DNA of 64,000 bases, from positions 53,198,001 to 53,262,000 of the forward strand of contig NC_087436.1 of assembly GCF_036321535.1 (NCBI RefSeq). The letters run 5' to 3'. This DNA is from Camelus dromedarius (taxonomy: Eukaryota). The translations under genes were made by a program, and so were the position numbers. Position 1 is the first letter of the stretch. The number at the start of each line of letters is the position of its first letter. The notes beneath the pieces were generated by a model. The model was given only the letters and a program-made list of their open reading frames with translations. It made no database searches and was not told the origin of the DNA. This document shows, piece by piece, positions 1 through 64,000 of this stretch.

Positions 1-1490
1 ACCAAGTTAGGGAATTTTTCAGCTATTATCTCTTATTAAATATTTTCTCAGGCCCTTTCTCTCTCTCTTCTCCTTCTGGGACCCCTATAATGCAAATATT
101 AGTGTCCTTGATGTTGTCCCAGAGTTCTCTTAAAGTGTCCTTCTTTCTTTTCTTTCTTTTTTCTTTTTTCCTGTTTTGTGGTAGTGATTTTTACTACCCT
201 GTCTTCTATCACTCGCCTGTTCTTCTGTCGCATTTAGTTTACTGTTGGTTTCTTCTACTGTGTTTTTGTGCACCCATTCTTCTCCCAAATTCTCTGAACA
301 TCTTTATGACCGTTACTGAAAACTCTTTCTCAGATAGATGGCCTATCTCCACATCACTTAGTTCTTCTTCTGAGATTTTGTCTAGAACATATTCCTCTGC
401 TGCCTTGTTTTGTCTAAATTTCTATTGTATTTTTATGTTATGTAGTAGGTTAGTTACATTTCTTGACTTTGGAGAAGTATCCCATTGTAGGAGATGTCCT
501 GTGCATCCCAGCAGTGAACTCCCCTCTCGTCACCTAAGGACTAGGGGCCAGCTGGTCCCAGGGTAGTCTGGTCTGAATTTTGGACTCATTTCAAAGGCTG
601 CAGGATCATAGTTTTCTTGCTCCTGGTGTCTGTTCCCAGGTAGGTGAGACTGGTCTAGAGGCTTGTGCAGTCCTCCTGGTGGGTGGCGCTGGTGCCTGCC
701 CACTGGTGATGGATCTGGATCCTGCCCCTGTGATGGCAGGTGGCTTTGGGCTTAGGAAATCTTTAGAGAGCCTGTCTACTGATGGGTAGGACTGTGTTCC
801 CACCCAGTTATTTGTTTGCCTGAGGTGTCCCAGCACTGGAGCCTACAGGCTGTGGGGTGAGGCCAGGTACTAATGACCCAAGCAAGATATCAGCCTGGAG
901 GAGCATTTGTGCAGATGAATACTCCCCAGTATATTGGCCACCAGCTTTTCGGTTTCTAGAGTGATCCAAAGCTACCTCTCACCTCCCCAGGAGACCCTCC
1001 AAGACCAGCAGGTAGGTCTGGCCCTGGTTTCTATGAAATTACTGCTTTTCCCCTTGGTCCAGTACATGGGATTTTGTGTGTGCCCTTTAAGAGTGAGGTC
1101 TCCATTTCCCCCATTCCTCTGGAGCTCCTACAGTTAAGCCCCACTGGCCATATAAACCAAATACCCTGGGAGCTCCTCTTCTTGATGGCAGACCCCCAGG
1201 CTGGGGAATCTGCCATGGGGCTCAGAGCTCTCACTTCTATGGGAGAACTTATGCAATACAGTTATTCTTCAGTTTGTCAGTCATCCATCCCGGAGGGTAT
1301 GGGATTTGATTATATCGTAAGTGTGCCCCTTCTACCACCTCATAGTGGTTCCTTCTTTACGTCTTTAGGTGTAGAATATCTTTTTTGGTAGGTTCCAGTC
1401 TTTTTTATCAATGGTTGTTCAGTAGTTAGTTGTGATTTTGTTATGTTCATGAGAGGATGTAAGCTCAAGTTCCTACTATGCCATCTTAAT
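1..1490 (-). mobile_element. LINE-1 5' portion (5'UTR plus ORF1 start), antisense in a TRMT10A intron
   Basis: Reverse complement begins AAGATGGC (YY1-type L1 5' end, 1480-1487). GC-richer UTR-like sequence is followed by degenerate ORF1-like sequence running off the window start. Confidence 0.8.
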
Positions 1491-1657
1491 CCAGTAATCT
1501 CTCACTCTGATATTTGACAATTTTTGATCTACAGAAATGGCAGTTTCTTACGGTTTAGGTTGCTGATTTTAAAAATTGTTTGTCTATTAAGAAAAGTCTT
1601 GTAAATATCTGAATATACAAATAACAATAAAAAATTGTTTTCAACTACTAATTTTAG

Positions 1658-1820
1658 ACAAAAGCGGAAGGAAAAACGCAAGAGAAAGCAGTTAGAGCGA
1701 CAGTGTCAACTGGAATCAAATACAGATGGAAGTGACAGAAAACGTATTCGAAGAGACGTTGTTCACAGCACACTCCGCCTTATCGTTGACTGCAGTTTTG
1801 ACAGCTTGATGGTACTAAAG
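1658..1820 (+). CDS. TRMT10A: TRMT10A internal coding exon ([17 protein letters not shown]...[16 protein letters not shown])
   Basis: ttttag acceptor, AAG|gt donor, 163 bp. Translation matches recalled human TRMT10A. Confidence 0.97.
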
Positions 1821-2551
1821 GTATCCTGAATACCTTTAATAGGTCTGAAAATAGACTGAATAATTCTTGCTTTAACATGTAATATGACTTTGATAAGAAT
1901 TTGTTTACTAAAATGCATCTTAAATCAAACTTTTCAACATCTGTACCCCCAAATTAAAGTAGTTAATAAGTTCCTTTTATTCATATGTTATAGTACAGAC
2001 AGAGGGAAAGACAGATACCATAATTAAATTATAAAACTCAGTAACTGCATATTAATCATAAAGATCTGTGGGTATTTCTGTTATCGATCCTAATCAAAAA
2101 AAAAAGAAATAAGATTGGCTTAATAGAATTATTTATTCAATAGTTTGAGAAATCTGTTTGTTTAAACAATGCTACTGAAAAGAACATGTTTTAATTACTT
2201 TCCAAATCCTTGGTAAGTTATGAAAATTGTAATAGTGTGGCTGTAAGAGAGTTCTTTTTTTCTTTTGTTGTCTCTTAAGAAGAGTAAATATTTTCATGAA
2301 CTATCATTTTTTAATGCTAGTTGAATACAAAATATGAAATAGTGGGTTAGTTACAGAGTATTTATTGACTTATAGTAATTATTTTGTTAGTATATAATGA
2401 GATTGAATGGAAATTATCAGAAAGGACTTGTATTTCAAAAGAAAAAGTGTACCCATCTAGTCATTCCTTCCTCTTATTCTGTTCCACTAAGATTGTGGAA
2501 TGCCCATAGATGATTTTGAAAATTCTGCTTAAAAAACACACTCTTTTATAG

Positions 2552-2725
<174 letters not shown>

Positions 2726-3656
2726 TGATCTCTCTTAGAAAACAAAATGCCTATTTCAAAAATGTTTTATTTTTCTACAAAAATAAAATACTTCAAACAT
2801 CTTTTCACATGTGTCATTCACAGACAAACTGCCCAGTCATCATCAGTCTTGTGCACATTGACCTGTTCATTGCCGTGTAGTCCAACGTCTTCAGTAAAGG
2901 ACATACACATATTTTCATACCAGTTTCTCAGCTCTCAGTTCCTTCCTTTCTGGGGAGTGAAGGCACTGTTGCTGCCTGATGTGTACTATGCTGCTTGTTT
3001 GAGTCACTGATGATTTTGAAACGTACTTTCACAGCTAGAATGAGGGGATGATTTGTGAGACTAATTGGCTGCTGTTAATAGTAGGGCCATTTTTCTTACT
3101 GAATTTGTTTGAATTCTAGAGGGACCTAAAAATTAACTCTGGCTCAATGATGAAATCTTACTATATTTTTGGTTAGGTATTTTCTTTTTATCAAATGATA
3201 GTAGTTTTGTATTTTTACATTTTACATTCTTCCTACCCTTGATTAGACTTGAAATAGGTTTCAGGGTTTAGAGTCAAAGACAAATTATGAAGACTTTGGA
3301 TTGGTAAAAAAGTAACAGTGGTGACAAAAGAAAGGGAAGGGAAACTTGACATGGAAGCAGGGAGTTTATAGAAAAGTGCTCCTTAAGCTTGAGGCAGATT
3401 TTAACTGCTTGAAAAATGGGATGAAAATATAGATGAAATACAGAAGTTAGTGGGTTAGAAGATAAACAAAAATACACATGTCATTTCTACCACAAATTTA
3501 TTATTGTATGTTTAAAGCGTGTCATAAATTTATTTTTTTCAAGAATGAAAACATTTTGTGTTTTGTTGATAATCAGATGAATGTGTGAGGGGAACAAAAT
3601 AATTGACTTTAATAGTCATTTGCCCTCTCTTTCTATACCTGCCAATCTCTTTTTAG

Positions 3657-3746
<90 letters not shown>

Positions 3747-4097
3747 TAAGTCTCACATATTTTCCAGTAGTTTTGTACTTAAAGGACTACATTTTTAACC
3801 TAAATTCTACATAATGCTAATAAATATTCAGAGTCAGCAGCTCCCGACCCTGTGTATCACTATGCCTAAGTCTAAGGTTACCAGTGGGAGAAGCTAAGAG
3901 ACTGAGGTAGAGTTTGTACTTACTCTCATTAAATCTCGCTTGCTATTTTACTGCCAACTTTAAAACATATTTTTTAAAAAAGGAAAAAATTTAAAGGTCT
4001 ATATGCAGTCTCTACCTAGCAAACTGGCTATACATTATTTATAAGAGTGAAGTCACTCTAAAATTTGGAAATGTACTTGCATTCTGTTTCTTCTAAG

Positions 4098-4410
4098 TCT
4101 GTGCTATACCATATGGTGTCCACTGTCCACATGTGGCCGTTGAACTCTTGAAATGTGACTGGTCTGAGTTGAGTTGTGCTCTAAATGTGAAATAGACATT
4201 GGATTTCAAAGACTTAGTACAAAAAAAAAAGAATGTAAAATATCTCCAAAAAACACGTTTATTATAAGTTGAAATGATAGCATTGTTGAATACAATATAT
4301 TATTAAAAATAATTTCATCTTTTTTCCCACTTTTTAAAATGTGGCTACTAGAAGATTTCAAATTACATATGTGGCTCACATTTTTTTTTATATATATTTG
4401 ACTAAACCGT
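4098..4410. mobile_element. hAT-Charlie MITE (MER33/MER3-like)
   Basis: Characteristic ...atatggtgtccactgtccacatgtggc...ttgaaatgtgact... and closing atgtggctcacatt motifs. Confidence 0.65.
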
Positions 4411-5455
4411 TCTCAGTCATTTGCAAATATGACTAACGTATATTGGGTTTACTATCAATCCCTGAGGAACCCTAACTCTATTCTACTCAGGGAAGTAGTG
4501 AGTTATTCCTATTTTTTTTTTCCTTTCTCCAGGCCAGTTCTCACTTCCCTCTCTCACTAGTCCCGTAATGCCTGCATTTATTAATAACCTATAGTGTAAA
4601 ACATTTTCAAAGGCTTTTTAAAGTTTTAAAGTACAATATATTTACCAAGTTTAATGTTCATGCCTATTTTCCTAACAAATAATGTAGTAAGTTCGAGTGG
4701 GCATACTTTAGTTATTTTGTGGCTTATTAAATTTATTATTCTTAATACCACCAGCTTTCCAGAGAGAGATAAATTCACTGGTCTCTAATTATGCACATTC
4801 CTCTTGGGGCCTTTATTAAGTATCGGGATAAAATTTATAATATATAATTTCTTAGGAAAAAAATGGCTGTTTATTAATCAATAGGTTATATACATTTTAG
4901 GTACGAGATCTCCTGCTTCTTTTCAATTTCCACAAAAATTATTGGGAAATGCCATCTGAGCCTGGTGATACATCTTCCTGTATTCTATTAGTGTAGCTGG
5001 CAAAATTCTGATTGCCAAGTGTGCAGTCTTGTACCTCTGACCTGACAGCTTTGGTGAATAAGATTTTAAATGTGTATTTTTGTGGAAGCAGATGCAGGGA
5101 ATTTATTGAATCTGTAAGCCCTTTCATTTTGATGATTCATGTAGATGGAAAAGGAATTGGAGAACAATGTGAGCAAATACATGACAAAAATGCATTTGTT
5201 TTGTTGGAACAGAGAAAGTTAAGAAGGTAGGTTAGTGCTATATTCAGGAAAGAGATACTAAGTTAAGGAGTTTGAATTTTATCCTACAGGTAAAGATAAA
5301 ACAGTGAAAGTAGTGTTTTCGGAAAATGAATCCACCATCCATGTGTGGAAGTAAATTGGAGGGATCTGAGTCTAGACACAGGGAAATAAATAACATCAGG
5401 AAGCCACTTAAATAGTTGAGATGTGGGGTGATAAGGTGTTGAAGGTTCTAAGTAA

Positions 5456-5815
<360 letters not shown>

Positions 5816-5834
5816 TGATAGTATCAGTACTGCT

Positions 5835-6090
5835 GACAGCCAATGTTTACTGAGTGCCTGCTGTATTCCAGGCACCTCTCTAGCTAAGCAGAGCATTTCA
5901 CATGCATTAATTTGCTTAATCCTCATGACAGCCCAGTGAGGTCAGTGCTGTTTGATGCTATTATTTTCTACATTTTACAGATGAGGAACTAGAGTCACAG
6001 AGAAATTAAATCTCAAATCAATAGTAATAGGTGGTAAAGCAGATGTTTGAAACTGAGCAGATTGCTCTGGAGCCCACATGCTTAAATGAT
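5835..6090 (-). mobile_element. MIR SINE
   Basis: Core motif attttacagatgaggaactagag...cacagagaaattaa. Confidence 0.7.
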
Positions 6091-6479
6091 TTGCTATATC
6101 GATAGAAGATACGCTGCTAATCAATTTCTAGGCCACTGGTAAAATTTATATTAATTTATACCAAAGTTTACACCCAAACTGATAAATTTATACCAGTTTT
6201 CAAATATATGATTATCATGGAATGTGTGTTCTATCCTCTTTAATTTGTACTTTTGTCTCTTCCCACCTCCTTTCCCTCATTCTAATGAAAAATTACAGAA
6301 ATATACTTTCTAAAAGAAGACATTATTTTGTATTTTGCCAGCTACTTTGCATCATGCTAAATTCTACCCAACTTGTTTACTAAGTAAGGAAATGTTGTTC
6401 GCAGAATAATAAGAAGTGATTCATTATTCTCATATGGCACCACTGTGCAGAACTCTCTGCATTGTTGGAAACGTTTATG

Positions 6480-6610
6480 TCATCCTGTCCAGTATGGTAG
6501 CCATGTAGCTGTTGAGCGCACGAAATGTGCACAGTATGATTGAGAAACTGAATTTTTAAAAATTATAATAAGTTCAAGTAGTCACATGTGGCTCCTGTTG
6601 GACAGTGCAG
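6480..6610. mobile_element. MER3-like hAT MITE
   Basis: ctgtccagtatggtagcc...cacatgtggct...ttggacagtg with inverted termini. Confidence 0.6.
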
Positions 6611-7454
6611 GTCTGTAGCATCATAGGGAGTTTTATCAGAATGATCGTTAGCCTTACTATTCTTTTCTTAGTGGAAAAATTCTATTTTGTTATTTAAATA
6701 GAACCAAATTTTTTTCTCTCATGTTGTATTTTCTCTGAACTAACACAATTTTGCTTTCAAAAGCACTTGACTCAATCAATTATTAATCATTAGTCTCTAA
6801 AATACACAAACTATTGGTTGAGAAATTTAGCTCTTCTTCTGAAATCTGTCTTTTGGCTCTTTCAGTTCTAATTAGACCCAGGCTTTAAGGATTTTAATTT
6901 TGAGAAGAGAGAAAATTCATATTCAGCATTCTTTTAATTGACAGAAAGGGAAAAATAAAATTAAAGGCAATTTTAAAAATGTTCAATTCAGGTTTTCATT
7001 TCATTTGTCTTTCCCGTTTGTGCCTCTTAGTGTTATGTAATTGAAACATAGTTTTGTCTTTTAAGTTCATGGGAAGAATGATGATACTTCTTTAGGAATT
7101 CAGTTTGAGTACTTTAAACAGAGAGAGGCAGTGTGGAATGATGAGAAGCTATTTGAGTCAGAAGGCATGAGCCAGGTTTTTCCTTTGGTTCTGGCACATA
7201 GGAACTTTGTGGTGGGACAGGGAGTATAATGTCTTTGGTTTCCTCATTTGTAAATTGGTTAAAACAAATGCCATCAACGTTCTGACCATAGTTATTGAGA
7301 ATGTTTCCAAATTAGCAGTTAAAACACACAGCACACAGCTCTTCAGATAAAATTCTCTGAACTAAAGTCTTTCCTAAAAGTTATTTATTTTGTCATAGAC
7401 TTTTAAGTTTAAATGATTTAATGTTCTAGCCAAGTTACACTATCTCTGTTTTAG

Positions 7455-7568
<114 letters not shown>

Positions 7569-8746
7569 TAAGGGGATAAACTGAAAATACACCTGAGTAA
7601 ACACTATGAAAAATAACATTACATTTATGTTTCAGACAAGTAAAAAATATGTACCTTTGGAAAATACACAATTTTGGAGGCAAAATTTTAAAATGTAATC
7701 ACTTATAATTTGAATAATACATGCATACTTTGGTAAATTTTGAAAATGTAGAAAAGCATAAAGAAATAGTAAAAAATAAAGGAAAAGAAATAAGGTGTAA
7801 TTTCACTGCCCAGAGATACTTGGTATTAACTTTTTGATGTGCTTCCTTTCCTATGCATATATATTGTTACATAATTGAATTCTTACTCTATTACATAAAA
7901 TGTTATAAATCTCAGGTGTTTTTCTTCTTTTATTAGTATATATTGTCACGCTATTGAGTCATTGTTAGTGGCTATGAAATATTCCATCATCTATATGTGT
8001 AATAATGTAACCTTTCTCCTGTTGTGGATTATTTTTTTCTTTTTACTGCTATATGTAATAATTGTAATACACATTCTCAGACTTAAGATTTTGCCTGGAG
8101 TTTTGCTTTTTAAACAAATTTTAGTAGAGATCTTCGTTAGTACACAACCATTAATTGGGCTTTTTACATTTCTCTGTAGCAGGCTCTAGGGAATTATAAA
8201 AATGAACTTAATGAACTTATTGACTCAAGGAATGAACTTTTTTTTCTAAGACTTCTGATAGATAGTAGAAATTAACTTTTCTGTCATAAAGTAGTCCAAA
8301 CTAACCCTTCAGCAATGTATTAAAGTGAGATGATCTTGGAGACAGTATTAAAAATAAATAAATAAGGCAAGACACTCCCCAGAGTGGCACTATATAGGAA
8401 AGAGAAGAAATTTGGATTACTACTAACCCTTTTTTTTCCTAGTTTTATATTGGCAAATAAAGGATAAAGAAGTGAAAGGAATAAAGAACAGGAAGGAAAT
8501 GAAATAGGTGCTCTATTATAATTGACAGCAGATAATGGTAAACCTCTAAGTGCTTAAGAACTGAGTTGAGGAAAAGCTAGAAGAGCTTGAGAGCCTTGGG
8601 GCATATTGGCTCTCACAGTTAATACAGGAGAAGTAGTCATTAGGGCATACTAGCACTCTTAACACAAAAGCAGTGTATTTTAAAATATAGTATGCAGCAT
8701 TGAGATGAACTTGATGAAAAGATACATGGAGTTGTCTTTCTTGCAG

Positions 8747-9015
8747 TGTTTGAGATTATTCTGGAATACTTGGAAACAAGAGACTGGCAAGAAGCATTTT
8801 TCACTATCTTACCCCAAAGGAAAGGAGCTGTTCCCACAGACAAAGCCTGTGAAAGTTCTTCACATGACAAAAAATTAGCCCAAGTTGAAGATGGATTGAA
8901 CAGTGATTCCAGTGAGGAGGAAAATAGTACAAATTTACTAGATTCACCACATGAGGAAGAAAAACAGGATAAAGAAAACGGCACTGAACCTACAGTGAAC
9001 TCTATACCACACTAA
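8747..9015 (+). CDS. TRMT10A: TRMT10A last coding exon ([26 protein letters not shown]...TVNSIPH*)
   Basis: ttgcag acceptor, phase matches the previous exon, TAA at 9013-9015. Acidic C-terminal tail as in human. Confidence 0.97.
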
Positions 9016-9779
9016 TGTCATCTTTTTTTTTTTTAAGTTTAAAGAAAAATTAGGAGAAAATGAGGTACTTCATAGACTATTTGAAATGGGAGAAAATTTC
9101 ATTTTCTCTTGTGAATTTTTAAAACTTTTAAGTGATAAAAAGCCCTTGTAAGAAAGCATTTTTTTTGTTTTTACGTAAGATTTAAATGTGTAATTTAAAA
9201 AAGGCTTTTCTAAACCTCAAGTAAGCATTTCTTGAGAATTTTACTTTATTAGTAAACCTTCATTCTCTTTTATTTACCAGATTATATTCTTCAGAATGTG
9301 CCTTCTGACCTTTCAGTTTTATTATTATGTATTTGTAGCAGTGTCTTTCTGATTTATTTCGTACTTATTTGTGGAGGCAGATATCCTGAATCTCCTTTAA
9401 GTCTACCATAATGTTCTGTATGGGAGGTTACTATCTATCTGCAGCTTTATATTCAATTTAGTGACTTCAAAGGAATATAGTGATTTAGGAAGAAGTATCA
9501 GATTGATAAACTCAACTCTTTCTTTTGAACGATGGATCCCATCTCTGTTCCTTCTTTGTGATGCCTTTGTGGTTCTCAAGCAATTACTGAAGAGATAAGA
9601 ATCTCTTTAATATATTTTCTTAATTTCAATAATGGTGATAAATTATTTTGATTACAAAATTTAAGTTTTCAGGCTAGATTATTTTAAAAGGCTGTTGAAG
9701 GATCAATTTTGTCATTACCTAAATTTAAAAAGAAACAACTCTTAGCACCTATCGTTTCCTTCCATATATACTTTTCAAA

Positions 9780-9785
9780 AATAAA
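9780..9785 (+). terminator. Candidate TRMT10A polyadenylation signal AATAAA (a second one at 10372-10377)
   Basis: Hexamer downstream of the stop in AT-rich 3'UTR. Usage not demonstrable from sequence. Confidence 0.4.
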
Positions 9786-10588
9786 ATATGTTGGTTCTTA
9801 AAGTAGATAAAGTTAAATTCATATGTGCCTACTATCATATAATGATCTTCAAGCTAATGGAAATATATGTCTATAAATAATATAAGCATGTATGAAATAT
9901 GCATATAATTGTATATACAGCTATTACTCCACATCATGTATGATTCTCAGTTACTAATTGATAACAGGATAGAGTTGCCATATATCTGTATTATTTGTGT
10001 GAATGACTGTGTTGCAAAACACTAAGGAACTTTAACTTTATACAGTGCAAAAATCCATAACTAAACATTTGTAGGAGGACATTGGCAAAGGAAGATGGGG
10101 CTAGAAGATGTTTTAGTTTTCAGTAAATGTAGAGCATTTATGTTTAAAGTAAAGTGATTGTTCTTTGTCACAGTTCAAGTAGCATTTCAGAAGCTTTACT
10201 GAGTTTGGATAAGTTAAGTGTCTGTTCTTTTTACTCATTGGCATCTCAGATTATGTACACTTGGTAGAAAGTTCATCGAATTTAATATTGATGTTCACTA
10301 TCTCTTATGTTGCTTTATTCTTAGTAATCTATTATACTTATCCATTTAAAGGTCTGTCAGCATCGTATGTAAATAAAGAAAAGCCCTCACAATTGTAGAA
10401 CAAAGCTTATGTCTTAAGTTGTACTCTTCAAAGTTCCAGGTTTTTGTGAGTAAATATAGTTAGTAGCATGGAGTATTATGTCTTTTATTTAAATTCCATA
10501 TGGAATTAAGGCACAGTTTAATATTGAAATGTGGGGGAAAACCATTACAAGCACTGTGTAGTTTAATTTTCACTAATTATCAAAGTCC

Positions 10589-11034
10589 TGTATCTGTTTC
10601 CTAGGGCTGCCATAACAAATTACTGCAAATCAGTGGCTTAAAACAACAGAAAGTTATTCTCTTACAGTTTTGGAGACTAAAAGTCCAGAATTGAGGTGTT
10701 GGCAGAACCATACTCCCTCAGGAGGCTATGGGGAAGACTCCTCCCTAGCCTCTTCTGGTTTCTGGTAATTGCCAGCAATCACTGGTGTTCCTTAGCTTGC
10801 AGCTGCCTCACTCGTCTTTGCTTTGTCATCACATGGACTTCTACCCTCTGTCTTTTGTGCTGGTATCTGAGTCCTTCTTTTGAGGATACCAATCATTGGA
10901 TTAGGGTTCCCTGTAATCCAGTGTGACTTCATTTTAACTTCGTTACGTCTATTTTCAAATAAGGTCACATTTATGGGTACCAGATATTAGGGCTTGAACA
11001 TATCTTTTGGGTAGGTACAAATATGTCCACTCTA
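10589..11034. mobile_element. MaLR solo LTR (MLT1 family)
   Basis: tgtat...ctagggctgccataacaaattac...ggcttaaaacaacagaa motif. 5-bp TSD AGTCC at 10584-10588 and 11035-11039. Confidence 0.8.
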
Positions 11035-12715
11035 AGTCCATATCGAATTTGCACTGTTGATAACAAGAAGGAATAGATTACAGTTGGAAATGACTCATTT
11101 CTGAGGCATTTAAATTTTGGGTTTTTTTTTTTTTAAATAATTGCAATCTTTTTTCTTATTTTAACGTGTTCTATTCTCTCAACATTGTTTTGGTTTATTT
11201 GAGGTACTTTATTTAAAAACTTAAGTAATATTACAGTCACTTGTATTAGAACATAGTAAAGGTAGGGAATTCAGTTAGAACTTAAACACATCAAAAGGAG
11301 ATACATTTGCTGAAATAATGGGATTTTCTTTTGTTCATTTCTTTTTAATTTTTAAAAATATTTTTTACTGAAGTATAGTTGATTTACAATGTTTCAGATG
11401 TACAGCAAAGAGATTGAGTTCTACATATATATATATATGTATATATGTATGTGCTTTTTCAGATTATTTTCCATTATAGGTTATCATAAGATATTGAATA
11501 TATATCCCTGTGCTATACAGTAGGGCCTTGTTGTTTATCTATTTTATATATAGTAATTTGTATCTGCTAATCCCAACCTCCCAATTGCCTCCCCCTACTC
11601 TCCTTTGGTAACCATAAGTTGTGTTCTGTCTGTGAGTCTATTTCTTGTTTTCTAAATAAGATACTTGTATCATTTTTTCAGATTCCACATATAAATGATA
11701 CCACATGATATTTGTCTGACTTACTTCACTTAGTATGATAATCTCTAGGTCCATCCACATCCTGCAGATAGCATTATTTCATTCTTTTTTGTGGCTGAGT
11801 AATATTCCATTGTGTATGTTCTTTATCCACTCATCTGTTGATGGACACATCAGTTGCTTCCATGACTTACTATTGTAAATAATACTGCTATGAACATGGG
11901 TGCATGTATAATACTGCTACTGTGAATAATGAGGGGCATTATCTTTTGGTTTAGAGTTTTCACCTTTTTGGGTATATGCCTAGGAGTAGGGTTGCTGGAT
12001 AATGTGGTAAGTCTATTTTTAGCTTTTTAAGGAACCTGCATACTGTCCTCCATAGTGGCAGCAGCAATTTACATTCCCACCAACAGTGTAGGAGGATTCC
12101 TTTTTCTCCACACCCTCTTTAGCATTTATTATTTGTAGACTTTTTGGTGATAGCCCTTCTGACCAGTGTAGGAGATACCTCATTGTAGTTTTGATTTGCA
12201 TTTCTCTAATAATTAGTGATACCGAGCATCTTTTCATGTGCCTGTTGGACATCTGTGTGTCTTCTTTGGAGAAATGTCTATTTAGGTCTTCTGCCCATTT
12301 CTTTGATTGGGTTGTTTGGTTTTTGTGATATTGAGCTGCATGAGCTGTTTGTGTATTTTGGAGGTTAATCCCTTGTTGGTTGCATTGTTCACAAATGTTT
12401 TCTCCCATTCTGTAGGTTATCTTTCTGTTTTGTTTATGGTTTCCTTTGCTGTGCAGAAGCTTTTCAGTTTAATTAGGTCCCATTGGTTTACTTTTGCTTT
12501 TGTTTCCATTACTCTAAGAGACAGATCCACAAAAATATTGCTGCGATTTATGTCAAATTATGCAGTTTGTGTCGTGCTTCCAATCCAAGAACGTGGTATA
12601 TCTTTCCCATCTGTTTGTGTTGTCTTCAGTTTCTTTCATCAGCGTCTTACAGTTTTCAGAATACAGGTCTTTTGCTTCCTCTGGTAGGTTTATTCCTAGG
12701 CATTTTATTCTTTTT

Positions 12716-12831
12716 GGAGGGGTGGCGGATTTAGGTTATTTATTTATTTATGTAATGGCAGTACTGAGGATTGAACCCAGGACCTTGTGCATGCTAAGCA
12801 TGCACTTTACCATTGAGCTGTACTCTCCCGC
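12716..12831 (-). mobile_element. tRNA-Ala-derived camelid SINE (Vic-1 type) inserted in L1
   Basis: Reverse complement has cagctcaatggtaaagtgcatgcttagcatgcacaaggtcctgggttcaatcc (A/B boxes) and a taaa-repeat tail. TSD agg(c/t)a(t/c)tttattcttttt. Confidence 0.85.
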
Positions 12832-13320
12832 AGGTACTTTATTCTTTTTGATGCAATGTAAATGGGATTGTTTCCTTAATTTCTCTTTCTGATAGTTCAT
12901 TGTTAGTGTATAGAAATGCGGCAGATTTCTGTGTATTAATTTTGTATCCTGCAACTTTACCAAATTCATTGATACCTCTAGTAATATTCTGGTAATATCA
13001 TTAGGATTTTCTGTGTATAGTATCATGTCATCTGCAAACAGTAACAATTTTATTTCTTTTCCTATTTGGATTCCTTTCATTTCTTTTTTTTTTTAAATTT
13101 CTCCGATTGCTGTGACTAGGACTTCCAAAACTATGTTGAATAAAAGTGGTGAGAGTGGACACCCTTGTCTTATTCCTGATCTTAGAGGAAATGCTTTCAG
13201 CTTTTCAATGTTGAATATGATCTTATCTGTGGGTTTGTCATATATGGCCTTTATTATGTGGAGCTATCTTCCCTCTGTGCCTGCCTTCTGGAGAGTTTTC
13301 ATCATAAACGGATGTTGATT

Positions 13321-13443
13321 TTTCTTTCTTTTTTTCTTTTTTTTTTTTTTTTAGGCCAGGGCAGAGGAGGGTCAATGTAATATATTCTCAACCCACCCCT
13401 TCATAGGAAGGGAAGTTCTGTCTTGCCACAGTGCCCAACCCAG
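13321..13443 (-). other. Short unidentified retrocopy with poly(A) tail inserted in L1
   Basis: T-tract 13321-13352, 91-bp non-L1 body, flanking duplication ggatgtt(g/ta)atttt. Confidence 0.7.
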
Positions 13444-15649
13444 GGATGTTTAATTTTATCAAAAGCTTTTTCTCATCTTTTGAGATAATCATATGGTTTT
13501 TATTCTTCAGTTTGTTACTGTGGTGTATCACATTGACTGATCTGTGCATACTGAAAAACCCTTGCATCCCTGGGATAAATCTCACTTGATCATGATGTAT
13601 GATCCTTTTAATGTATTGTTGGAGTCAGTTTGCTAGTATTTTGTCAAGGAGTTTTGCATCTATGTTCATTAGTGATACTGGCCTATAATTTTTTTGTGTG
13701 TATGAGTGATATCTTTGTTTAGCATTGCTATCAGGGTGAATGCTGACCTTACAGAACGAGATCAGACATGCTCCTTCCTCTGCAATTTTTTGGAATAGTT
13801 TCAGAAGGATGGGTGTTAACTTTTTTCTAAATATTTGGTAGAATTCACCTGTGAAGCCATCTGGTCCTGGACTTTTGTTTGTTTTGGGTTTTTAAACTAC
13901 TGATTCAATTTTATTACTAGTAATTGTTCTGTTCATATTTTCTATTCCTTCCTGGTTCAGTCTTGGGAGATTGTGCCTTCCTAAGAATTTGTCCATTTCT
14001 TCTAGGTTTTCCATTTTATTGCCATATAGTTGCTTGTAGTAGCCTCTTAGGATCCTTTGTATTTCTGTGGTGTTGGTTGTAACTTCTTTTTCATTTCTGA
14101 TTTTATTGATTTGGGCCCTCTCCCTTTTTTTCTTGATGCATCTGGCTAAAGTTTTGTTAATTTTGTTTATCTTATCAAAGAAACTAAAAACTAGTTCTTT
14201 TGACTTTTTAATGTTTTTAATCTCTGTTTTATTTATTTCTGCTTTGATATTTATGATTTCTTTCTTTCTGCTAACTTTGGGTTTTGTTTGTTCTTTGTCT
14301 AGCTGCTTTAGGTGTAAGGTTAGGTTGTTTATTTGAGATTGTTCTTTCCTGAGGTAAGCTCGCATTGCTGTAAACTTCCCTCTTAGAACTGCTTTTGCTG
14401 TATCCCATACATTTTGGATCATCGTGTTTTCACTTTTATTTGTCCCTAGGTATTTTTTTGATTTCCTCTTTGATTTCTTCAGTGAACTCTTGGTTGTTTA
14501 GTAGCATATCATTTAGCCTCCATGTGTTTGTGTTTTTTTGCAGTTTTTTTCTTGTAGGTGATTTCTAATTTCATAGAGTTGTGGATGGAAAAGATGCTTG
14601 ATATGGTTTCAGTTTTCCCATATATACTGGGAGTTGTTTTGTGGCCTGGCATGTGACCTATCCTGGAGAATGTTTCATGTGCACTTGAAAAGAATGTGTA
14701 TTCTGCTGCTTTAGGGTGGAATGCTCTATAAATATCAATTAAGTCCATTTGGTCTCTTGTATTAGTTAAGACCTATGTTTTCTTATTGATTTTGTTTAGA
14801 TGATCTGTCCATTTATGTAAGTAGAGTGGTAAAGGTCCCCACTATTTTGGTGTTACTGTCAAGGTGTTACTCCCTTTATGTCTGTTAATATTTGCTTTAT
14901 ATATTGAGGTACTCCTATATTGAGTGCATATATTTTTTAAATTGTTAAATCTTCTTCTTGAATTGATCCCACGATCACTATGTAGTGTTTCCTTCTTTGT
15001 CTCTTGTGTCAGTCTTTATTCTAAGGTCCATTGTGTGTTATATAAGTATTGCTAATCTGACTTTCTTTTGATTTTCATTCGCATGGAATACCTTTTTCGA
15101 TCCCCTCACTTTCAGTCTGTATGTGTTTCTAGATCTGAAGTGAGTTTCTTGTAAATGGCATTTGTATGGGCTTGTTTTTGTGTCCATTTAGTCAGACTGC
15201 TGATAAGACAGAGAAATAAGATCTTGTGTGGTTACTGTGTTTTATGCTAGCATTGTTTTTTCTGCCTTTTAAAATGTTTCACTAAAGGATCTGTGATTTC
15301 TAAACATTAATGTGTTCATTCTGATAATTTAGAAAGTCTGAATATCTAAAATCTTATCTAAGCCTGGGTTCCTCAGAAAGCAGAGTCTGAAACAAAGGCT
15401 TATACATGACTGCTTTTAGGGGGGCAGGCAATGTCAAAAAGGGTAAGGAACAAAGAAAATGAGGCAAAAAATGAAGGAAAGTCCATATGAGAAAGTATTA
15501 TCAAGTTAGCTGCTGTTTGGTTTCAAACCAGTTGACTGCTCAACCCTAAGTGATGAGATACTTTGGATAATATTACCATTTTATAAATGAGGATCCTGAG
15601 ACTTAGAAAGGTTGAGTTTTAAAAAACTCAAAGCCTAAATGTATGCTGT

Positions 15650-17330
15650 ATTTAAATAAACCTACTCAGCAATGTTTAAAAGAATAGCAAAAGGCCTATT
15701 AGGCTAATAATAAAAGAAAAAGAATACAGAAGTCACAATTTTAACATTGGATAAGGTTCAACACATTACAATAAAACAAGGAAAAGAACGCATGTTGTAA
15801 TGTTCAAGAATGCAATCCTTAGTGAAGATGTGATAGTTCCAAGTAGCATAGTATTCAAATTCATTGAGAAAAAACTTCAAGAATTGCAAGAAATAGTAAG
15901 CAATGCATTAGTATAAGGAGACTTTAATTCACGTTTCCCAACCCGTGACAGCTCGAGTGGACAAAACATAAATCTATGGGAGATGTAAATGCTGTAATAA
16001 GACAGATATAATTTCTATATATCCAGTTTTACAGGCTGAAAGCAGTTTTCTACTGCACAAGGAATGTTATTAAAATATTTATATATTAAATCACAAAGGA
16101 AGATAATTTTCAAAAGTAGAAGTAATCTAGGCAACTTCTCTGATAATGAATACATTAAAGTAGAAAATAAATTGTGGAACAGGAGGAAAGCCTTACCACC
16201 TAGAATCATAGAAAGTAGTGTTAGAGATAAAATTGGTGATGACTTAATCATAAAATTCTAAACTATATTTACACATCATTTCAAAATGCATGAATTAAAG
16301 TGGACAAAATTGCAAATACCACAAAACTACATCATCTGTTGTAATAATTGGGAAATTTTAATTGATAAATCAGGCATAAAGAGAAAAATTAGTGTATATA
16401 AGATTTGAACAGCAGTAATTAACAAACTTTGTTTAATGGATATATGTACACCTGTGTGCCCAGCGATTTTAAAATTTACATTATTTTCAAGTCATATGGA
16501 ACATTTATGAAATTGACCATATACTAAGCCTCAAGGCTATCCACAAGAAAGTCAAAGGATTGATAATTGTTTCAGATCATACGATTTGACCACAATGCAA
16601 TTGAATTATAAATCATTTAAAAATATAACAATTTTGGGAAACATCATATGTTTGGGAACTTTTTTGAAGAGGCTCATCTAAAAAACTTTTGAGCCACAGA
16701 AGAAAACAAAAATTAGAAAATATTTAAAATTTAATGAAACATTATGTATTAAAGCTTGTGGAATGTAGCTAAAGCAATTTAGAGGAAAGTTTATAGCCCA
16801 TTTCTTAAGTTAGAAAAAGAAGAAAGACTAGCATTATTGAGCTATGCACTTCCAAGTTGAAAGAGGGAAATAAAGATAAAAGCAGCAATAATTAAAAGTA
16901 AAACACAGTAAAGAGGCTCAAGGCAAAAACTGACTCTTTGAAAAGACTAATAAAATAGTCCTTTAAACAACGGAAGAGTTTAAGAAGTAGCAAGAGAAGA
17001 CATATAGAAGTGAATAATGGAGATATTAAAGTGTAAATAAATGGATATTACAAAATACTTTGTGTCAACATATTTGAAAGTTTATGTAAAATGAATTATA
17101 AAAATAAAAATTACCAATAAATAACTCAAAAATATTTAATACCCCAAAGAATTTTATAATTTCAAGTAACTTGATTTAGTATATTAGAATCCAAGACTAA
17201 ATGTTTTATGGACATATCTGTGAGACATACTGAACGCAAATAAATCATTTTACACAGCTCTTTGTAGAGAATTAAAAATAAGGGAACACTCCTTTTATGA
17301 AGCTTGTTAACTGTGCTGTTCAAGCCATAT
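15650..17330 (+). mobile_element. Ancient, highly diverged LINE-1 ORF2 fragments (resuming at about 21750-22360)
   Basis: A-rich sequence with recognisable L1 motifs (ggagactttaa; tgaccacaatgcaattgaatta; ttgtggaatgtagctaaagca; ctttgaaaagactaataaaat). Confidence 0.7.
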
Positions 17331-17344
17331 ATTTTCCAATTCAG

Positions 17345-18410
17345 ATTTTTTTATTATTATAATAAACACATAACATTGAATTTACCATCTTAATTATTTT
17401 TGGGTGTACAGTTCAGTAGTGCTAAATATATTCACATTGTTGGGGAACAGACAGCTAGAACATATTCGTCATGCAACACTGAAACTCTACATGCATTAAA
17501 TACAATTTCCCTTCCTCCTTCCCTCCAGTCCTTGGTAACCACCTTTCTACTTTCTATCATTTTGACTGCTTTAGGTACTTCATGGGGTAGAATCATACAG
17601 TATTGTCCTTTTGTGACTGCCTTACTTTGCTTGGCATAATGTCCTCAAGGTTCATGTAAGTTGCAGCATGGGACAGGATTTTCCTCTTTTAGGCTGCACA
17701 ATATTCCAGTGTATGTATATATTACATTTTCTTTATTATTCATCTGTTCATGGACATTTGGATGGCTTCCACCTCTTGGCTATTTTCACTAATGCTGTGA
17801 TGAACATGTGTGTGTAATTATCTCTTTGAAATCGTGCTTTCAGTTCTTTTAGATATATGCCCAGAAGTGGGATTAGTGAATCATATGTTAATTCTTTTTA
17901 AATTTTTGAGGAACCTCTATACTGTTTTACATAATGGACGTACCATTTTACATCCCCACCAACAATGCAAAACAGTTCCAATTTCTCCCTATCTCACCAA
18001 AACTTATTTTCTGTTGTTTTGATAGTGACCATCCCGATGATGTAAAGTGATAGCTCAATGTGATCATGCAATCAAAAGATTGCATTTCTCTGATTAGTGA
18101 TGCTGAACATCTTTTCATGTGCTTACTGGCTATTTAAATATCTTATTGGAGAAAAGTCTTAAGTTTTTTGCTCATTTTTAAATTGGGGGTTTTTTTGGCA
18201 TTGAGTTGTAGAAATTCCTTACATATTCTAGATATTAATCCCTTGTCAAATGTATGATTTGCAAATATTTTCTCCCATTCCATAGGTTGCCTTTTTTCTT
18301 CTGACACAAAGTTTTAAAGTTTGATGGTGTTTCATTTATCTTTAATTTTGTTGCCTGTGTTTTTGGTGTCATATCCAAGAAATCACTGTCCAATTCAATG
18401 TCTTGAAGTT
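17345..18410 (-). mobile_element. LINE-1 3' end (L1MA/MB-like), interrupted by the ERV cluster; a further piece at about 21545-21745
   Basis: 3'UTR motifs (ggacatttggatggcttccacc; catccccaccaacaatg) and ORF2-end peptide WNGRKYLQII. Confidence 0.8.
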
Positions 18411-20143
18411 TGTGAAATAAAATCACATTTTATGGCGAGATAATAAGAACTTAAACATTAAAAAATTCTTCTCTGCCCTTTGGCCTCCTCTCGCCTCCCA
18501 CTGTGCACTGTGTATCTGCATTATGCATCAACCAAACCTCCCCTATCAGTGGAAATTCCCCACTCAGCCATGAAGAGCAACTTCTCCTAAGACAACTTCT
18601 TTAAGATAACATTCCTTCTTGACCTCATAAGGGGTCACATAGCACTTAGATCTGGATTATGTAAACTGTCAACAAAAACTGTAAACTGCCTCAAAAAACA
18701 TAACAGTGCCTTGACCTCTAACAGGTGGAAAAGTTCTGAGAGCTTTCTGAGATGCCCTTCTCAGGTAATAATCTTTAATTTTGGCTTGAATAAAGTTTTC
18801 CATTTCTTTCTTATATCAACTGATTAATTTTTCATTGACATATACTTGGCATAATCAGCAGGATATCAGAGACACCAGCCCGAGGACACCTGGAGTCTAC
18901 CCAGAACCAGTGCTTGGTACCAGCATGGGCCCACTGAGCCCCACCGGCTTCTCTGTACTCCTCAGGTGTTCGGGTGAGTTCTCCTGATAATTCAGATCTC
19001 ATTATTTGGGAGATGATCCTAAAAATTTTATTTGAGATGGTTTTCACTTAAGACTTGGACTCTTAAGGGGCACCAGTTCATTTCCAAGGCCAGGACCTAG
19101 GAGGGTCTGGCCAAGAGGCCCGGGGAAACATAGGTGGCTGGGTTTTTGTTAAATTTTGCTTAAATTGGAAAAAAAAAATGAGTTGATGAATGGTCTGAAC
19201 AAAACTTTTGCTGGTGAAATAAGAGACTGAATTATTCAGCTCCAAAGAATAAAGGGGCATTTTGCTCCTTCCAGCCACAAGCCATCCTCAGGTGAGTGAG
19301 GACCTCCTAGAAGTGTCTGAGGATCAATCCTCATGATGTGCTTCACTATGAACATTAAGTAAACACTGTTCATCTAGGGGGCGCAACACAGGCTGATCAC
19401 CTAGTGCTTTGAACACCCGTGACAGTGGTTTTAGGTTGTCACAGGGAGAAACTGAGCCATGTAAAAGTTGAATTGACCCAAGGGTAGCTCCTTGGGAAGC
19501 TAGATTCAGAAGCAGCACAAGTGCAGTCTGCCACACTGTCCACAAAAAGTTGTTCAGATCACATCTCGTAATTCATATCTGAATTAGGCTGTGAAATTAA
19601 TCCTGGGAAATTGTGCCTCAAAGGCCAAATAGCTCCCATGCAAACCAGCTACCTATGGGAATACCAGCTGGGTTTATGTTATGCTTGCAAGTACTTAATT
19701 GGAAACTAATGAAATCGGGCCCTGAAATGGCCAAGTGGTTCTTTTGACACTACAAAATAATTTTGAGCACACAGTTAAAGCTGGTAGTCTTCTGGATCTG
19801 TGCCTGCAGGGTCTACTGGAAACAATGGTAAGTGTTTTTCTCTTTTCTAAATTAGATTAGCAGGGAAAAATATTTGTTGGGCTAGCTCCATGGATTCTTT
19901 GAATTAGGGAAACAGCTAAATTGTTAAAATTTTAAAGTTCTCATCTGAAACTGTTGCATCTCTTTTAACTGGTATGCAGAAGCCCCAGAAGGCTTCAGAA
20001 CTTCCAAAATAGCCTCAATGAATGGTTTGTTGTAGAAGGCTAATGAAAGTAATGATATAAAAGGTACCGAAAATTTTAATTACTGCTCCCCTCTATCCTT
20101 TGAGTACTCATTCTAGTAATCTTCTGAGTTAGAAATGGAACCG
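18411..20143 (+). mobile_element. ERV1-like element: 5' LTR (18411-18840) + PBS + leader/internal remnant
   Basis: TG...CA LTR with AATAAA near its end. PBS tggcataatcagcaggat at 18847-18864 resembles the complement of the tRNA-Ser 3' end. Confidence 0.75.
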
Positions 20144-20709
20144 TGTGAGGCCGTAATTATTAGCGAATAGAGAGACCCCTAAATTAGGAGTCCCTCCAAA
20201 GTGTGGATCCTTGCTACTGGCTATCAAAAGATTTCTCAGCAGAGGCAGAGGGACAAAGTGAAAAAGCTGCACTATTTCTCAAAAGAGGAAAAGGAAGGAC
20301 AGTGCTTGAGCTGGGAGAAGAAAAGCCCCTCAAGCTGAGAAAGGAAGCATTCAAGCAAGGACCTATTTGGCTGGTAGAGACAGCTTCCACCCAGGTTGGG
20401 CCACACAGACCTGTATGGGAGGCTTTCTTTACCATCCTTTGTAGAGGCTTTTCTGGTTGTTGTCATGGCAATTGTCAACTGTCATGGCACTGGTGGGTGT
20501 GTCTTTTAGCATGCTAATACATTACAATGAGTGTGTAATGAGGCTTAAGGGCCACTGGAAGTCAAATCCTCCACGTCTTGGGCTTTGCAGGTTCTAACCA
20601 GTTCTTGTCTTCTCTTTGCAGCTGCCTCCTGAGACTTAGGTAAGAATAATTGGTTTCTATTCAAGGAAGGGGCAGGAGTATGATCCTGGGGACAATAGCC
20701 TTGGTAACA
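20144..20709 (-). mobile_element. ERV1 LTR (MER41/MER4-group-like)
   Basis: TG..CA termini. Reverse complement contains gcatgctaaaagacacacccaccagtgccatgacagttgacaattgccatgacaac, typical of this LTR group. Confidence 0.65.
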
Positions 20710-21530
20710 AAAAGGAAAGTTGCCTTTAATCAGAGTGCCAGCAATCTAGTGGACCCAGTGTTCCCCCAAAAGATGGTTCCCCCCAACCATCTCTGAAGAT
20801 TCTGCTCAGCCTTAATCAAGAGGCAGGGGTTGGAGGGCCTCAGTTCCTGCAGAAGAACTTAAATATTATTATGTCTATTTCTTGAGGAGGAAAAAGGACC
20901 CTACTCCAAAGCTGCACTATTATTTCCTGAATGCTCCTCCCTTGTTTCTGCATTCCCTCCCTTCCTTGATTAGCAACTGTTTGAATCTGCTGTTTGGAAC
21001 TCAGAGAAGGTCAAGGAGGCTGAATGAAGCCTGCTTCCTACAACAAGAAATGGGGGACATGGAACCATTCATACCAGGGAGGACCCTACAGGATCCTGCT
21101 CAGTATCAATCCTCCCCCCCCCTTTCTTTTTTTTGATACGCCTCAATCTTGAGGAGAACAGGTGTTGGACAAGAAAAGGAATAATGTTTTGGATAGAGGT
21201 TAATCATAAACTTGGCAGAGGAACTCAGTTTTAGGGGGACTCAGTTTCAAACACGCCTTTTCTTTGATCCTTCCCCAGATGTTTCAGGGAGTGGAGTAGT
21301 GACTGCTCTGGGTGCTTCCTGCTGAAATGGGGCATAGGCCTGCCTCAATCTGGGGAATGACACAGAGTTGGAGATACTCCAAAGTTCTAAGTCCTGGATC
21401 CGAGTCTAGCATGATTAAAATCTCAACCCCTTGGTCTACCAATTTGGTGCAACAGACCCGATTAGAAGTCATTGGTGAAGTGGCGACCCATATTTTGTTA
21501 GTCCTTACTTCTTGGTTTTTCACTGGAGAT
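20710..21530 (-). mobile_element. ERV1 3' end: env tail remnant, polypurine tract and 3' LTR
   Basis: Reverse complement reads aaaaaaagaaagggggggggaggat (PPT, 21108-21134) then tgatactgagcagg (LTR start at 21107). Env-end-like cagcaggaagcacccagag upstream. Confidence 0.7.
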
Positions 21531-22608
21531 TAAGGTTTTAAGGTGAAGAATTATAAGGGAAACATTTTCTTCTCTTCCTTGTTTGTTGAGTGTTTTTATC
21601 ATGAAGGGGTGCTGAATTTCATTAGATGCTCTTTCTGCATTAATTGAAATAATGGTGTGATTTTTGTCCTTCATTTTATTAATGTGGTGTATTACATTGA
21701 GTTTCTTATATTGAACCATCATTACATTCTAGGTATAAATCTCACCTTAAAAACTTATGCTAATAAATGAGAACGACTGAATATAACTATACTAAAAACA
21801 ATCAACTCAGGACATTAGAACAATAATAAGCCCAAAGAAACTAAAAGAAATGAAGAGTAAAAGGAGATATTAATGAATTAAAAAACAGTAATATTGTACA
21901 ACATAGCACTAAACCCAAGATCTCATTTTCTGAAAGTGATAGTAAAATGTAAAATGCCATTAGCTAATTGAGCCAAAAATTATAATACCTAAAAGTGAGA
22001 TTGCAGAATAAACATAATGAGGAATTTTAGAGAATTATGAGACAGATTTGTCTTAACACAATGAAAATAAATTTAGAACTCTGGATGGAATGATTAATTT
22101 TCTAAGAAAATAAAAATCTCCAAAATCGATTCTCCAAAATACAGAAAATATAAACTGACCAGTTATCATAGAAGAAATAAAATTCTCAAACGACTACCAC
22201 CCTTGAAACACCAGACCTACATGGGCATCTGATAGGTGAATTTTATTAAGTTTTCAAGGAAAAGGAGTCTACAATGCTGTTGCAGCGTCTCCCTGACAGG
22301 AAAAAGATAGGGAGAAAGATTTGATGTGAATTTTATGAAGTGAGCATGGTCTTGATACATATCAGTAGTGCCTAGTGGTTAAGCAAATAGATTCCAGCTA
22401 CACTTTAAACCAGTCACTAAACTTCTGTGTCAGTCAGCTTCCACCAAAATCCAGTTTTCCTTTCCATAGACTATAGTTGTGGCCACAATATGATTCCTAC
22501 TTAATAATTTTATCAGCCCCCTTTCAGCTAGGCTAGTTCTCAACCATGGAATGTGACTAGAAGTGATATTTCCCATTTCAGGGCCATTTTAAGCAGATGT
22601 ACCCCCCT

Positions 22609-23079
22609 TGTGGAAGGCAGAAGAATGTCCCCTCAAAGATCCTAATCCCTGGAATCTGTAATGTTACATGGTAAAGGGAAATTAAATTGCTAATCGTTGG
22701 ACCTTAAGATAATCTTTGATAACCTAAACAGCAGACAGGCCCATTGTAATCACTGGGTCCTTAATATTGGAAGAGGGGGACAGAAGAGTCAGCGTAAGTG
22801 ATGTGATGTGAGGAAAACTCAACTAGCCATTGCTGGCTTTAAAGATAGAAGGGAGTCATGAGCCAAGAAGTGAGGGTAAACTCTAGAAGTTGGAAAAGGC
22901 AAGGAAACAGATTCTCCCCTAAACCCTCCAAAAGGAAGGCAGCCCTGCCACCACCTTGATTTTAGCCCAATGAGATCCATTTCAGACCTTGGCCCCAGAA
23001 TTGTAAGAGTTTAAATTTGTGTTGGTTTAAGCCACTAAGTTTGTGGCAATTTATTACAGCAGCTGTAGGAAGTTAAAAC
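22609..23079 (+). mobile_element. MLT1 (MLT1D-like) LTR nested in an older MLT1 (about 22470-23290)
   Basis: tgtggaaggcagaagaatg...gaaaaggcaaggaaacagattctcccct...ttaagccactaagtttgtggcaattt. Confidence 0.8.
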
Positions 23080-24030
23080 TTTCTACCACTCTGTCCTTTT
23101 GCCAGCATGATGAAGTTGCTAATGAAACCATAGGTGATGGTTGAACCACAAGATGGAAGGATCCTGGGCCTCTGAATCACCAGGTAAAATGAAGTCATCT
23201 GCTGATTGAAAATACACACTTTTGACTCTTACATGAGAAATAAACCTCTGTTGTATTTGAATGATGATATCTGTTACAACTGTTTTGTCTCATCCCAATG
23301 AGTACAACTCTCTGTGCCTCAGTTTTCTTATTTTAGAAAAAAGTGAGGATAACTCAAATTGTTACTGTGAAGATTAAATAAGTTACTATATCTAAAGTAT
23401 TTAGAATGACTCCTGACACACAGTGTGGTATAAATGTTATCATCAAGATCGTATGTGATCATATGCATACACACATGTACACACAAAATGTATCTTTTGA
23501 CCATCAGTGCAAAAATATTCTAAATAAAAGATTGGCTAATTGGTGGATAAATTCGGCAATACACTGAAAGAATAATAGTATGGCCCAAGAGTGGTTTATT
23601 CAAAATACAGAAGTTCAATATTAGGAAGTGTGTTAACATCATTTCACAATGAGCAGTGAATGGAAACTGGCTTCTTTCTGGCTCATAAGTTAGGAATCAT
23701 TTTTATATCTCTTCTTTTTGGGGAGAGGTGAGAATTCTTCTAATAGTCCAACAACATTGAAAAACTGTAGATTGCAGAAAGTAGCTCAGATGTTAAAATT
23801 CTGTTTGTTTATTGTTGTTGTTGTTTATTTTCTATTAGAGTTTGGGGTAGGTGTTGAATTAAAACTGCCTAATTCTGATTATGGATGATTTTTCTAGTAT
23901 CAGAGCCTAATGCTTACATACTAATATTAATAGTGCAAGACTAGTGCAAAATGTAGTATGTAAATAAACATACTTCTTTTTACACATAGCCTTAAATTAA
24001 TCACAAATAGAAATGTTGTCTCCATTAATT

Positions 24031-24036
24031 TTTATT
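24031..24036 (-). terminator. Candidate C4orf17 polyadenylation signal AATAAA (ATTAAA also at 24121-24126)
   Basis: tttatt on + strand, about 150 nt past the stop codon. Confidence 0.4.
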
Positions 24037-24188
24037 TAGTAGCATTATATACAGGCACTTTGAAATTTACATGTGCCACAAAATCAAGGAGCTATTGATT
24101 CCTCCATTCTAAAAAGATTTTTTAATAATTTGATGTTGCAACAAAGTGAAACTCATATTTGTGAAAGAATTAGCTCAGTCTAGAATTT

Positions 24189-24391
24189 CTACCTTTGGTG
24201 TGTTACAGGATAAAATGCTCTTTGGGGAGAGAGACTGTATCCTTGTTGTATATTCCTTGCTGACATTGCTTTCGTTGACATGCTCTCCTGAGTTTTAGGC
24301 CTGGGAGGAGACTTTGGTTTGCTGAAATATTCTGCAACTGGTATTTTCATTTTATTTCTTCTTATAAACAATGGAGGGTTGTGCTCAGCCT
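24189..24391 (-). CDS. C4orf17: C4orf17 orthologue, coding exon 8 (last): [26 protein letters not shown]...YPVTHQR*
   Basis: tttcag acceptor, 203 bp, TAG stop. Matches recalled human C4orf17 C-terminus ([12 protein letters not shown]). Confidence 0.92.
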
Positions 24392-25879
24392 CTGAAATAG
24401 AAACAATCTTAGTAAGACCATAGTTGAGACATCAAATATAGTAGCTCCTGCCATGTTTTAGCAGCAAATGACATACAAATAAGTCTATGAAGTTTAGGTG
24501 AATCAGATGCACCAAAAATTTGTAAAATAATTTATTCTCATCTTTCTTTCTATCTGCTCATCTCTAATGAATTATTTATTCTGTAACATGCAGGATATGC
24601 TCTTTTAATCTTAGAATGAAATATAATTTTGGAAGGAATGATTTAGAACTGGTGGTGGACAAAGGTGGTGGGTCATTCAGAGAAAGGAGAAGGACCTATG
24701 GTCCTGATACATAAAAAAGAAAGTAGACAAGAGGTTAAAACAGCTGTACTCATAAGACCTTCCCAAGGCCTGCATGGTTACACCCAATCAGAAATAAGGA
24801 TTTGGGGTGATGCGGATACAACACTGGAGACAAAGGGGTATGATTTGGGGATTTTTATACAAATATCTAGGCCGGATAAAATATATTTGAGGCCTATGGG
24901 TAAGACATAAACTTGAGTAATAGAAGCAATCACTGTCATGATTTTATGGCGTGAGGGTGAAGCGTTTGTTAGGAGACGTCAGATACACTAGACCATGCTT
25001 GGGGTGTCCGAGTAAGGGAGTATTTTCTAACTTCTAAACTGTACTTATTTCAGAGCTAGAGATAGGCAGGTAGAGGCTCTTTCAGGTTTGGTTAACCCCA
25101 GCGGAAACTGCTGGGGTCTAGAGTGACCTCAAGGAACTCTGATTGATTGCTGTATCTATCATTCCTGGTATAAGGGGAACCTGTAGAAATGGTGACAGAG
25201 ACTTCCATTCGAGGCTTGTAGGCATACTTCATAGTTGTTGCTCTGTAGCCATTGTTGCTATGTTTGTTTTAAAGTAAGGAGCTGCCAAACCCACAGGGGT
25301 GTTTCAGTTGGACTATTCTGGACCAAACTAGGACTTGCCACAATTCTTGATGTTTCTTGGTCCAAATTGCAGGCTGGGGCTGGACTTCTGATGGGGACAC
25401 AAACTGCTATTTACTCTGTTGTATCTCAGCTGTGTCACGAGCGTCTGCTTATAGATGATTATCAAAATTTTACTGTTTTTTTTTCTGGTTGACTTTGTTT
25501 CAAGTGAAAATCATTTAGCTTAATGACAGTTAAGTTGCAAAGAACCAAAACTCTGAAATCACTGTCCTTTTGTTAAGTCCATGGAGGGCTTCCCCTGTCA
25601 CTGGATTGGCATGACCAAACCTAGGGCTCCTGCTGTCCTGCTGTCTTGCCCTCAAAGGGAGGGATTAGGCACTTCACCTTTCAGAACAAAGTCAGTTTCT
25701 GGGCAGGTTTATCTCTGTGAGAAACTCGGCAGATGCTGTCCCTTAAGGGTAGCTGGAAATTAGTGTGATATATATACCGCCTTTAAAACCATAGATCCTT
25801 AACCTCTGTATCTCTGACTAGTTAGATACGTACTGATTTCCTTATACCAACTCAGTAATTATCACAAACTGTACTTAAC

Positions 25880-25923
25880 CTTTTGGTATTTCCTTATTTC
25901 CTTCAGATCCTTGGCTTGCCACT
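25880..25923 (-). CDS. C4orf17: C4orf17 coding exon 7 (RVASQGSEGNKEIPK)
   Basis: atttag acceptor, G|gttaag donor, 44 bp phase 2-1, bridges the neighbours in frame. Confidence 0.88.
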
Positions 25924-26007
25924 CTAAATCAATTGGAGAAAGAGAAAATGAAATTCACAGGTACAAACAAGTATTTTCTATAGACTGCACTCTCAGCAAT
26001 AAGCTAA

Positions 26008-26031
26008 GTGTGTGTGTGTGTGTGTGTGTGT
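26008..26031. repeat. (GT)12 microsatellite
   Basis: Seen directly. Confidence 0.95.
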
Positions 26032-26983
26032 ATCTAGCTCTTAAACAAGTATCCCAATTCTTTTTTATTTTTTGATGCAGACAGTATTAAATGTGCTTTC
26101 CAGTGAAAAATTCTTCTGGCTTTGAGTAAAAATTGGAACAGTACCTCAGATGTTACTCACTAAGGTAGAGAAACTGACCCTATCTCCCAGTTTCCAATTT
26201 TATGGAAACTTCAAGGGGGAGACAGATTGCAATGTAAAATTCTCCCCTGTCTTAATGCTTTTTACAGTGACATGTTATGTGTTTGTGAATATTTATTTTT
26301 TCTGTTTTTAAGATTTACCCAACTTTTAATTTTAAAGCAACAAGATTTTCTCTCCCAGCTTAAATAACATCTTACCACATTCTTTGACCATGATGTTATA
26401 CGTAAATATGTATTTTCTTCTGTCATTGAAATTACAAGGCTTAAGAAAAATTTCTACTGAAATAATTTCCAATTTCCTTAATAGTTGTTTTTCCCTCTGG
26501 CAGCCCCCAGGCATATGTCAGAGAAAATTAAGTGAAGCAGTATATTTTAATCTTGGATTGTTCTAGACAAAAAAACGTGATACCCTTGTGATAAGCATTT
26601 AACAATATACAATAGCAGTGCAACTTTGGTTTCCTTTATTGCTTCTATTTTTAAATAACTAAAAACCACTATAGTTGCTTAGATTTCTGGGTGACTACGC
26701 TTGCTTTGCCCTGAGTAGAAAGGGAACTTTTCTCAAAAAGATAGGTTGTTGGGTAAGGAAAACATAGCCTCTGCCAAAACGCTCTGAACAATAGGATTTA
26801 GAATGGGTTCTCATATTACATTTATGAAAATGAAAGAAAACAAATACACATTCTTGTCATTTACTGAATAAAGAAGATACTTAAAAATCTCAGCCATTTT
26901 CGTGTTTTGAAAGATAACCAGAAAGGAATTCAAAGTTTTTATGAACCCCATGCCCTACAGGTTGGCCCATTAGGCCTAATTAC

Positions 26984-27173
26984 CTGCTCAGTTGATGTCT
27001 TTCCATAGATCTGGGTAGCACTTTTGATTTTGCTGGTGAATTTGGGGGCGATTTGACTTTCTGTGGCCTCCCAGTCTCTGCTGCTGGTTCTGCTGAGGTG
27101 TTTCTTCTGAGGTGAGTTAACAAGTTTATCTGAGCCAGCTCAGCATGAATCAAAGCTGAGACCCACTCCTTTT
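26984..27173 (-). CDS. C4orf17: C4orf17 coding exon 6 ([27 protein letters not shown]...MERHQLS)
   Basis: atcag acceptor after a T-tract, AG|gtaatt donor, 190 bp phase 1-2. Confidence 0.92.
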
Positions 27174-27886
27174 CTGATTTAAAAAAAAAGAAGGGGCCAT
27201 GAAGGTTATAATTATCACATTAGCGAGAAACACAGGATTAGTTCTTTGACCCAGCTCTCCAGCGTTGAAAGGTAATCTGTTTCGGGGGTAGGCCCCTATG
27301 TGTGAGTCAGAGTTTCTGCAGCAAGGTGGTTCACATCAACCTAGTTTCTGTTGACCTGTGATACTGTAGAGTGCTCAGAGTAGTCAACTCACTGGGGTCC
27401 TTGTCCCTGAATGGCAGTGGAACAGAGTTTAAATACTGAGTACAAAACCCAGCCTTACAGGCCACTGCCAAATTTAAAAAAATAATAATAAGGATATCTA
27501 TATAAAATATTAAGTATAATATGATCTCATTAAAATAAAAACTAATAGTTAAATAACATTTATAAGCATCTCTACAAAGATATATATACCAAAGTATTAC
27601 TAAAATGACGTCTGTAATAATTTTATTATTTTTCCTCTTTTTTTTTTTTCTGGTTCATCTGTTTTTCATCCAACAATAAGCACTTAATACTTGTGTAAAT
27701 TTTTAAAAGTTACATTCTTAAAAAGTGGGGGAAAAAAAGAATAACTAAAAGCTCCTGACCCCCAAATACTTTTCAATTGCCTGCCAAGTAATCTTGAATT
27801 CTTGAGGTAAGGTGCTATCTCCAAAATGCTCCCCATTTCAAAACATTAGTCTGTCCCTAACACATTGGTATTTCCTTTGATTCATG

Positions 27887-27985
27887 CAGTGATTTTCAAA
27901 GAGGGGTCCCCAAACCAGCCCTTCCAGCGTCACCTGGGAACTTGTTAGAAATGCCAACTCTCAGGCCCCGTCCACCTCAGAAGTC
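27887..27985 (+). mobile_element. MER5A-like hAT fragment
   Basis: cagtgattttcaaa...cagcgtcacctgggaacttgttagaaatgc...tcaggcccc. Confidence 0.65.
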
Positions 27986-28548
27986 TGTCTCAGTCTGAGA
28001 CCAGCTGGATTTGAGGATAGCTGCTCTGTGCTATTTATGGTTATCCTACTTGGGACTGGAATATGTCCTCATGGAAACACAGGCACCAGGAAGGACCTAA
28101 AGGAGGCTGGGAGATGACTGACTTGACGGTTTTGGTGAGGAATTGGCAGAGCTGTTAGAGTCTGGAACTTGGAAGGCTGTGCTACTGCCATCCACACCAA
28201 AGGAGGGCAACAGGCTGTGTTCAGGGTTCAGAGCAGGCCAGGAGACATGCTCAGGGAGAGCCTGGGCGTGTGGACTCAGGAGGAGAAGCGCAAACCAGGT
28301 CTGGACACAAGTGTTCCACGTCGCCCAAAGAAGTTCAGCTTGGAGCATAGCAAAGTTTGGGTCACTGCAAGACCAGCTTGCATGCAGCTGGATACATAGG
28401 ACTCTGATACTGAAACACTAGGGAAGTAATATTGCAACATTATCTTTGCAAATCCAAGATAAAAAGCTTCAGATACTGGTACATTCCTAGTTTCTGACAA
28501 AAAAAGAAAAGAAAAAACAGCTCAGTACTTACAAATGCTTAATCTCAC

Positions 28549-28630
28549 CTTTGGAACTTGCATGAAGCAGCCACTGTAGAACTTCTGCCAGAGAATCAGT
28601 CTGTAAAATGTTACAGAGCTTTTCCAGAAT
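28549..28630 (-). CDS. C4orf17: C4orf17 coding exon 5 ([27 protein letters not shown])
   Basis: ctgttag acceptor, G|gtgag donor, 82 bp phase 0-1. Confidence 0.93.
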
Positions 28631-28798
28631 CTAACAGAGAATATTAGAGTTACACAGTAATCAAGGTTTATAAGGTTTGCTTTACTTTCTCCACAATCTC
28701 ATCTTCCCAAATGTCACTGTACACAATGCTCAAGTCAATTGGGGTTTTAGCTCAGGAGCCAGATTTCAATTAGGGAAAAAACATCTTCAATACAAGTA

Positions 28799-29031
28799 CA
28801 GTTGACCCTTGAGAAGGCCAGGGTTGGGGTGCCAACCCTCTAAGAAGTTAAAAATCCAAGTATAACTTATAGTCAGCCCTCTGCATAGGTGGTTGGTCCC
28901 TCCGTACTCACAGTTCCACATCCATAGATTCACCAGCCATGGATCAGGTGGTATCGTAGTATTTACTATTGAAAAATGCACGTATAAGTGGACCTGCACA
29001 GTTCAAACTCGTGTTGTTCCAGGGTCAACTG
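28799..29031. mobile_element. Tigger2a-like TcMar MITE
   Basis: Terminal inverted repeats cagttgaccct / agggtcaactg, TA on the left flank. Confidence 0.8.
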
Positions 29032-29189
29032 CAATAATTTAGGTTAGGTGATGCCGTTTTCTCTTATTTTGTCTGTTCAGTTCCAACATCTTCTAGAGGA
29101 GCAATTCACTTTTTTTTCTCTTTTGTCTATTTGTATAGTTGTTTACAGTTGGAGGCTAAGTCTTGAACCTAATCTATCATTTTGGAAGC

Positions 29190-29730
29190 AGAACACCTTG
29201 CCTGCAATTTTGTTTCCCCTTCCCAAATGAACTCTGTGTATTGTATCTAGAGTGATTTTTCCAAAGTACAACTCTGACCATGTGTTCTTGTACTTATAAA
29301 GTAATTCAGCCCTTGGGATGAAATCTGAACACCTCAATACAGCTTATAAAGTACTTTACTATCTGGTCTCTGCTTAAGTCTTCAGCCCCATCTTTGGCAG
29401 ATTTCTCCCGGCACCCTCTGCTTCAGCCATATTAATTGCTTTTGTTCCTTGAATAACCAGTGCTCTCACCTTTCTTAGCCTTTAGATACGAAGGTCTCTT
29501 GCCTGAGAATGACCCCTTCCATACTTTTCTTCACTTTCTAATTATATCTTAAACATTTTTTTAGATTCCTTGCTCCTTGGAGACTCTCTTAGCTCCAAAT
29601 CGACTTCTATATGTTCTTACAACGCTTGTACAGTCCCTCTCACAAGCTATGTAAATGAAGGAACCCACTGTATTCCCAAACTCCAGTATTTTGTCATTTG
29701 ACACTAAATATTTATAGAATAAATGAATGT
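29190..29730. mobile_element. LINE-2 fragment (others probable at about 30480-30940, 41180-41450, 47990-48365)
   Basis: Degenerate L2 3' motifs (cttcagccatatt...tgttccttgaa; aaatatttatagaataaatgaatg). Confidence 0.55.
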
Positions 29731-30996
29731 GTTTGGCAGACTCTTGGTGTCAATAGTAAAGAGACTATTATTCCTATAAATTGAAGATCTTTGGGAGGAA
29801 GGCTAAAACAAAATGCTAATAGACGCAGAATTCTGTTTTTCTTTTCCTTTAAAGTAGTAACTCCTTCTTACACACCTACCCCTACACCAACATTTCTTGA
29901 TCTCACAACCCATAAAGAGTTACCAGCCTAGATAATAGGAAATTGGAAAGTATTTTAGATTTTTTTTGTAGGCGGCATGAGAGGATGAAGTACCACCAAA
30001 ATGAGTACTATTTTTAGGACCCATTTATACAAGCCAAAAAATCTTGATATGACCTGTTTTCTCACTTTGTTCCCTCTCCTTTCATTTATTTAACAACTAT
30101 TTGATGAAATGCCATGTTGTGCAGGCCAGTTAATATTTTTCAAGCAAAGTGATGAATGCTGAGGAATTAGTTGTGAACAAGACAGATAAGATCCCTTCCT
30201 TCAAAGAGTTTACATTTTAGTGGATTTTATATCAATTGATGGCTAGTTTAGTCAATACCTGTAAGGTGGAAGATACTTTTGAGAGGAAAGCTTCTTAACA
30301 GAAGCCTACATGGCCAGTTCTATGGGATCATGCTGGTCTATTGGTGTGCTCAAGGAAGCAAGACAGCCTTACTAAAACTGCACTCAGCCTGTTACATAGT
30401 TAAGAGTCTATGTGGATAGCTGATTTTCTAAAGTTCTACTTTGATCTTGGTAGCACTTTTCTATTTATTTATTCAACATTCAGTAAACACTTATTTAATA
30501 ATTACTAATTGTCTAGCACTTATCTAGGCACGAAAGATAAAGCAGTAACCAAGACAGACAAGTATATAAGTTTATAACCCCAAGCAGAAAAATTTTGAGA
30601 AAACAGTTGTCTACAGTTAAGGAGAGACGAGTGTTAATTGGTGGAATCTCTGCCTTAAAACATGTGAAGGAAATGTACAGATAATGGAAAGAAGTTGGGG
30701 GTAAGGCCTTTCAAGCATTAGGAAGGCATAAGAAGACATAAGGCCAAGTTTGTTTGGCAAACACCGAGCTTTTCATTATGTCTAAACCAAAGACTGTGTT
30801 TCTGTAAGAGTGACAGGATTCCGGGGAGAATCTGCAAGTGAAAAATAGAAGCAGACCTTGGATTTCAGGCTAAGTAGTTTTAAATCAATTCAGTTGTCAG
30901 TGGGAACCATTAGAGAGTTTTAAGGATACTAGTGATGTGGTTTTTTGTGTATGCATGCTGTTCCCAAGTTACGGATTTAATAAACCTGCCTCTTAC

Positions 30997-31140
30997 TTTG
31001 ATTTCCTGATCCAGATAGTTTGGTATGCAGACAGTGCTCTCTTTGACATCAGTCTTGGCACTTATCACCTCCGAAGAACAAGAGCCAGCAGAAGAGCATG
31101 CCTTTGGTGGTGATGGTGAGTTTTTTACCTTAATTTCTTC
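30997..31140 (-). CDS. C4orf17: C4orf17 coding exon 4 ([48 protein letters not shown])
   Basis: atttag acceptor, AAA|gtaag donor, 144 bp phase 0-0. Confidence 0.93.
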
Positions 31141-32039
31141 CTAAATCAAAGGTCAAAGGTATAATACAATCAATATGTACTTGCATCCATTTATATTTTC
31201 TATGAAAATTGAATGTAAAATGAATGAGAAAGTGCATAGCTAATTGAGAGACATACATGAAAGTAAAAAGAGGTTAGTTTTAATCCTCCATTAAAAATCT
31301 AATTATCAAATATTTGCATTTAGAGACAGAACAAATAGTGATACATTATTTACTTTTTATGAAACCATTTTAAACCCTTGGTTAAACATTCAGGTAATAA
31401 TTTTTTAATATTTAATGTGAAACCATTCTTTATCTTGCAGCTCCTGGTAGCCCAACTCATGATACATGGGATTTTCTGTTGAGTTGGGGAGATTTCTGTT
31501 TTATGGCTGGGAAAAGTCAGCTGAGAAGTTTCATGCTATCTGTGAAGAGACTACATGGTGTGAACTGCAGCTTCCTGACTGCTCAATGCCAGCTGAGAGC
31601 TGGAGAATTGGAGCGGTAAACTAAATTACTTCCCTTGACTAGCTGGAAAAGGAAATAGGCCATTTTCTTGTTCTGGGAGGTAAATATACTTTTTGCAATA
31701 AAAAAAAAAAATCTGTGTCTATTCCAAGAAAGGCTTTTTAATCTTCATAAGTGATATTTTAAGATACATAAGCTGATGGCTGAATGTGTCAACAGCCGGG
31801 ACTGTGGTGATTAGAACTGATAGAACAAAAAGTTGAAAATAAAGCTATCTTGTACATAGATGCACTCCTCTGTTAAGGTTTATTATGTAGAATTCTTGTT
31901 TTGGGGAATAGCTATTATATATATACACACACACAGTCACACATACATATGTGTAAATGGTATGTATATACACACGTATTTGCTTACATGCATACATATA
32001 TGTGTGTATATTTACATGTATATTCCATATGTAACATAG

Positions 32040-32892
32040 GAATTAATAGATCAAAAAGTGAAGCGGAAATGAGACACGAGGTTATAGGATGTTTAGTAGC
32101 CAGTTTTGCCCTGAGATCACTGTCTTACCCTAGAGAACGAAAACTTTCCTTTTTACAGCCTTAAAGTTTCTGAAAGACAGGACTCAAGGCTCAGGACCCA
32201 AATAAAGGCCAACAAAGGGCTACATCCCTCAAGGTGAAGGTGACCTAGAAGTCCAAAATCCTTGAAGAAATATAGCCTGAGATCAAAGTTTGAACTTGGG
32301 TAAGTTGATCTAGGTTGGTAGGGCCTCTGGGTTCCTACAGAAACAAGCACCAATTATCTGGAAGAAAATCCATTTATCATGAGCTTCAGATTCCTATAAA
32401 TGATTTTTCATACATAATGTCCAGGAATTAAGTCATGAATCAAACAAAAAATTATAATGTGAATTAGAAAAAAGATTAACTTAATCCTAATAAAAATGTT
32501 ACATAGCAAAAATTATGAAAGCAGCTAAAGCAATCCTCAGAGGGGGTTTTGTAGCTTTATATATATGTTACAAAGATAAAAGAAGTTAGAAAAAGAACAA
32601 TAAAATACAAAGTGTGAATGGAAAGAGAAAAAAGATAAATAAATCAACAAAAGAGAAACATACAACACAGAGGATCAAAAAAAACCCACAAAAATTAGTT
32701 ATTTGATATACTAATAAAATTGAAACTGATCAGACACAAGCTAACAAAACTGATACGTAAAAGGGTACATCTTACAGATTCTGTGGATATTATGTATAAT
32801 ATGATCCATAAGTTTTAATATTTAAACAAAATGAATAATTTTTAGAAAAAGAATATATTACCAAAATCATTTCAGGAAGAAATAGACACCTA
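32040..32892 (+). mobile_element. Ancient LINE-1 fragments (host of the younger insertion)
   Basis: gaaagcagctaaagcaatcctcagaggg; agttagaaaaagaacaataaaa; caggaagaaatagac ORF2 motifs. Confidence 0.6.
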
Positions 32893-34990
32893 ACAGGCAG
32901 GTTGACAGAACAGGAGGCTGTGGAACTCATCTCCCCCTACAAACACATCAGAAATACAATCTACATGTGGAACAATCCTCACTGAAAACTAACTGGAAAC
33001 TGGCAGAAAGACTCCTGTATAATCAAGGCTGTGAGATCCACGGGGTTAATGGGGGAGGGTGCAGCTCAGTGGTAGAGTGCGTGCTTAGCATGCACGAGGT
33101 CCTGGGTTCAACCCTCAGTGCCTCCAAATAAATAAATAAGTAAATGAAACAAACCTAATTACCTACCCCCTCCCGCACCAAAAAAAAGAAAGAGCCACAG
33201 AGAATAGGGTAGGAAGGGAAGAGAATTGACCTGTGCCGCAGGGAGGGACTCGGAAGTAAAGGGAGAATCCACAGGTTGATACTCGCCCTGAGGAGTAAGC
33301 GGTTCAACGCACTTGTTGAGCACCCAGCCCTCAGGTCCTGCACAGGGAAGATGAGCCCCCTTGGCTGGGTGGAGGACCGCTGGGCCTAGCAGGAGGGCTA
33401 CAGGAAGCCTTGACTCTGCCCTGGACTCTGGACTCTGCTCGTGAGGAGCCCACATGTACTGGCTTGTCCCTGAGGCAGCTCAGTGAGGAAGGATTAAAGA
33501 CTGCCCCAGTGGCTGCCCGGTTCCTGCCACCACCCCAGCGTGCGTCGCAGCCTGAGCCAAGTGAACGTTTCAGCCCTGCTTACTTCACCTTCACGGATCC
33601 CCACTGGAGCGAGGGCTGCCACAGCTGGGGAGAGAGCTTGACTGTGAAATGCAGAGGTGACTCAGATCTGGGGTAGCTTCTGGGTGGGGTGGGGTGGGGT
33701 GGCCATTATTGGTGCTACTCAGGCAGGTGCTACTCAGAAGCAGCCTGGAACTCTGATAGCAGCCAGTCCATCACAGCCTGCTCCTGATACATACTGAGAG
33801 CCCACACAGCCCCACCTGCCCTGCACTGTGGCTGCACACAGGGTCAGGGCAGTAGAGGCTGGGAGGAGTGATCGGCTGTAACGGACAAAGAGGACTTGAA
33901 CCCTGGGCTGCGTCTGAGCAGGGTGAGGGCAACAACTGCTGTTGTTCACACAGGTGGCACATCAGAGCCAGTTTGGATTCTGTCTGTGGCCAACCTGCCA
34001 CAGCCCATGCCCCATCATGAGCCTGCAAGTCCCCCTCTTCCTTCAGCACAGTTTCCCTCTGAGGCAAGGGTCCCAGTGCTGGGAGAAGGGGAAGCACACT
34101 TAAAGGGAATAGCCACCTCAGACCTGACCCTCAGAGCTGCTGCTCCAGCAGCTTGGGATCCGACCCCACCACCATTAGGGTGGTGATGGCCACTGAGCAG
34201 AGAGGAGCCCCACCTCACACCTGGCTCAAACCTTAGTCCCTCCATCTACATCCCCATCTCCTACCAAGGTGACAGCTGCCAGTACCTTCTGAGGAAAGGC
34301 GTGACTTATATCCACATCAAATCTAGCCCTTCAACAACAAAAAAATCTAGCTCTTCAACCAAAGGCACTGGGCATAAGCAGTCTGTATAGGGGTGTTCCT
34401 GCATATGGACACCCCTTCAAGACTGCAGTTGGTAACTGTTTCACCTAAATTTATAGAGACAGAGAAAATTAAATAAAATGAAAAGGCAGAGGACCTACTC
34501 TCATTGAAAGAGCAAGAGAAAACCCCTGAAAAAATGACACAGAGATAGATAGTCTATCAGACAATGAGTTCAAAAAGTTGGTAATAAAAATGCCTTTAGA
34601 ATCACTAGAGTAGCAGATACCTGATGCCCTGTAGAGGGAACTGGTCTTTCTTTCTTGGGCCCAAGGCTCCATTACCTAATTCTCCTGTATATTCAAAGAA
34701 GTTAATGAAACTCCCACCAAGATTGTCATAACCTCCTTCACTGCTGGATTGAATTTCACATTTCCCTGGCTAACTTTAAATCATTTAATCTTGTCCCATT
34801 TGACTCTGAAACCACTACTATGTATAAAACAGGTAAGCAACAAGGATATATTGTACAGCACAGGGATTATAGCCATTATTTCATAATAACTTCCAATAGA
34901 GTTTAATTTATAAAAATACTGAATCATTAAGCTGTACCCCTGAAACTAATATAATATTGTAAATCAACTATACTTTAATTTAAAAAAGAA
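32893..34990 (+). mobile_element. Internally deleted LINE-1: 5'UTR + first about 38 codons of ORF1 + 224-bp foreign insert + last about 175 bp of 3'UTR
   Basis: GC-rich 5'UTR, ORF1 ATG at 34478 (MKRQR...NEFKKLVIKM), 3'UTR tail ending in an A-run. Probable TSD aagaaataga(c/aa)acct at 32877 and 34990. Confidence 0.8.
33050..33190 (+). mobile_element. tRNA-Ala-derived camelid SINE (Vic-1 type)
   Basis: ggggagggtgcagctcagtggtagagtgcgtgcttagcatgcacgaggtcctgggttcaacc + taaa repeats + acctaattacctaccccc + A tail. Confidence 0.88.
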
Positions 34991-35014
34991 AGAAATAGAA
35001 AACCTGAACAGTTT

Positions 35015-37740
35015 TATTGATGAAACAGATTTCAAAGCAAAGAATGTTATCAGGGTTGAAGATGGTAAATTTATGATGATAATAGGGTCATTTCATCAAG
35101 AGGACAAAGCAAATAGGTATTCTAATAAAAGAGCTTCAAAACATATGATTAAAACCTGATAGATATGAAAAGAGAAATATAGAAATCCACAATTATAGTC
35201 AGATTTCAACCCCTTTCTCTCAATAACTGATAGAAAAAGTAGGCAGCAAATTAGTAAGGCTATAGAAGACTTGAATAACAGTATTAACCAACTTGACCTG
35301 ATTGATATTTAGATTATTCTCCCCAGAACAGCAGAGTGAACATTCTTTTTACAGACACATGGAAAATTTAATTAAGGTCGGCCATATTCTGGGCCATATA
35401 ACAAGTCACAATAAATTTTGAAAGTCTCAAAGTAAACAAAGTATGTTCTCTGACCACAATGGAATTAAATTGGAAATCAGTCACATAAAGATAGCATTAA
35501 AATCCCCAAATATTTGGAAATTATATAACATAATTTTAAGTAACCCATGTGGTCAAAGAAGAAACTTTAAATGAAATTAGGAAATATTTTGAACAGAATG
35601 AAAAGGAAAACTCAACATAGTAAAATTTGGGGGATGCAGCCAAAACAGTGTTTATACAAAACTTACGATATGTGCTTATATGAGAAGGGAAAAATGTCTC
35701 AGGTCAACGACCTAAGTTTTCATCTTATATAAAGACATGAACCAAAGTCAATGAAATGGACACAGAAAATCAAAACAATAAAGATCATCGATGAAATGAA
35801 AAGCTGATTCTTTATGAATCAATGAAACTAATAAACCTCTAGCTAGACACATCAGGGAAAAAAACAGACATAAGTTACCAATGTCAGGAATGAGAGACAG
35901 AACATCTCTACAGGTCATATAATCATTTAAAGGATATTTTATGAATGACTTTATACCGGCAAATTCAATGACAGATGAATGGACAAATTTTTTGAAAAAC
36001 AAACTACCAAACTCACTGAAGAAGAAACAGAAAACCTATAGCCTATATCTGTGAAAATAAGAAACTGAATTTGCAGTTAAAAACCTTGATTCAAAGAAAA
36101 CTCCAGATTCAGATGGCTTCACTAAAGAATTCTACTAAACTTTTAAATAAGAAACAATACCAATTCTACATAAAATTTCCCGGAATATTAAAATGAAGTT
36201 TCCAACTTATTTTATGAAGCAAGTATTTTACTGATACCAAAACCAGGAAAGACATTGCAAATAAACTACAACTATTTCTTATGAACATAGACACAAAAAT
36301 GCTAAACAATGTTTTATGAAATTAAATTAAATGTAGAAAAAGAAAACATATGACCAGGTGGAGTTTTTTCCCAGCACTGCAATGTTAGTTTAACCTTTGG
36401 AAGTTAACCAATACAATTCACTATATTAACAGACTAAAAAGGAAAAATAATATGATCACTTCAAACAGATGCAAAAAAGCATTTGGCAAAATCCTACCCC
36501 TATTTCAGATAAAAATTCTCAGAACACTAGGAGTAGAAAGGAACTTCCTCAGCCATATAAAGAGCATCTGTGAATAACATAACATAACATCATAATGGTG
36601 AAAGTCTGAACGCATTCCCCCTATGATTAGGCACAAGGCAAGGATGTCTGCCGTCATGACTTTTATTCACCATTGTGCTAGAGGTTAGCCATCGCAGTAA
36701 GGCACAATAGAGAGAAACAGCATGTGAATTTGAAACTATAATAGAAAATTTTTTAATTTGGGTTTCATCAAAATTATAAATTTTGGTTCTTCAAAAGACA
36801 CTATTACAAAAAATAATAATAATAAGCCTCAAGCTGGAAGAAAACATTTGCAAAATATGTATATGACAAAAGGATTATATCTAGAATACATAAGTAACCT
36901 CTAAACTTAATAATAAAAAGACCAACAACCTAATTTTAATATTTGAACTTACACTTTTCGTAACAAGATATATAGATGGCAAGTAAGAACATGAAAAGAT
37001 GTCACTGGTCATTGGGGAAATGCAAATTAAAACCACAGTGTGATACCAATACATAACCACTAGATTAGCTAAAATTTAAAATGCTGACCAGACTTAAGTT
37101 TGGCAAGATATGCAGAAAAGTAAACTCTCATACACGGCAGGTGGGAATGTAAAATCGTACCGCCATTTTGGAAAACTCTTTGGCAGTTTCTTAACAACTT
37201 AAACACCTATTACAAGACCCAGTCATGCCACTCCAGCGTATTCACCCAAGAGAAAAGAAAATATCTACCCATACAAACACTTGTACACAGATGTTTATAT
37301 CAGCTTTGTTCAAAATTGGAAACAAGCTAAATGTCTATCAATAGATGAACATGTAAATAAATTCTGGGATACCAGTAAAATTAAATACTATCAGCAATAA
37401 AAAAGGAATGAATGATACACATAACAACATGGATGAATATTAAAATAATTATGCTGAGCTAAAGGAACCAGGTTTTAAAAAAGAGAGTTCACTATAAATT
37501 TCATTTACATAAAATCCTAAAAATTGCTTGCTAATCTTTGGTGACAGCAGATAAATGTTTGCGTGTGGGAGGACCAGGGTCATGAGAAAACTTCAGGGAG
37601 TAATAGGCATGTTCATTCTCTTGATTTCAGTGGTGGCTTCCCAGGTGTGGATGTACATTTGTCAAAAACGCATCAAACTGTACACTTTAAATATATGCAT
37701 TTTATAGCATATTAAGTTATACTTAAATAAAGCTGTAAAA
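35015..37740 (+). mobile_element. Old LINE-1 ORF2 (EN/RT remnants, internally deleted) + 3'UTR (L1MC/ME-like)
   Basis: Numerous ORF2 motifs (ctctgaccacaatggaattaaattggaaatc; gatggcttcact; ggaaatgcaaattaaaaccaca), ends aataaagctgtaaaa. Confidence 0.85.
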
Positions 37741-37843
37741 AATAATTGTGAAAAGTGCCTTTCCAGGAAGGTATGTGAAGAAAAGGAGAGGAAATGACAG
37801 AAGTCAAAACTAACTAGGTAGCTGTAAATAGTTGTTTCTTTAC

Positions 37844-37908
37844 CTTCTGAAGTCCTAAGGGATTCTCACTGGAAGTTCTGAAGCACTCTTTGATTTTTCG
37901 ACAGGGCT
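37844..37908 (-). CDS. C4orf17: C4orf17 coding exon 3 (EPCRKIKECFRTSSENPLGLQK)
   Basis: catttcag acceptor, AAG|gtaaag donor, 65 bp phase 1-0. Confidence 0.92.
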
Positions 37909-39369
37909 CTGAAATGAGAGTGGGGAAAAACATACTTATATCAAACTGAAGAAAAACATTCACATGACATATACATCATATGCTGAGATAGATGAGAGTT
38001 TATCTGAATTTCATTTAAGGTCAACTCGGGGATACATTTATAAATATTAGAAAACTTGCAGGTAGAATTGTCCTATGATAACATGATAAAAGCATATTTA
38101 TATTACAAAACTATTTCTATGCCCAGGAAGGTGATTTAAAGAAACACTATAAGAGCTTCCTTGATCTGGGTAAACTGATTTTTTAAAGTGCATATTTAAG
38201 TTTAAGAGGAGATATGTGCTGAGTTAAAATTACATCCTTTATTTTACTTATTTCATCTGTCTTTCAATCCTACCCATTTCACACAGTCATCTTACTAAAT
38301 CCCCTGAATTACCCTAAACTACCTGAATATTTGCTTAACTTCCCTTTGCATTAATTTAAAGATATAGTCTGTGTAAGCGATGCTGTGTTGTTGTTTTTTT
38401 ACTGAAGCCAACACAACAACTTGTTAAAAGATGAAAAGATTTTATATGTATCCCCAGTAGTAACTGAATTCATTAGTTTTAGCTGAAGAAAGATTTTTTT
38501 TTTTAATTTGGAAAGCTAGCTCTCTCCAAGTAGTGAGAAGAAAGTTATGAATGCTGAGTCTACTCAGTGTTCATCTGTGGCAAACGGAAACCACTCTAGC
38601 TATTTTAAGCAAAAATGTCAATAATGCAGGGAATTAAGTGTTTGTAATATCATTGGAAGGACTGGAGCAATGAACTCTGGTCTTGACCTTCACAAATCAC
38701 TTCAAGAACAACACCGTGCACCTGGCCCACCACGAGGGGCACAGCCTTTATCCCAACTCAGGAGGCATGGCTATGTCAACTGCTGTCACAAAAAGCCCCT
38801 GGACCACTGCTGCAGTCAGAAAGCCACCACATCTGCTGACTTGCCTTTTGACATCTGTAAATCCAGAATCTGAACCCTGGGATGTTGCAGTAGGAAACCC
38901 CTGTCTCCAGTCATGCTTGGTAGCAGACAGCAACCAAAAAGATGCCTTCAGCTGCGCCCACATCTGCGATACAAATCTTACTAGATGGCACCATCTAATT
39001 CTCATCAAGGGACCCTTGCAAATGTAATTTTTAAAGTTTCCCGTTTTACAGTATAAGAAGGGACAGCAAAAAGAAGGTGAACAGGTGGGCTTTAGTTCTT
39101 CCTGGCTAGTGGAAAGGAGGGAAGAGGGTGAAGGAAGTGAACAAGTGTGGAGGCTTTAGGATGGAATTACATAGTAAGTACTCTATGAATGATCCCTTTT
39201 ATCGTTATTTTTTGGGAAATATATATATACTTTACCACATTATACCAAAATAATTTTCTTGTGCCCTGAAACTTAGTAAGAGTTTATAATTATATAAGGC
39301 AGGAGAAAGAGAACTAGACACAATTTCTACCAATCAGAATTACTTTTATTGTACTGTGCCTTTTAGATT

Positions 39370-39590
39370 TTGCCGTACTGTGCTTTTTTCTTACTAGTTT
39401 AAGTTGTACAACATAATGATATGTATGTGATCACATGTATATTGCAAAATGGTTATCACAGTTTACTTCGCATTCATCACCATACATCGTTGCCCTTTTT
39501 TTCTTGTGATGTGAAATTTTAAGATCTACTCTCATAACTTTCAAATATATAATACAGTGTTATTAACTGCAGTCATCATGCTGTACATTT
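39370..39590 (-). mobile_element. LINE-1 3' terminal fragment (L1MA-like)
   Basis: gtttaagttgtacaacataatgat...aagatctactctc...ttattaactgcagtcatcatgctgtacatt. Confidence 0.7.
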
Positions 39591-40146
39591 GGTTAATCCC
39601 TTTTAATTTAATTTAATAAATATTAATTAATTGAATTGAATTGTTTGCTAAAGACCAAGCATTGGGCTGGGACCCGAGGAGATACCAAAAGTTGCAAAAA
39701 TACACAAAGCAGTAACACTGGGCCCTGACCTTAAGGAGGTGACCATCCCATGGGGAAGAGGTAAACATGCAATTCCATCCTTATTACGTTTCCCTGACTT
39801 ACTTTGTGTCTGTGGTAGTTTCTGCACCACTATTGGCTGATACTCATTTTTGGTACCCCTTAGCTACTTTGTAGAGATTAGAGACTAGAACCATAACAAA
39901 TTTGTCTTGGGCACAATTAACAATAACAATGATAATTTTAAGTAATATTTATTAACATTATTGAACTACTGGATTGAGATTAGATGAGTAAAAAAATTTT
40001 ATAATGAATAACCTATTTCACAGTGAGGAAATTTCATGACTGTTTAAAAATGACTGCAGCTATATGAACAATCATACAGATTTTTTTCCCTCCTGATAGT
40101 TTGCAGGAGGCCTCAGGAAAGATTTCGTGAGTGGAGAGGGACTCAC

Positions 40147-40356
40147 CAGAATGAGGCCGTGGGGGCGCTCTGAGCCTGTTTGGGCCTGATGAGGCTCCTC
40201 TGACGGGGCTCTCCAGGGCTGCAGTGCTGGGTGGGTAACTGCATTTGGCATACGGTATCTCATCCTTCTCTGAGTGGTGGAACTGGCCGGCACCCCACAA
40301 TGTTCTGAATGAGTCCTCATCATCATTCACGGTACAGATCGGAATGTTATTCAAAC
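40147..40356 (-). CDS. C4orf17: C4orf17 coding exon 2 ([22 protein letters not shown]...APPRPHS)
   Basis: acctag acceptor, G|gtgagt donor, 210 bp phase 1-1. Matches recalled human [12 protein letters not shown]. Confidence 0.93.
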
Positions 40357-43116
40357 CTAGGTGAATAAGATCAAAAGAACAAACGACCAGGTTAGATTTT
40401 GGCAGGTTTAGTTTGAATGATCAGCAATTTCTCAACCAGATACTATGAAATGTACATAAGATGTCAGGCTTCAAATTGTATGAACCAGTGCTAGGTGGAC
40501 ATTCTTTGAAAGTCAGTGTAGCAAATGATGTTTGCAATATACGCTTCCTTACAATGTCCTGCCATCTTGTTAGCTTTGGGAAGCAAGCCCACATCTTTGA
40601 TCTTGGTCTGGGAGTCCAGCGGAGTAGATGTGCTTCTCTCCCAGACAGACCTTTCGTTTCCCGTCTTGACGATGACAAAGAGGGATTACGACAAAGTCTA
40701 AATCACGAATACCGGATTTAGACTTCTGAAAGCACCCAGAATGTCCCAGTGTAACAAGTCCTAAATGACGTATACTGGCTCTTCTTTTGTCCTGACAGAA
40801 GGCAAAAAGCTGTTGGAGCTAAGGATAGGAGGCAGGATAAGGGAGATTGCGTGGGAAGGAAGGAAGGAAAACTTGGTATAAAGGAACTCCCTTCCTCACG
40901 TCAGAGCTTTCTGGGTTCAGTCACTCTCCTATAATAGCTGTTTGCTTTTGGCTCAAATACTGAATTACAGACAGGCCCTCTTTTCAGTATCAACATTGTG
41001 TCACGTCGAATCAGACAGCTTAGGAAATGGGCACGTGCAGGGCCCTGTTCTGTTAATCAGTGAATTATGAGAGGTAGTAATAGATGGCTGCTTTGTCTCC
41101 CAAGAAGTCGCACAGGAAGCGTCTGGAGTGTTTTGCATATTTGCTCATTCTTCCAAATCTCCTCCTAGTACTGTCAGTTCACCCCCTTCTTATCCATCTG
41201 CTTAAATGACATCAAAAACGTCTTTGCTGACAACCCTGCCTGCAAAGCATCCCATCAGGCTCTGTCCCCTGTGCTCTTGTACTCTGCCCACAGCATCTGC
41301 TTGCACACTGCTGGGCTGAGCAGCACTAGAATGTCAGCTTCACGAAAGCACGGAGCTGTCTCTTGTTTGCTGCTCTATTCCCAGTGTCTAGAAGAGTCCC
41401 TGGCACAAAGTTGGTGCTCTGTGGTTCTTTGTTAAATAGACGAATAACACAGCCAAATATAAATCTTTAATTTAGTCTAATACTTAGAACTTTACTGATA
41501 GTAACTGGTACCAAATAGAAATGAGGAAAAAAATTGAAGACAGCATCACGTCTTATCATTTTATGTTAAGCACCTGGGTGAGTGATTGGCCCATGCACAT
41601 AGTGAAAAGTTGCCTACCAAATATAATAAATAAAATATCAACCCAGAGACAAACCAATGGAAAAGTCCTATTTTCTCTGCTACTTCCTTTAATTAGTAAA
41701 AATGTGTGTTATGTGTGTGCGCACGTTGTGTGTGTCTGTGTGGGTGGGAGGGCTTTTTTCCCCTTCATTTCTACTTTTGTTTTCAGCTTTGTTTTTCTTA
41801 CTCATCCACATATTTCCTTTTCCAGTGGAAAAATATATTTAACAACATATACATGTAAATATATCATATTGGACATAAGTAATAAAGAATTCATATTCCA
41901 TCTATACAAGAGTTAGGAAAGAACTCTATAAAAATATGCAAAGGGTCAAATGAAATGGCTTTAAAGTGGTTTCAGAGTCAAATGGGACAACATTAAATGA
42001 TTTAAAGTTAGCCAGGGAAATGGGACATTCAATCCAGCAGTGAAGGAGGTTAGAGACAATCTTGGCGAGAGTTTCATTAACTTCTTTGAATATGCGGGAG
42101 CCTTGGGCCCTAGAAAGACCAGCTCCCTCTACAGGGCATCAGGTATCTGTTACTCTAGTGATTCTAAAGGACCCACCTTGTGGGCGAGGGTCAGGTGAAG
42201 ATGAAAATCTCACATCCTTGCTAATTCTCTGATAGGCAACCTCAGTTTGATGAGAAAGTAGCTTTATTACTAATGCTACTAAGTTGGTAAACAGTAAGAA
42301 AGTGTTTTAAATGATGTGGTTTCTTTGTTTATAAATTTGATTTATTTAATCTACAGTAGTTATCTACAGCTTGGCAAGAATTTGCTTGTTAAGGATGTGA
42401 AATATTTCAAAGGAAATCAGATATATTCAATGAGTAGTTGACATTTAAAGCTTTTAAAGGGTATTTATTAACTAAGCTTGTAACGGGGAAAATGGCCAAG
42501 GACTTCACTGTGAAGGGATTTGAACATTTACTGCAGAATCATTGGGGGAAAAATGCTGTAAAGGAGAAGTCATGGGGATAGGAAAAAATATAGTACTATA
42601 TGGTGTGACAGAAACTAAATTTTAAAATGTGAAAGACAGCAAGGTAAGAGAGAGGGAAAGAAGGAGGGAGAGATGAAAGCAGGAAGGAGGGAAGGGAGGG
42701 AGAGAGAAAGGGAGGTGAGAAAGAAAGGATTGAGAGAGAGAAAAAAAATGCATAAAATATGTGCTTCTCCAGGGCTGGTATTTAGCATGGAGATGCTAGC
42801 ATGACTGTATAGTTTGTTAAAAATTGAAATAACTTTCATTCCACTTGGTCAACTGCTGCCCTGAGCTTCCTGAGTGGCCCCTTTGGCACCTCTCCAGGTC
42901 CCCTTCCTATCACTCAAGTAAACCAAGGCTTAAGGCTGGCACAGAGGGTGTCTGCAGGCCTCTGCTCTAGCTCCAGTGCTGGTCCCCGTAGTCAATGCCT
43001 GGGCCTCACCAGCGGTTAAATATTTTGAATAATAACCCTGTGTTTATCCACCATAATCATCAGGTAGCCCAAATATATAGGAGAGAGAGACATCCTAGAA
43101 CCCTGAGTCACCTTAC

Positions 43117-43243
43117 CTTTGATGTGGCAGACCCTTCTGGGATGAGGGGTGTGCCTGACTAGAAAACAGCTTCCATTTCTCGCTGAAATATGGCTGCCTT
43201 TGCTCTCAAACTGAGGAGCAGACACTGGGGACTTCAGGCTCAT
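43117..43243 (-). CDS. C4orf17: C4orf17 first coding exon ([42 protein letters not shown]); exon probably begins at 43334
   Basis: ATG at 43243 (in-frame alternative at 43249), G|gtaagg donor, upstream acceptor cttctgtgacttcag and in-frame TGA at 43330. [17 protein letters not shown] motif recalled from human. Confidence 0.92.
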
Positions 43244-45269
43244 GTTCATGGAGTGCTGGTTCCCCCTCTCCACTGTTGCCACAAAAGGCCTTGGAGTCTC
43301 CCTTGTTAACCTCACTTCCGGGCGTGCTCAGACCCTGAAGTCACAGAAGGACAGTCGTTCTGACAAGGGGTTCTAGGCATTTTCTCACACATCTAACATT
43401 TCTCCACCTTCTTTGCACGGAGTTGTCACTCATGTCAAAGCAGTGTGAGGCTCTTATTTTAAGACCAAATGTTTTGAGAACATTGAAATCAAAATAGGCA
43501 TGAGGGGGAAAGAAAAAAGTTTTCCCTGGAAAAATCAAAGCATTTGTGAGAAACATAAAATACATTCTGCACTTAATTACATTAAAGTCACTGTTGGCTT
43601 ACCAACATAAAAATATATAACATGGTTATCAATTTTGATAAAGGAAGTTAAAGTAACAGCTTTAAAATGCAGCACCTACAAACATGCTTTACATTAATTT
43701 AACTGTAAATAAGGACTTTCATACTGTACTTTAAGAAAACCAACATCTTAAATTTGTATCTTCTAAAAGGATGGTAAAACTTGAAGGAGAAGAAAAATCC
43801 AGTAGCAAAAGAATGATATTACATCTATAGATGATAAACTGGAGAACCTCTGGCATGTTGTTATTTATAACATTCAGTAACATTTAATGATTTTCTCTCA
43901 ATCACTCAGCAATCATTTATTAGACACCTACAGTGTCATAGGCCTAAAGGATAAAAGATAAAGTTACATCCCTTAGGGAATTCACAATCATGTGGAAAAG
44001 AAAATATATGGATTAGGAACATAGGAAAGAGTTTAATTTTCTTGAAGGTGATACACTAGTCTTGAAATTTAAGAAGTTTGTTGTATATTTTCTATCTTAC
44101 ACGGAAGTCTTATGTATCATAGTATTGGGAAATACACATTTTATTTCTATAGCAAAGAGTTTTTCTGGTTAGAATAATTTGCAGTGTCAAAATACATCCA
44201 TATTTCTAGAAATCGATCTCAAGATTTTCTTGAGGCCAGTATTTTTAGTTCATTGACTATTTTTTAAGAGAATCTATGTTCAAGTTTTTCTTGGTATACA
44301 TTGAGTATATGGCATATAAATTACCAGCTATAAATTAGGTTGCCACAAAACATCTGATTTTTGTAAATTCTAAAATTATTCTAGGCTGAATAAAATACAT
44401 TCAAATATTTTAAATTCAGAAAATACTATTATCTAACAATAAAAAAGTATGTGAGGAGTTAGTTCCAGCTTTGTGTAACTCAAACGTTAGACTTACTCAT
44501 TCTACTTTCTGAGTAGGGCCTTTTGTAAGTTCAAGTCAGTAAATTCATTTTTTATCTTTGCTGGGGCAAAAGGGTACAGTAGACAATTTAGGAGGTGGAA
44601 AGGACACTGAACTGGAATTTTAAAATGGAATTTATGGCCCTAGCTTTGCCATTAATGAGCAAAGTGACCACAGATGGATTGTTTTATTTTCCTAGATTTT
44701 TATTTGCTCGTCTGAATGAAACCTGATGGAATTGACTTAGATGCTAGCTGGGATACTCAGCTATTCTACTGTGTGGTCTTCTCCACACCAATTCTCTTAG
44801 GTTAATTTGAAGGGTATTTTCAAATTCCCTTATTTTTTTAGGGAATTTGAAAATACTTTAAATTCTGGTATAAAAAGTCGAAAAGCAAACAATGCAGAGA
44901 ATTCTTCTTCCCCCTGAGAAAATCGCAGTGCCTCAGGGAAGTCGGAAGCTCATCTTGCTCTTGTATTTTAAAAGGGGCTATAATGCTTACTCTTGGATTA
45001 CAGAAAATTTAATAATCTGATGTTATGGCTTTTATGTTTCTATTGGAAGTTCCGATGCTAAAAGAATAAAGCCAATATATAAATATTTTATCCACATCTT
45101 TCATTAACAATTCTATCAGATCTAAAATATACTTTATGTACTATTAAGAATCTGATCTAAACTTAAATTTTCAGAAATGAAGTAAATGAATGACTCAGGA
45201 CAAAGTTGTGCTTTGAATTGTTCCAGCAAGTGATCTAATGACAGAAAAATAAAATTATCTCTAACCTGC

Positions 45270-46435
45270 AGAAAAGCAAAACTATGTTTTGCTCTGTTAA
45301 AGACACTGTTAAAAAAGTGAAGAGACAGGCTACCAACTGGGAGAAAATATTTGCAAAACACATATCTGATAAAACACTTGTATCCAAAATATACAAAGAA
45401 CAAATTAAAACTCAACAGTAAGAAAACAAACAGCCCAATTAAAAACTGGGCAAAAGATCTGAATGCCTCATCAAAGATGATTATCAGATGACAAATAAGT
45501 GTGCACATGAAAAGATACTCAACATCATTTGTCATTAGGGAATTGTATATTGAAATAATGCAATACTGCTACACACCTATTAGAAAGGCTAAAATCCAGA
45601 ACATTGACAACACCACACGCTGGCAAGAATACAGAGCAACAGGACCTCTCATTCCTTGCTGGTGAGAATGCAAAATGGTACAGCCATTGTGGAAGACAGT
45701 TTGGCAGTTTCTTACAGAGCTAAATATATTCTTACCGTATGATCCAGCAGTAACACTCCAGGTACCCACCCAAAAGAGCTGAAAGCTTACGTCCACACAG
45801 AAACCTACAAATGAATGTTTATTCATAATTACCAAAAATTGGAAGCAACCAAAGTGTCCTTTAATAGGAATGGATAAATAAACTGTAGTGCATCCATATA
45901 ATGGAATACTACGCAGTGCCAAAAAGAAATGGGCTTTCAAACCATGAAAAGACATGGAGGAAACTTAAATGCATGTTACTAAGTGAGAGGGGTCACTCTT
46001 TCATTTGAAAAGGCTACATACTGTCTAATTCCAAATATATGACATTCTAGAAAAAAGCCAAACTATGGAGATAGTAAAAAAAAAAAAAGATCAGCGGTTG
46101 CCAAGGGTTCCAGAGGGGAAGTCAGGGAGGAATGAGAGTGAAGCTAACCCATGCTATACTGGTGTATACTGTCATAATAGATTCATGGCATTATGCATTT
46201 CATCAAAACCCATCGAACTGTATAATGCAGAGGGAACTCTAATGTAAACTATGGTCTTTAGTTAATAATAATGTACAATATTGGTTTATCAATTGTAACA
46301 AGTGTATCACACTAATGCAAAATGTTAATAATAGGTGAAACTGGGCAGAGGGGATATGGAACTCCCTGTACTTTCTGATCAATTTTTCTGTAAGCTCAAA
46401 AACCACTCTAAAAAATAATCTACTCATTTAAAAAA
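45270..46435 (+). mobile_element. LINE-1 3' end (L1MB/MC-like)
   Basis: ctgggagaaaatatttgcaaa; aaaactgggcaaaagatctgaa; atgtaaactatggtctttagttaataat. Confidence 0.85.
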
Positions 46436-49400
46436 TTCCCCCTCTTGCCTATTTTGACTTTGACACGCTTTAATTGACTAATAATTCATTGCCTGATGAT
46501 ATTAATGGATAGCTTTCCAAAGTTTATGCATTGATTTGGAATAATATTTCTCTATTAAGATTTCTCTTTATAACAAGCATTGATTTTGGACTGTAACTTT
46601 TTAAGACATAAACTCAGAAGAAATGAAAGAATCATTCATTCTCATGCAAAAAGGTGGATTTTTTTCTACAAAAGACAGGAGAAATATGAGAAGAACATAT
46701 TATTAAAATAAGGAATTAATAGAACTGGAGACCCAGGAAACATATAACTTACTTATTGATAAATAAATATTATCTTTGTTAGAGAACCAGAAATCTCATT
46801 GATTTTGTAATGAAGTGACTAAAAATTTTCCTAAGCCAGTATTGGGGAGATCCATCAATGCAAAACTTGTCAAATGTAGATGATGGATTTTGTAGACTAA
46901 ATCAGTTATAGTTACTTCTACAAATTTGCCAATGGATTATTTACTGGGGACTGAATATGGTCTTGTGATAAACAGTAGGCCTATTTTAAAAACAAACAAA
47001 AATTTAAAACAGCATAAGGAAAACACAAAATACACACTTGTTTCCAGTATTTTAGCTTAATAGGTATTTGCTAAAGAATAGGGAGCAGCAGTTCACAGCC
47101 TGTTTTCCCCATCATGATGCACATAACAGACAATGTTCACATGGAAGACGCATTCCCAGCACATGTTCAGATCTTAAAAGACTGAATCCCAAAATTGTGG
47201 GGAAGCAAAGTACCAAAAAAAGGTTTCAATCACCGTAACTACAGTGTGTCGGTAACAGCTGTATAAGCGGGTTCTAACTCCCATCTTTCCAATCAGGTAA
47301 GCATGTGGCATTACAACAAAATGCCAGCGATAGTGTTAGAGAACTTACAAATCTTTGTATTAATTCTTTTTAAAAAACAAAACAGTTGGCAAATATGAAC
47401 ATTGTAGTTATTATTAGTAAATATCCTGGGTCTTGCCTCACTGCCTGTTTCTTGCAAAACCTAGACTGAGACCTGACTTAGAGGATACACGCAAAAGATT
47501 TGCTGAATGAAAGTAGCCACGTTCTGTTTATAATTCTACTTTAATTGTGATGCTAACACCGTGCTTTCACCCTGAGGAGAAAGAGAAAAACCTGTGTAGA
47601 GTTAACTCTGTGGGAAAAGCCAATTAAAATTATCATTCACCTTTCAGAGAATTGTGTAAGTACTTCTGAGAACAGCATTTCCTTTTCTAAATCCTCTTGC
47701 ATCTATTGATTTATTAGTAAATTGTTGAACTTTATTTAGACCACGTGACAAAAAATCCTCAAAATCAGCGGTTTTAAAAACATTATTAATCGATCTAGTC
47801 CTGGCCACTGTTACTTAGAAAATACCATGGAAATCTGTATTAAATATTAATATTCTTAGTCCAAAACAGCACATGTGCCAAACGTCTGCTTACAGAAGGA
47901 GAACACAGTGTGTGACCAATGAGCCGCTGACAGTTACTATGAATTCCTAGGGATGTAAAGACCATTATTTAGGTGAGGACTGCTGGACCGCTCTGCATTT
48001 GCAGAGCCCCTAGCCTAGGGTACGTACCACTCAGGTCTGCCAGTGGCTCCCTCCCTCACTTCATTCATTGCTCTGTCCAAACAAGACTTTCTCCAAAAGA
48101 CTCCCTTACCCCTCTCCAAGGTAGCTTCCACCATCACTCCCAGCCTCATTCACTGTCCCTCAAACCCCCTTAAGCTGTCTTCATGTCTTCATAACACATA
48201 ATGTGTGTCACTCTTTGACATTTTTTTTTTTTACATTTCTGTATTTATTTTCTGCTTCTCTCAACAGGACACAATAATCAAGCAGGCAGTGATCTGGTCC
48301 AGTTTTCCACCTGTGTACTCCCAGTACCTGTCACAGTTTATGCTCTATAAGTATTTATTAAATGAAGGTAAATATTTCCACAGACTAAATGTCTTTATCC
48401 CACAAACTCAGCATATTTTATTTATATGATCTCCTCAAAGATAGGTGGTTTACTTTAAAAGATAATGCCCATTTCCTCAAAACCAATTAATTGGCTTTTA
48501 CATGAACTTGATTGAGGTCCATTAACTAATCATATTTAAAATTTTAGAAAATTACTTTAATGATGAATTTAAAATTATACCTGAGGACAGTTTTAAAAGG
48601 TGATCTGGTTGACAGGAACTCAAGGCTGTTGATACCCTACAAGCCTTATAAGGGGTCTGTCATTGATCTCCTTAAATCTTTGCACTGGAGCTGGGAATTT
48701 TTAATTGGCAGAGACAGTCTACTGTTTAATGCTTCCAAAAGAATGTAACTGTCTCCCTCCAGTTTCTCCTACTCTGGCTCCAAGGAGCCTATGTGGCTCC
48801 CTGGTTGTTAAGATACACTACACAGCCTAGCAACGTGGTAACATTCCTTAGGGAAATCTGCGTTCCAGAACCTCTCCACCTACCATTCTTCTCAGAGCTT
48901 CACTTACCCACAGCTTGACAAAACCACGTGGCCGCCGTGACTTTTCTCAGTTTGGAATGTAAACTAGAGCTGAATCAAATATAAAAGAAAAAGAAGAGAG
49001 AGATAAAAAGAGGAATTTCAATCATATTGATAAGTCTCTGCAAAATTTTGTTCAAAAAACACACACCATGTAGATGTAATCAAGTCAGGATGTCCACACT
49101 GATGATTCGTTCAACAACCTTGAAAAAAATTGAAATTTTAATTAAAAGTCATAAAGAAGCATTAAGTAATACAGTTAAAGTAATAAAATTTTGTGTGAAA
49201 CGTGAAAATGGACGCTCATACATAGGAATTGCACATGTGCACATACACACATGTGCGTGTACATATATGTTGCTGTCAACCATCAGGATTATATATGCTA
49301 GTGCTTCCCAATAATTTTCTTTTCAGACCACACATGACTTAATTTCTGAATTACAGTCTCTGAAAGCAATGTAGCTAATTTCTGAAAGACAAATACTAAT

Positions 49401-50318
49401 TTAAAACAATGCAAGGTTAGAATCTAATCTATTTTCTTGACTGGCCTCAAGAATTAAAGGCTCACCATCTCCCCATGCCTATAAATCATTCAAGACTTAT
49501 GAATTTTATAGGAGATTTAAAGGATTTTCTAATGTAATTTTTGCATTTTGGGATTTTCATCCTATACTTTGTATCAGTTAGGAGTTGGCTTTCTACAGCC
49601 AATAGAAAGATTATTTCTCCCTCACATGAAAGGGTTCAGCAGTCCAGGGTTGGTATAGAAGGTCCGTGGTGTCATGGACTCAGGCTTGTTCCACATTTTA
49701 GGTCCATCTTCCTTGATATGTGGCTTCTCTTCTGGAGGTTAACTCTTACCCAAGATGGTTCCTGAAGTTCCAGTCACCCAAATGGCTACTGGCATCAAAT
49801 CAATAGTCCAGGCAGAAAACAAGAGGAAAGAGGGTAAGAGCAAACAAGGACACATGCTAGCCACATGCTTCCTGTGTCTACCAGGTCTTTCCATGAGTCC
49901 CAGGCAATAATCTGGATGCACTGATCACTTGTAGCTGCACAGAAAATGTAGCTTCTTCACAGAGCACATTTCCACCCCTTTTTAAAATAGGGGCTCAGAA
50001 AACATTTATTAGGTTATAAGCAGACGTCTCTACCATGGATCCTGACATTCATACCTGACTCCTATGGAGAGGTCTCTACACTCTGTGGGTTGTACCTCTC
50101 CTTGGAGGGACCAGGAGTCTGTCAGAGGGAGCTATGCCCCTTGCTATATACTGTGGTTCTGTTATTTTACTTTTATGAGGACTTGTGGGGACCTTTCTTG
50201 TCTCATTACTAGGGAAAATGATACAGCTGGTTGGTCTGGGCACAGTTTGCAGTAATTCCGTCAGAACCAAGGGATAGAGATGGCTCTGCGGCACAGCTCA
50301 GGGCAGCACACATACCTT

Positions 50319-50332
50319 GTTGCCCTGGTAAC
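50319..50332. promoter_or_regulatory. RFX X-box motif GTTGCCCTGGTAAC
   Basis: 12/14 match to palindromic consensus GTTGCCATGGCAAC. Confidence 0.45.
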
Positions 50333-50508
50333 AAACAGACTCCCAATCCAAGACATTCTATTATTTTCAGCAAACAAGAAAAGATATGGAGATATTTCTT
50401 GGCATAAACACATGAATCTATGCGTGGTGATTAGTAATTTTTAAAACACAGCTAATCATAAGCAGGAAACTGTACAGGTTGTTCACTGTCCTTAGACGTT
50501 TTGAGTCT

Positions 50509-50898
50509 TGTTACGGACAGAATGGCGTCTCCCAAAATTCGTATGCTGAAGCACTAACACCCCCCCCCACGACTATATTTGGAGATAAGACCTCGGAGCA
50601 GGTAGTTAAGGTTAGATGAGGTCGTAAGAGTGGGGCCTAAACTGCTAGGACTGGTGTCCTTATAAGAAGAGGAAGAGACACCAGAGCACTCTTTGTCTCT
50701 ATGCACACACAGAAGGAAGGTCGTATGGGGACACAGAGGCGTCCAGATCCTAGTCAGGAAGAGAGGCTGTACCAGAAACCAGCCCTGCCAGCAACTGATC
50801 TTAGACTTCCAGCCGCAGAACTGTGAAAAAATTAATGTCTGTCATTCAAGCCCCCCAGCCTGTGGCGTTATGCTGTGGCAGCCCTGCAGGCGCACACA
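50509..50898 (+). mobile_element. MLT1A/B-like MaLR LTR
   Basis: tgttacggacagaatggcgtctcccaaaattcgtatgctgaagc...ctggtgtccttataagaagagg...gacttccagcc. Confidence 0.8.
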
Positions 50899-51264
50899 GG
50901 TGTGCACAGGCAGGACACGCTGTGAGGCCCGCTCTCTCCACGTGCGAGCAGCGTGGCCGTGTCAGAGCTGCGGACAGATCAGGCCTGTTCCATCTGTATC
51001 CTCATTTCACATTTACTGTAAAAATGCTACTGGTGTCTGATTAGCATATAAGAAGGTAATGTAAATAATTTATGAAAGGCAAAGTGCTAATTTAAAACAA
51101 TGCAAAAAATAAAACTTAATTTCATCTGTCTTACCCATGCTACACTCTGTTCTGTCAATTTTAGGAGCACACGATTCAGTCCTGAATTTGCGACAGATAT
51201 CCAGCGACCACAGAAGACAGTACTTCGTGATCTCCAAAGTGCGACAAAAGTACTGATGTAAATG

Positions 51265-51770
51265 TAGTAGGAAGAATTCTTAACTGGCCCCCTAGTCTCC
51301 CTCCCCCTTGTACACACCCTGTATTCTCTCCTTCCCTTGATTGTGGGAGCACCCGTGATTATGGTGGTTGTCACTCCTGTGATTACATGCTATGGCACAG
51401 ATGAAGAGATTTTTGCAGATATAATTAAAATCTCAGATTAGAATTACTTTGAGTTCATCAAACTCTGTTCATCAAATCGTTTGGGGTGGGCCTAGCCTAA
51501 TCAGGCAAGCCCTTTAAAAGAGATTGAGGCCTTCCCTAAGAACAGACAAGCTCCCCTGCTGCCCTTAAAGACGCAGGCATTCATGAAGCTGCCAACAACC
51601 CTGAGAGCTTGAAAGAGGACCCCAAGCCACAGATGAGAGCCCGGCCCCAGCTGGCACCTGGATTGCTGCCTTATGAGACCCTGATCCGGGGACCTAGCTC
51701 AAGTTAAACCACACCCACAGTCCTCACCCATGGAAGCTGTGAGGTAACAGCAAAGGTGTTAAGCCAAGAT
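51265..51770 (+). mobile_element. MLT1E/F-like MaLR LTR
   Basis: tgtagtaggaagaattctaactggcccc...ttttgcagatataattaa...gccttatgagaccctga. Confidence 0.7.
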
Positions 51771-52239
51771 TTAGCAAATTCTGAATCCAGTGACTAGTGG
51801 ACCCTGAGCTTCTGCCAGGCCCAGGGGTCTGGACTCCACTCAGGCAGTAAGAATCACCAGCATAAGTTTTCAGGATCCCAGAATGTATTTGCTAGCACTC
51901 AAACCTACCACTTGCTAACTTACCATCTTTTGGTCTAAAATTAGGATTCAGCTCTGTCTTAACCATGTGCAGTCTACCCATTGTTGACTTACTGGAGTTT
52001 TCCTTACTGAAAAGATGTAAGAAAAATAAGGGTTGTGTAATTCTGCTCTCTTTAACTGCTTTTTTCCTCTATTTTTGTTGAAGACATAGCATTAAAACAC
52101 TAAAAGCTTTGTTATTTGCCCTTAGCTCTTATTTTTAAAAAAATAAGCCTCACTTTACTCCTCTTCCTTTTTAGCTTTGAGACAAAATTCTTGTAAGTCC
52201 CCAGACTCTCTTTTATGAACCTTGATTATAGGGCTAAGC

Positions 52240-52730
52240 TTTCACTGGTTGTTCCAGCAGCAGTGTTTACAGCAGGACGAGTGTAATAGCCAGAACTGGA
52301 AACTACCCGAATTCCCAGCAGAAGCAGAACGAATGCATTAGTTGGAGTAGTCACACAGCGGAATACCACAGAGCAGTGAAAAGGACTGACCTGTGACTGC
52401 ACAGAACGATCGGGATGAAGCTCCCGGACACAACGTGAGTGAGGGAAGTCTGAATCACAAAGAGTGTAAATTGTACAGTCCCCCATTCTCATGAAATACA
52501 GCAACAGACAAAACCAGTCTACGGCGTCAGGGGGAGCACAATGATCATGGCTGCACAGGGAGCGTGAGGGGAGGGACAGAGGGAGGAAGGCTCTGAGGAC
52601 AGGGAAGATTCTGTGTCCTGAACTGGGTGCTGGTTCCACGTGTGGGTTCAGTTTGTGAAAATCACTGAGCTACACACCACTGATGTGGGCACTCTCCTGT
52701 TTGAATATGATGCCTCAATAAGAAGTTTCT
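52240..52730 (+). mobile_element. Old LINE-1 3' end (L1MC/ME-like), unusually GC-shifted
   Basis: Colinear with L1 3' motifs (taatagccagaactggaaactaccc...ggaatac...ggatgaa...tttgtgaaaatcactgagctacac). Confidence 0.7.
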
Positions 52731-52788
52731 TAAAAGGTCATTTCCTGAGCGCTCCACCCCTCAAACTTACTGAGTCTGAAATTCTGGG

Positions 52789-52884
52789 GGGTTTGGGCAG
52801 ATGTGGGCATAGCTCAGTGGTAGAGTGTGTGCTCAGCATGCATGAGGTTCTGAGTTTAATCCCCAGTATGTCCATTAAAAAAAA
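52789..52884 (+). mobile_element. Short Vic-1-type tRNA-Ala SINE inserted in a MER5-like hAT element
   Basis: catagctcagtggtagagtgtgtgctcagcatgcatgaggttctgagtttaatccccag + A tail. TSD aaattctggg on both sides. Confidence 0.8.
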
Positions 52885-54429
52885 AATTCTGGGAACAGAG
52901 CCTGGGAGTCTGCATTTTAAGCAGGATTCCCCAGCCTCCGGAGGTTTTAATGCCTAGCATCATCTGAAAGCCATTTGTCTGGGAACCTGGAAAACAAAGG
53001 TAGAAATGTAATTTGAATTATTTTTTGAATATAAGTAAATATTTATAAAATTAAAAACATCTTCTTAATCACTTCATTAGTAACTAGTCTTCCTGGTAAT
53101 GTAAAAATGTGACCCAACACAAACTCCTATCTTTTGGCACACGTTTTGCTTTGTTTTTGTTTATTTTAGCTTTCAGGGGCAAAGATGGTAACCTTAAACT
53201 TCTGTCTGATTTTATGGCCAAAAAGATTAATATCTCATGCATTGCACACAGAACAAAGTCAGGAAAGAATTACATCATTCAGGAGAGAGGTGTGTATTAA
53301 TATAATACTCTCCATTTAAAAAAAAAAAGAGGAAGGAGCTTCAATTTTAACTATAATTTACGTAACAATATACATCAGTGTTGTTCCCTTAGATGCCTCT
53401 ATGCCTACATATCTAACCTATAGGGAGTCTATTAAAGTATCACAATAGTCAGTTTTTGTTTTGTTTCCATATTGTATTCTAAATAAAGTATTCTGCTATT
53501 TCCTCTAGCTTTATGTATTCCTAATACACAATGTGCAAATGAGGGGATCCTGGCCTAGTAAGTCTTCAGGTGGATGTGTCTGTATTTCCACATGCACCAT
53601 GAAACTATATAAGCAACACTGTTCTAACCACTCACTTCCTTAGCACCTTGAGACGTTCCCTCTGTGTTTCTCCTATCACCTAGGAAAGGAAAAAATGTAC
53701 TTAAATCTAGAATGCAGAGAAGTGTTCATTTCCAGGCAAATTTTCCTGAATCGTAGCTCCAAAAATTTTTAATCTGCATTCAAACTTAAGGACACCCATT
53801 TTGAAAATTTCCATAGCTGATGTGATGCATAGGAAAGCCTTCAAAACTCTGAGTGACAAGTGCTTGGAGAAGGGAAGCCTCAAAAATGGGAGTCAGTCCC
53901 CATTTTAGTTCTTAGAAGGTAGGAACTATTGTTTTTGCAATTACTGTAGCAGTCTTATCGGCCAAAAAAAGGTAGTGTAAAAATAAGACATGACAAATCT
54001 CTTTCTACCTTGGAATTCTGCTTTCTGTGATGTTGGCTGCACTGACATGGCAGGTCCGTGTGCAGTGAAGACAGACAGGCACATGCAGGATACATACCTA
54101 ACTGCGAAACTGAAGGGTTATGCAGTACTCATGTCCCGCAGCCGCAGGCCACCTTATCTCTGAACTGAGGCGACTCACAGGAGTAACGTGGTCAGGGGAA
54201 GCCAGAATTCTCCTTTGGTTCTGCTCCGGTACACAAAGAGTGGTCAGTTGTGTGTGCCGGGGGGTGAGGCTATAAGTGTATGTCTATGTATACATATGGC
54301 TCATAGGAATATAAACACAATCTTTTATAAATGCTGTGAAAAAATGAAAAGGAAAAATCACCAAGAATAGTAAATGTTGGGTTTTATAATTTTATAAGCA
54401 TCTAGAAGTTATTTTAATCTAGGAAGTAC

Positions 54430-54660
54430 TTAATAGGACTGCATAGAGAAAAAGAAAAAGGTCTTGGATTCAGGGAATCTTGGATTCAAATCCCAGGTTC
54501 AAATTCCAACTTCATCACCTACTGTGGTATAAGCTGCTTTCCTGACCTCCCTGAAGCTCAGTTTCCTCATCTGTAAAATGAGAATAATACTATTTAGTAC
54601 ACTGGGCTGTTTTTGAGATTAGCTGGTCTATTTTAAAAGCATCTACAAAGAGGCCTGGAA
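54430..54660 (+). mobile_element. MIR SINE (another on - strand at about 58150-58350)
   Basis: ctcagtttcctcatctgtaaaatgagaataata core. Confidence 0.75.
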
Positions 54661-55740
54661 AATAATACAGCCTTATTTTGTCCATATCGTAATGCAATAC
54701 TACCTAAATATTGTTCCAGAAGCCTAATGCACTGCTGTCCCCTTTTTTATATTTCAGTGGTAAAAATTGTATTCTTGCTTTCAAAACTTTGATGACAAGG
54801 AGCATGAAGTCTTTCAAGAAAAAGATCTGGAATGTTTGATTCATCGAGGATGTTTGAATCGTTGAGGCACTGTTTGCCAATCACAACAAAATTTTTCCCC
54901 TATTCCTCCATGTAAACTGAATCTGAACTTTTCCCAACAGGCTTCCAGATAACTCAGCCTTTCCCCCCTAGATCATTAGCCCCATCCCGACTACAAACTT
55001 TCTACTCAACCCAAGCCCTCCATTGGCCACATCCCTTAAGGCCATACTTACCACATCCCGCAGTTCTTCCCAGACGCGGGCAGCCTCAGATCCCAATGTG
55101 GCTTCTCCACACTCGGTCACCCCTAGATTTTTTTTTTTCAGTATGCCCTCTCTTACTGGTAGTTACCTCTGAAAAGTGATATATTTTAATAGAGTTCACT
55201 AAAAAAAGTGATTTGTCGCCTTACATCATGCTGTTACTCTCTGTAATTGTAATGACGTTACACATTTCTTTATGACATTCAGAAAATGACTTGATAAAAA
55301 TGAAAACTTGTGAAGGGAGGAAAGATGGAAAAAAGAAGTGCATCTCACAGAGTAAGCATATTCATTTTGGTTGTTTATATTTGTTATCTACGTAGCTTCT
55401 AATCTGACCCTTGTCTTAAGAGTAAAGTTCTTTAAAGTTATTAAGAAAGAATTCTAAAATCTGAAGATGTAAAATCATTAATATGCAGCTAAAGTTTTCA
55501 GGCATGCCACACTGCAAGATATACCATTATAAAATAATGATTAATTAATTCAACAAGCATTTATTGGGTGTCTGTGGTACCTCCTCTGCACCAAGTCACA
55601 TATTCCTTGTAAGATGGCACACAGGGACAGCACATTCTTAGTTTAGAAGCAAGTGGTTTCCCATGAAAGAAGATTTCTTAGGTGCTTATTTATGCAGCAG
55701 AGGGATGGTAAAACACAGTGAGCAAGAGTATGGGTTTTGC

Positions 55741-56310
55741 TAATGTTCATATCAGCACTATTTACAATAGTCAAGACATGGAAGCAACCTAAATGTCCAT
55801 CAACAGATGACTGGATAAAGAAGCTGTGGTATTTATATACAAAGGAATACTACTCAGCCATAAAAAAGAATGAAATAATGCCATTTGCAGCAACATAGAT
55901 GGACCTAGAGATGATCATACTAAGTGAAGTAAGTCAGAGAAAGACAAGTACCATATGATATCACTTATTTGTGGAATCTTTCAAAAAATTGCACAAATAA
56001 AATTATTTACAAAACAGAAAGAGACTCAGAGACATAGATAACAAACTTATGGTTACCAAAGGGGGACATGGGGGAGAGGGGGGATAAATTGGGAGTTCGA
56101 GGTTTGCAGATACAAATTACTATATACAGTAATATATATACAGAACAGGTAAACAAGGTCCTACTGTAGAGCACAGGGAACTATATTCAATGCCTTGCAA
56201 TAACCTATAATGAGAAAGAATATATATATGGATGTATAACTGAATCACTATACTGTACACCAGAAACTAACCCACTATTGTAAATCAACAATTCTTCCAT
56301 TAAAAAATAA
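55741..56310 (+). mobile_element. 5'-truncated LINE-1 3' end (artiodactyl-type) inserted in a MIR
   Basis: aatgttcatatcagcactatttacaatag...gccatttgcagcaaca. TSD aagag(ta/cg)tggg(t/c)tttgc. Confidence 0.9.
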
Positions 56311-58565
56311 AAGAGCGTGGGCTTTGCAGCCAGGCAGAGGGATTTATATTCCAGTTCCAATACTACCTGTGTGATTGGGGGTTAAGTTACTTCACTGCTG
56401 AGGCTTCAGTCTCATCTGTTAACTGTACATAATAAAACTATTAGCCTCAGAAATCCTTCAGATTTAATGTGATAATGCACAATGTCTGGAGCATAGTGAA
56501 TATGCTAATTTTTTTATGAAAAAAGATGGAAGAGTACTTTTATTACGGAAGCGCCTGAGCACACATGCTGTCGGTGCCAGCAGGGGCTGGGGGAGAACTG
56601 AGCCCTGCAACTCCAGTGCCCCTTCCCCTGCCTCCAGTGCCCATCCGTCTCAAACGGCTTAAAAAAGAATCTGCAAAAAAAATTACAGTAATAAATTTTT
56701 TTTAAAAATCTGCAACAGCATGGATGGACCTGGAAGTATTATGCTTAGTGACATCAGACAGAGAAAGACAAATGTATGTTATCAGTTATACGTGGACTCT
56801 AAAAAAAAAACAAAATTTAAAAATAATAATCAAATAAATTGAAAAAAAACAGTTTAAGGATCTCACCAATGATTTTGTTCTGGATTCCAAACTTTCCATC
56901 TCTCCCCCAACACAATTACCTGCGAAATAAATCATTTCTTCATCTCATAACTCCCATTAAAAACAACAAATTCAGCAAACCCGGCCTTAACCCACCCATC
57001 CCCAACAACAGGTCTAATTCCCTACTGAACCCTGTACACTTTTGAATCCCTGTGTCATCCAATAAAATAAATAACACTTCCGATGTGCATAGTTCCCTGA
57101 GACCTTCCGTGTACTGCAACGTATCACAGGTTACCAAGCTCCTAAAACACGCAAAATATTTGTTCAGTTAAAGGCTTGTCTCTATCTTTTGAGACAGCTC
57201 ACTAAACTACAAATTAAACATGTCATTTTTCATTAACCTACAGAGGTGTATGTTCCTAAATCTTTTTAAACTTGGCCTTCTTCTCAACAACAAACTCACA
57301 CAGGGTCCACGTTTGCTCTTGGGAAGAGACGCGGACTTGCCACATTCCTGCACGCCCTCCACCTGCCCAGAGTGAAGATGAGGCTGCCAGGTGGGGCAGG
57401 GAGGTGGTGTGTACAGCACAGAAGCTGAAGTGACAGCCAGGCCTGGGCTCATCACTATTGGTCAAGCCTAATTCCAGGCATTACCCAGGTGTCCAGGAAA
57501 TTAAGGAGGAGGAAATGGTGTCCAATACAGACGAAGATCATATCCAAGCAAATCAATCACGGAATGGCTGTAAAAATCCAAAATAATGCCCAGTATTTAG
57601 CCTACAGATATTCATAACAGTGTTGATTTTTATAGCAAACACACAAATGAAATAAAAGAGGGCACCGATTAGATACTCGTAGGTAAAGCTACAGAACGGT
57701 ATGCAATAGCATGGCAGATGCTCGCTGTTGTTACGTGAAAAGAACAGCTTATAGAACAGTGAGAACAGTAGAACCCTATACATTTTTTTAAATAAATATT
57801 TATGAAACAGATATCCAAAAATTCCCTGAACTTCAGGGTCACCAATTGAACTAACAATAGTTGAAATTTCCATTCCATTAGGTTGTCAACAAGTCTAGAT
57901 GTTTTTTTCCAGTTTCCCTTTCATCTGAGGGGTCACTAAGTAATTCTAAAAGTATTTCACAGAAGATACCTGTTTTCCCTTGTCCCTTTGGCGAGCCCCT
58001 CCCCTCACCACAGGCTGTTAGCCTGGGCTCCTCTGCGGGTCACTTCCTGCCATTTCCTGACCAGCTTCTCCAGGCTGCACCCAATCTCCCAGGGCTCTGG
58101 CCCCAAGTGTAACAGACACTCCCAGTACTAATTAAAAAGCAAACATTATCACACTTTCTATGCCCCAATTACTATCCTAAGCACTTTATATTTCTCCTTC
58201 ACAAAGCCATACGAGGATGCTATTACTAACACTGCTTTATAGACGAGGAAACTGAGGCACCAAAGACTCAGAACTTGGCCACACAGCTGGAAAATAGCTG
58301 AGTCAGGATTCACAGCCCAGGGTTCTGGCTCAAAGGCTCTGCTCTTATCTGAGAAGCTACCATGTCCGCACTGATTCCCCAGTGCATGGAACTGGGTGGT
58401 GATCGCCAATAAAATGTGACCAAGGGTGAGAAAGAACAGGAGGGAGTTGAATTGAAGGAAACATAAAACTGAATTTTGCATCTCATGGCACCTTAATGGC
58501 CAGTATAATCTTCACCCCACAGTCATGATCTACCCCAGGGCCTGGCCCACATCTCCCCACCCCTA

Positions 58566-58568
<3 letters not shown>

Positions 58569-58596
<28 letters not shown>
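58569..58596. repeat. (AC)14 microsatellite
   Basis: Seen directly. Confidence 0.95.
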
Positions 58597-58601
<5 letters not shown>

Positions 58602-58729
58602 GTCCCCAGAGGGCATCGTGTGGACCGTATTTCCAGTAACCTCGGTCCAGGTCCAACCTCCCGTCTGTGAGGCCAGACAGAGGGTGGCTCTTACCCTGAT
58701 ACTTGGGATTGGCCTCCCAGTCAACATAA

Positions 58730-59062
58730 GGATAAAGAAGGTTCTAGAGAAGGATCTTTCTTTGCTTCTTTCAATTTTTGGTGGCTCCAGGCATTCCTTA
58801 ACTGCAACTGCTTGACTCCAATCTCTGCCTCTGTTTTCACAGGACCTTCTCCATCTCTCTGTGTATCTCCTCTGTGAGTCACTTATGAGTTGTCATTGGA
58901 TTTAGGACCTACATGAATAATCGAGGATGATTTTATCATGAGATCCTTAGCTTAATTACCCCTGTAAAGACCCTTTTCCCAAATAAGGTCACATTCATAG
59001 GTTCCAAGGGATTAGGATACAGACACATCTTTCGTTGAATGGGGCCACCATTCAACCCAGTA
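58730..59062 (-). mobile_element. MLT1 MaLR LTR fragment
   Basis: ccaatctctgcctct...cccaaataaggtcacattcataggttcc...cattcaacccagtac. Confidence 0.7.
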
Positions 59063-59845
59063 CGAGGTGATTGTAGCAGCATGGAGCTTTTAAACAGGAT
59101 ACTGTGGCAAGAGAATCAGTGCGTGAGCGTGTGTGTGCATGTGCATAAGAGTTAAAGTAATCTAGGAGTCTATTTCTAGTGTTCGCAGCTGAAACTCAGC
59201 TAACATAAGCAAGTTACCCAGAGTTACACAGAGAGCTGGTGGCAGAACTGGTCCCATATTTGGAATAACCAAGAGGAATGCTACGTCATCAGCCTGGGGA
59301 AGCTGAGAGCTTCGCAAAATTCAGGCTTTCATGAATAAGCTATTTGTTTCTCATGCTCCTAGTCCCTCATCTGAATAAAAGGGAAAAAAACAATGGAAAT
59401 GCTTTTTCAGTTTCTTGGGGAAATTTAGGATGGATGAGCTTACTTCAGATCACCAGCCAACAACACAGAAAAGGGGAGATAAAACATTTACTTTTTCCAG
59501 CTTTGGGATCTGATTACTTTCAGTTCCTATCAGGTGTTCTCCCTAAATATTCATCACTGTGAGAACTCAAAATGGACTGCTTCTCAACTATTCTCCTGGA
59601 TGTGAGAAGAAATACTCCATTCATTAGAAGAGGTGCTATACATTTGATGTTTAAGTGTTTATAAAAAAAAAACGAAAGAGCATTCTCTGTCATTTGCATA
59701 CCCACATTGTATATTTCACAGATAATGAGAGGTTAGGGTGATAGTTTGTTTCTGATTTGTTGTAGTTAAGGAAAAATTGCTATAGGTTATAAAAAGGGGG
59801 GAAAGGAGTATTGGTGTGCCCATTTTAAAAATAGCTAATTATATA

Positions 59846-60191
59846 TATTTCATTTATAGTGGTTGGTATCTGCAAATTCTGAACTCCCATTTTATCCCTT
59901 CCCACCCACTTCTCCTCCTGGTAATAACCATGAGTTTACTTTCTGTGTCTGTGAGTTTGTTTCTGTTTTGTAAATAAGTTCATTTGTGTCCTTTCTTTTT
60001 AGTTTCCACATATAAGCGATATCCTATGGAACTGTATAGCATAGGCAGCTATATTCAATATCTTGTTGTAACCTATAATGAAAAGGAATATATATGTGTA
60101 TATGTATGACTGAAACATGTCGTACACCAGAAGTTGACACAGCATTGTAAACTGACTACAATTCAATTATTTTTTAAGTTAAAACTATTTC
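59846..60191 (+). mobile_element. LINE-1 3'UTR insertion with 5' inversion (twin priming)
   Basis: 59846-60029 is antisense and 60030-60191 is sense L1 3'UTR, by comparison with the copy at 55950-56310. Confidence 0.8.
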
Positions 60192-60369
60192 TAAAAACCC
60201 AGCCAATTATATACTATCTAAACTTGTCAGAAGGATATTTCAGGGTGGTTTTGTTTTTGTTTTTGTTTTGGATTCAAGATTGTTTTCAAACTAATGTTGC
60301 TAATCCAACTCTACCAATTCCTCTGGAAGAGATTTTTATTCCCGTCACAAAGTTAAAGTGCCATGTTTA

Positions 60370-60383
60370 CCACTAGGTGGCGC
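60370..60383 (+). promoter_or_regulatory. CTCF consensus motif CCACTAGGTGGCGC
   Basis: Exact match to CCASYAGRKGGCRS in non-repetitive sequence, CpG retained. Confidence 0.65.
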
Positions 60384-63300
60384 CAACATGCTATAGAGAG
60401 ACTTGGCCCGGGTCCGCTTGGGGGAAAGGAGCCTGAGTGGAAGCCTTTAGTAAGAGGCAGGAACTGCTGTAGTCATTCAGTTCCCTAAACTAATAAACCC
60501 TTTAGAAGGAAAAACTCAGCGAAGACTTAGGTATAGTCCTTTCAGTAAGAGACTCTTGATAAGCTGGAACATCTGCAGTAGATTGCTTTCACTAGTGGAC
60601 CTGACATTCTCCATCTCGGCACAGCCATTTACTAGCAGTGATCTTCAGTTTCCTCTTCATTAAAGGTGAGCTATAAATGCTTATAATATTATATCCCAGG
60701 ATAAGCAGAATGGACAATAAAAATAATATTTCTACAAAAATGCCTTAAAAACTCAAAGTGCTAGAGAACCATGGCTACCATTGACTCCTCAGTTGTTATT
60801 TCAGGATGACAACATGGACAAACATGATTCTCAGTCCCAGGTGTACCAAAGAATTACTTGGGGATTTCTGTTTTTCCTGGAAAGCTTTCCAGATATATGG
60901 CTAGAATCCACCCTCTATGCTAGCTCAATAAATATTTACTGTATGCACATGAATACATGAATGAACAAATACATAGAACAAGTATGGAGGTGATGAGAAC
61001 TAAGGGTCTGCCCAGAGACAGACTCTTCTGCCTGGATTGGGCACTGGCCCCGAGAAAGCACAGGCAAGCTCCCAGCAGTGACAGCCACTGTGCTTCCAGA
61101 AAAGTGGCAGTCTGGGTAGCTGCAGTAACTCTGAAGGACCTGGATACGAATAGACCATGTGCAGAGGTCAGTAGATTGAGAGTTTCCCCAGAGAATGCTG
61201 AGTTTATTAATATCTGGCACCAGGATTCTATACCCAAGTTGAAAACACAGCGTCTACTTCTAATCTATGGCTGGTAATCCTAGGGGAAAAGCTAGCATCC
61301 TAGACCTAGGATTTCCTAAGTATTTGCTTCCTTTGAAGGCTGGTAAGATTGGTCTCTGTGTGGCTAGGGACCAGAGGAGGGCCACAGGGTGACCTCTGCC
61401 CAAGACAGCACAGGTGCCCCTTGGGCAGCTTCATTCCTGCCAAGCGCTGACACACAGCCAGCTCTACCATATGTGGAATAACCATGAAGGTCCAGAGAGC
61501 TAGACATTCTGGCCCAGCCCAGCCAAAACAAAACAAAAGTCTAGCTCTTATTTTTTAGAGATGGTCTCGGCATTCATAAGGAAAACTAAAAATTTACAGA
61601 ATTCCTTTAACTAACAATGGCATCACTGACCACATGATCTAAATTTGTTTCCTGTGTGAATGTACTGGGGGGAATTTACCTTTGCAGTGCGGTGCACATT
61701 TACCTGTGTGTAAAGCCAGACTCTATTTTACTATCCGTGGCAGTGAAATAGAGCAGGTATCTGAAATCTCTCATACCCAGTTTTTTTAATGCCTTCCTCA
61801 AAGGGTCATTATAAGTTTTCAATGAAAAAAACCCACGTAAATTGATCATATATTAGAATCTGGCAGGTAGTAGGGGTACTCTTGCCCCCATCTCCAGGAC
61901 CATCTCCCTAATATGTCCTGAAATAGCAAACCTATTGGCATTATTATAATGGATTGTGGGTCCATTCTGATTAATTGGTGCCCATGCCTTTCAGATTTGA
62001 TAAGTATTTTGAATATTACATCTGTCCATCATGTTCCTTGTGCAGAATCTGTTCAAAGTCACAGTGCCAAGCATCGTAAACTAATCAATTATAAAATTAT
62101 AAATGGGTATCTAGTTTACTAATTCTTCATGGGTGTGATTCATGTGAATCAGCCTTCAGAATCTGATCAAACGAATACTAATAACATAAAATCAAGTTCT
62201 TAAACTTGCAAAGCTGAGAAGTTTCTAGACCCAAGGTAACCTCATCATACTAGAGTCCCATGGAGATGGGATTCAACATTATCCTGGATCTACTCTCCAA
62301 CCATCTTAAAGATAATTTAAAACACAAGGAGTGGCTGTGTGGAGCAGCAGACCGGGAAATAGCTGCTTCACTGTGACAGCGGCATTCCCATTGTGCCCGG
62401 AAGGCCCAGACAGCCATGAAGCTGTTACCGGTTCCAGAAGATGGAAGAAAAGAGTTGAAGAGTTGATTAATGTTGTGACTTTTCTATAATTTAAGATTGT
62501 ACTTCTTCTTCCTTTCTTTCACCTTCCTCACCCATCCCTGCAAAAACTCCCACATTTTAAGGTTAATGTTATATGATTATTTGAGAAGACTTAGACCCCC
62601 AACATACTGAGATATGTGGATCCAAGCCTGGCTTCCCATTCCCAGCAGCCAGTAACAGCAGTTCACTGGAGTGGATGAAGGAAATCACAGTGATGTCTGC
62701 AGGCTCCAGCCTAGGTGTCTATGTCTTAGCGATCCCTTGCATTTTCAATGACCAGTTCTTATGCTTCTGTCCCTGATGATACTAAGGTTAGCCTGACCTT
62801 TCCAACAATGCAGGAGTTTGCTTGGTATTACTTGCCAGATGACTCTGCCCTTTTAATGATAAGTAGCTCAAAAACTTTGTTAACCAATTTCATATTGAAA
62901 TTTTTCCTTTTTCTGAGACCAAAATAGTCTTAAGAGTTGCATGCATGTTTCTACTTTTATGCTTTAGAAAACACAGGCAGTTCTTTCTCCCTCCCACAAA
63001 AGCCCAGAGGAATCTCCTCTTCTTCCTCAACTTCCAGTATAAACAGGTCAAAGAAAAACCACAAGAGTTGAGGTGGGGGCCCACTGGGACCTACCGCATT
63101 GCTGCAGCCCAGGGTTCTTCTGAGAGTTCCCTCTGAACACAGAGTGGTCTTGGGCAATGGAGAAGTGGTCTGCGACTACATCTGGTGCTAACATTCCAGA
63201 ATCCTACACCATGTTTTACCAAGACAAGCCCTGAGGGGAACTGTGGGAATAGATGCAAAGGGAGAACAAATCAATGAACTTGACTTAATGACAGCAAGGC

Positions 63301-64000
63301 CTCCCAGAGCCACCTTGGCTTTCTTTCCAAGGCCATGATCCTGCCTTCCAGACCTCAGGCAGCTCTCTTCCAGTTGCTGTGATGGTTTGTGGCCTGTCCT
63401 CTGCAAGAAGCAACCCATAAGCTCGTGTTTGTACTGAAGAACTGCTGGGTCTTGGCGCCTTGGAGTTACTTTTAGCTTGTCCTCAGCAAGATACACACCA
63501 AAACCAATTTCACTGTGTGTGTGGGTATGTTTAAAGGGTAGCTTAAAGGGAACAAAACAACTTGGGTTTATACTTTTTCCACAATTCCTGACCTTGAACA
63601 GAAATTCTCCTCAACCAGCACAGTCGGTTGGTGGGATAAGTACAGTGGAGAGTGTATGTGGAACAGATGTGAAGCCCTTGCCTTATGAAAAATCTGCCTT
63701 GGAGTCTTTTCTTAGCCAGGGTGTGCAAGCAGAAGAAAATTTTCTGAAAATGCCAAATATAATCTCAGACAGCAATTCTGAAAGCTGGCACAATGCGCCT
63801 GAAAAAGGATTAGCTGAATCTCCACCTGCCAGGGCAGAGCTCCTGAAACCCCATCTTAACCCTGCTTTTCCAGCAGGGCCCCTCCTCGTGCGGCCAGGCA
63901 GAGCGAGAGATTAAAGAGTGGGTCGCAGCTGGTTGTTGGACTTACCACCTGAGTTTGTAGTGTTTGAAGGCCAGAATAAAACTCCACCCTTAAGGACTGG

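What the first reader, a model, noticed from the sequence alone, without database searches (positions are those of the whole stretch)
34593..34816. L1 body replaced by an inverted copy of local DNA from 7 kb away (templated insertion)
Seen: 34593-34816 (cctttagaatcactagagtagcagatacctgatgccctgtagaggga...gactctgaaaccact) is the reverse complement of 41965-42170, with scattered substitutions and two small indels. It sits exactly where the L1 at 32893-34990 jumps from about codon 38 of ORF1 to the last about 175 bp of the 3'UTR, with only 1-3 nt of junction microhomology. The L1 keeps both ends and a probable TSD. Inference: either several kb of a full-length L1 were deleted and patched by copying nearby DNA (microhomology-mediated or polymerase-theta-like repair), or the L1 reverse transcriptase switched template onto local DNA or nascent RNA during integration.
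Basis: partly seen in the sequence, partly recalled or inferred. Interest (0 to 1): 0.72.

Follow-up and report, generated by a model that had tools for sequence, protein, structure and literature searches.

The report
Camel LINE-1 patched with inverted intron
A dead LINE-1 jumping gene inside an intron of the camel C4orf17 gene lacks its middle and carries in its place a backwards 206-base copy of another intron of the same gene 7 kb away, likely the scar of an ordinary deletion repaired by copying nearby DNA, though a switch of the element's own copying enzyme onto the host gene's RNA is not excluded.

Summary
34593-34816 is an inverted copy of 41965-42170 (194 of 205 aligned bases identical, three indels, E 6e-73). 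It joins L1 ORF1, about 38 codons in, to the last 170 bases of the L1, with at most 1-3 nt of microhomology. The L1 keeps a diverged 23/25-nt target-site duplication, and 20 runs from 9 studies hold 92-96% of the stretch's words, so misassembly is unlikely. Added here: both copies lie in introns of camel C4orf17 (minus strand; a cancer/testis gene in human). The insert reads in pre-mRNA sense and its donor lies upstream in transcription. That fits a reverse-transcriptase switch onto nascent RNA, but arises by chance about one time in four. Three weak clocks (ORF1 changes, TSD, CpG loss) make the L1 about twice as old as the copy (ratio 2.2, CI 0.9-5.1), favouring a later deletion with templated insertion (0.55) over integration-time switching (RNA 0.25, DNA 0.12). 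Each mechanism has published precedent. Genome-wide copy number and orthologues could not be tested. A tidy single example of a known kind; low interest unless orthologues show that L1 and patch arrived together.

The parts
32874..32896 (+). left copy of the L1 target-site duplication (end of an older L1 ORF2 fragment)
   Evidence: 21 identical, 2 mismatches, 2 one-base gaps against the right copy; 1 of 20,000 null pairs as high
32897..34477 (+). L1 5' UTR, 55% GC, CpG o/e 0.18 (window background 0.20), TpG and CpA in excess
   Evidence: identity as 5' UTR inferred from its position between the TSD and the ORF1 ATG
33050..33190 (+). tRNA-Ala-derived SINE nested in the 5' UTR (camelid Vic-1 type; name recalled)
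   Evidence: tRNA-Ala call; 84% and 81% to two other copies in the window
34478..34592 (+). start of L1 ORF1, 38 codons in three frames (two frameshifts), cut at the left junction
34593..34816 (+). 224-nt insert, an inverted copy of 41965-42170, bridging the missing L1 body
34817..34986 (+). last 170 nt of the L1 3' UTR with A tail
34987..35011 (+). right copy of the target-site duplication
   Evidence: translates like the ORF2 motif at the end of the left flank
41965..42170 (-). donor of the insert: 206 nt of intron between the first two coding exons of C4orf17, no exon or Rfam family in it
43115..43249 (-). C4orf17 first coding exon
   Evidence: 45 of 45 residues identical to Camelus protein P0003; human C4orf17 primer, 1 mismatch; SPATIAL domain 1-17
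40160..40357 (-). C4orf17 second coding exon (3' end approximate), between donor and insert
37844..37924 (-). C4orf17 third coding exon, between donor and insert
30997..31140 (-). C4orf17 next coding exon (3' end approximate); places the L1 inside the gene, antisense
   Evidence: further exons at 28630-28550, 27174-26983, 25925-25881, 24392-24192

Best explanation
A full-length L1 likely inserted first, antisense, into a C4orf17 intron and later lost most of its body in a single deletion whose repair likely copied 206 bases backwards from an intron 7 kb away before rejoining the L1 3' end. Shown: the L1 ends and TSD, the two junctions, the inverted copy and its source, the host gene. Inferred: that a full-length element once stood here; the order of events; the enzyme (replication-based template switching of the MMBIR/FoSTeS type, or polymerase-theta end joining). 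A 3' end at one side of the break would invade the opposite strand at one end of the donor, copy 206-221 nt, release and anneal through 1-3 nt at the other side of the break. Both copies then drifted. The 15-nt difference lies between two CTCC repeats and most simply is a later loss from the donor.
For: (1) The copy ends flush with both L1 breaks and has no TSD of its own. (2) The anatomy matches the commonest complex-deletion class in 1000 Genomes: 'Ins with Dup and Del', 501 of 1,651 complex deletions of mean 3.1 kb, 871 with a template within 10 kb, typically with microhomology (PMC4617611, passages). (3) The L1 looks older than the copy. ORF1 differs from the commonest residue of the 16 closest relatives at 6 of 38 codons, 5 of them nearly private, about 5-6% per non-synonymous site plus 2 frameshifts. 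The TSD has 2 substitutions and 2 indels. The copy pair shows 2.7% per lineage. All events pooled give a ratio of 2.15, CI 0.88-5.10, one-sided p 0.047. The 5' UTR has lost an estimated 64-77% of its CpGs, against 23-49% expected since the duplication. (4) Integration-time templated insertions in tumours typically copy from within 15 bp of the site, not 7 kb (bioRxiv 10.1101/2024.08.27.596794, section 4 read).
Against: No clock alone is significant: substitutions only p 0.08-0.16, indels p 0.11. With only the first two relatives, the window differed at just 1 of 24 codons where they agree. The relatives come from unnamed sources and probably other species, so some 'private' changes may be family differences. 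The CpG estimate rests on an assumed 6-15x rate multiplier, and both detectable CpGs of the insert have also decayed. The insert is in C4orf17 pre-mRNA sense with the donor upstream in transcription, as the RNA model predicts. The right break lies only 170 nt from the L1 end, where reverse transcription commonly stalls (median 503 bp for non-inverted L1s). No undeleted allele was seen.
Confidence: 0.55

Rival explanations
1. Integration-time double template switch on RNA. ORF2p would copy the last 170 nt of L1 RNA, jump to nascent C4orf17 pre-mRNA, copy about 206-221 nt of intron, then jump back to L1 RNA at ORF1 codon ~39 and finish the 5' end, leaving one TSD around the whole.
For: The insert equals the C4orf17 pre-mRNA sense strand, and the donor is upstream in transcription of the L1 site. 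Human C4orf17 is treated as a cancer/testis gene (PMC4278271, passages). The switch point is near the 3' end, where L1 cDNAs usually stop. One somatic case of pre-mRNA from the vicinity of the site being co-inserted is reported (PMC10191854, passages). Template switching gives same-sense chimeras (10.1101/2025.02.02.635956, passages).
Against: It needs two jumps and completion of a full 5' end. Orientation and side would match by chance about 1 time in 4. The clocks suggest the L1 is about twice as old as the copy. Camel germ-line expression of C4orf17 was not tested.
Confidence: 0.25
2. Integration-time switch on DNA. The growing L1 cDNA would leave the RNA, anneal to genomic DNA 7 kb away (SDSA-like), copy it, and return to the L1 RNA or to a second L1 cDNA.
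For: 22 templated insertions among 3,598 somatic L1s, templates under 250 bp, explained this way. The size here fits.
Against: Those templates typically lie within 15 bp of the site. The same dating objections apply as for the RNA model.
Confidence: 0.12
3. The segment is an interspersed repeat, or the 5'UTR-insert-3'UTR unit is a non-autonomous L1-derived family, and the nearby inverted copy is a coincidence or a later conversion.
For: Genome-wide copy number could not be measured (no genome held; no read-level result obtained).
Against: Exactly two copies in 64 kb, with ends flush to the L1 breaks; the donor is embedded in intron with no terminal direct repeat beyond chance size; no Rfam family. 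A family source elsewhere could not easily have picked up this locus's own intron.
Confidence: 0.05
4. Assembly artefact.
For: No read-level view of the junctions was obtained.
Against: The copies differ at 11 sites and 3 indels, unlike a collapsed or duplicated assembly. 20 of 24 listed runs, from 9 studies, hold 0.92-0.96 of the sampled words of 32800-35200. Insert-specific words are 10.7% of that stretch (253 of 2,371), so every holder must carry part of them, and the 0.96 runs most of them.
Confidence: 0.01

Closest known systems
Complex deletions 'Ins with Dup and Del' of the 1000 Genomes SV map (Sudmant et al. 2015, PMC4617611; passages read)
   Same: A kb-scale deletion bridged by a duplicated sequence from a template within 10 kb, with short microhomology at the junctions, attributed to template switching in a single event.
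   Different: Here it is an old, apparently fixed camelid event (5.4% pairwise divergence) wholly inside an L1 that keeps both ends and its TSD. The undeleted allele was not seen.
L1 co-inserted with nearby pre-mRNA (Nam et al. 2023, PMC10191854; passages and Extended Data Fig. 9 legend)
   Same: Local host-gene sequence in pre-mRNA sense inside an L1 insertion, explained by reverse-transcriptase strand switching.
   Different: That is one somatic event. The figure was not visible, so whether L1 sequence flanks it on both sides is unknown. Here L1 lies on both sides, the 5' end is complete, and the event is germ-line.
Templated insertions in somatic L1 (Zumalave et al., bioRxiv 10.1101/2024.08.27.596794; section 4 read)
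   Same: A non-L1 genomic template under 250 bp incorporated in an L1, duplicating a genomic segment.
   Different: Templates there typically lie within 15 bp of the insertion site; here 7,148 bp separate the copies.
Internally deleted polymorphic L1s (xTea, PMC8219666; passages)
   Same: A co-linear L1 with both ends and a missing middle; rare (0.46% of polymorphic L1s per person).
   Different: No bridging foreign sequence is described in the passages seen.

Membership tests
Deletion with locally templated insertion (Ins with Dup and Del; MMBIR/FoSTeS/TMEJ scars) | Inserted sequence is a recognisable duplicate of a template within 10 kb | tested here: met
   (194 of 205 identical; 7,148 bp apart)
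Deletion with locally templated insertion (Ins with Dup and Del; MMBIR/FoSTeS/TMEJ scars) | Sequence is missing between the insert's flanks | tested here: met
   ORF1 relatives continue past the left junction; the L1 3' end resumes at 34817
Deletion with locally templated insertion (Ins with Dup and Del; MMBIR/FoSTeS/TMEJ scars) | Short microhomology, no long homology, at both junctions | tested here: inconclusive
   No long homology; at most 1 nt left and 1-3 nt right, inferred from protein relatives and from other L1 subfamilies. That much can be chance.
Deletion with locally templated insertion (Ins with Dup and Del; MMBIR/FoSTeS/TMEJ scars) | An undeleted ancestral allele existed before the event | tested here: inconclusive
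   No orthologue available. Indirect clocks give an L1/copy age ratio of 2.15, CI 0.88-5.10; CpG loss 64-77% against 23-49%.
L1 chimera by reverse-transcriptase switch to host pre-mRNA | Foreign part in the sense of a host transcript, same orientation as the L1 RNA | tested here: met
   C4orf17 on the minus strand; donor in its intron; insert reads in pre-mRNA sense on the L1 strand
L1 chimera by reverse-transcriptase switch to host pre-mRNA | One TSD and one A tail enclose the whole | tested here: met
   not discriminating, since a later internal deletion also leaves them
L1 chimera by reverse-transcriptase switch to host pre-mRNA | Both parts arrived at the same time | tested here: inconclusive
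   The clocks lean against but include equality
L1 chimera by reverse-transcriptase switch to host pre-mRNA | Host gene transcribed in the germ line | not tested
   Only human evidence (PMC4278271 passages); no camel RNA examined
Somatic-type L1 templated insertion | Template typically within about 15 bp of the insertion site | tested here: not met
   7,148 bp
Non-autonomous L1-derived family or interspersed repeat | Multiple genomic copies with the same structure | not testable with these tools
   No genome held. Two copies of the segment in the window. Collection scans found nothing, but also found no mammalian L1 at all, so they are uninformative.
Mammalian L1 | ORF1 of the Transposase_22 family after a GC-rich 5' UTR; 3' UTR, A tail, TSD | tested here: met
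   (3 of 3 scanned longer relatives carry PF02994 and PF17489)

The most novel reading that the evidence does not exclude
A germ-line, fixed record of L1 reverse transcriptase jumping twice: from its own RNA onto the nascent, unspliced transcript of the testis gene it was inserting into, then back onto L1 RNA about 5 kb further up, to finish a complete 5' end. If such L1-host-L1 sandwiches recur with a bias to pre-mRNA sense and upstream donors, integration would be shown to take place beside the active host transcript. Here the patch also puts a 200-bp inverted repeat around two C4orf17 coding exons.
Probability: 0.25. Interest if true: 0.5.

Novelty: new member of a known kind. Interest (0 to 1): 0.22.

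Why it matters
Under the best reading it matters little. It is a clear fossil of a deletion with templated insertion, a class counted in the hundreds in human SV maps, and at most a phylogenetic marker for camelids. Under the RNA reading it would be a rare germ-line example of a double template switch involving nascent host RNA, of which I found one somatic precedent in the searches made. It suggests a genome-wide test that is cheap to run: among internally deleted L1s bridged by local unique DNA, is the bridge biased to host pre-mRNA sense?

Tried and rejected
No whole genome was held and no read-level result was obtained, so copy number, junction uniqueness and empty or undeleted alleles remain open. 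Exact-pattern scans for the insert (metagenome contigs) and for this L1 family's 3' end or ORF1 start (viral, metagenome and genome contigs) gave 0 loci. As they found no mammalian L1 at all, they say nothing on copy number. Four of the 24 runs listed held next to none of the words (small runs of 23-31 million letters); this is no evidence either way. Look-ups of earlier findings by place and by sequence were empty. The SINE's own TSD was tried as a clock and rejected (9,798 of 20,000 null pairs scored as high). SINE-to-SINE distances (16-20%) give only an upper bound on its age. Staggered-break inversion was rejected: the donor's flanks are not L1 and the L1's pieces are co-linear. Splicing or trans-splicing was rejected: no GT follows ORF1 in frame with the relatives' Leu, and no AG precedes the copied segment in the donor. 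An independent mobile insertion was rejected: there is no TSD at either copy (best flank repeats 6-7 nt, not at the junctions). The donor is not a structured RNA (z -0.15; 3 Rfam matches, all far below gathering score). The 15-nt extra piece has no other exact source in the window. Pfam on the two short ORF1 relatives gave only sub-threshold coiled-coil matches. Abyzov et al. 2015, on template distances at deletion breakpoints, was not held (reference line only), so nothing is taken from it. Supplements of the papers were not read; Supplementary Table 13 of PMC4617611 and Extended Data Fig. 9g of PMC10191854 may hold closer matches.

Full report
Observation. Self-BLAST of the 64-kb window gives one strong match outside L1 and SINE families: 34593-34816 against 42170-41965, E 6e-73. 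Global alignment shows 194 of 205 aligned bases identical, 11 substitutions (6 transitions, 5 transversions; two are CpG in the donor and TpG/CpA in the insert) and three indels: 4 nt extra in a TCTT run and 15 nt extra between two CTCC repeats in the insert, and 1 nt extra in the donor. A more sensitive search with 1.4 kb around the donor found no extension beyond these ends and no third full copy. The copies are 7,148 bp apart.

The L1. Left of the insert is an ATG at 34478 and 38 codons in three frames. Read through its two frameshifts, it found 2 relatives among 5 candidates, at 71% and 66% identity; both continue past the junction. One of them retrieved 5 longer proteins among 163 candidates, and the 3 that I scanned all carry the L1 ORF1 domains PF02994 and PF17489. 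Right of the insert are 170 nt with an A tail that align to other L1 3' ends in the window. Around the whole lies a duplication, 32874-32896 and 34987-35011, with 21 identities, 2 mismatches and 2 one-base gaps; 1 of 20,000 random pairs from the flanking old L1s scored as high. A tRNA-Ala-derived SINE is nested in the 5' UTR (the family name Vic-1 is recalled, and one search gave only a search listing). The element is therefore 1,696 nt of 5' end, 224 nt of insert and 170 nt of 3' end. The missing body of about 5 kb is inferred from recalled L1 anatomy. Junction microhomology is at most 1 nt on the left (next residue Leu in 13 of 15 close relatives covering it; the donor and L1 differ at the base before) and 1-3 nt on the right. 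Chance can give that much.

Not an artefact. The copies differ at 14 places. 20 of 24 listed runs, from 9 studies of one organism label, hold 0.92-0.96 of the 237 sampled words of 32800-35200; the other 4 are small runs holding next to none. Words specific to the insert make up 253 of 2,371 in that stretch, so the holders must carry part of them, and the best holders most. Junction-spanning reads were not seen and no genome was held, so copy number is untested.

Host gene. Two minus-strand frames flanking the donor hit consecutive parts of the Pfam SPATIAL domain. The second is 97% identical to a Camelus dromedarius C4orf17 homologue (64 hits among 94 candidates, nearly all named ones C4orf17). 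That protein maps to exons at 43249-43115, 40357-about 40160, 37924-37844, 31140-about 31000, 28630-28550, 27174-26983, 25925-25881 and 24392-24192, and two published human C4orf17 primers match at 43128 and 27078. The donor lies in the intron after the first coding exon; the L1 lies two introns further on, antisense. The insert, read on the L1 strand, is C4orf17 pre-mRNA sense, and its donor is transcribed before the L1 site. Human C4orf17 is handled as a cancer/testis gene (PMC4278271, passages); camel expression was not tested. Under a DNA-repair model this orientation and side would occur about one time in four (inference).

Direction of copying. The insert's ends coincide with the two L1 breaks, while the donor sits in continuous intron without terminal repeats. 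The donor is therefore the likely original (inference; no outgroup seen).

Timing, the discriminating question. If L1 and patch arrived together, the L1's divergence from its family should equal half the insert-donor divergence: 2.7% (2.2% without CpG; 95% range about 1-5%). Of 157 ORF1 relatives examined, 101 covered at least 25 of the 38 codons and 16 were at least 60% identical. The window differs from their commonest residue at 6 of 38 codons, 6.4% per non-synonymous site (CI 2.3-13.8%); 5 of the 6 window residues occur in at most 1 relative. Looser sets gave 7 of 38 (n=31) and 10 of 38 (n=51). Against this, with the first two relatives alone the window differed at only 1 of 24 codons where they agree, and the relatives are probably from other species. 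Pooled with the TSD, the ratios of L1 to copy are 1.9-2.4 for substitutions (one-sided p 0.08-0.16), 3.3 for indels (p 0.11) and 2.15 for all events (CI 0.88-5.10, p 0.047). The 5' UTR is 55% GC with CpG o/e 0.18, equal to the window's 0.20, and has TpG and CpA in excess. Estimated CpG loss is 64-77%, against 23-49% expected since the duplication for assumed multipliers of 6-15. L1 promoters are CpG-rich when active (10.1101/2025.02.02.635956, passage). All three clocks point the same way; none excludes equal age. In years the copy is about 5 million years old at the 5e-9 per year implied by PMC8605555 (passage), or 10-18 million at assumed rates of 1.5-2.2e-9.

Mechanism. Best (0.55): a later deletion inside a full-length L1, repaired with one excursion to the opposite strand 7 kb away. 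This is the anatomy of 'Ins with Dup and Del', 501 of 1,651 complex deletions in the 1000 Genomes map, where 871 had a template within 10 kb and 17 a likely RNA template (PMC4617611, passages). Rival (0.25): reverse transcriptase jumps from L1 RNA to nascent C4orf17 RNA and back. It is supported by orientation, side, a switch 170 nt from the L1 end (median 503 bp for non-inverted somatic L1s) and one somatic precedent (PMC10191854, passages). It needs two jumps and fits the clocks less well. Rival (0.12): an integration-time switch onto DNA, as in 22 of 3,598 somatic L1s, whose templates however typically lie within 15 bp. Repeat family 0.05; artefact 0.01.

Comparison and novelty. It works like a deletion with locally templated insertion and meets the two features of that class that could be tested firmly; microhomology and the ancestral allele are inconclusive. 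It fails the distance feature of somatic L1 templated insertions. It meets the orientation feature of L1/pre-mRNA chimeras, but co-arrival is unproven. Searches turned up no description of a germ-line L1-host intron-L1 sandwich; these were keyword searches of an open-access library, most hits were seen as listings only, and supplements were not read. Two earlier notes of this scan describe like events in other genomes (unchecked), which suggests the kind recurs. Papers seen: PMC4617611, PMC10191854, PMC4278271, PMC2912911, PMC4937565, PMC8605555, PMC8219666 and 10.1101/2024.12.14.628481 as passages; 10.1101/2025.02.02.635956 as abstract, outline and passages; 10.1101/2024.08.27.596794 as passages and all of section 4; Abyzov 2015 not seen.

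Verdict. Real, well preserved, and a new member of a known kind. Interest 0.22; 0.5 if orthologues show that the L1 and its patch arrived together.

Noticed in passing
window 32410-32896 and 35012-37745: The L1 sits between two different, older L1 pieces: an ORF2 fragment on the left, and on the right a nearly whole decayed ORF2 that starts in the endonuclease region. They are only 70% alike where they overlap in ORF2 (311 of 446). Their junction falls within about 20 nt of the end of the right TSD copy, a coincidence I cannot explain.
   Followed up: partly
window 34593-34816 with 41965-42170: In C4orf17 pre-mRNA the two copies form a roughly 200-bp inverted repeat enclosing two coding exons (40357-about 40160 and 37924-37844). 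It could pair and favour exon skipping, back-splicing or A-to-I editing; untested.
   Followed up: no
window 34668-34686: The 15-nt difference between the copies lies between two CTCC repeats, so it is most simply a microhomology-flanked deletion in the donor after copying. The insert would then preserve the older state of the intron.
   Followed up: partly
window 5456-9012 (+): Last exons of a tRNA m1G methyltransferase gene (Pfam PF01746; TRMT10A by recall), tail to tail with C4orf17.
   Followed up: no
window 11359-14750 (-): A 5'-truncated L1 with long open ORF2 stretches (201 and 149 codons) and a SINE inserted at 12738-12832; a different subfamily from the patched L1.
   Followed up: no
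window 1-1400 (-): 5' UTR and broken ORF1 start of another L1 subfamily at the window edge (tblastn).
   Followed up: no
window 44804-44864, 31966-32011, 7404-7432: Short imperfect palindromes seen as reverse-strand self-hits; probably chance or microsatellite-derived.
   Followed up: no
window 49362-49414 and 51052-51105: 54-nt direct repeat, 85% identical, 1.7 kb apart; not examined.
   Followed up: no
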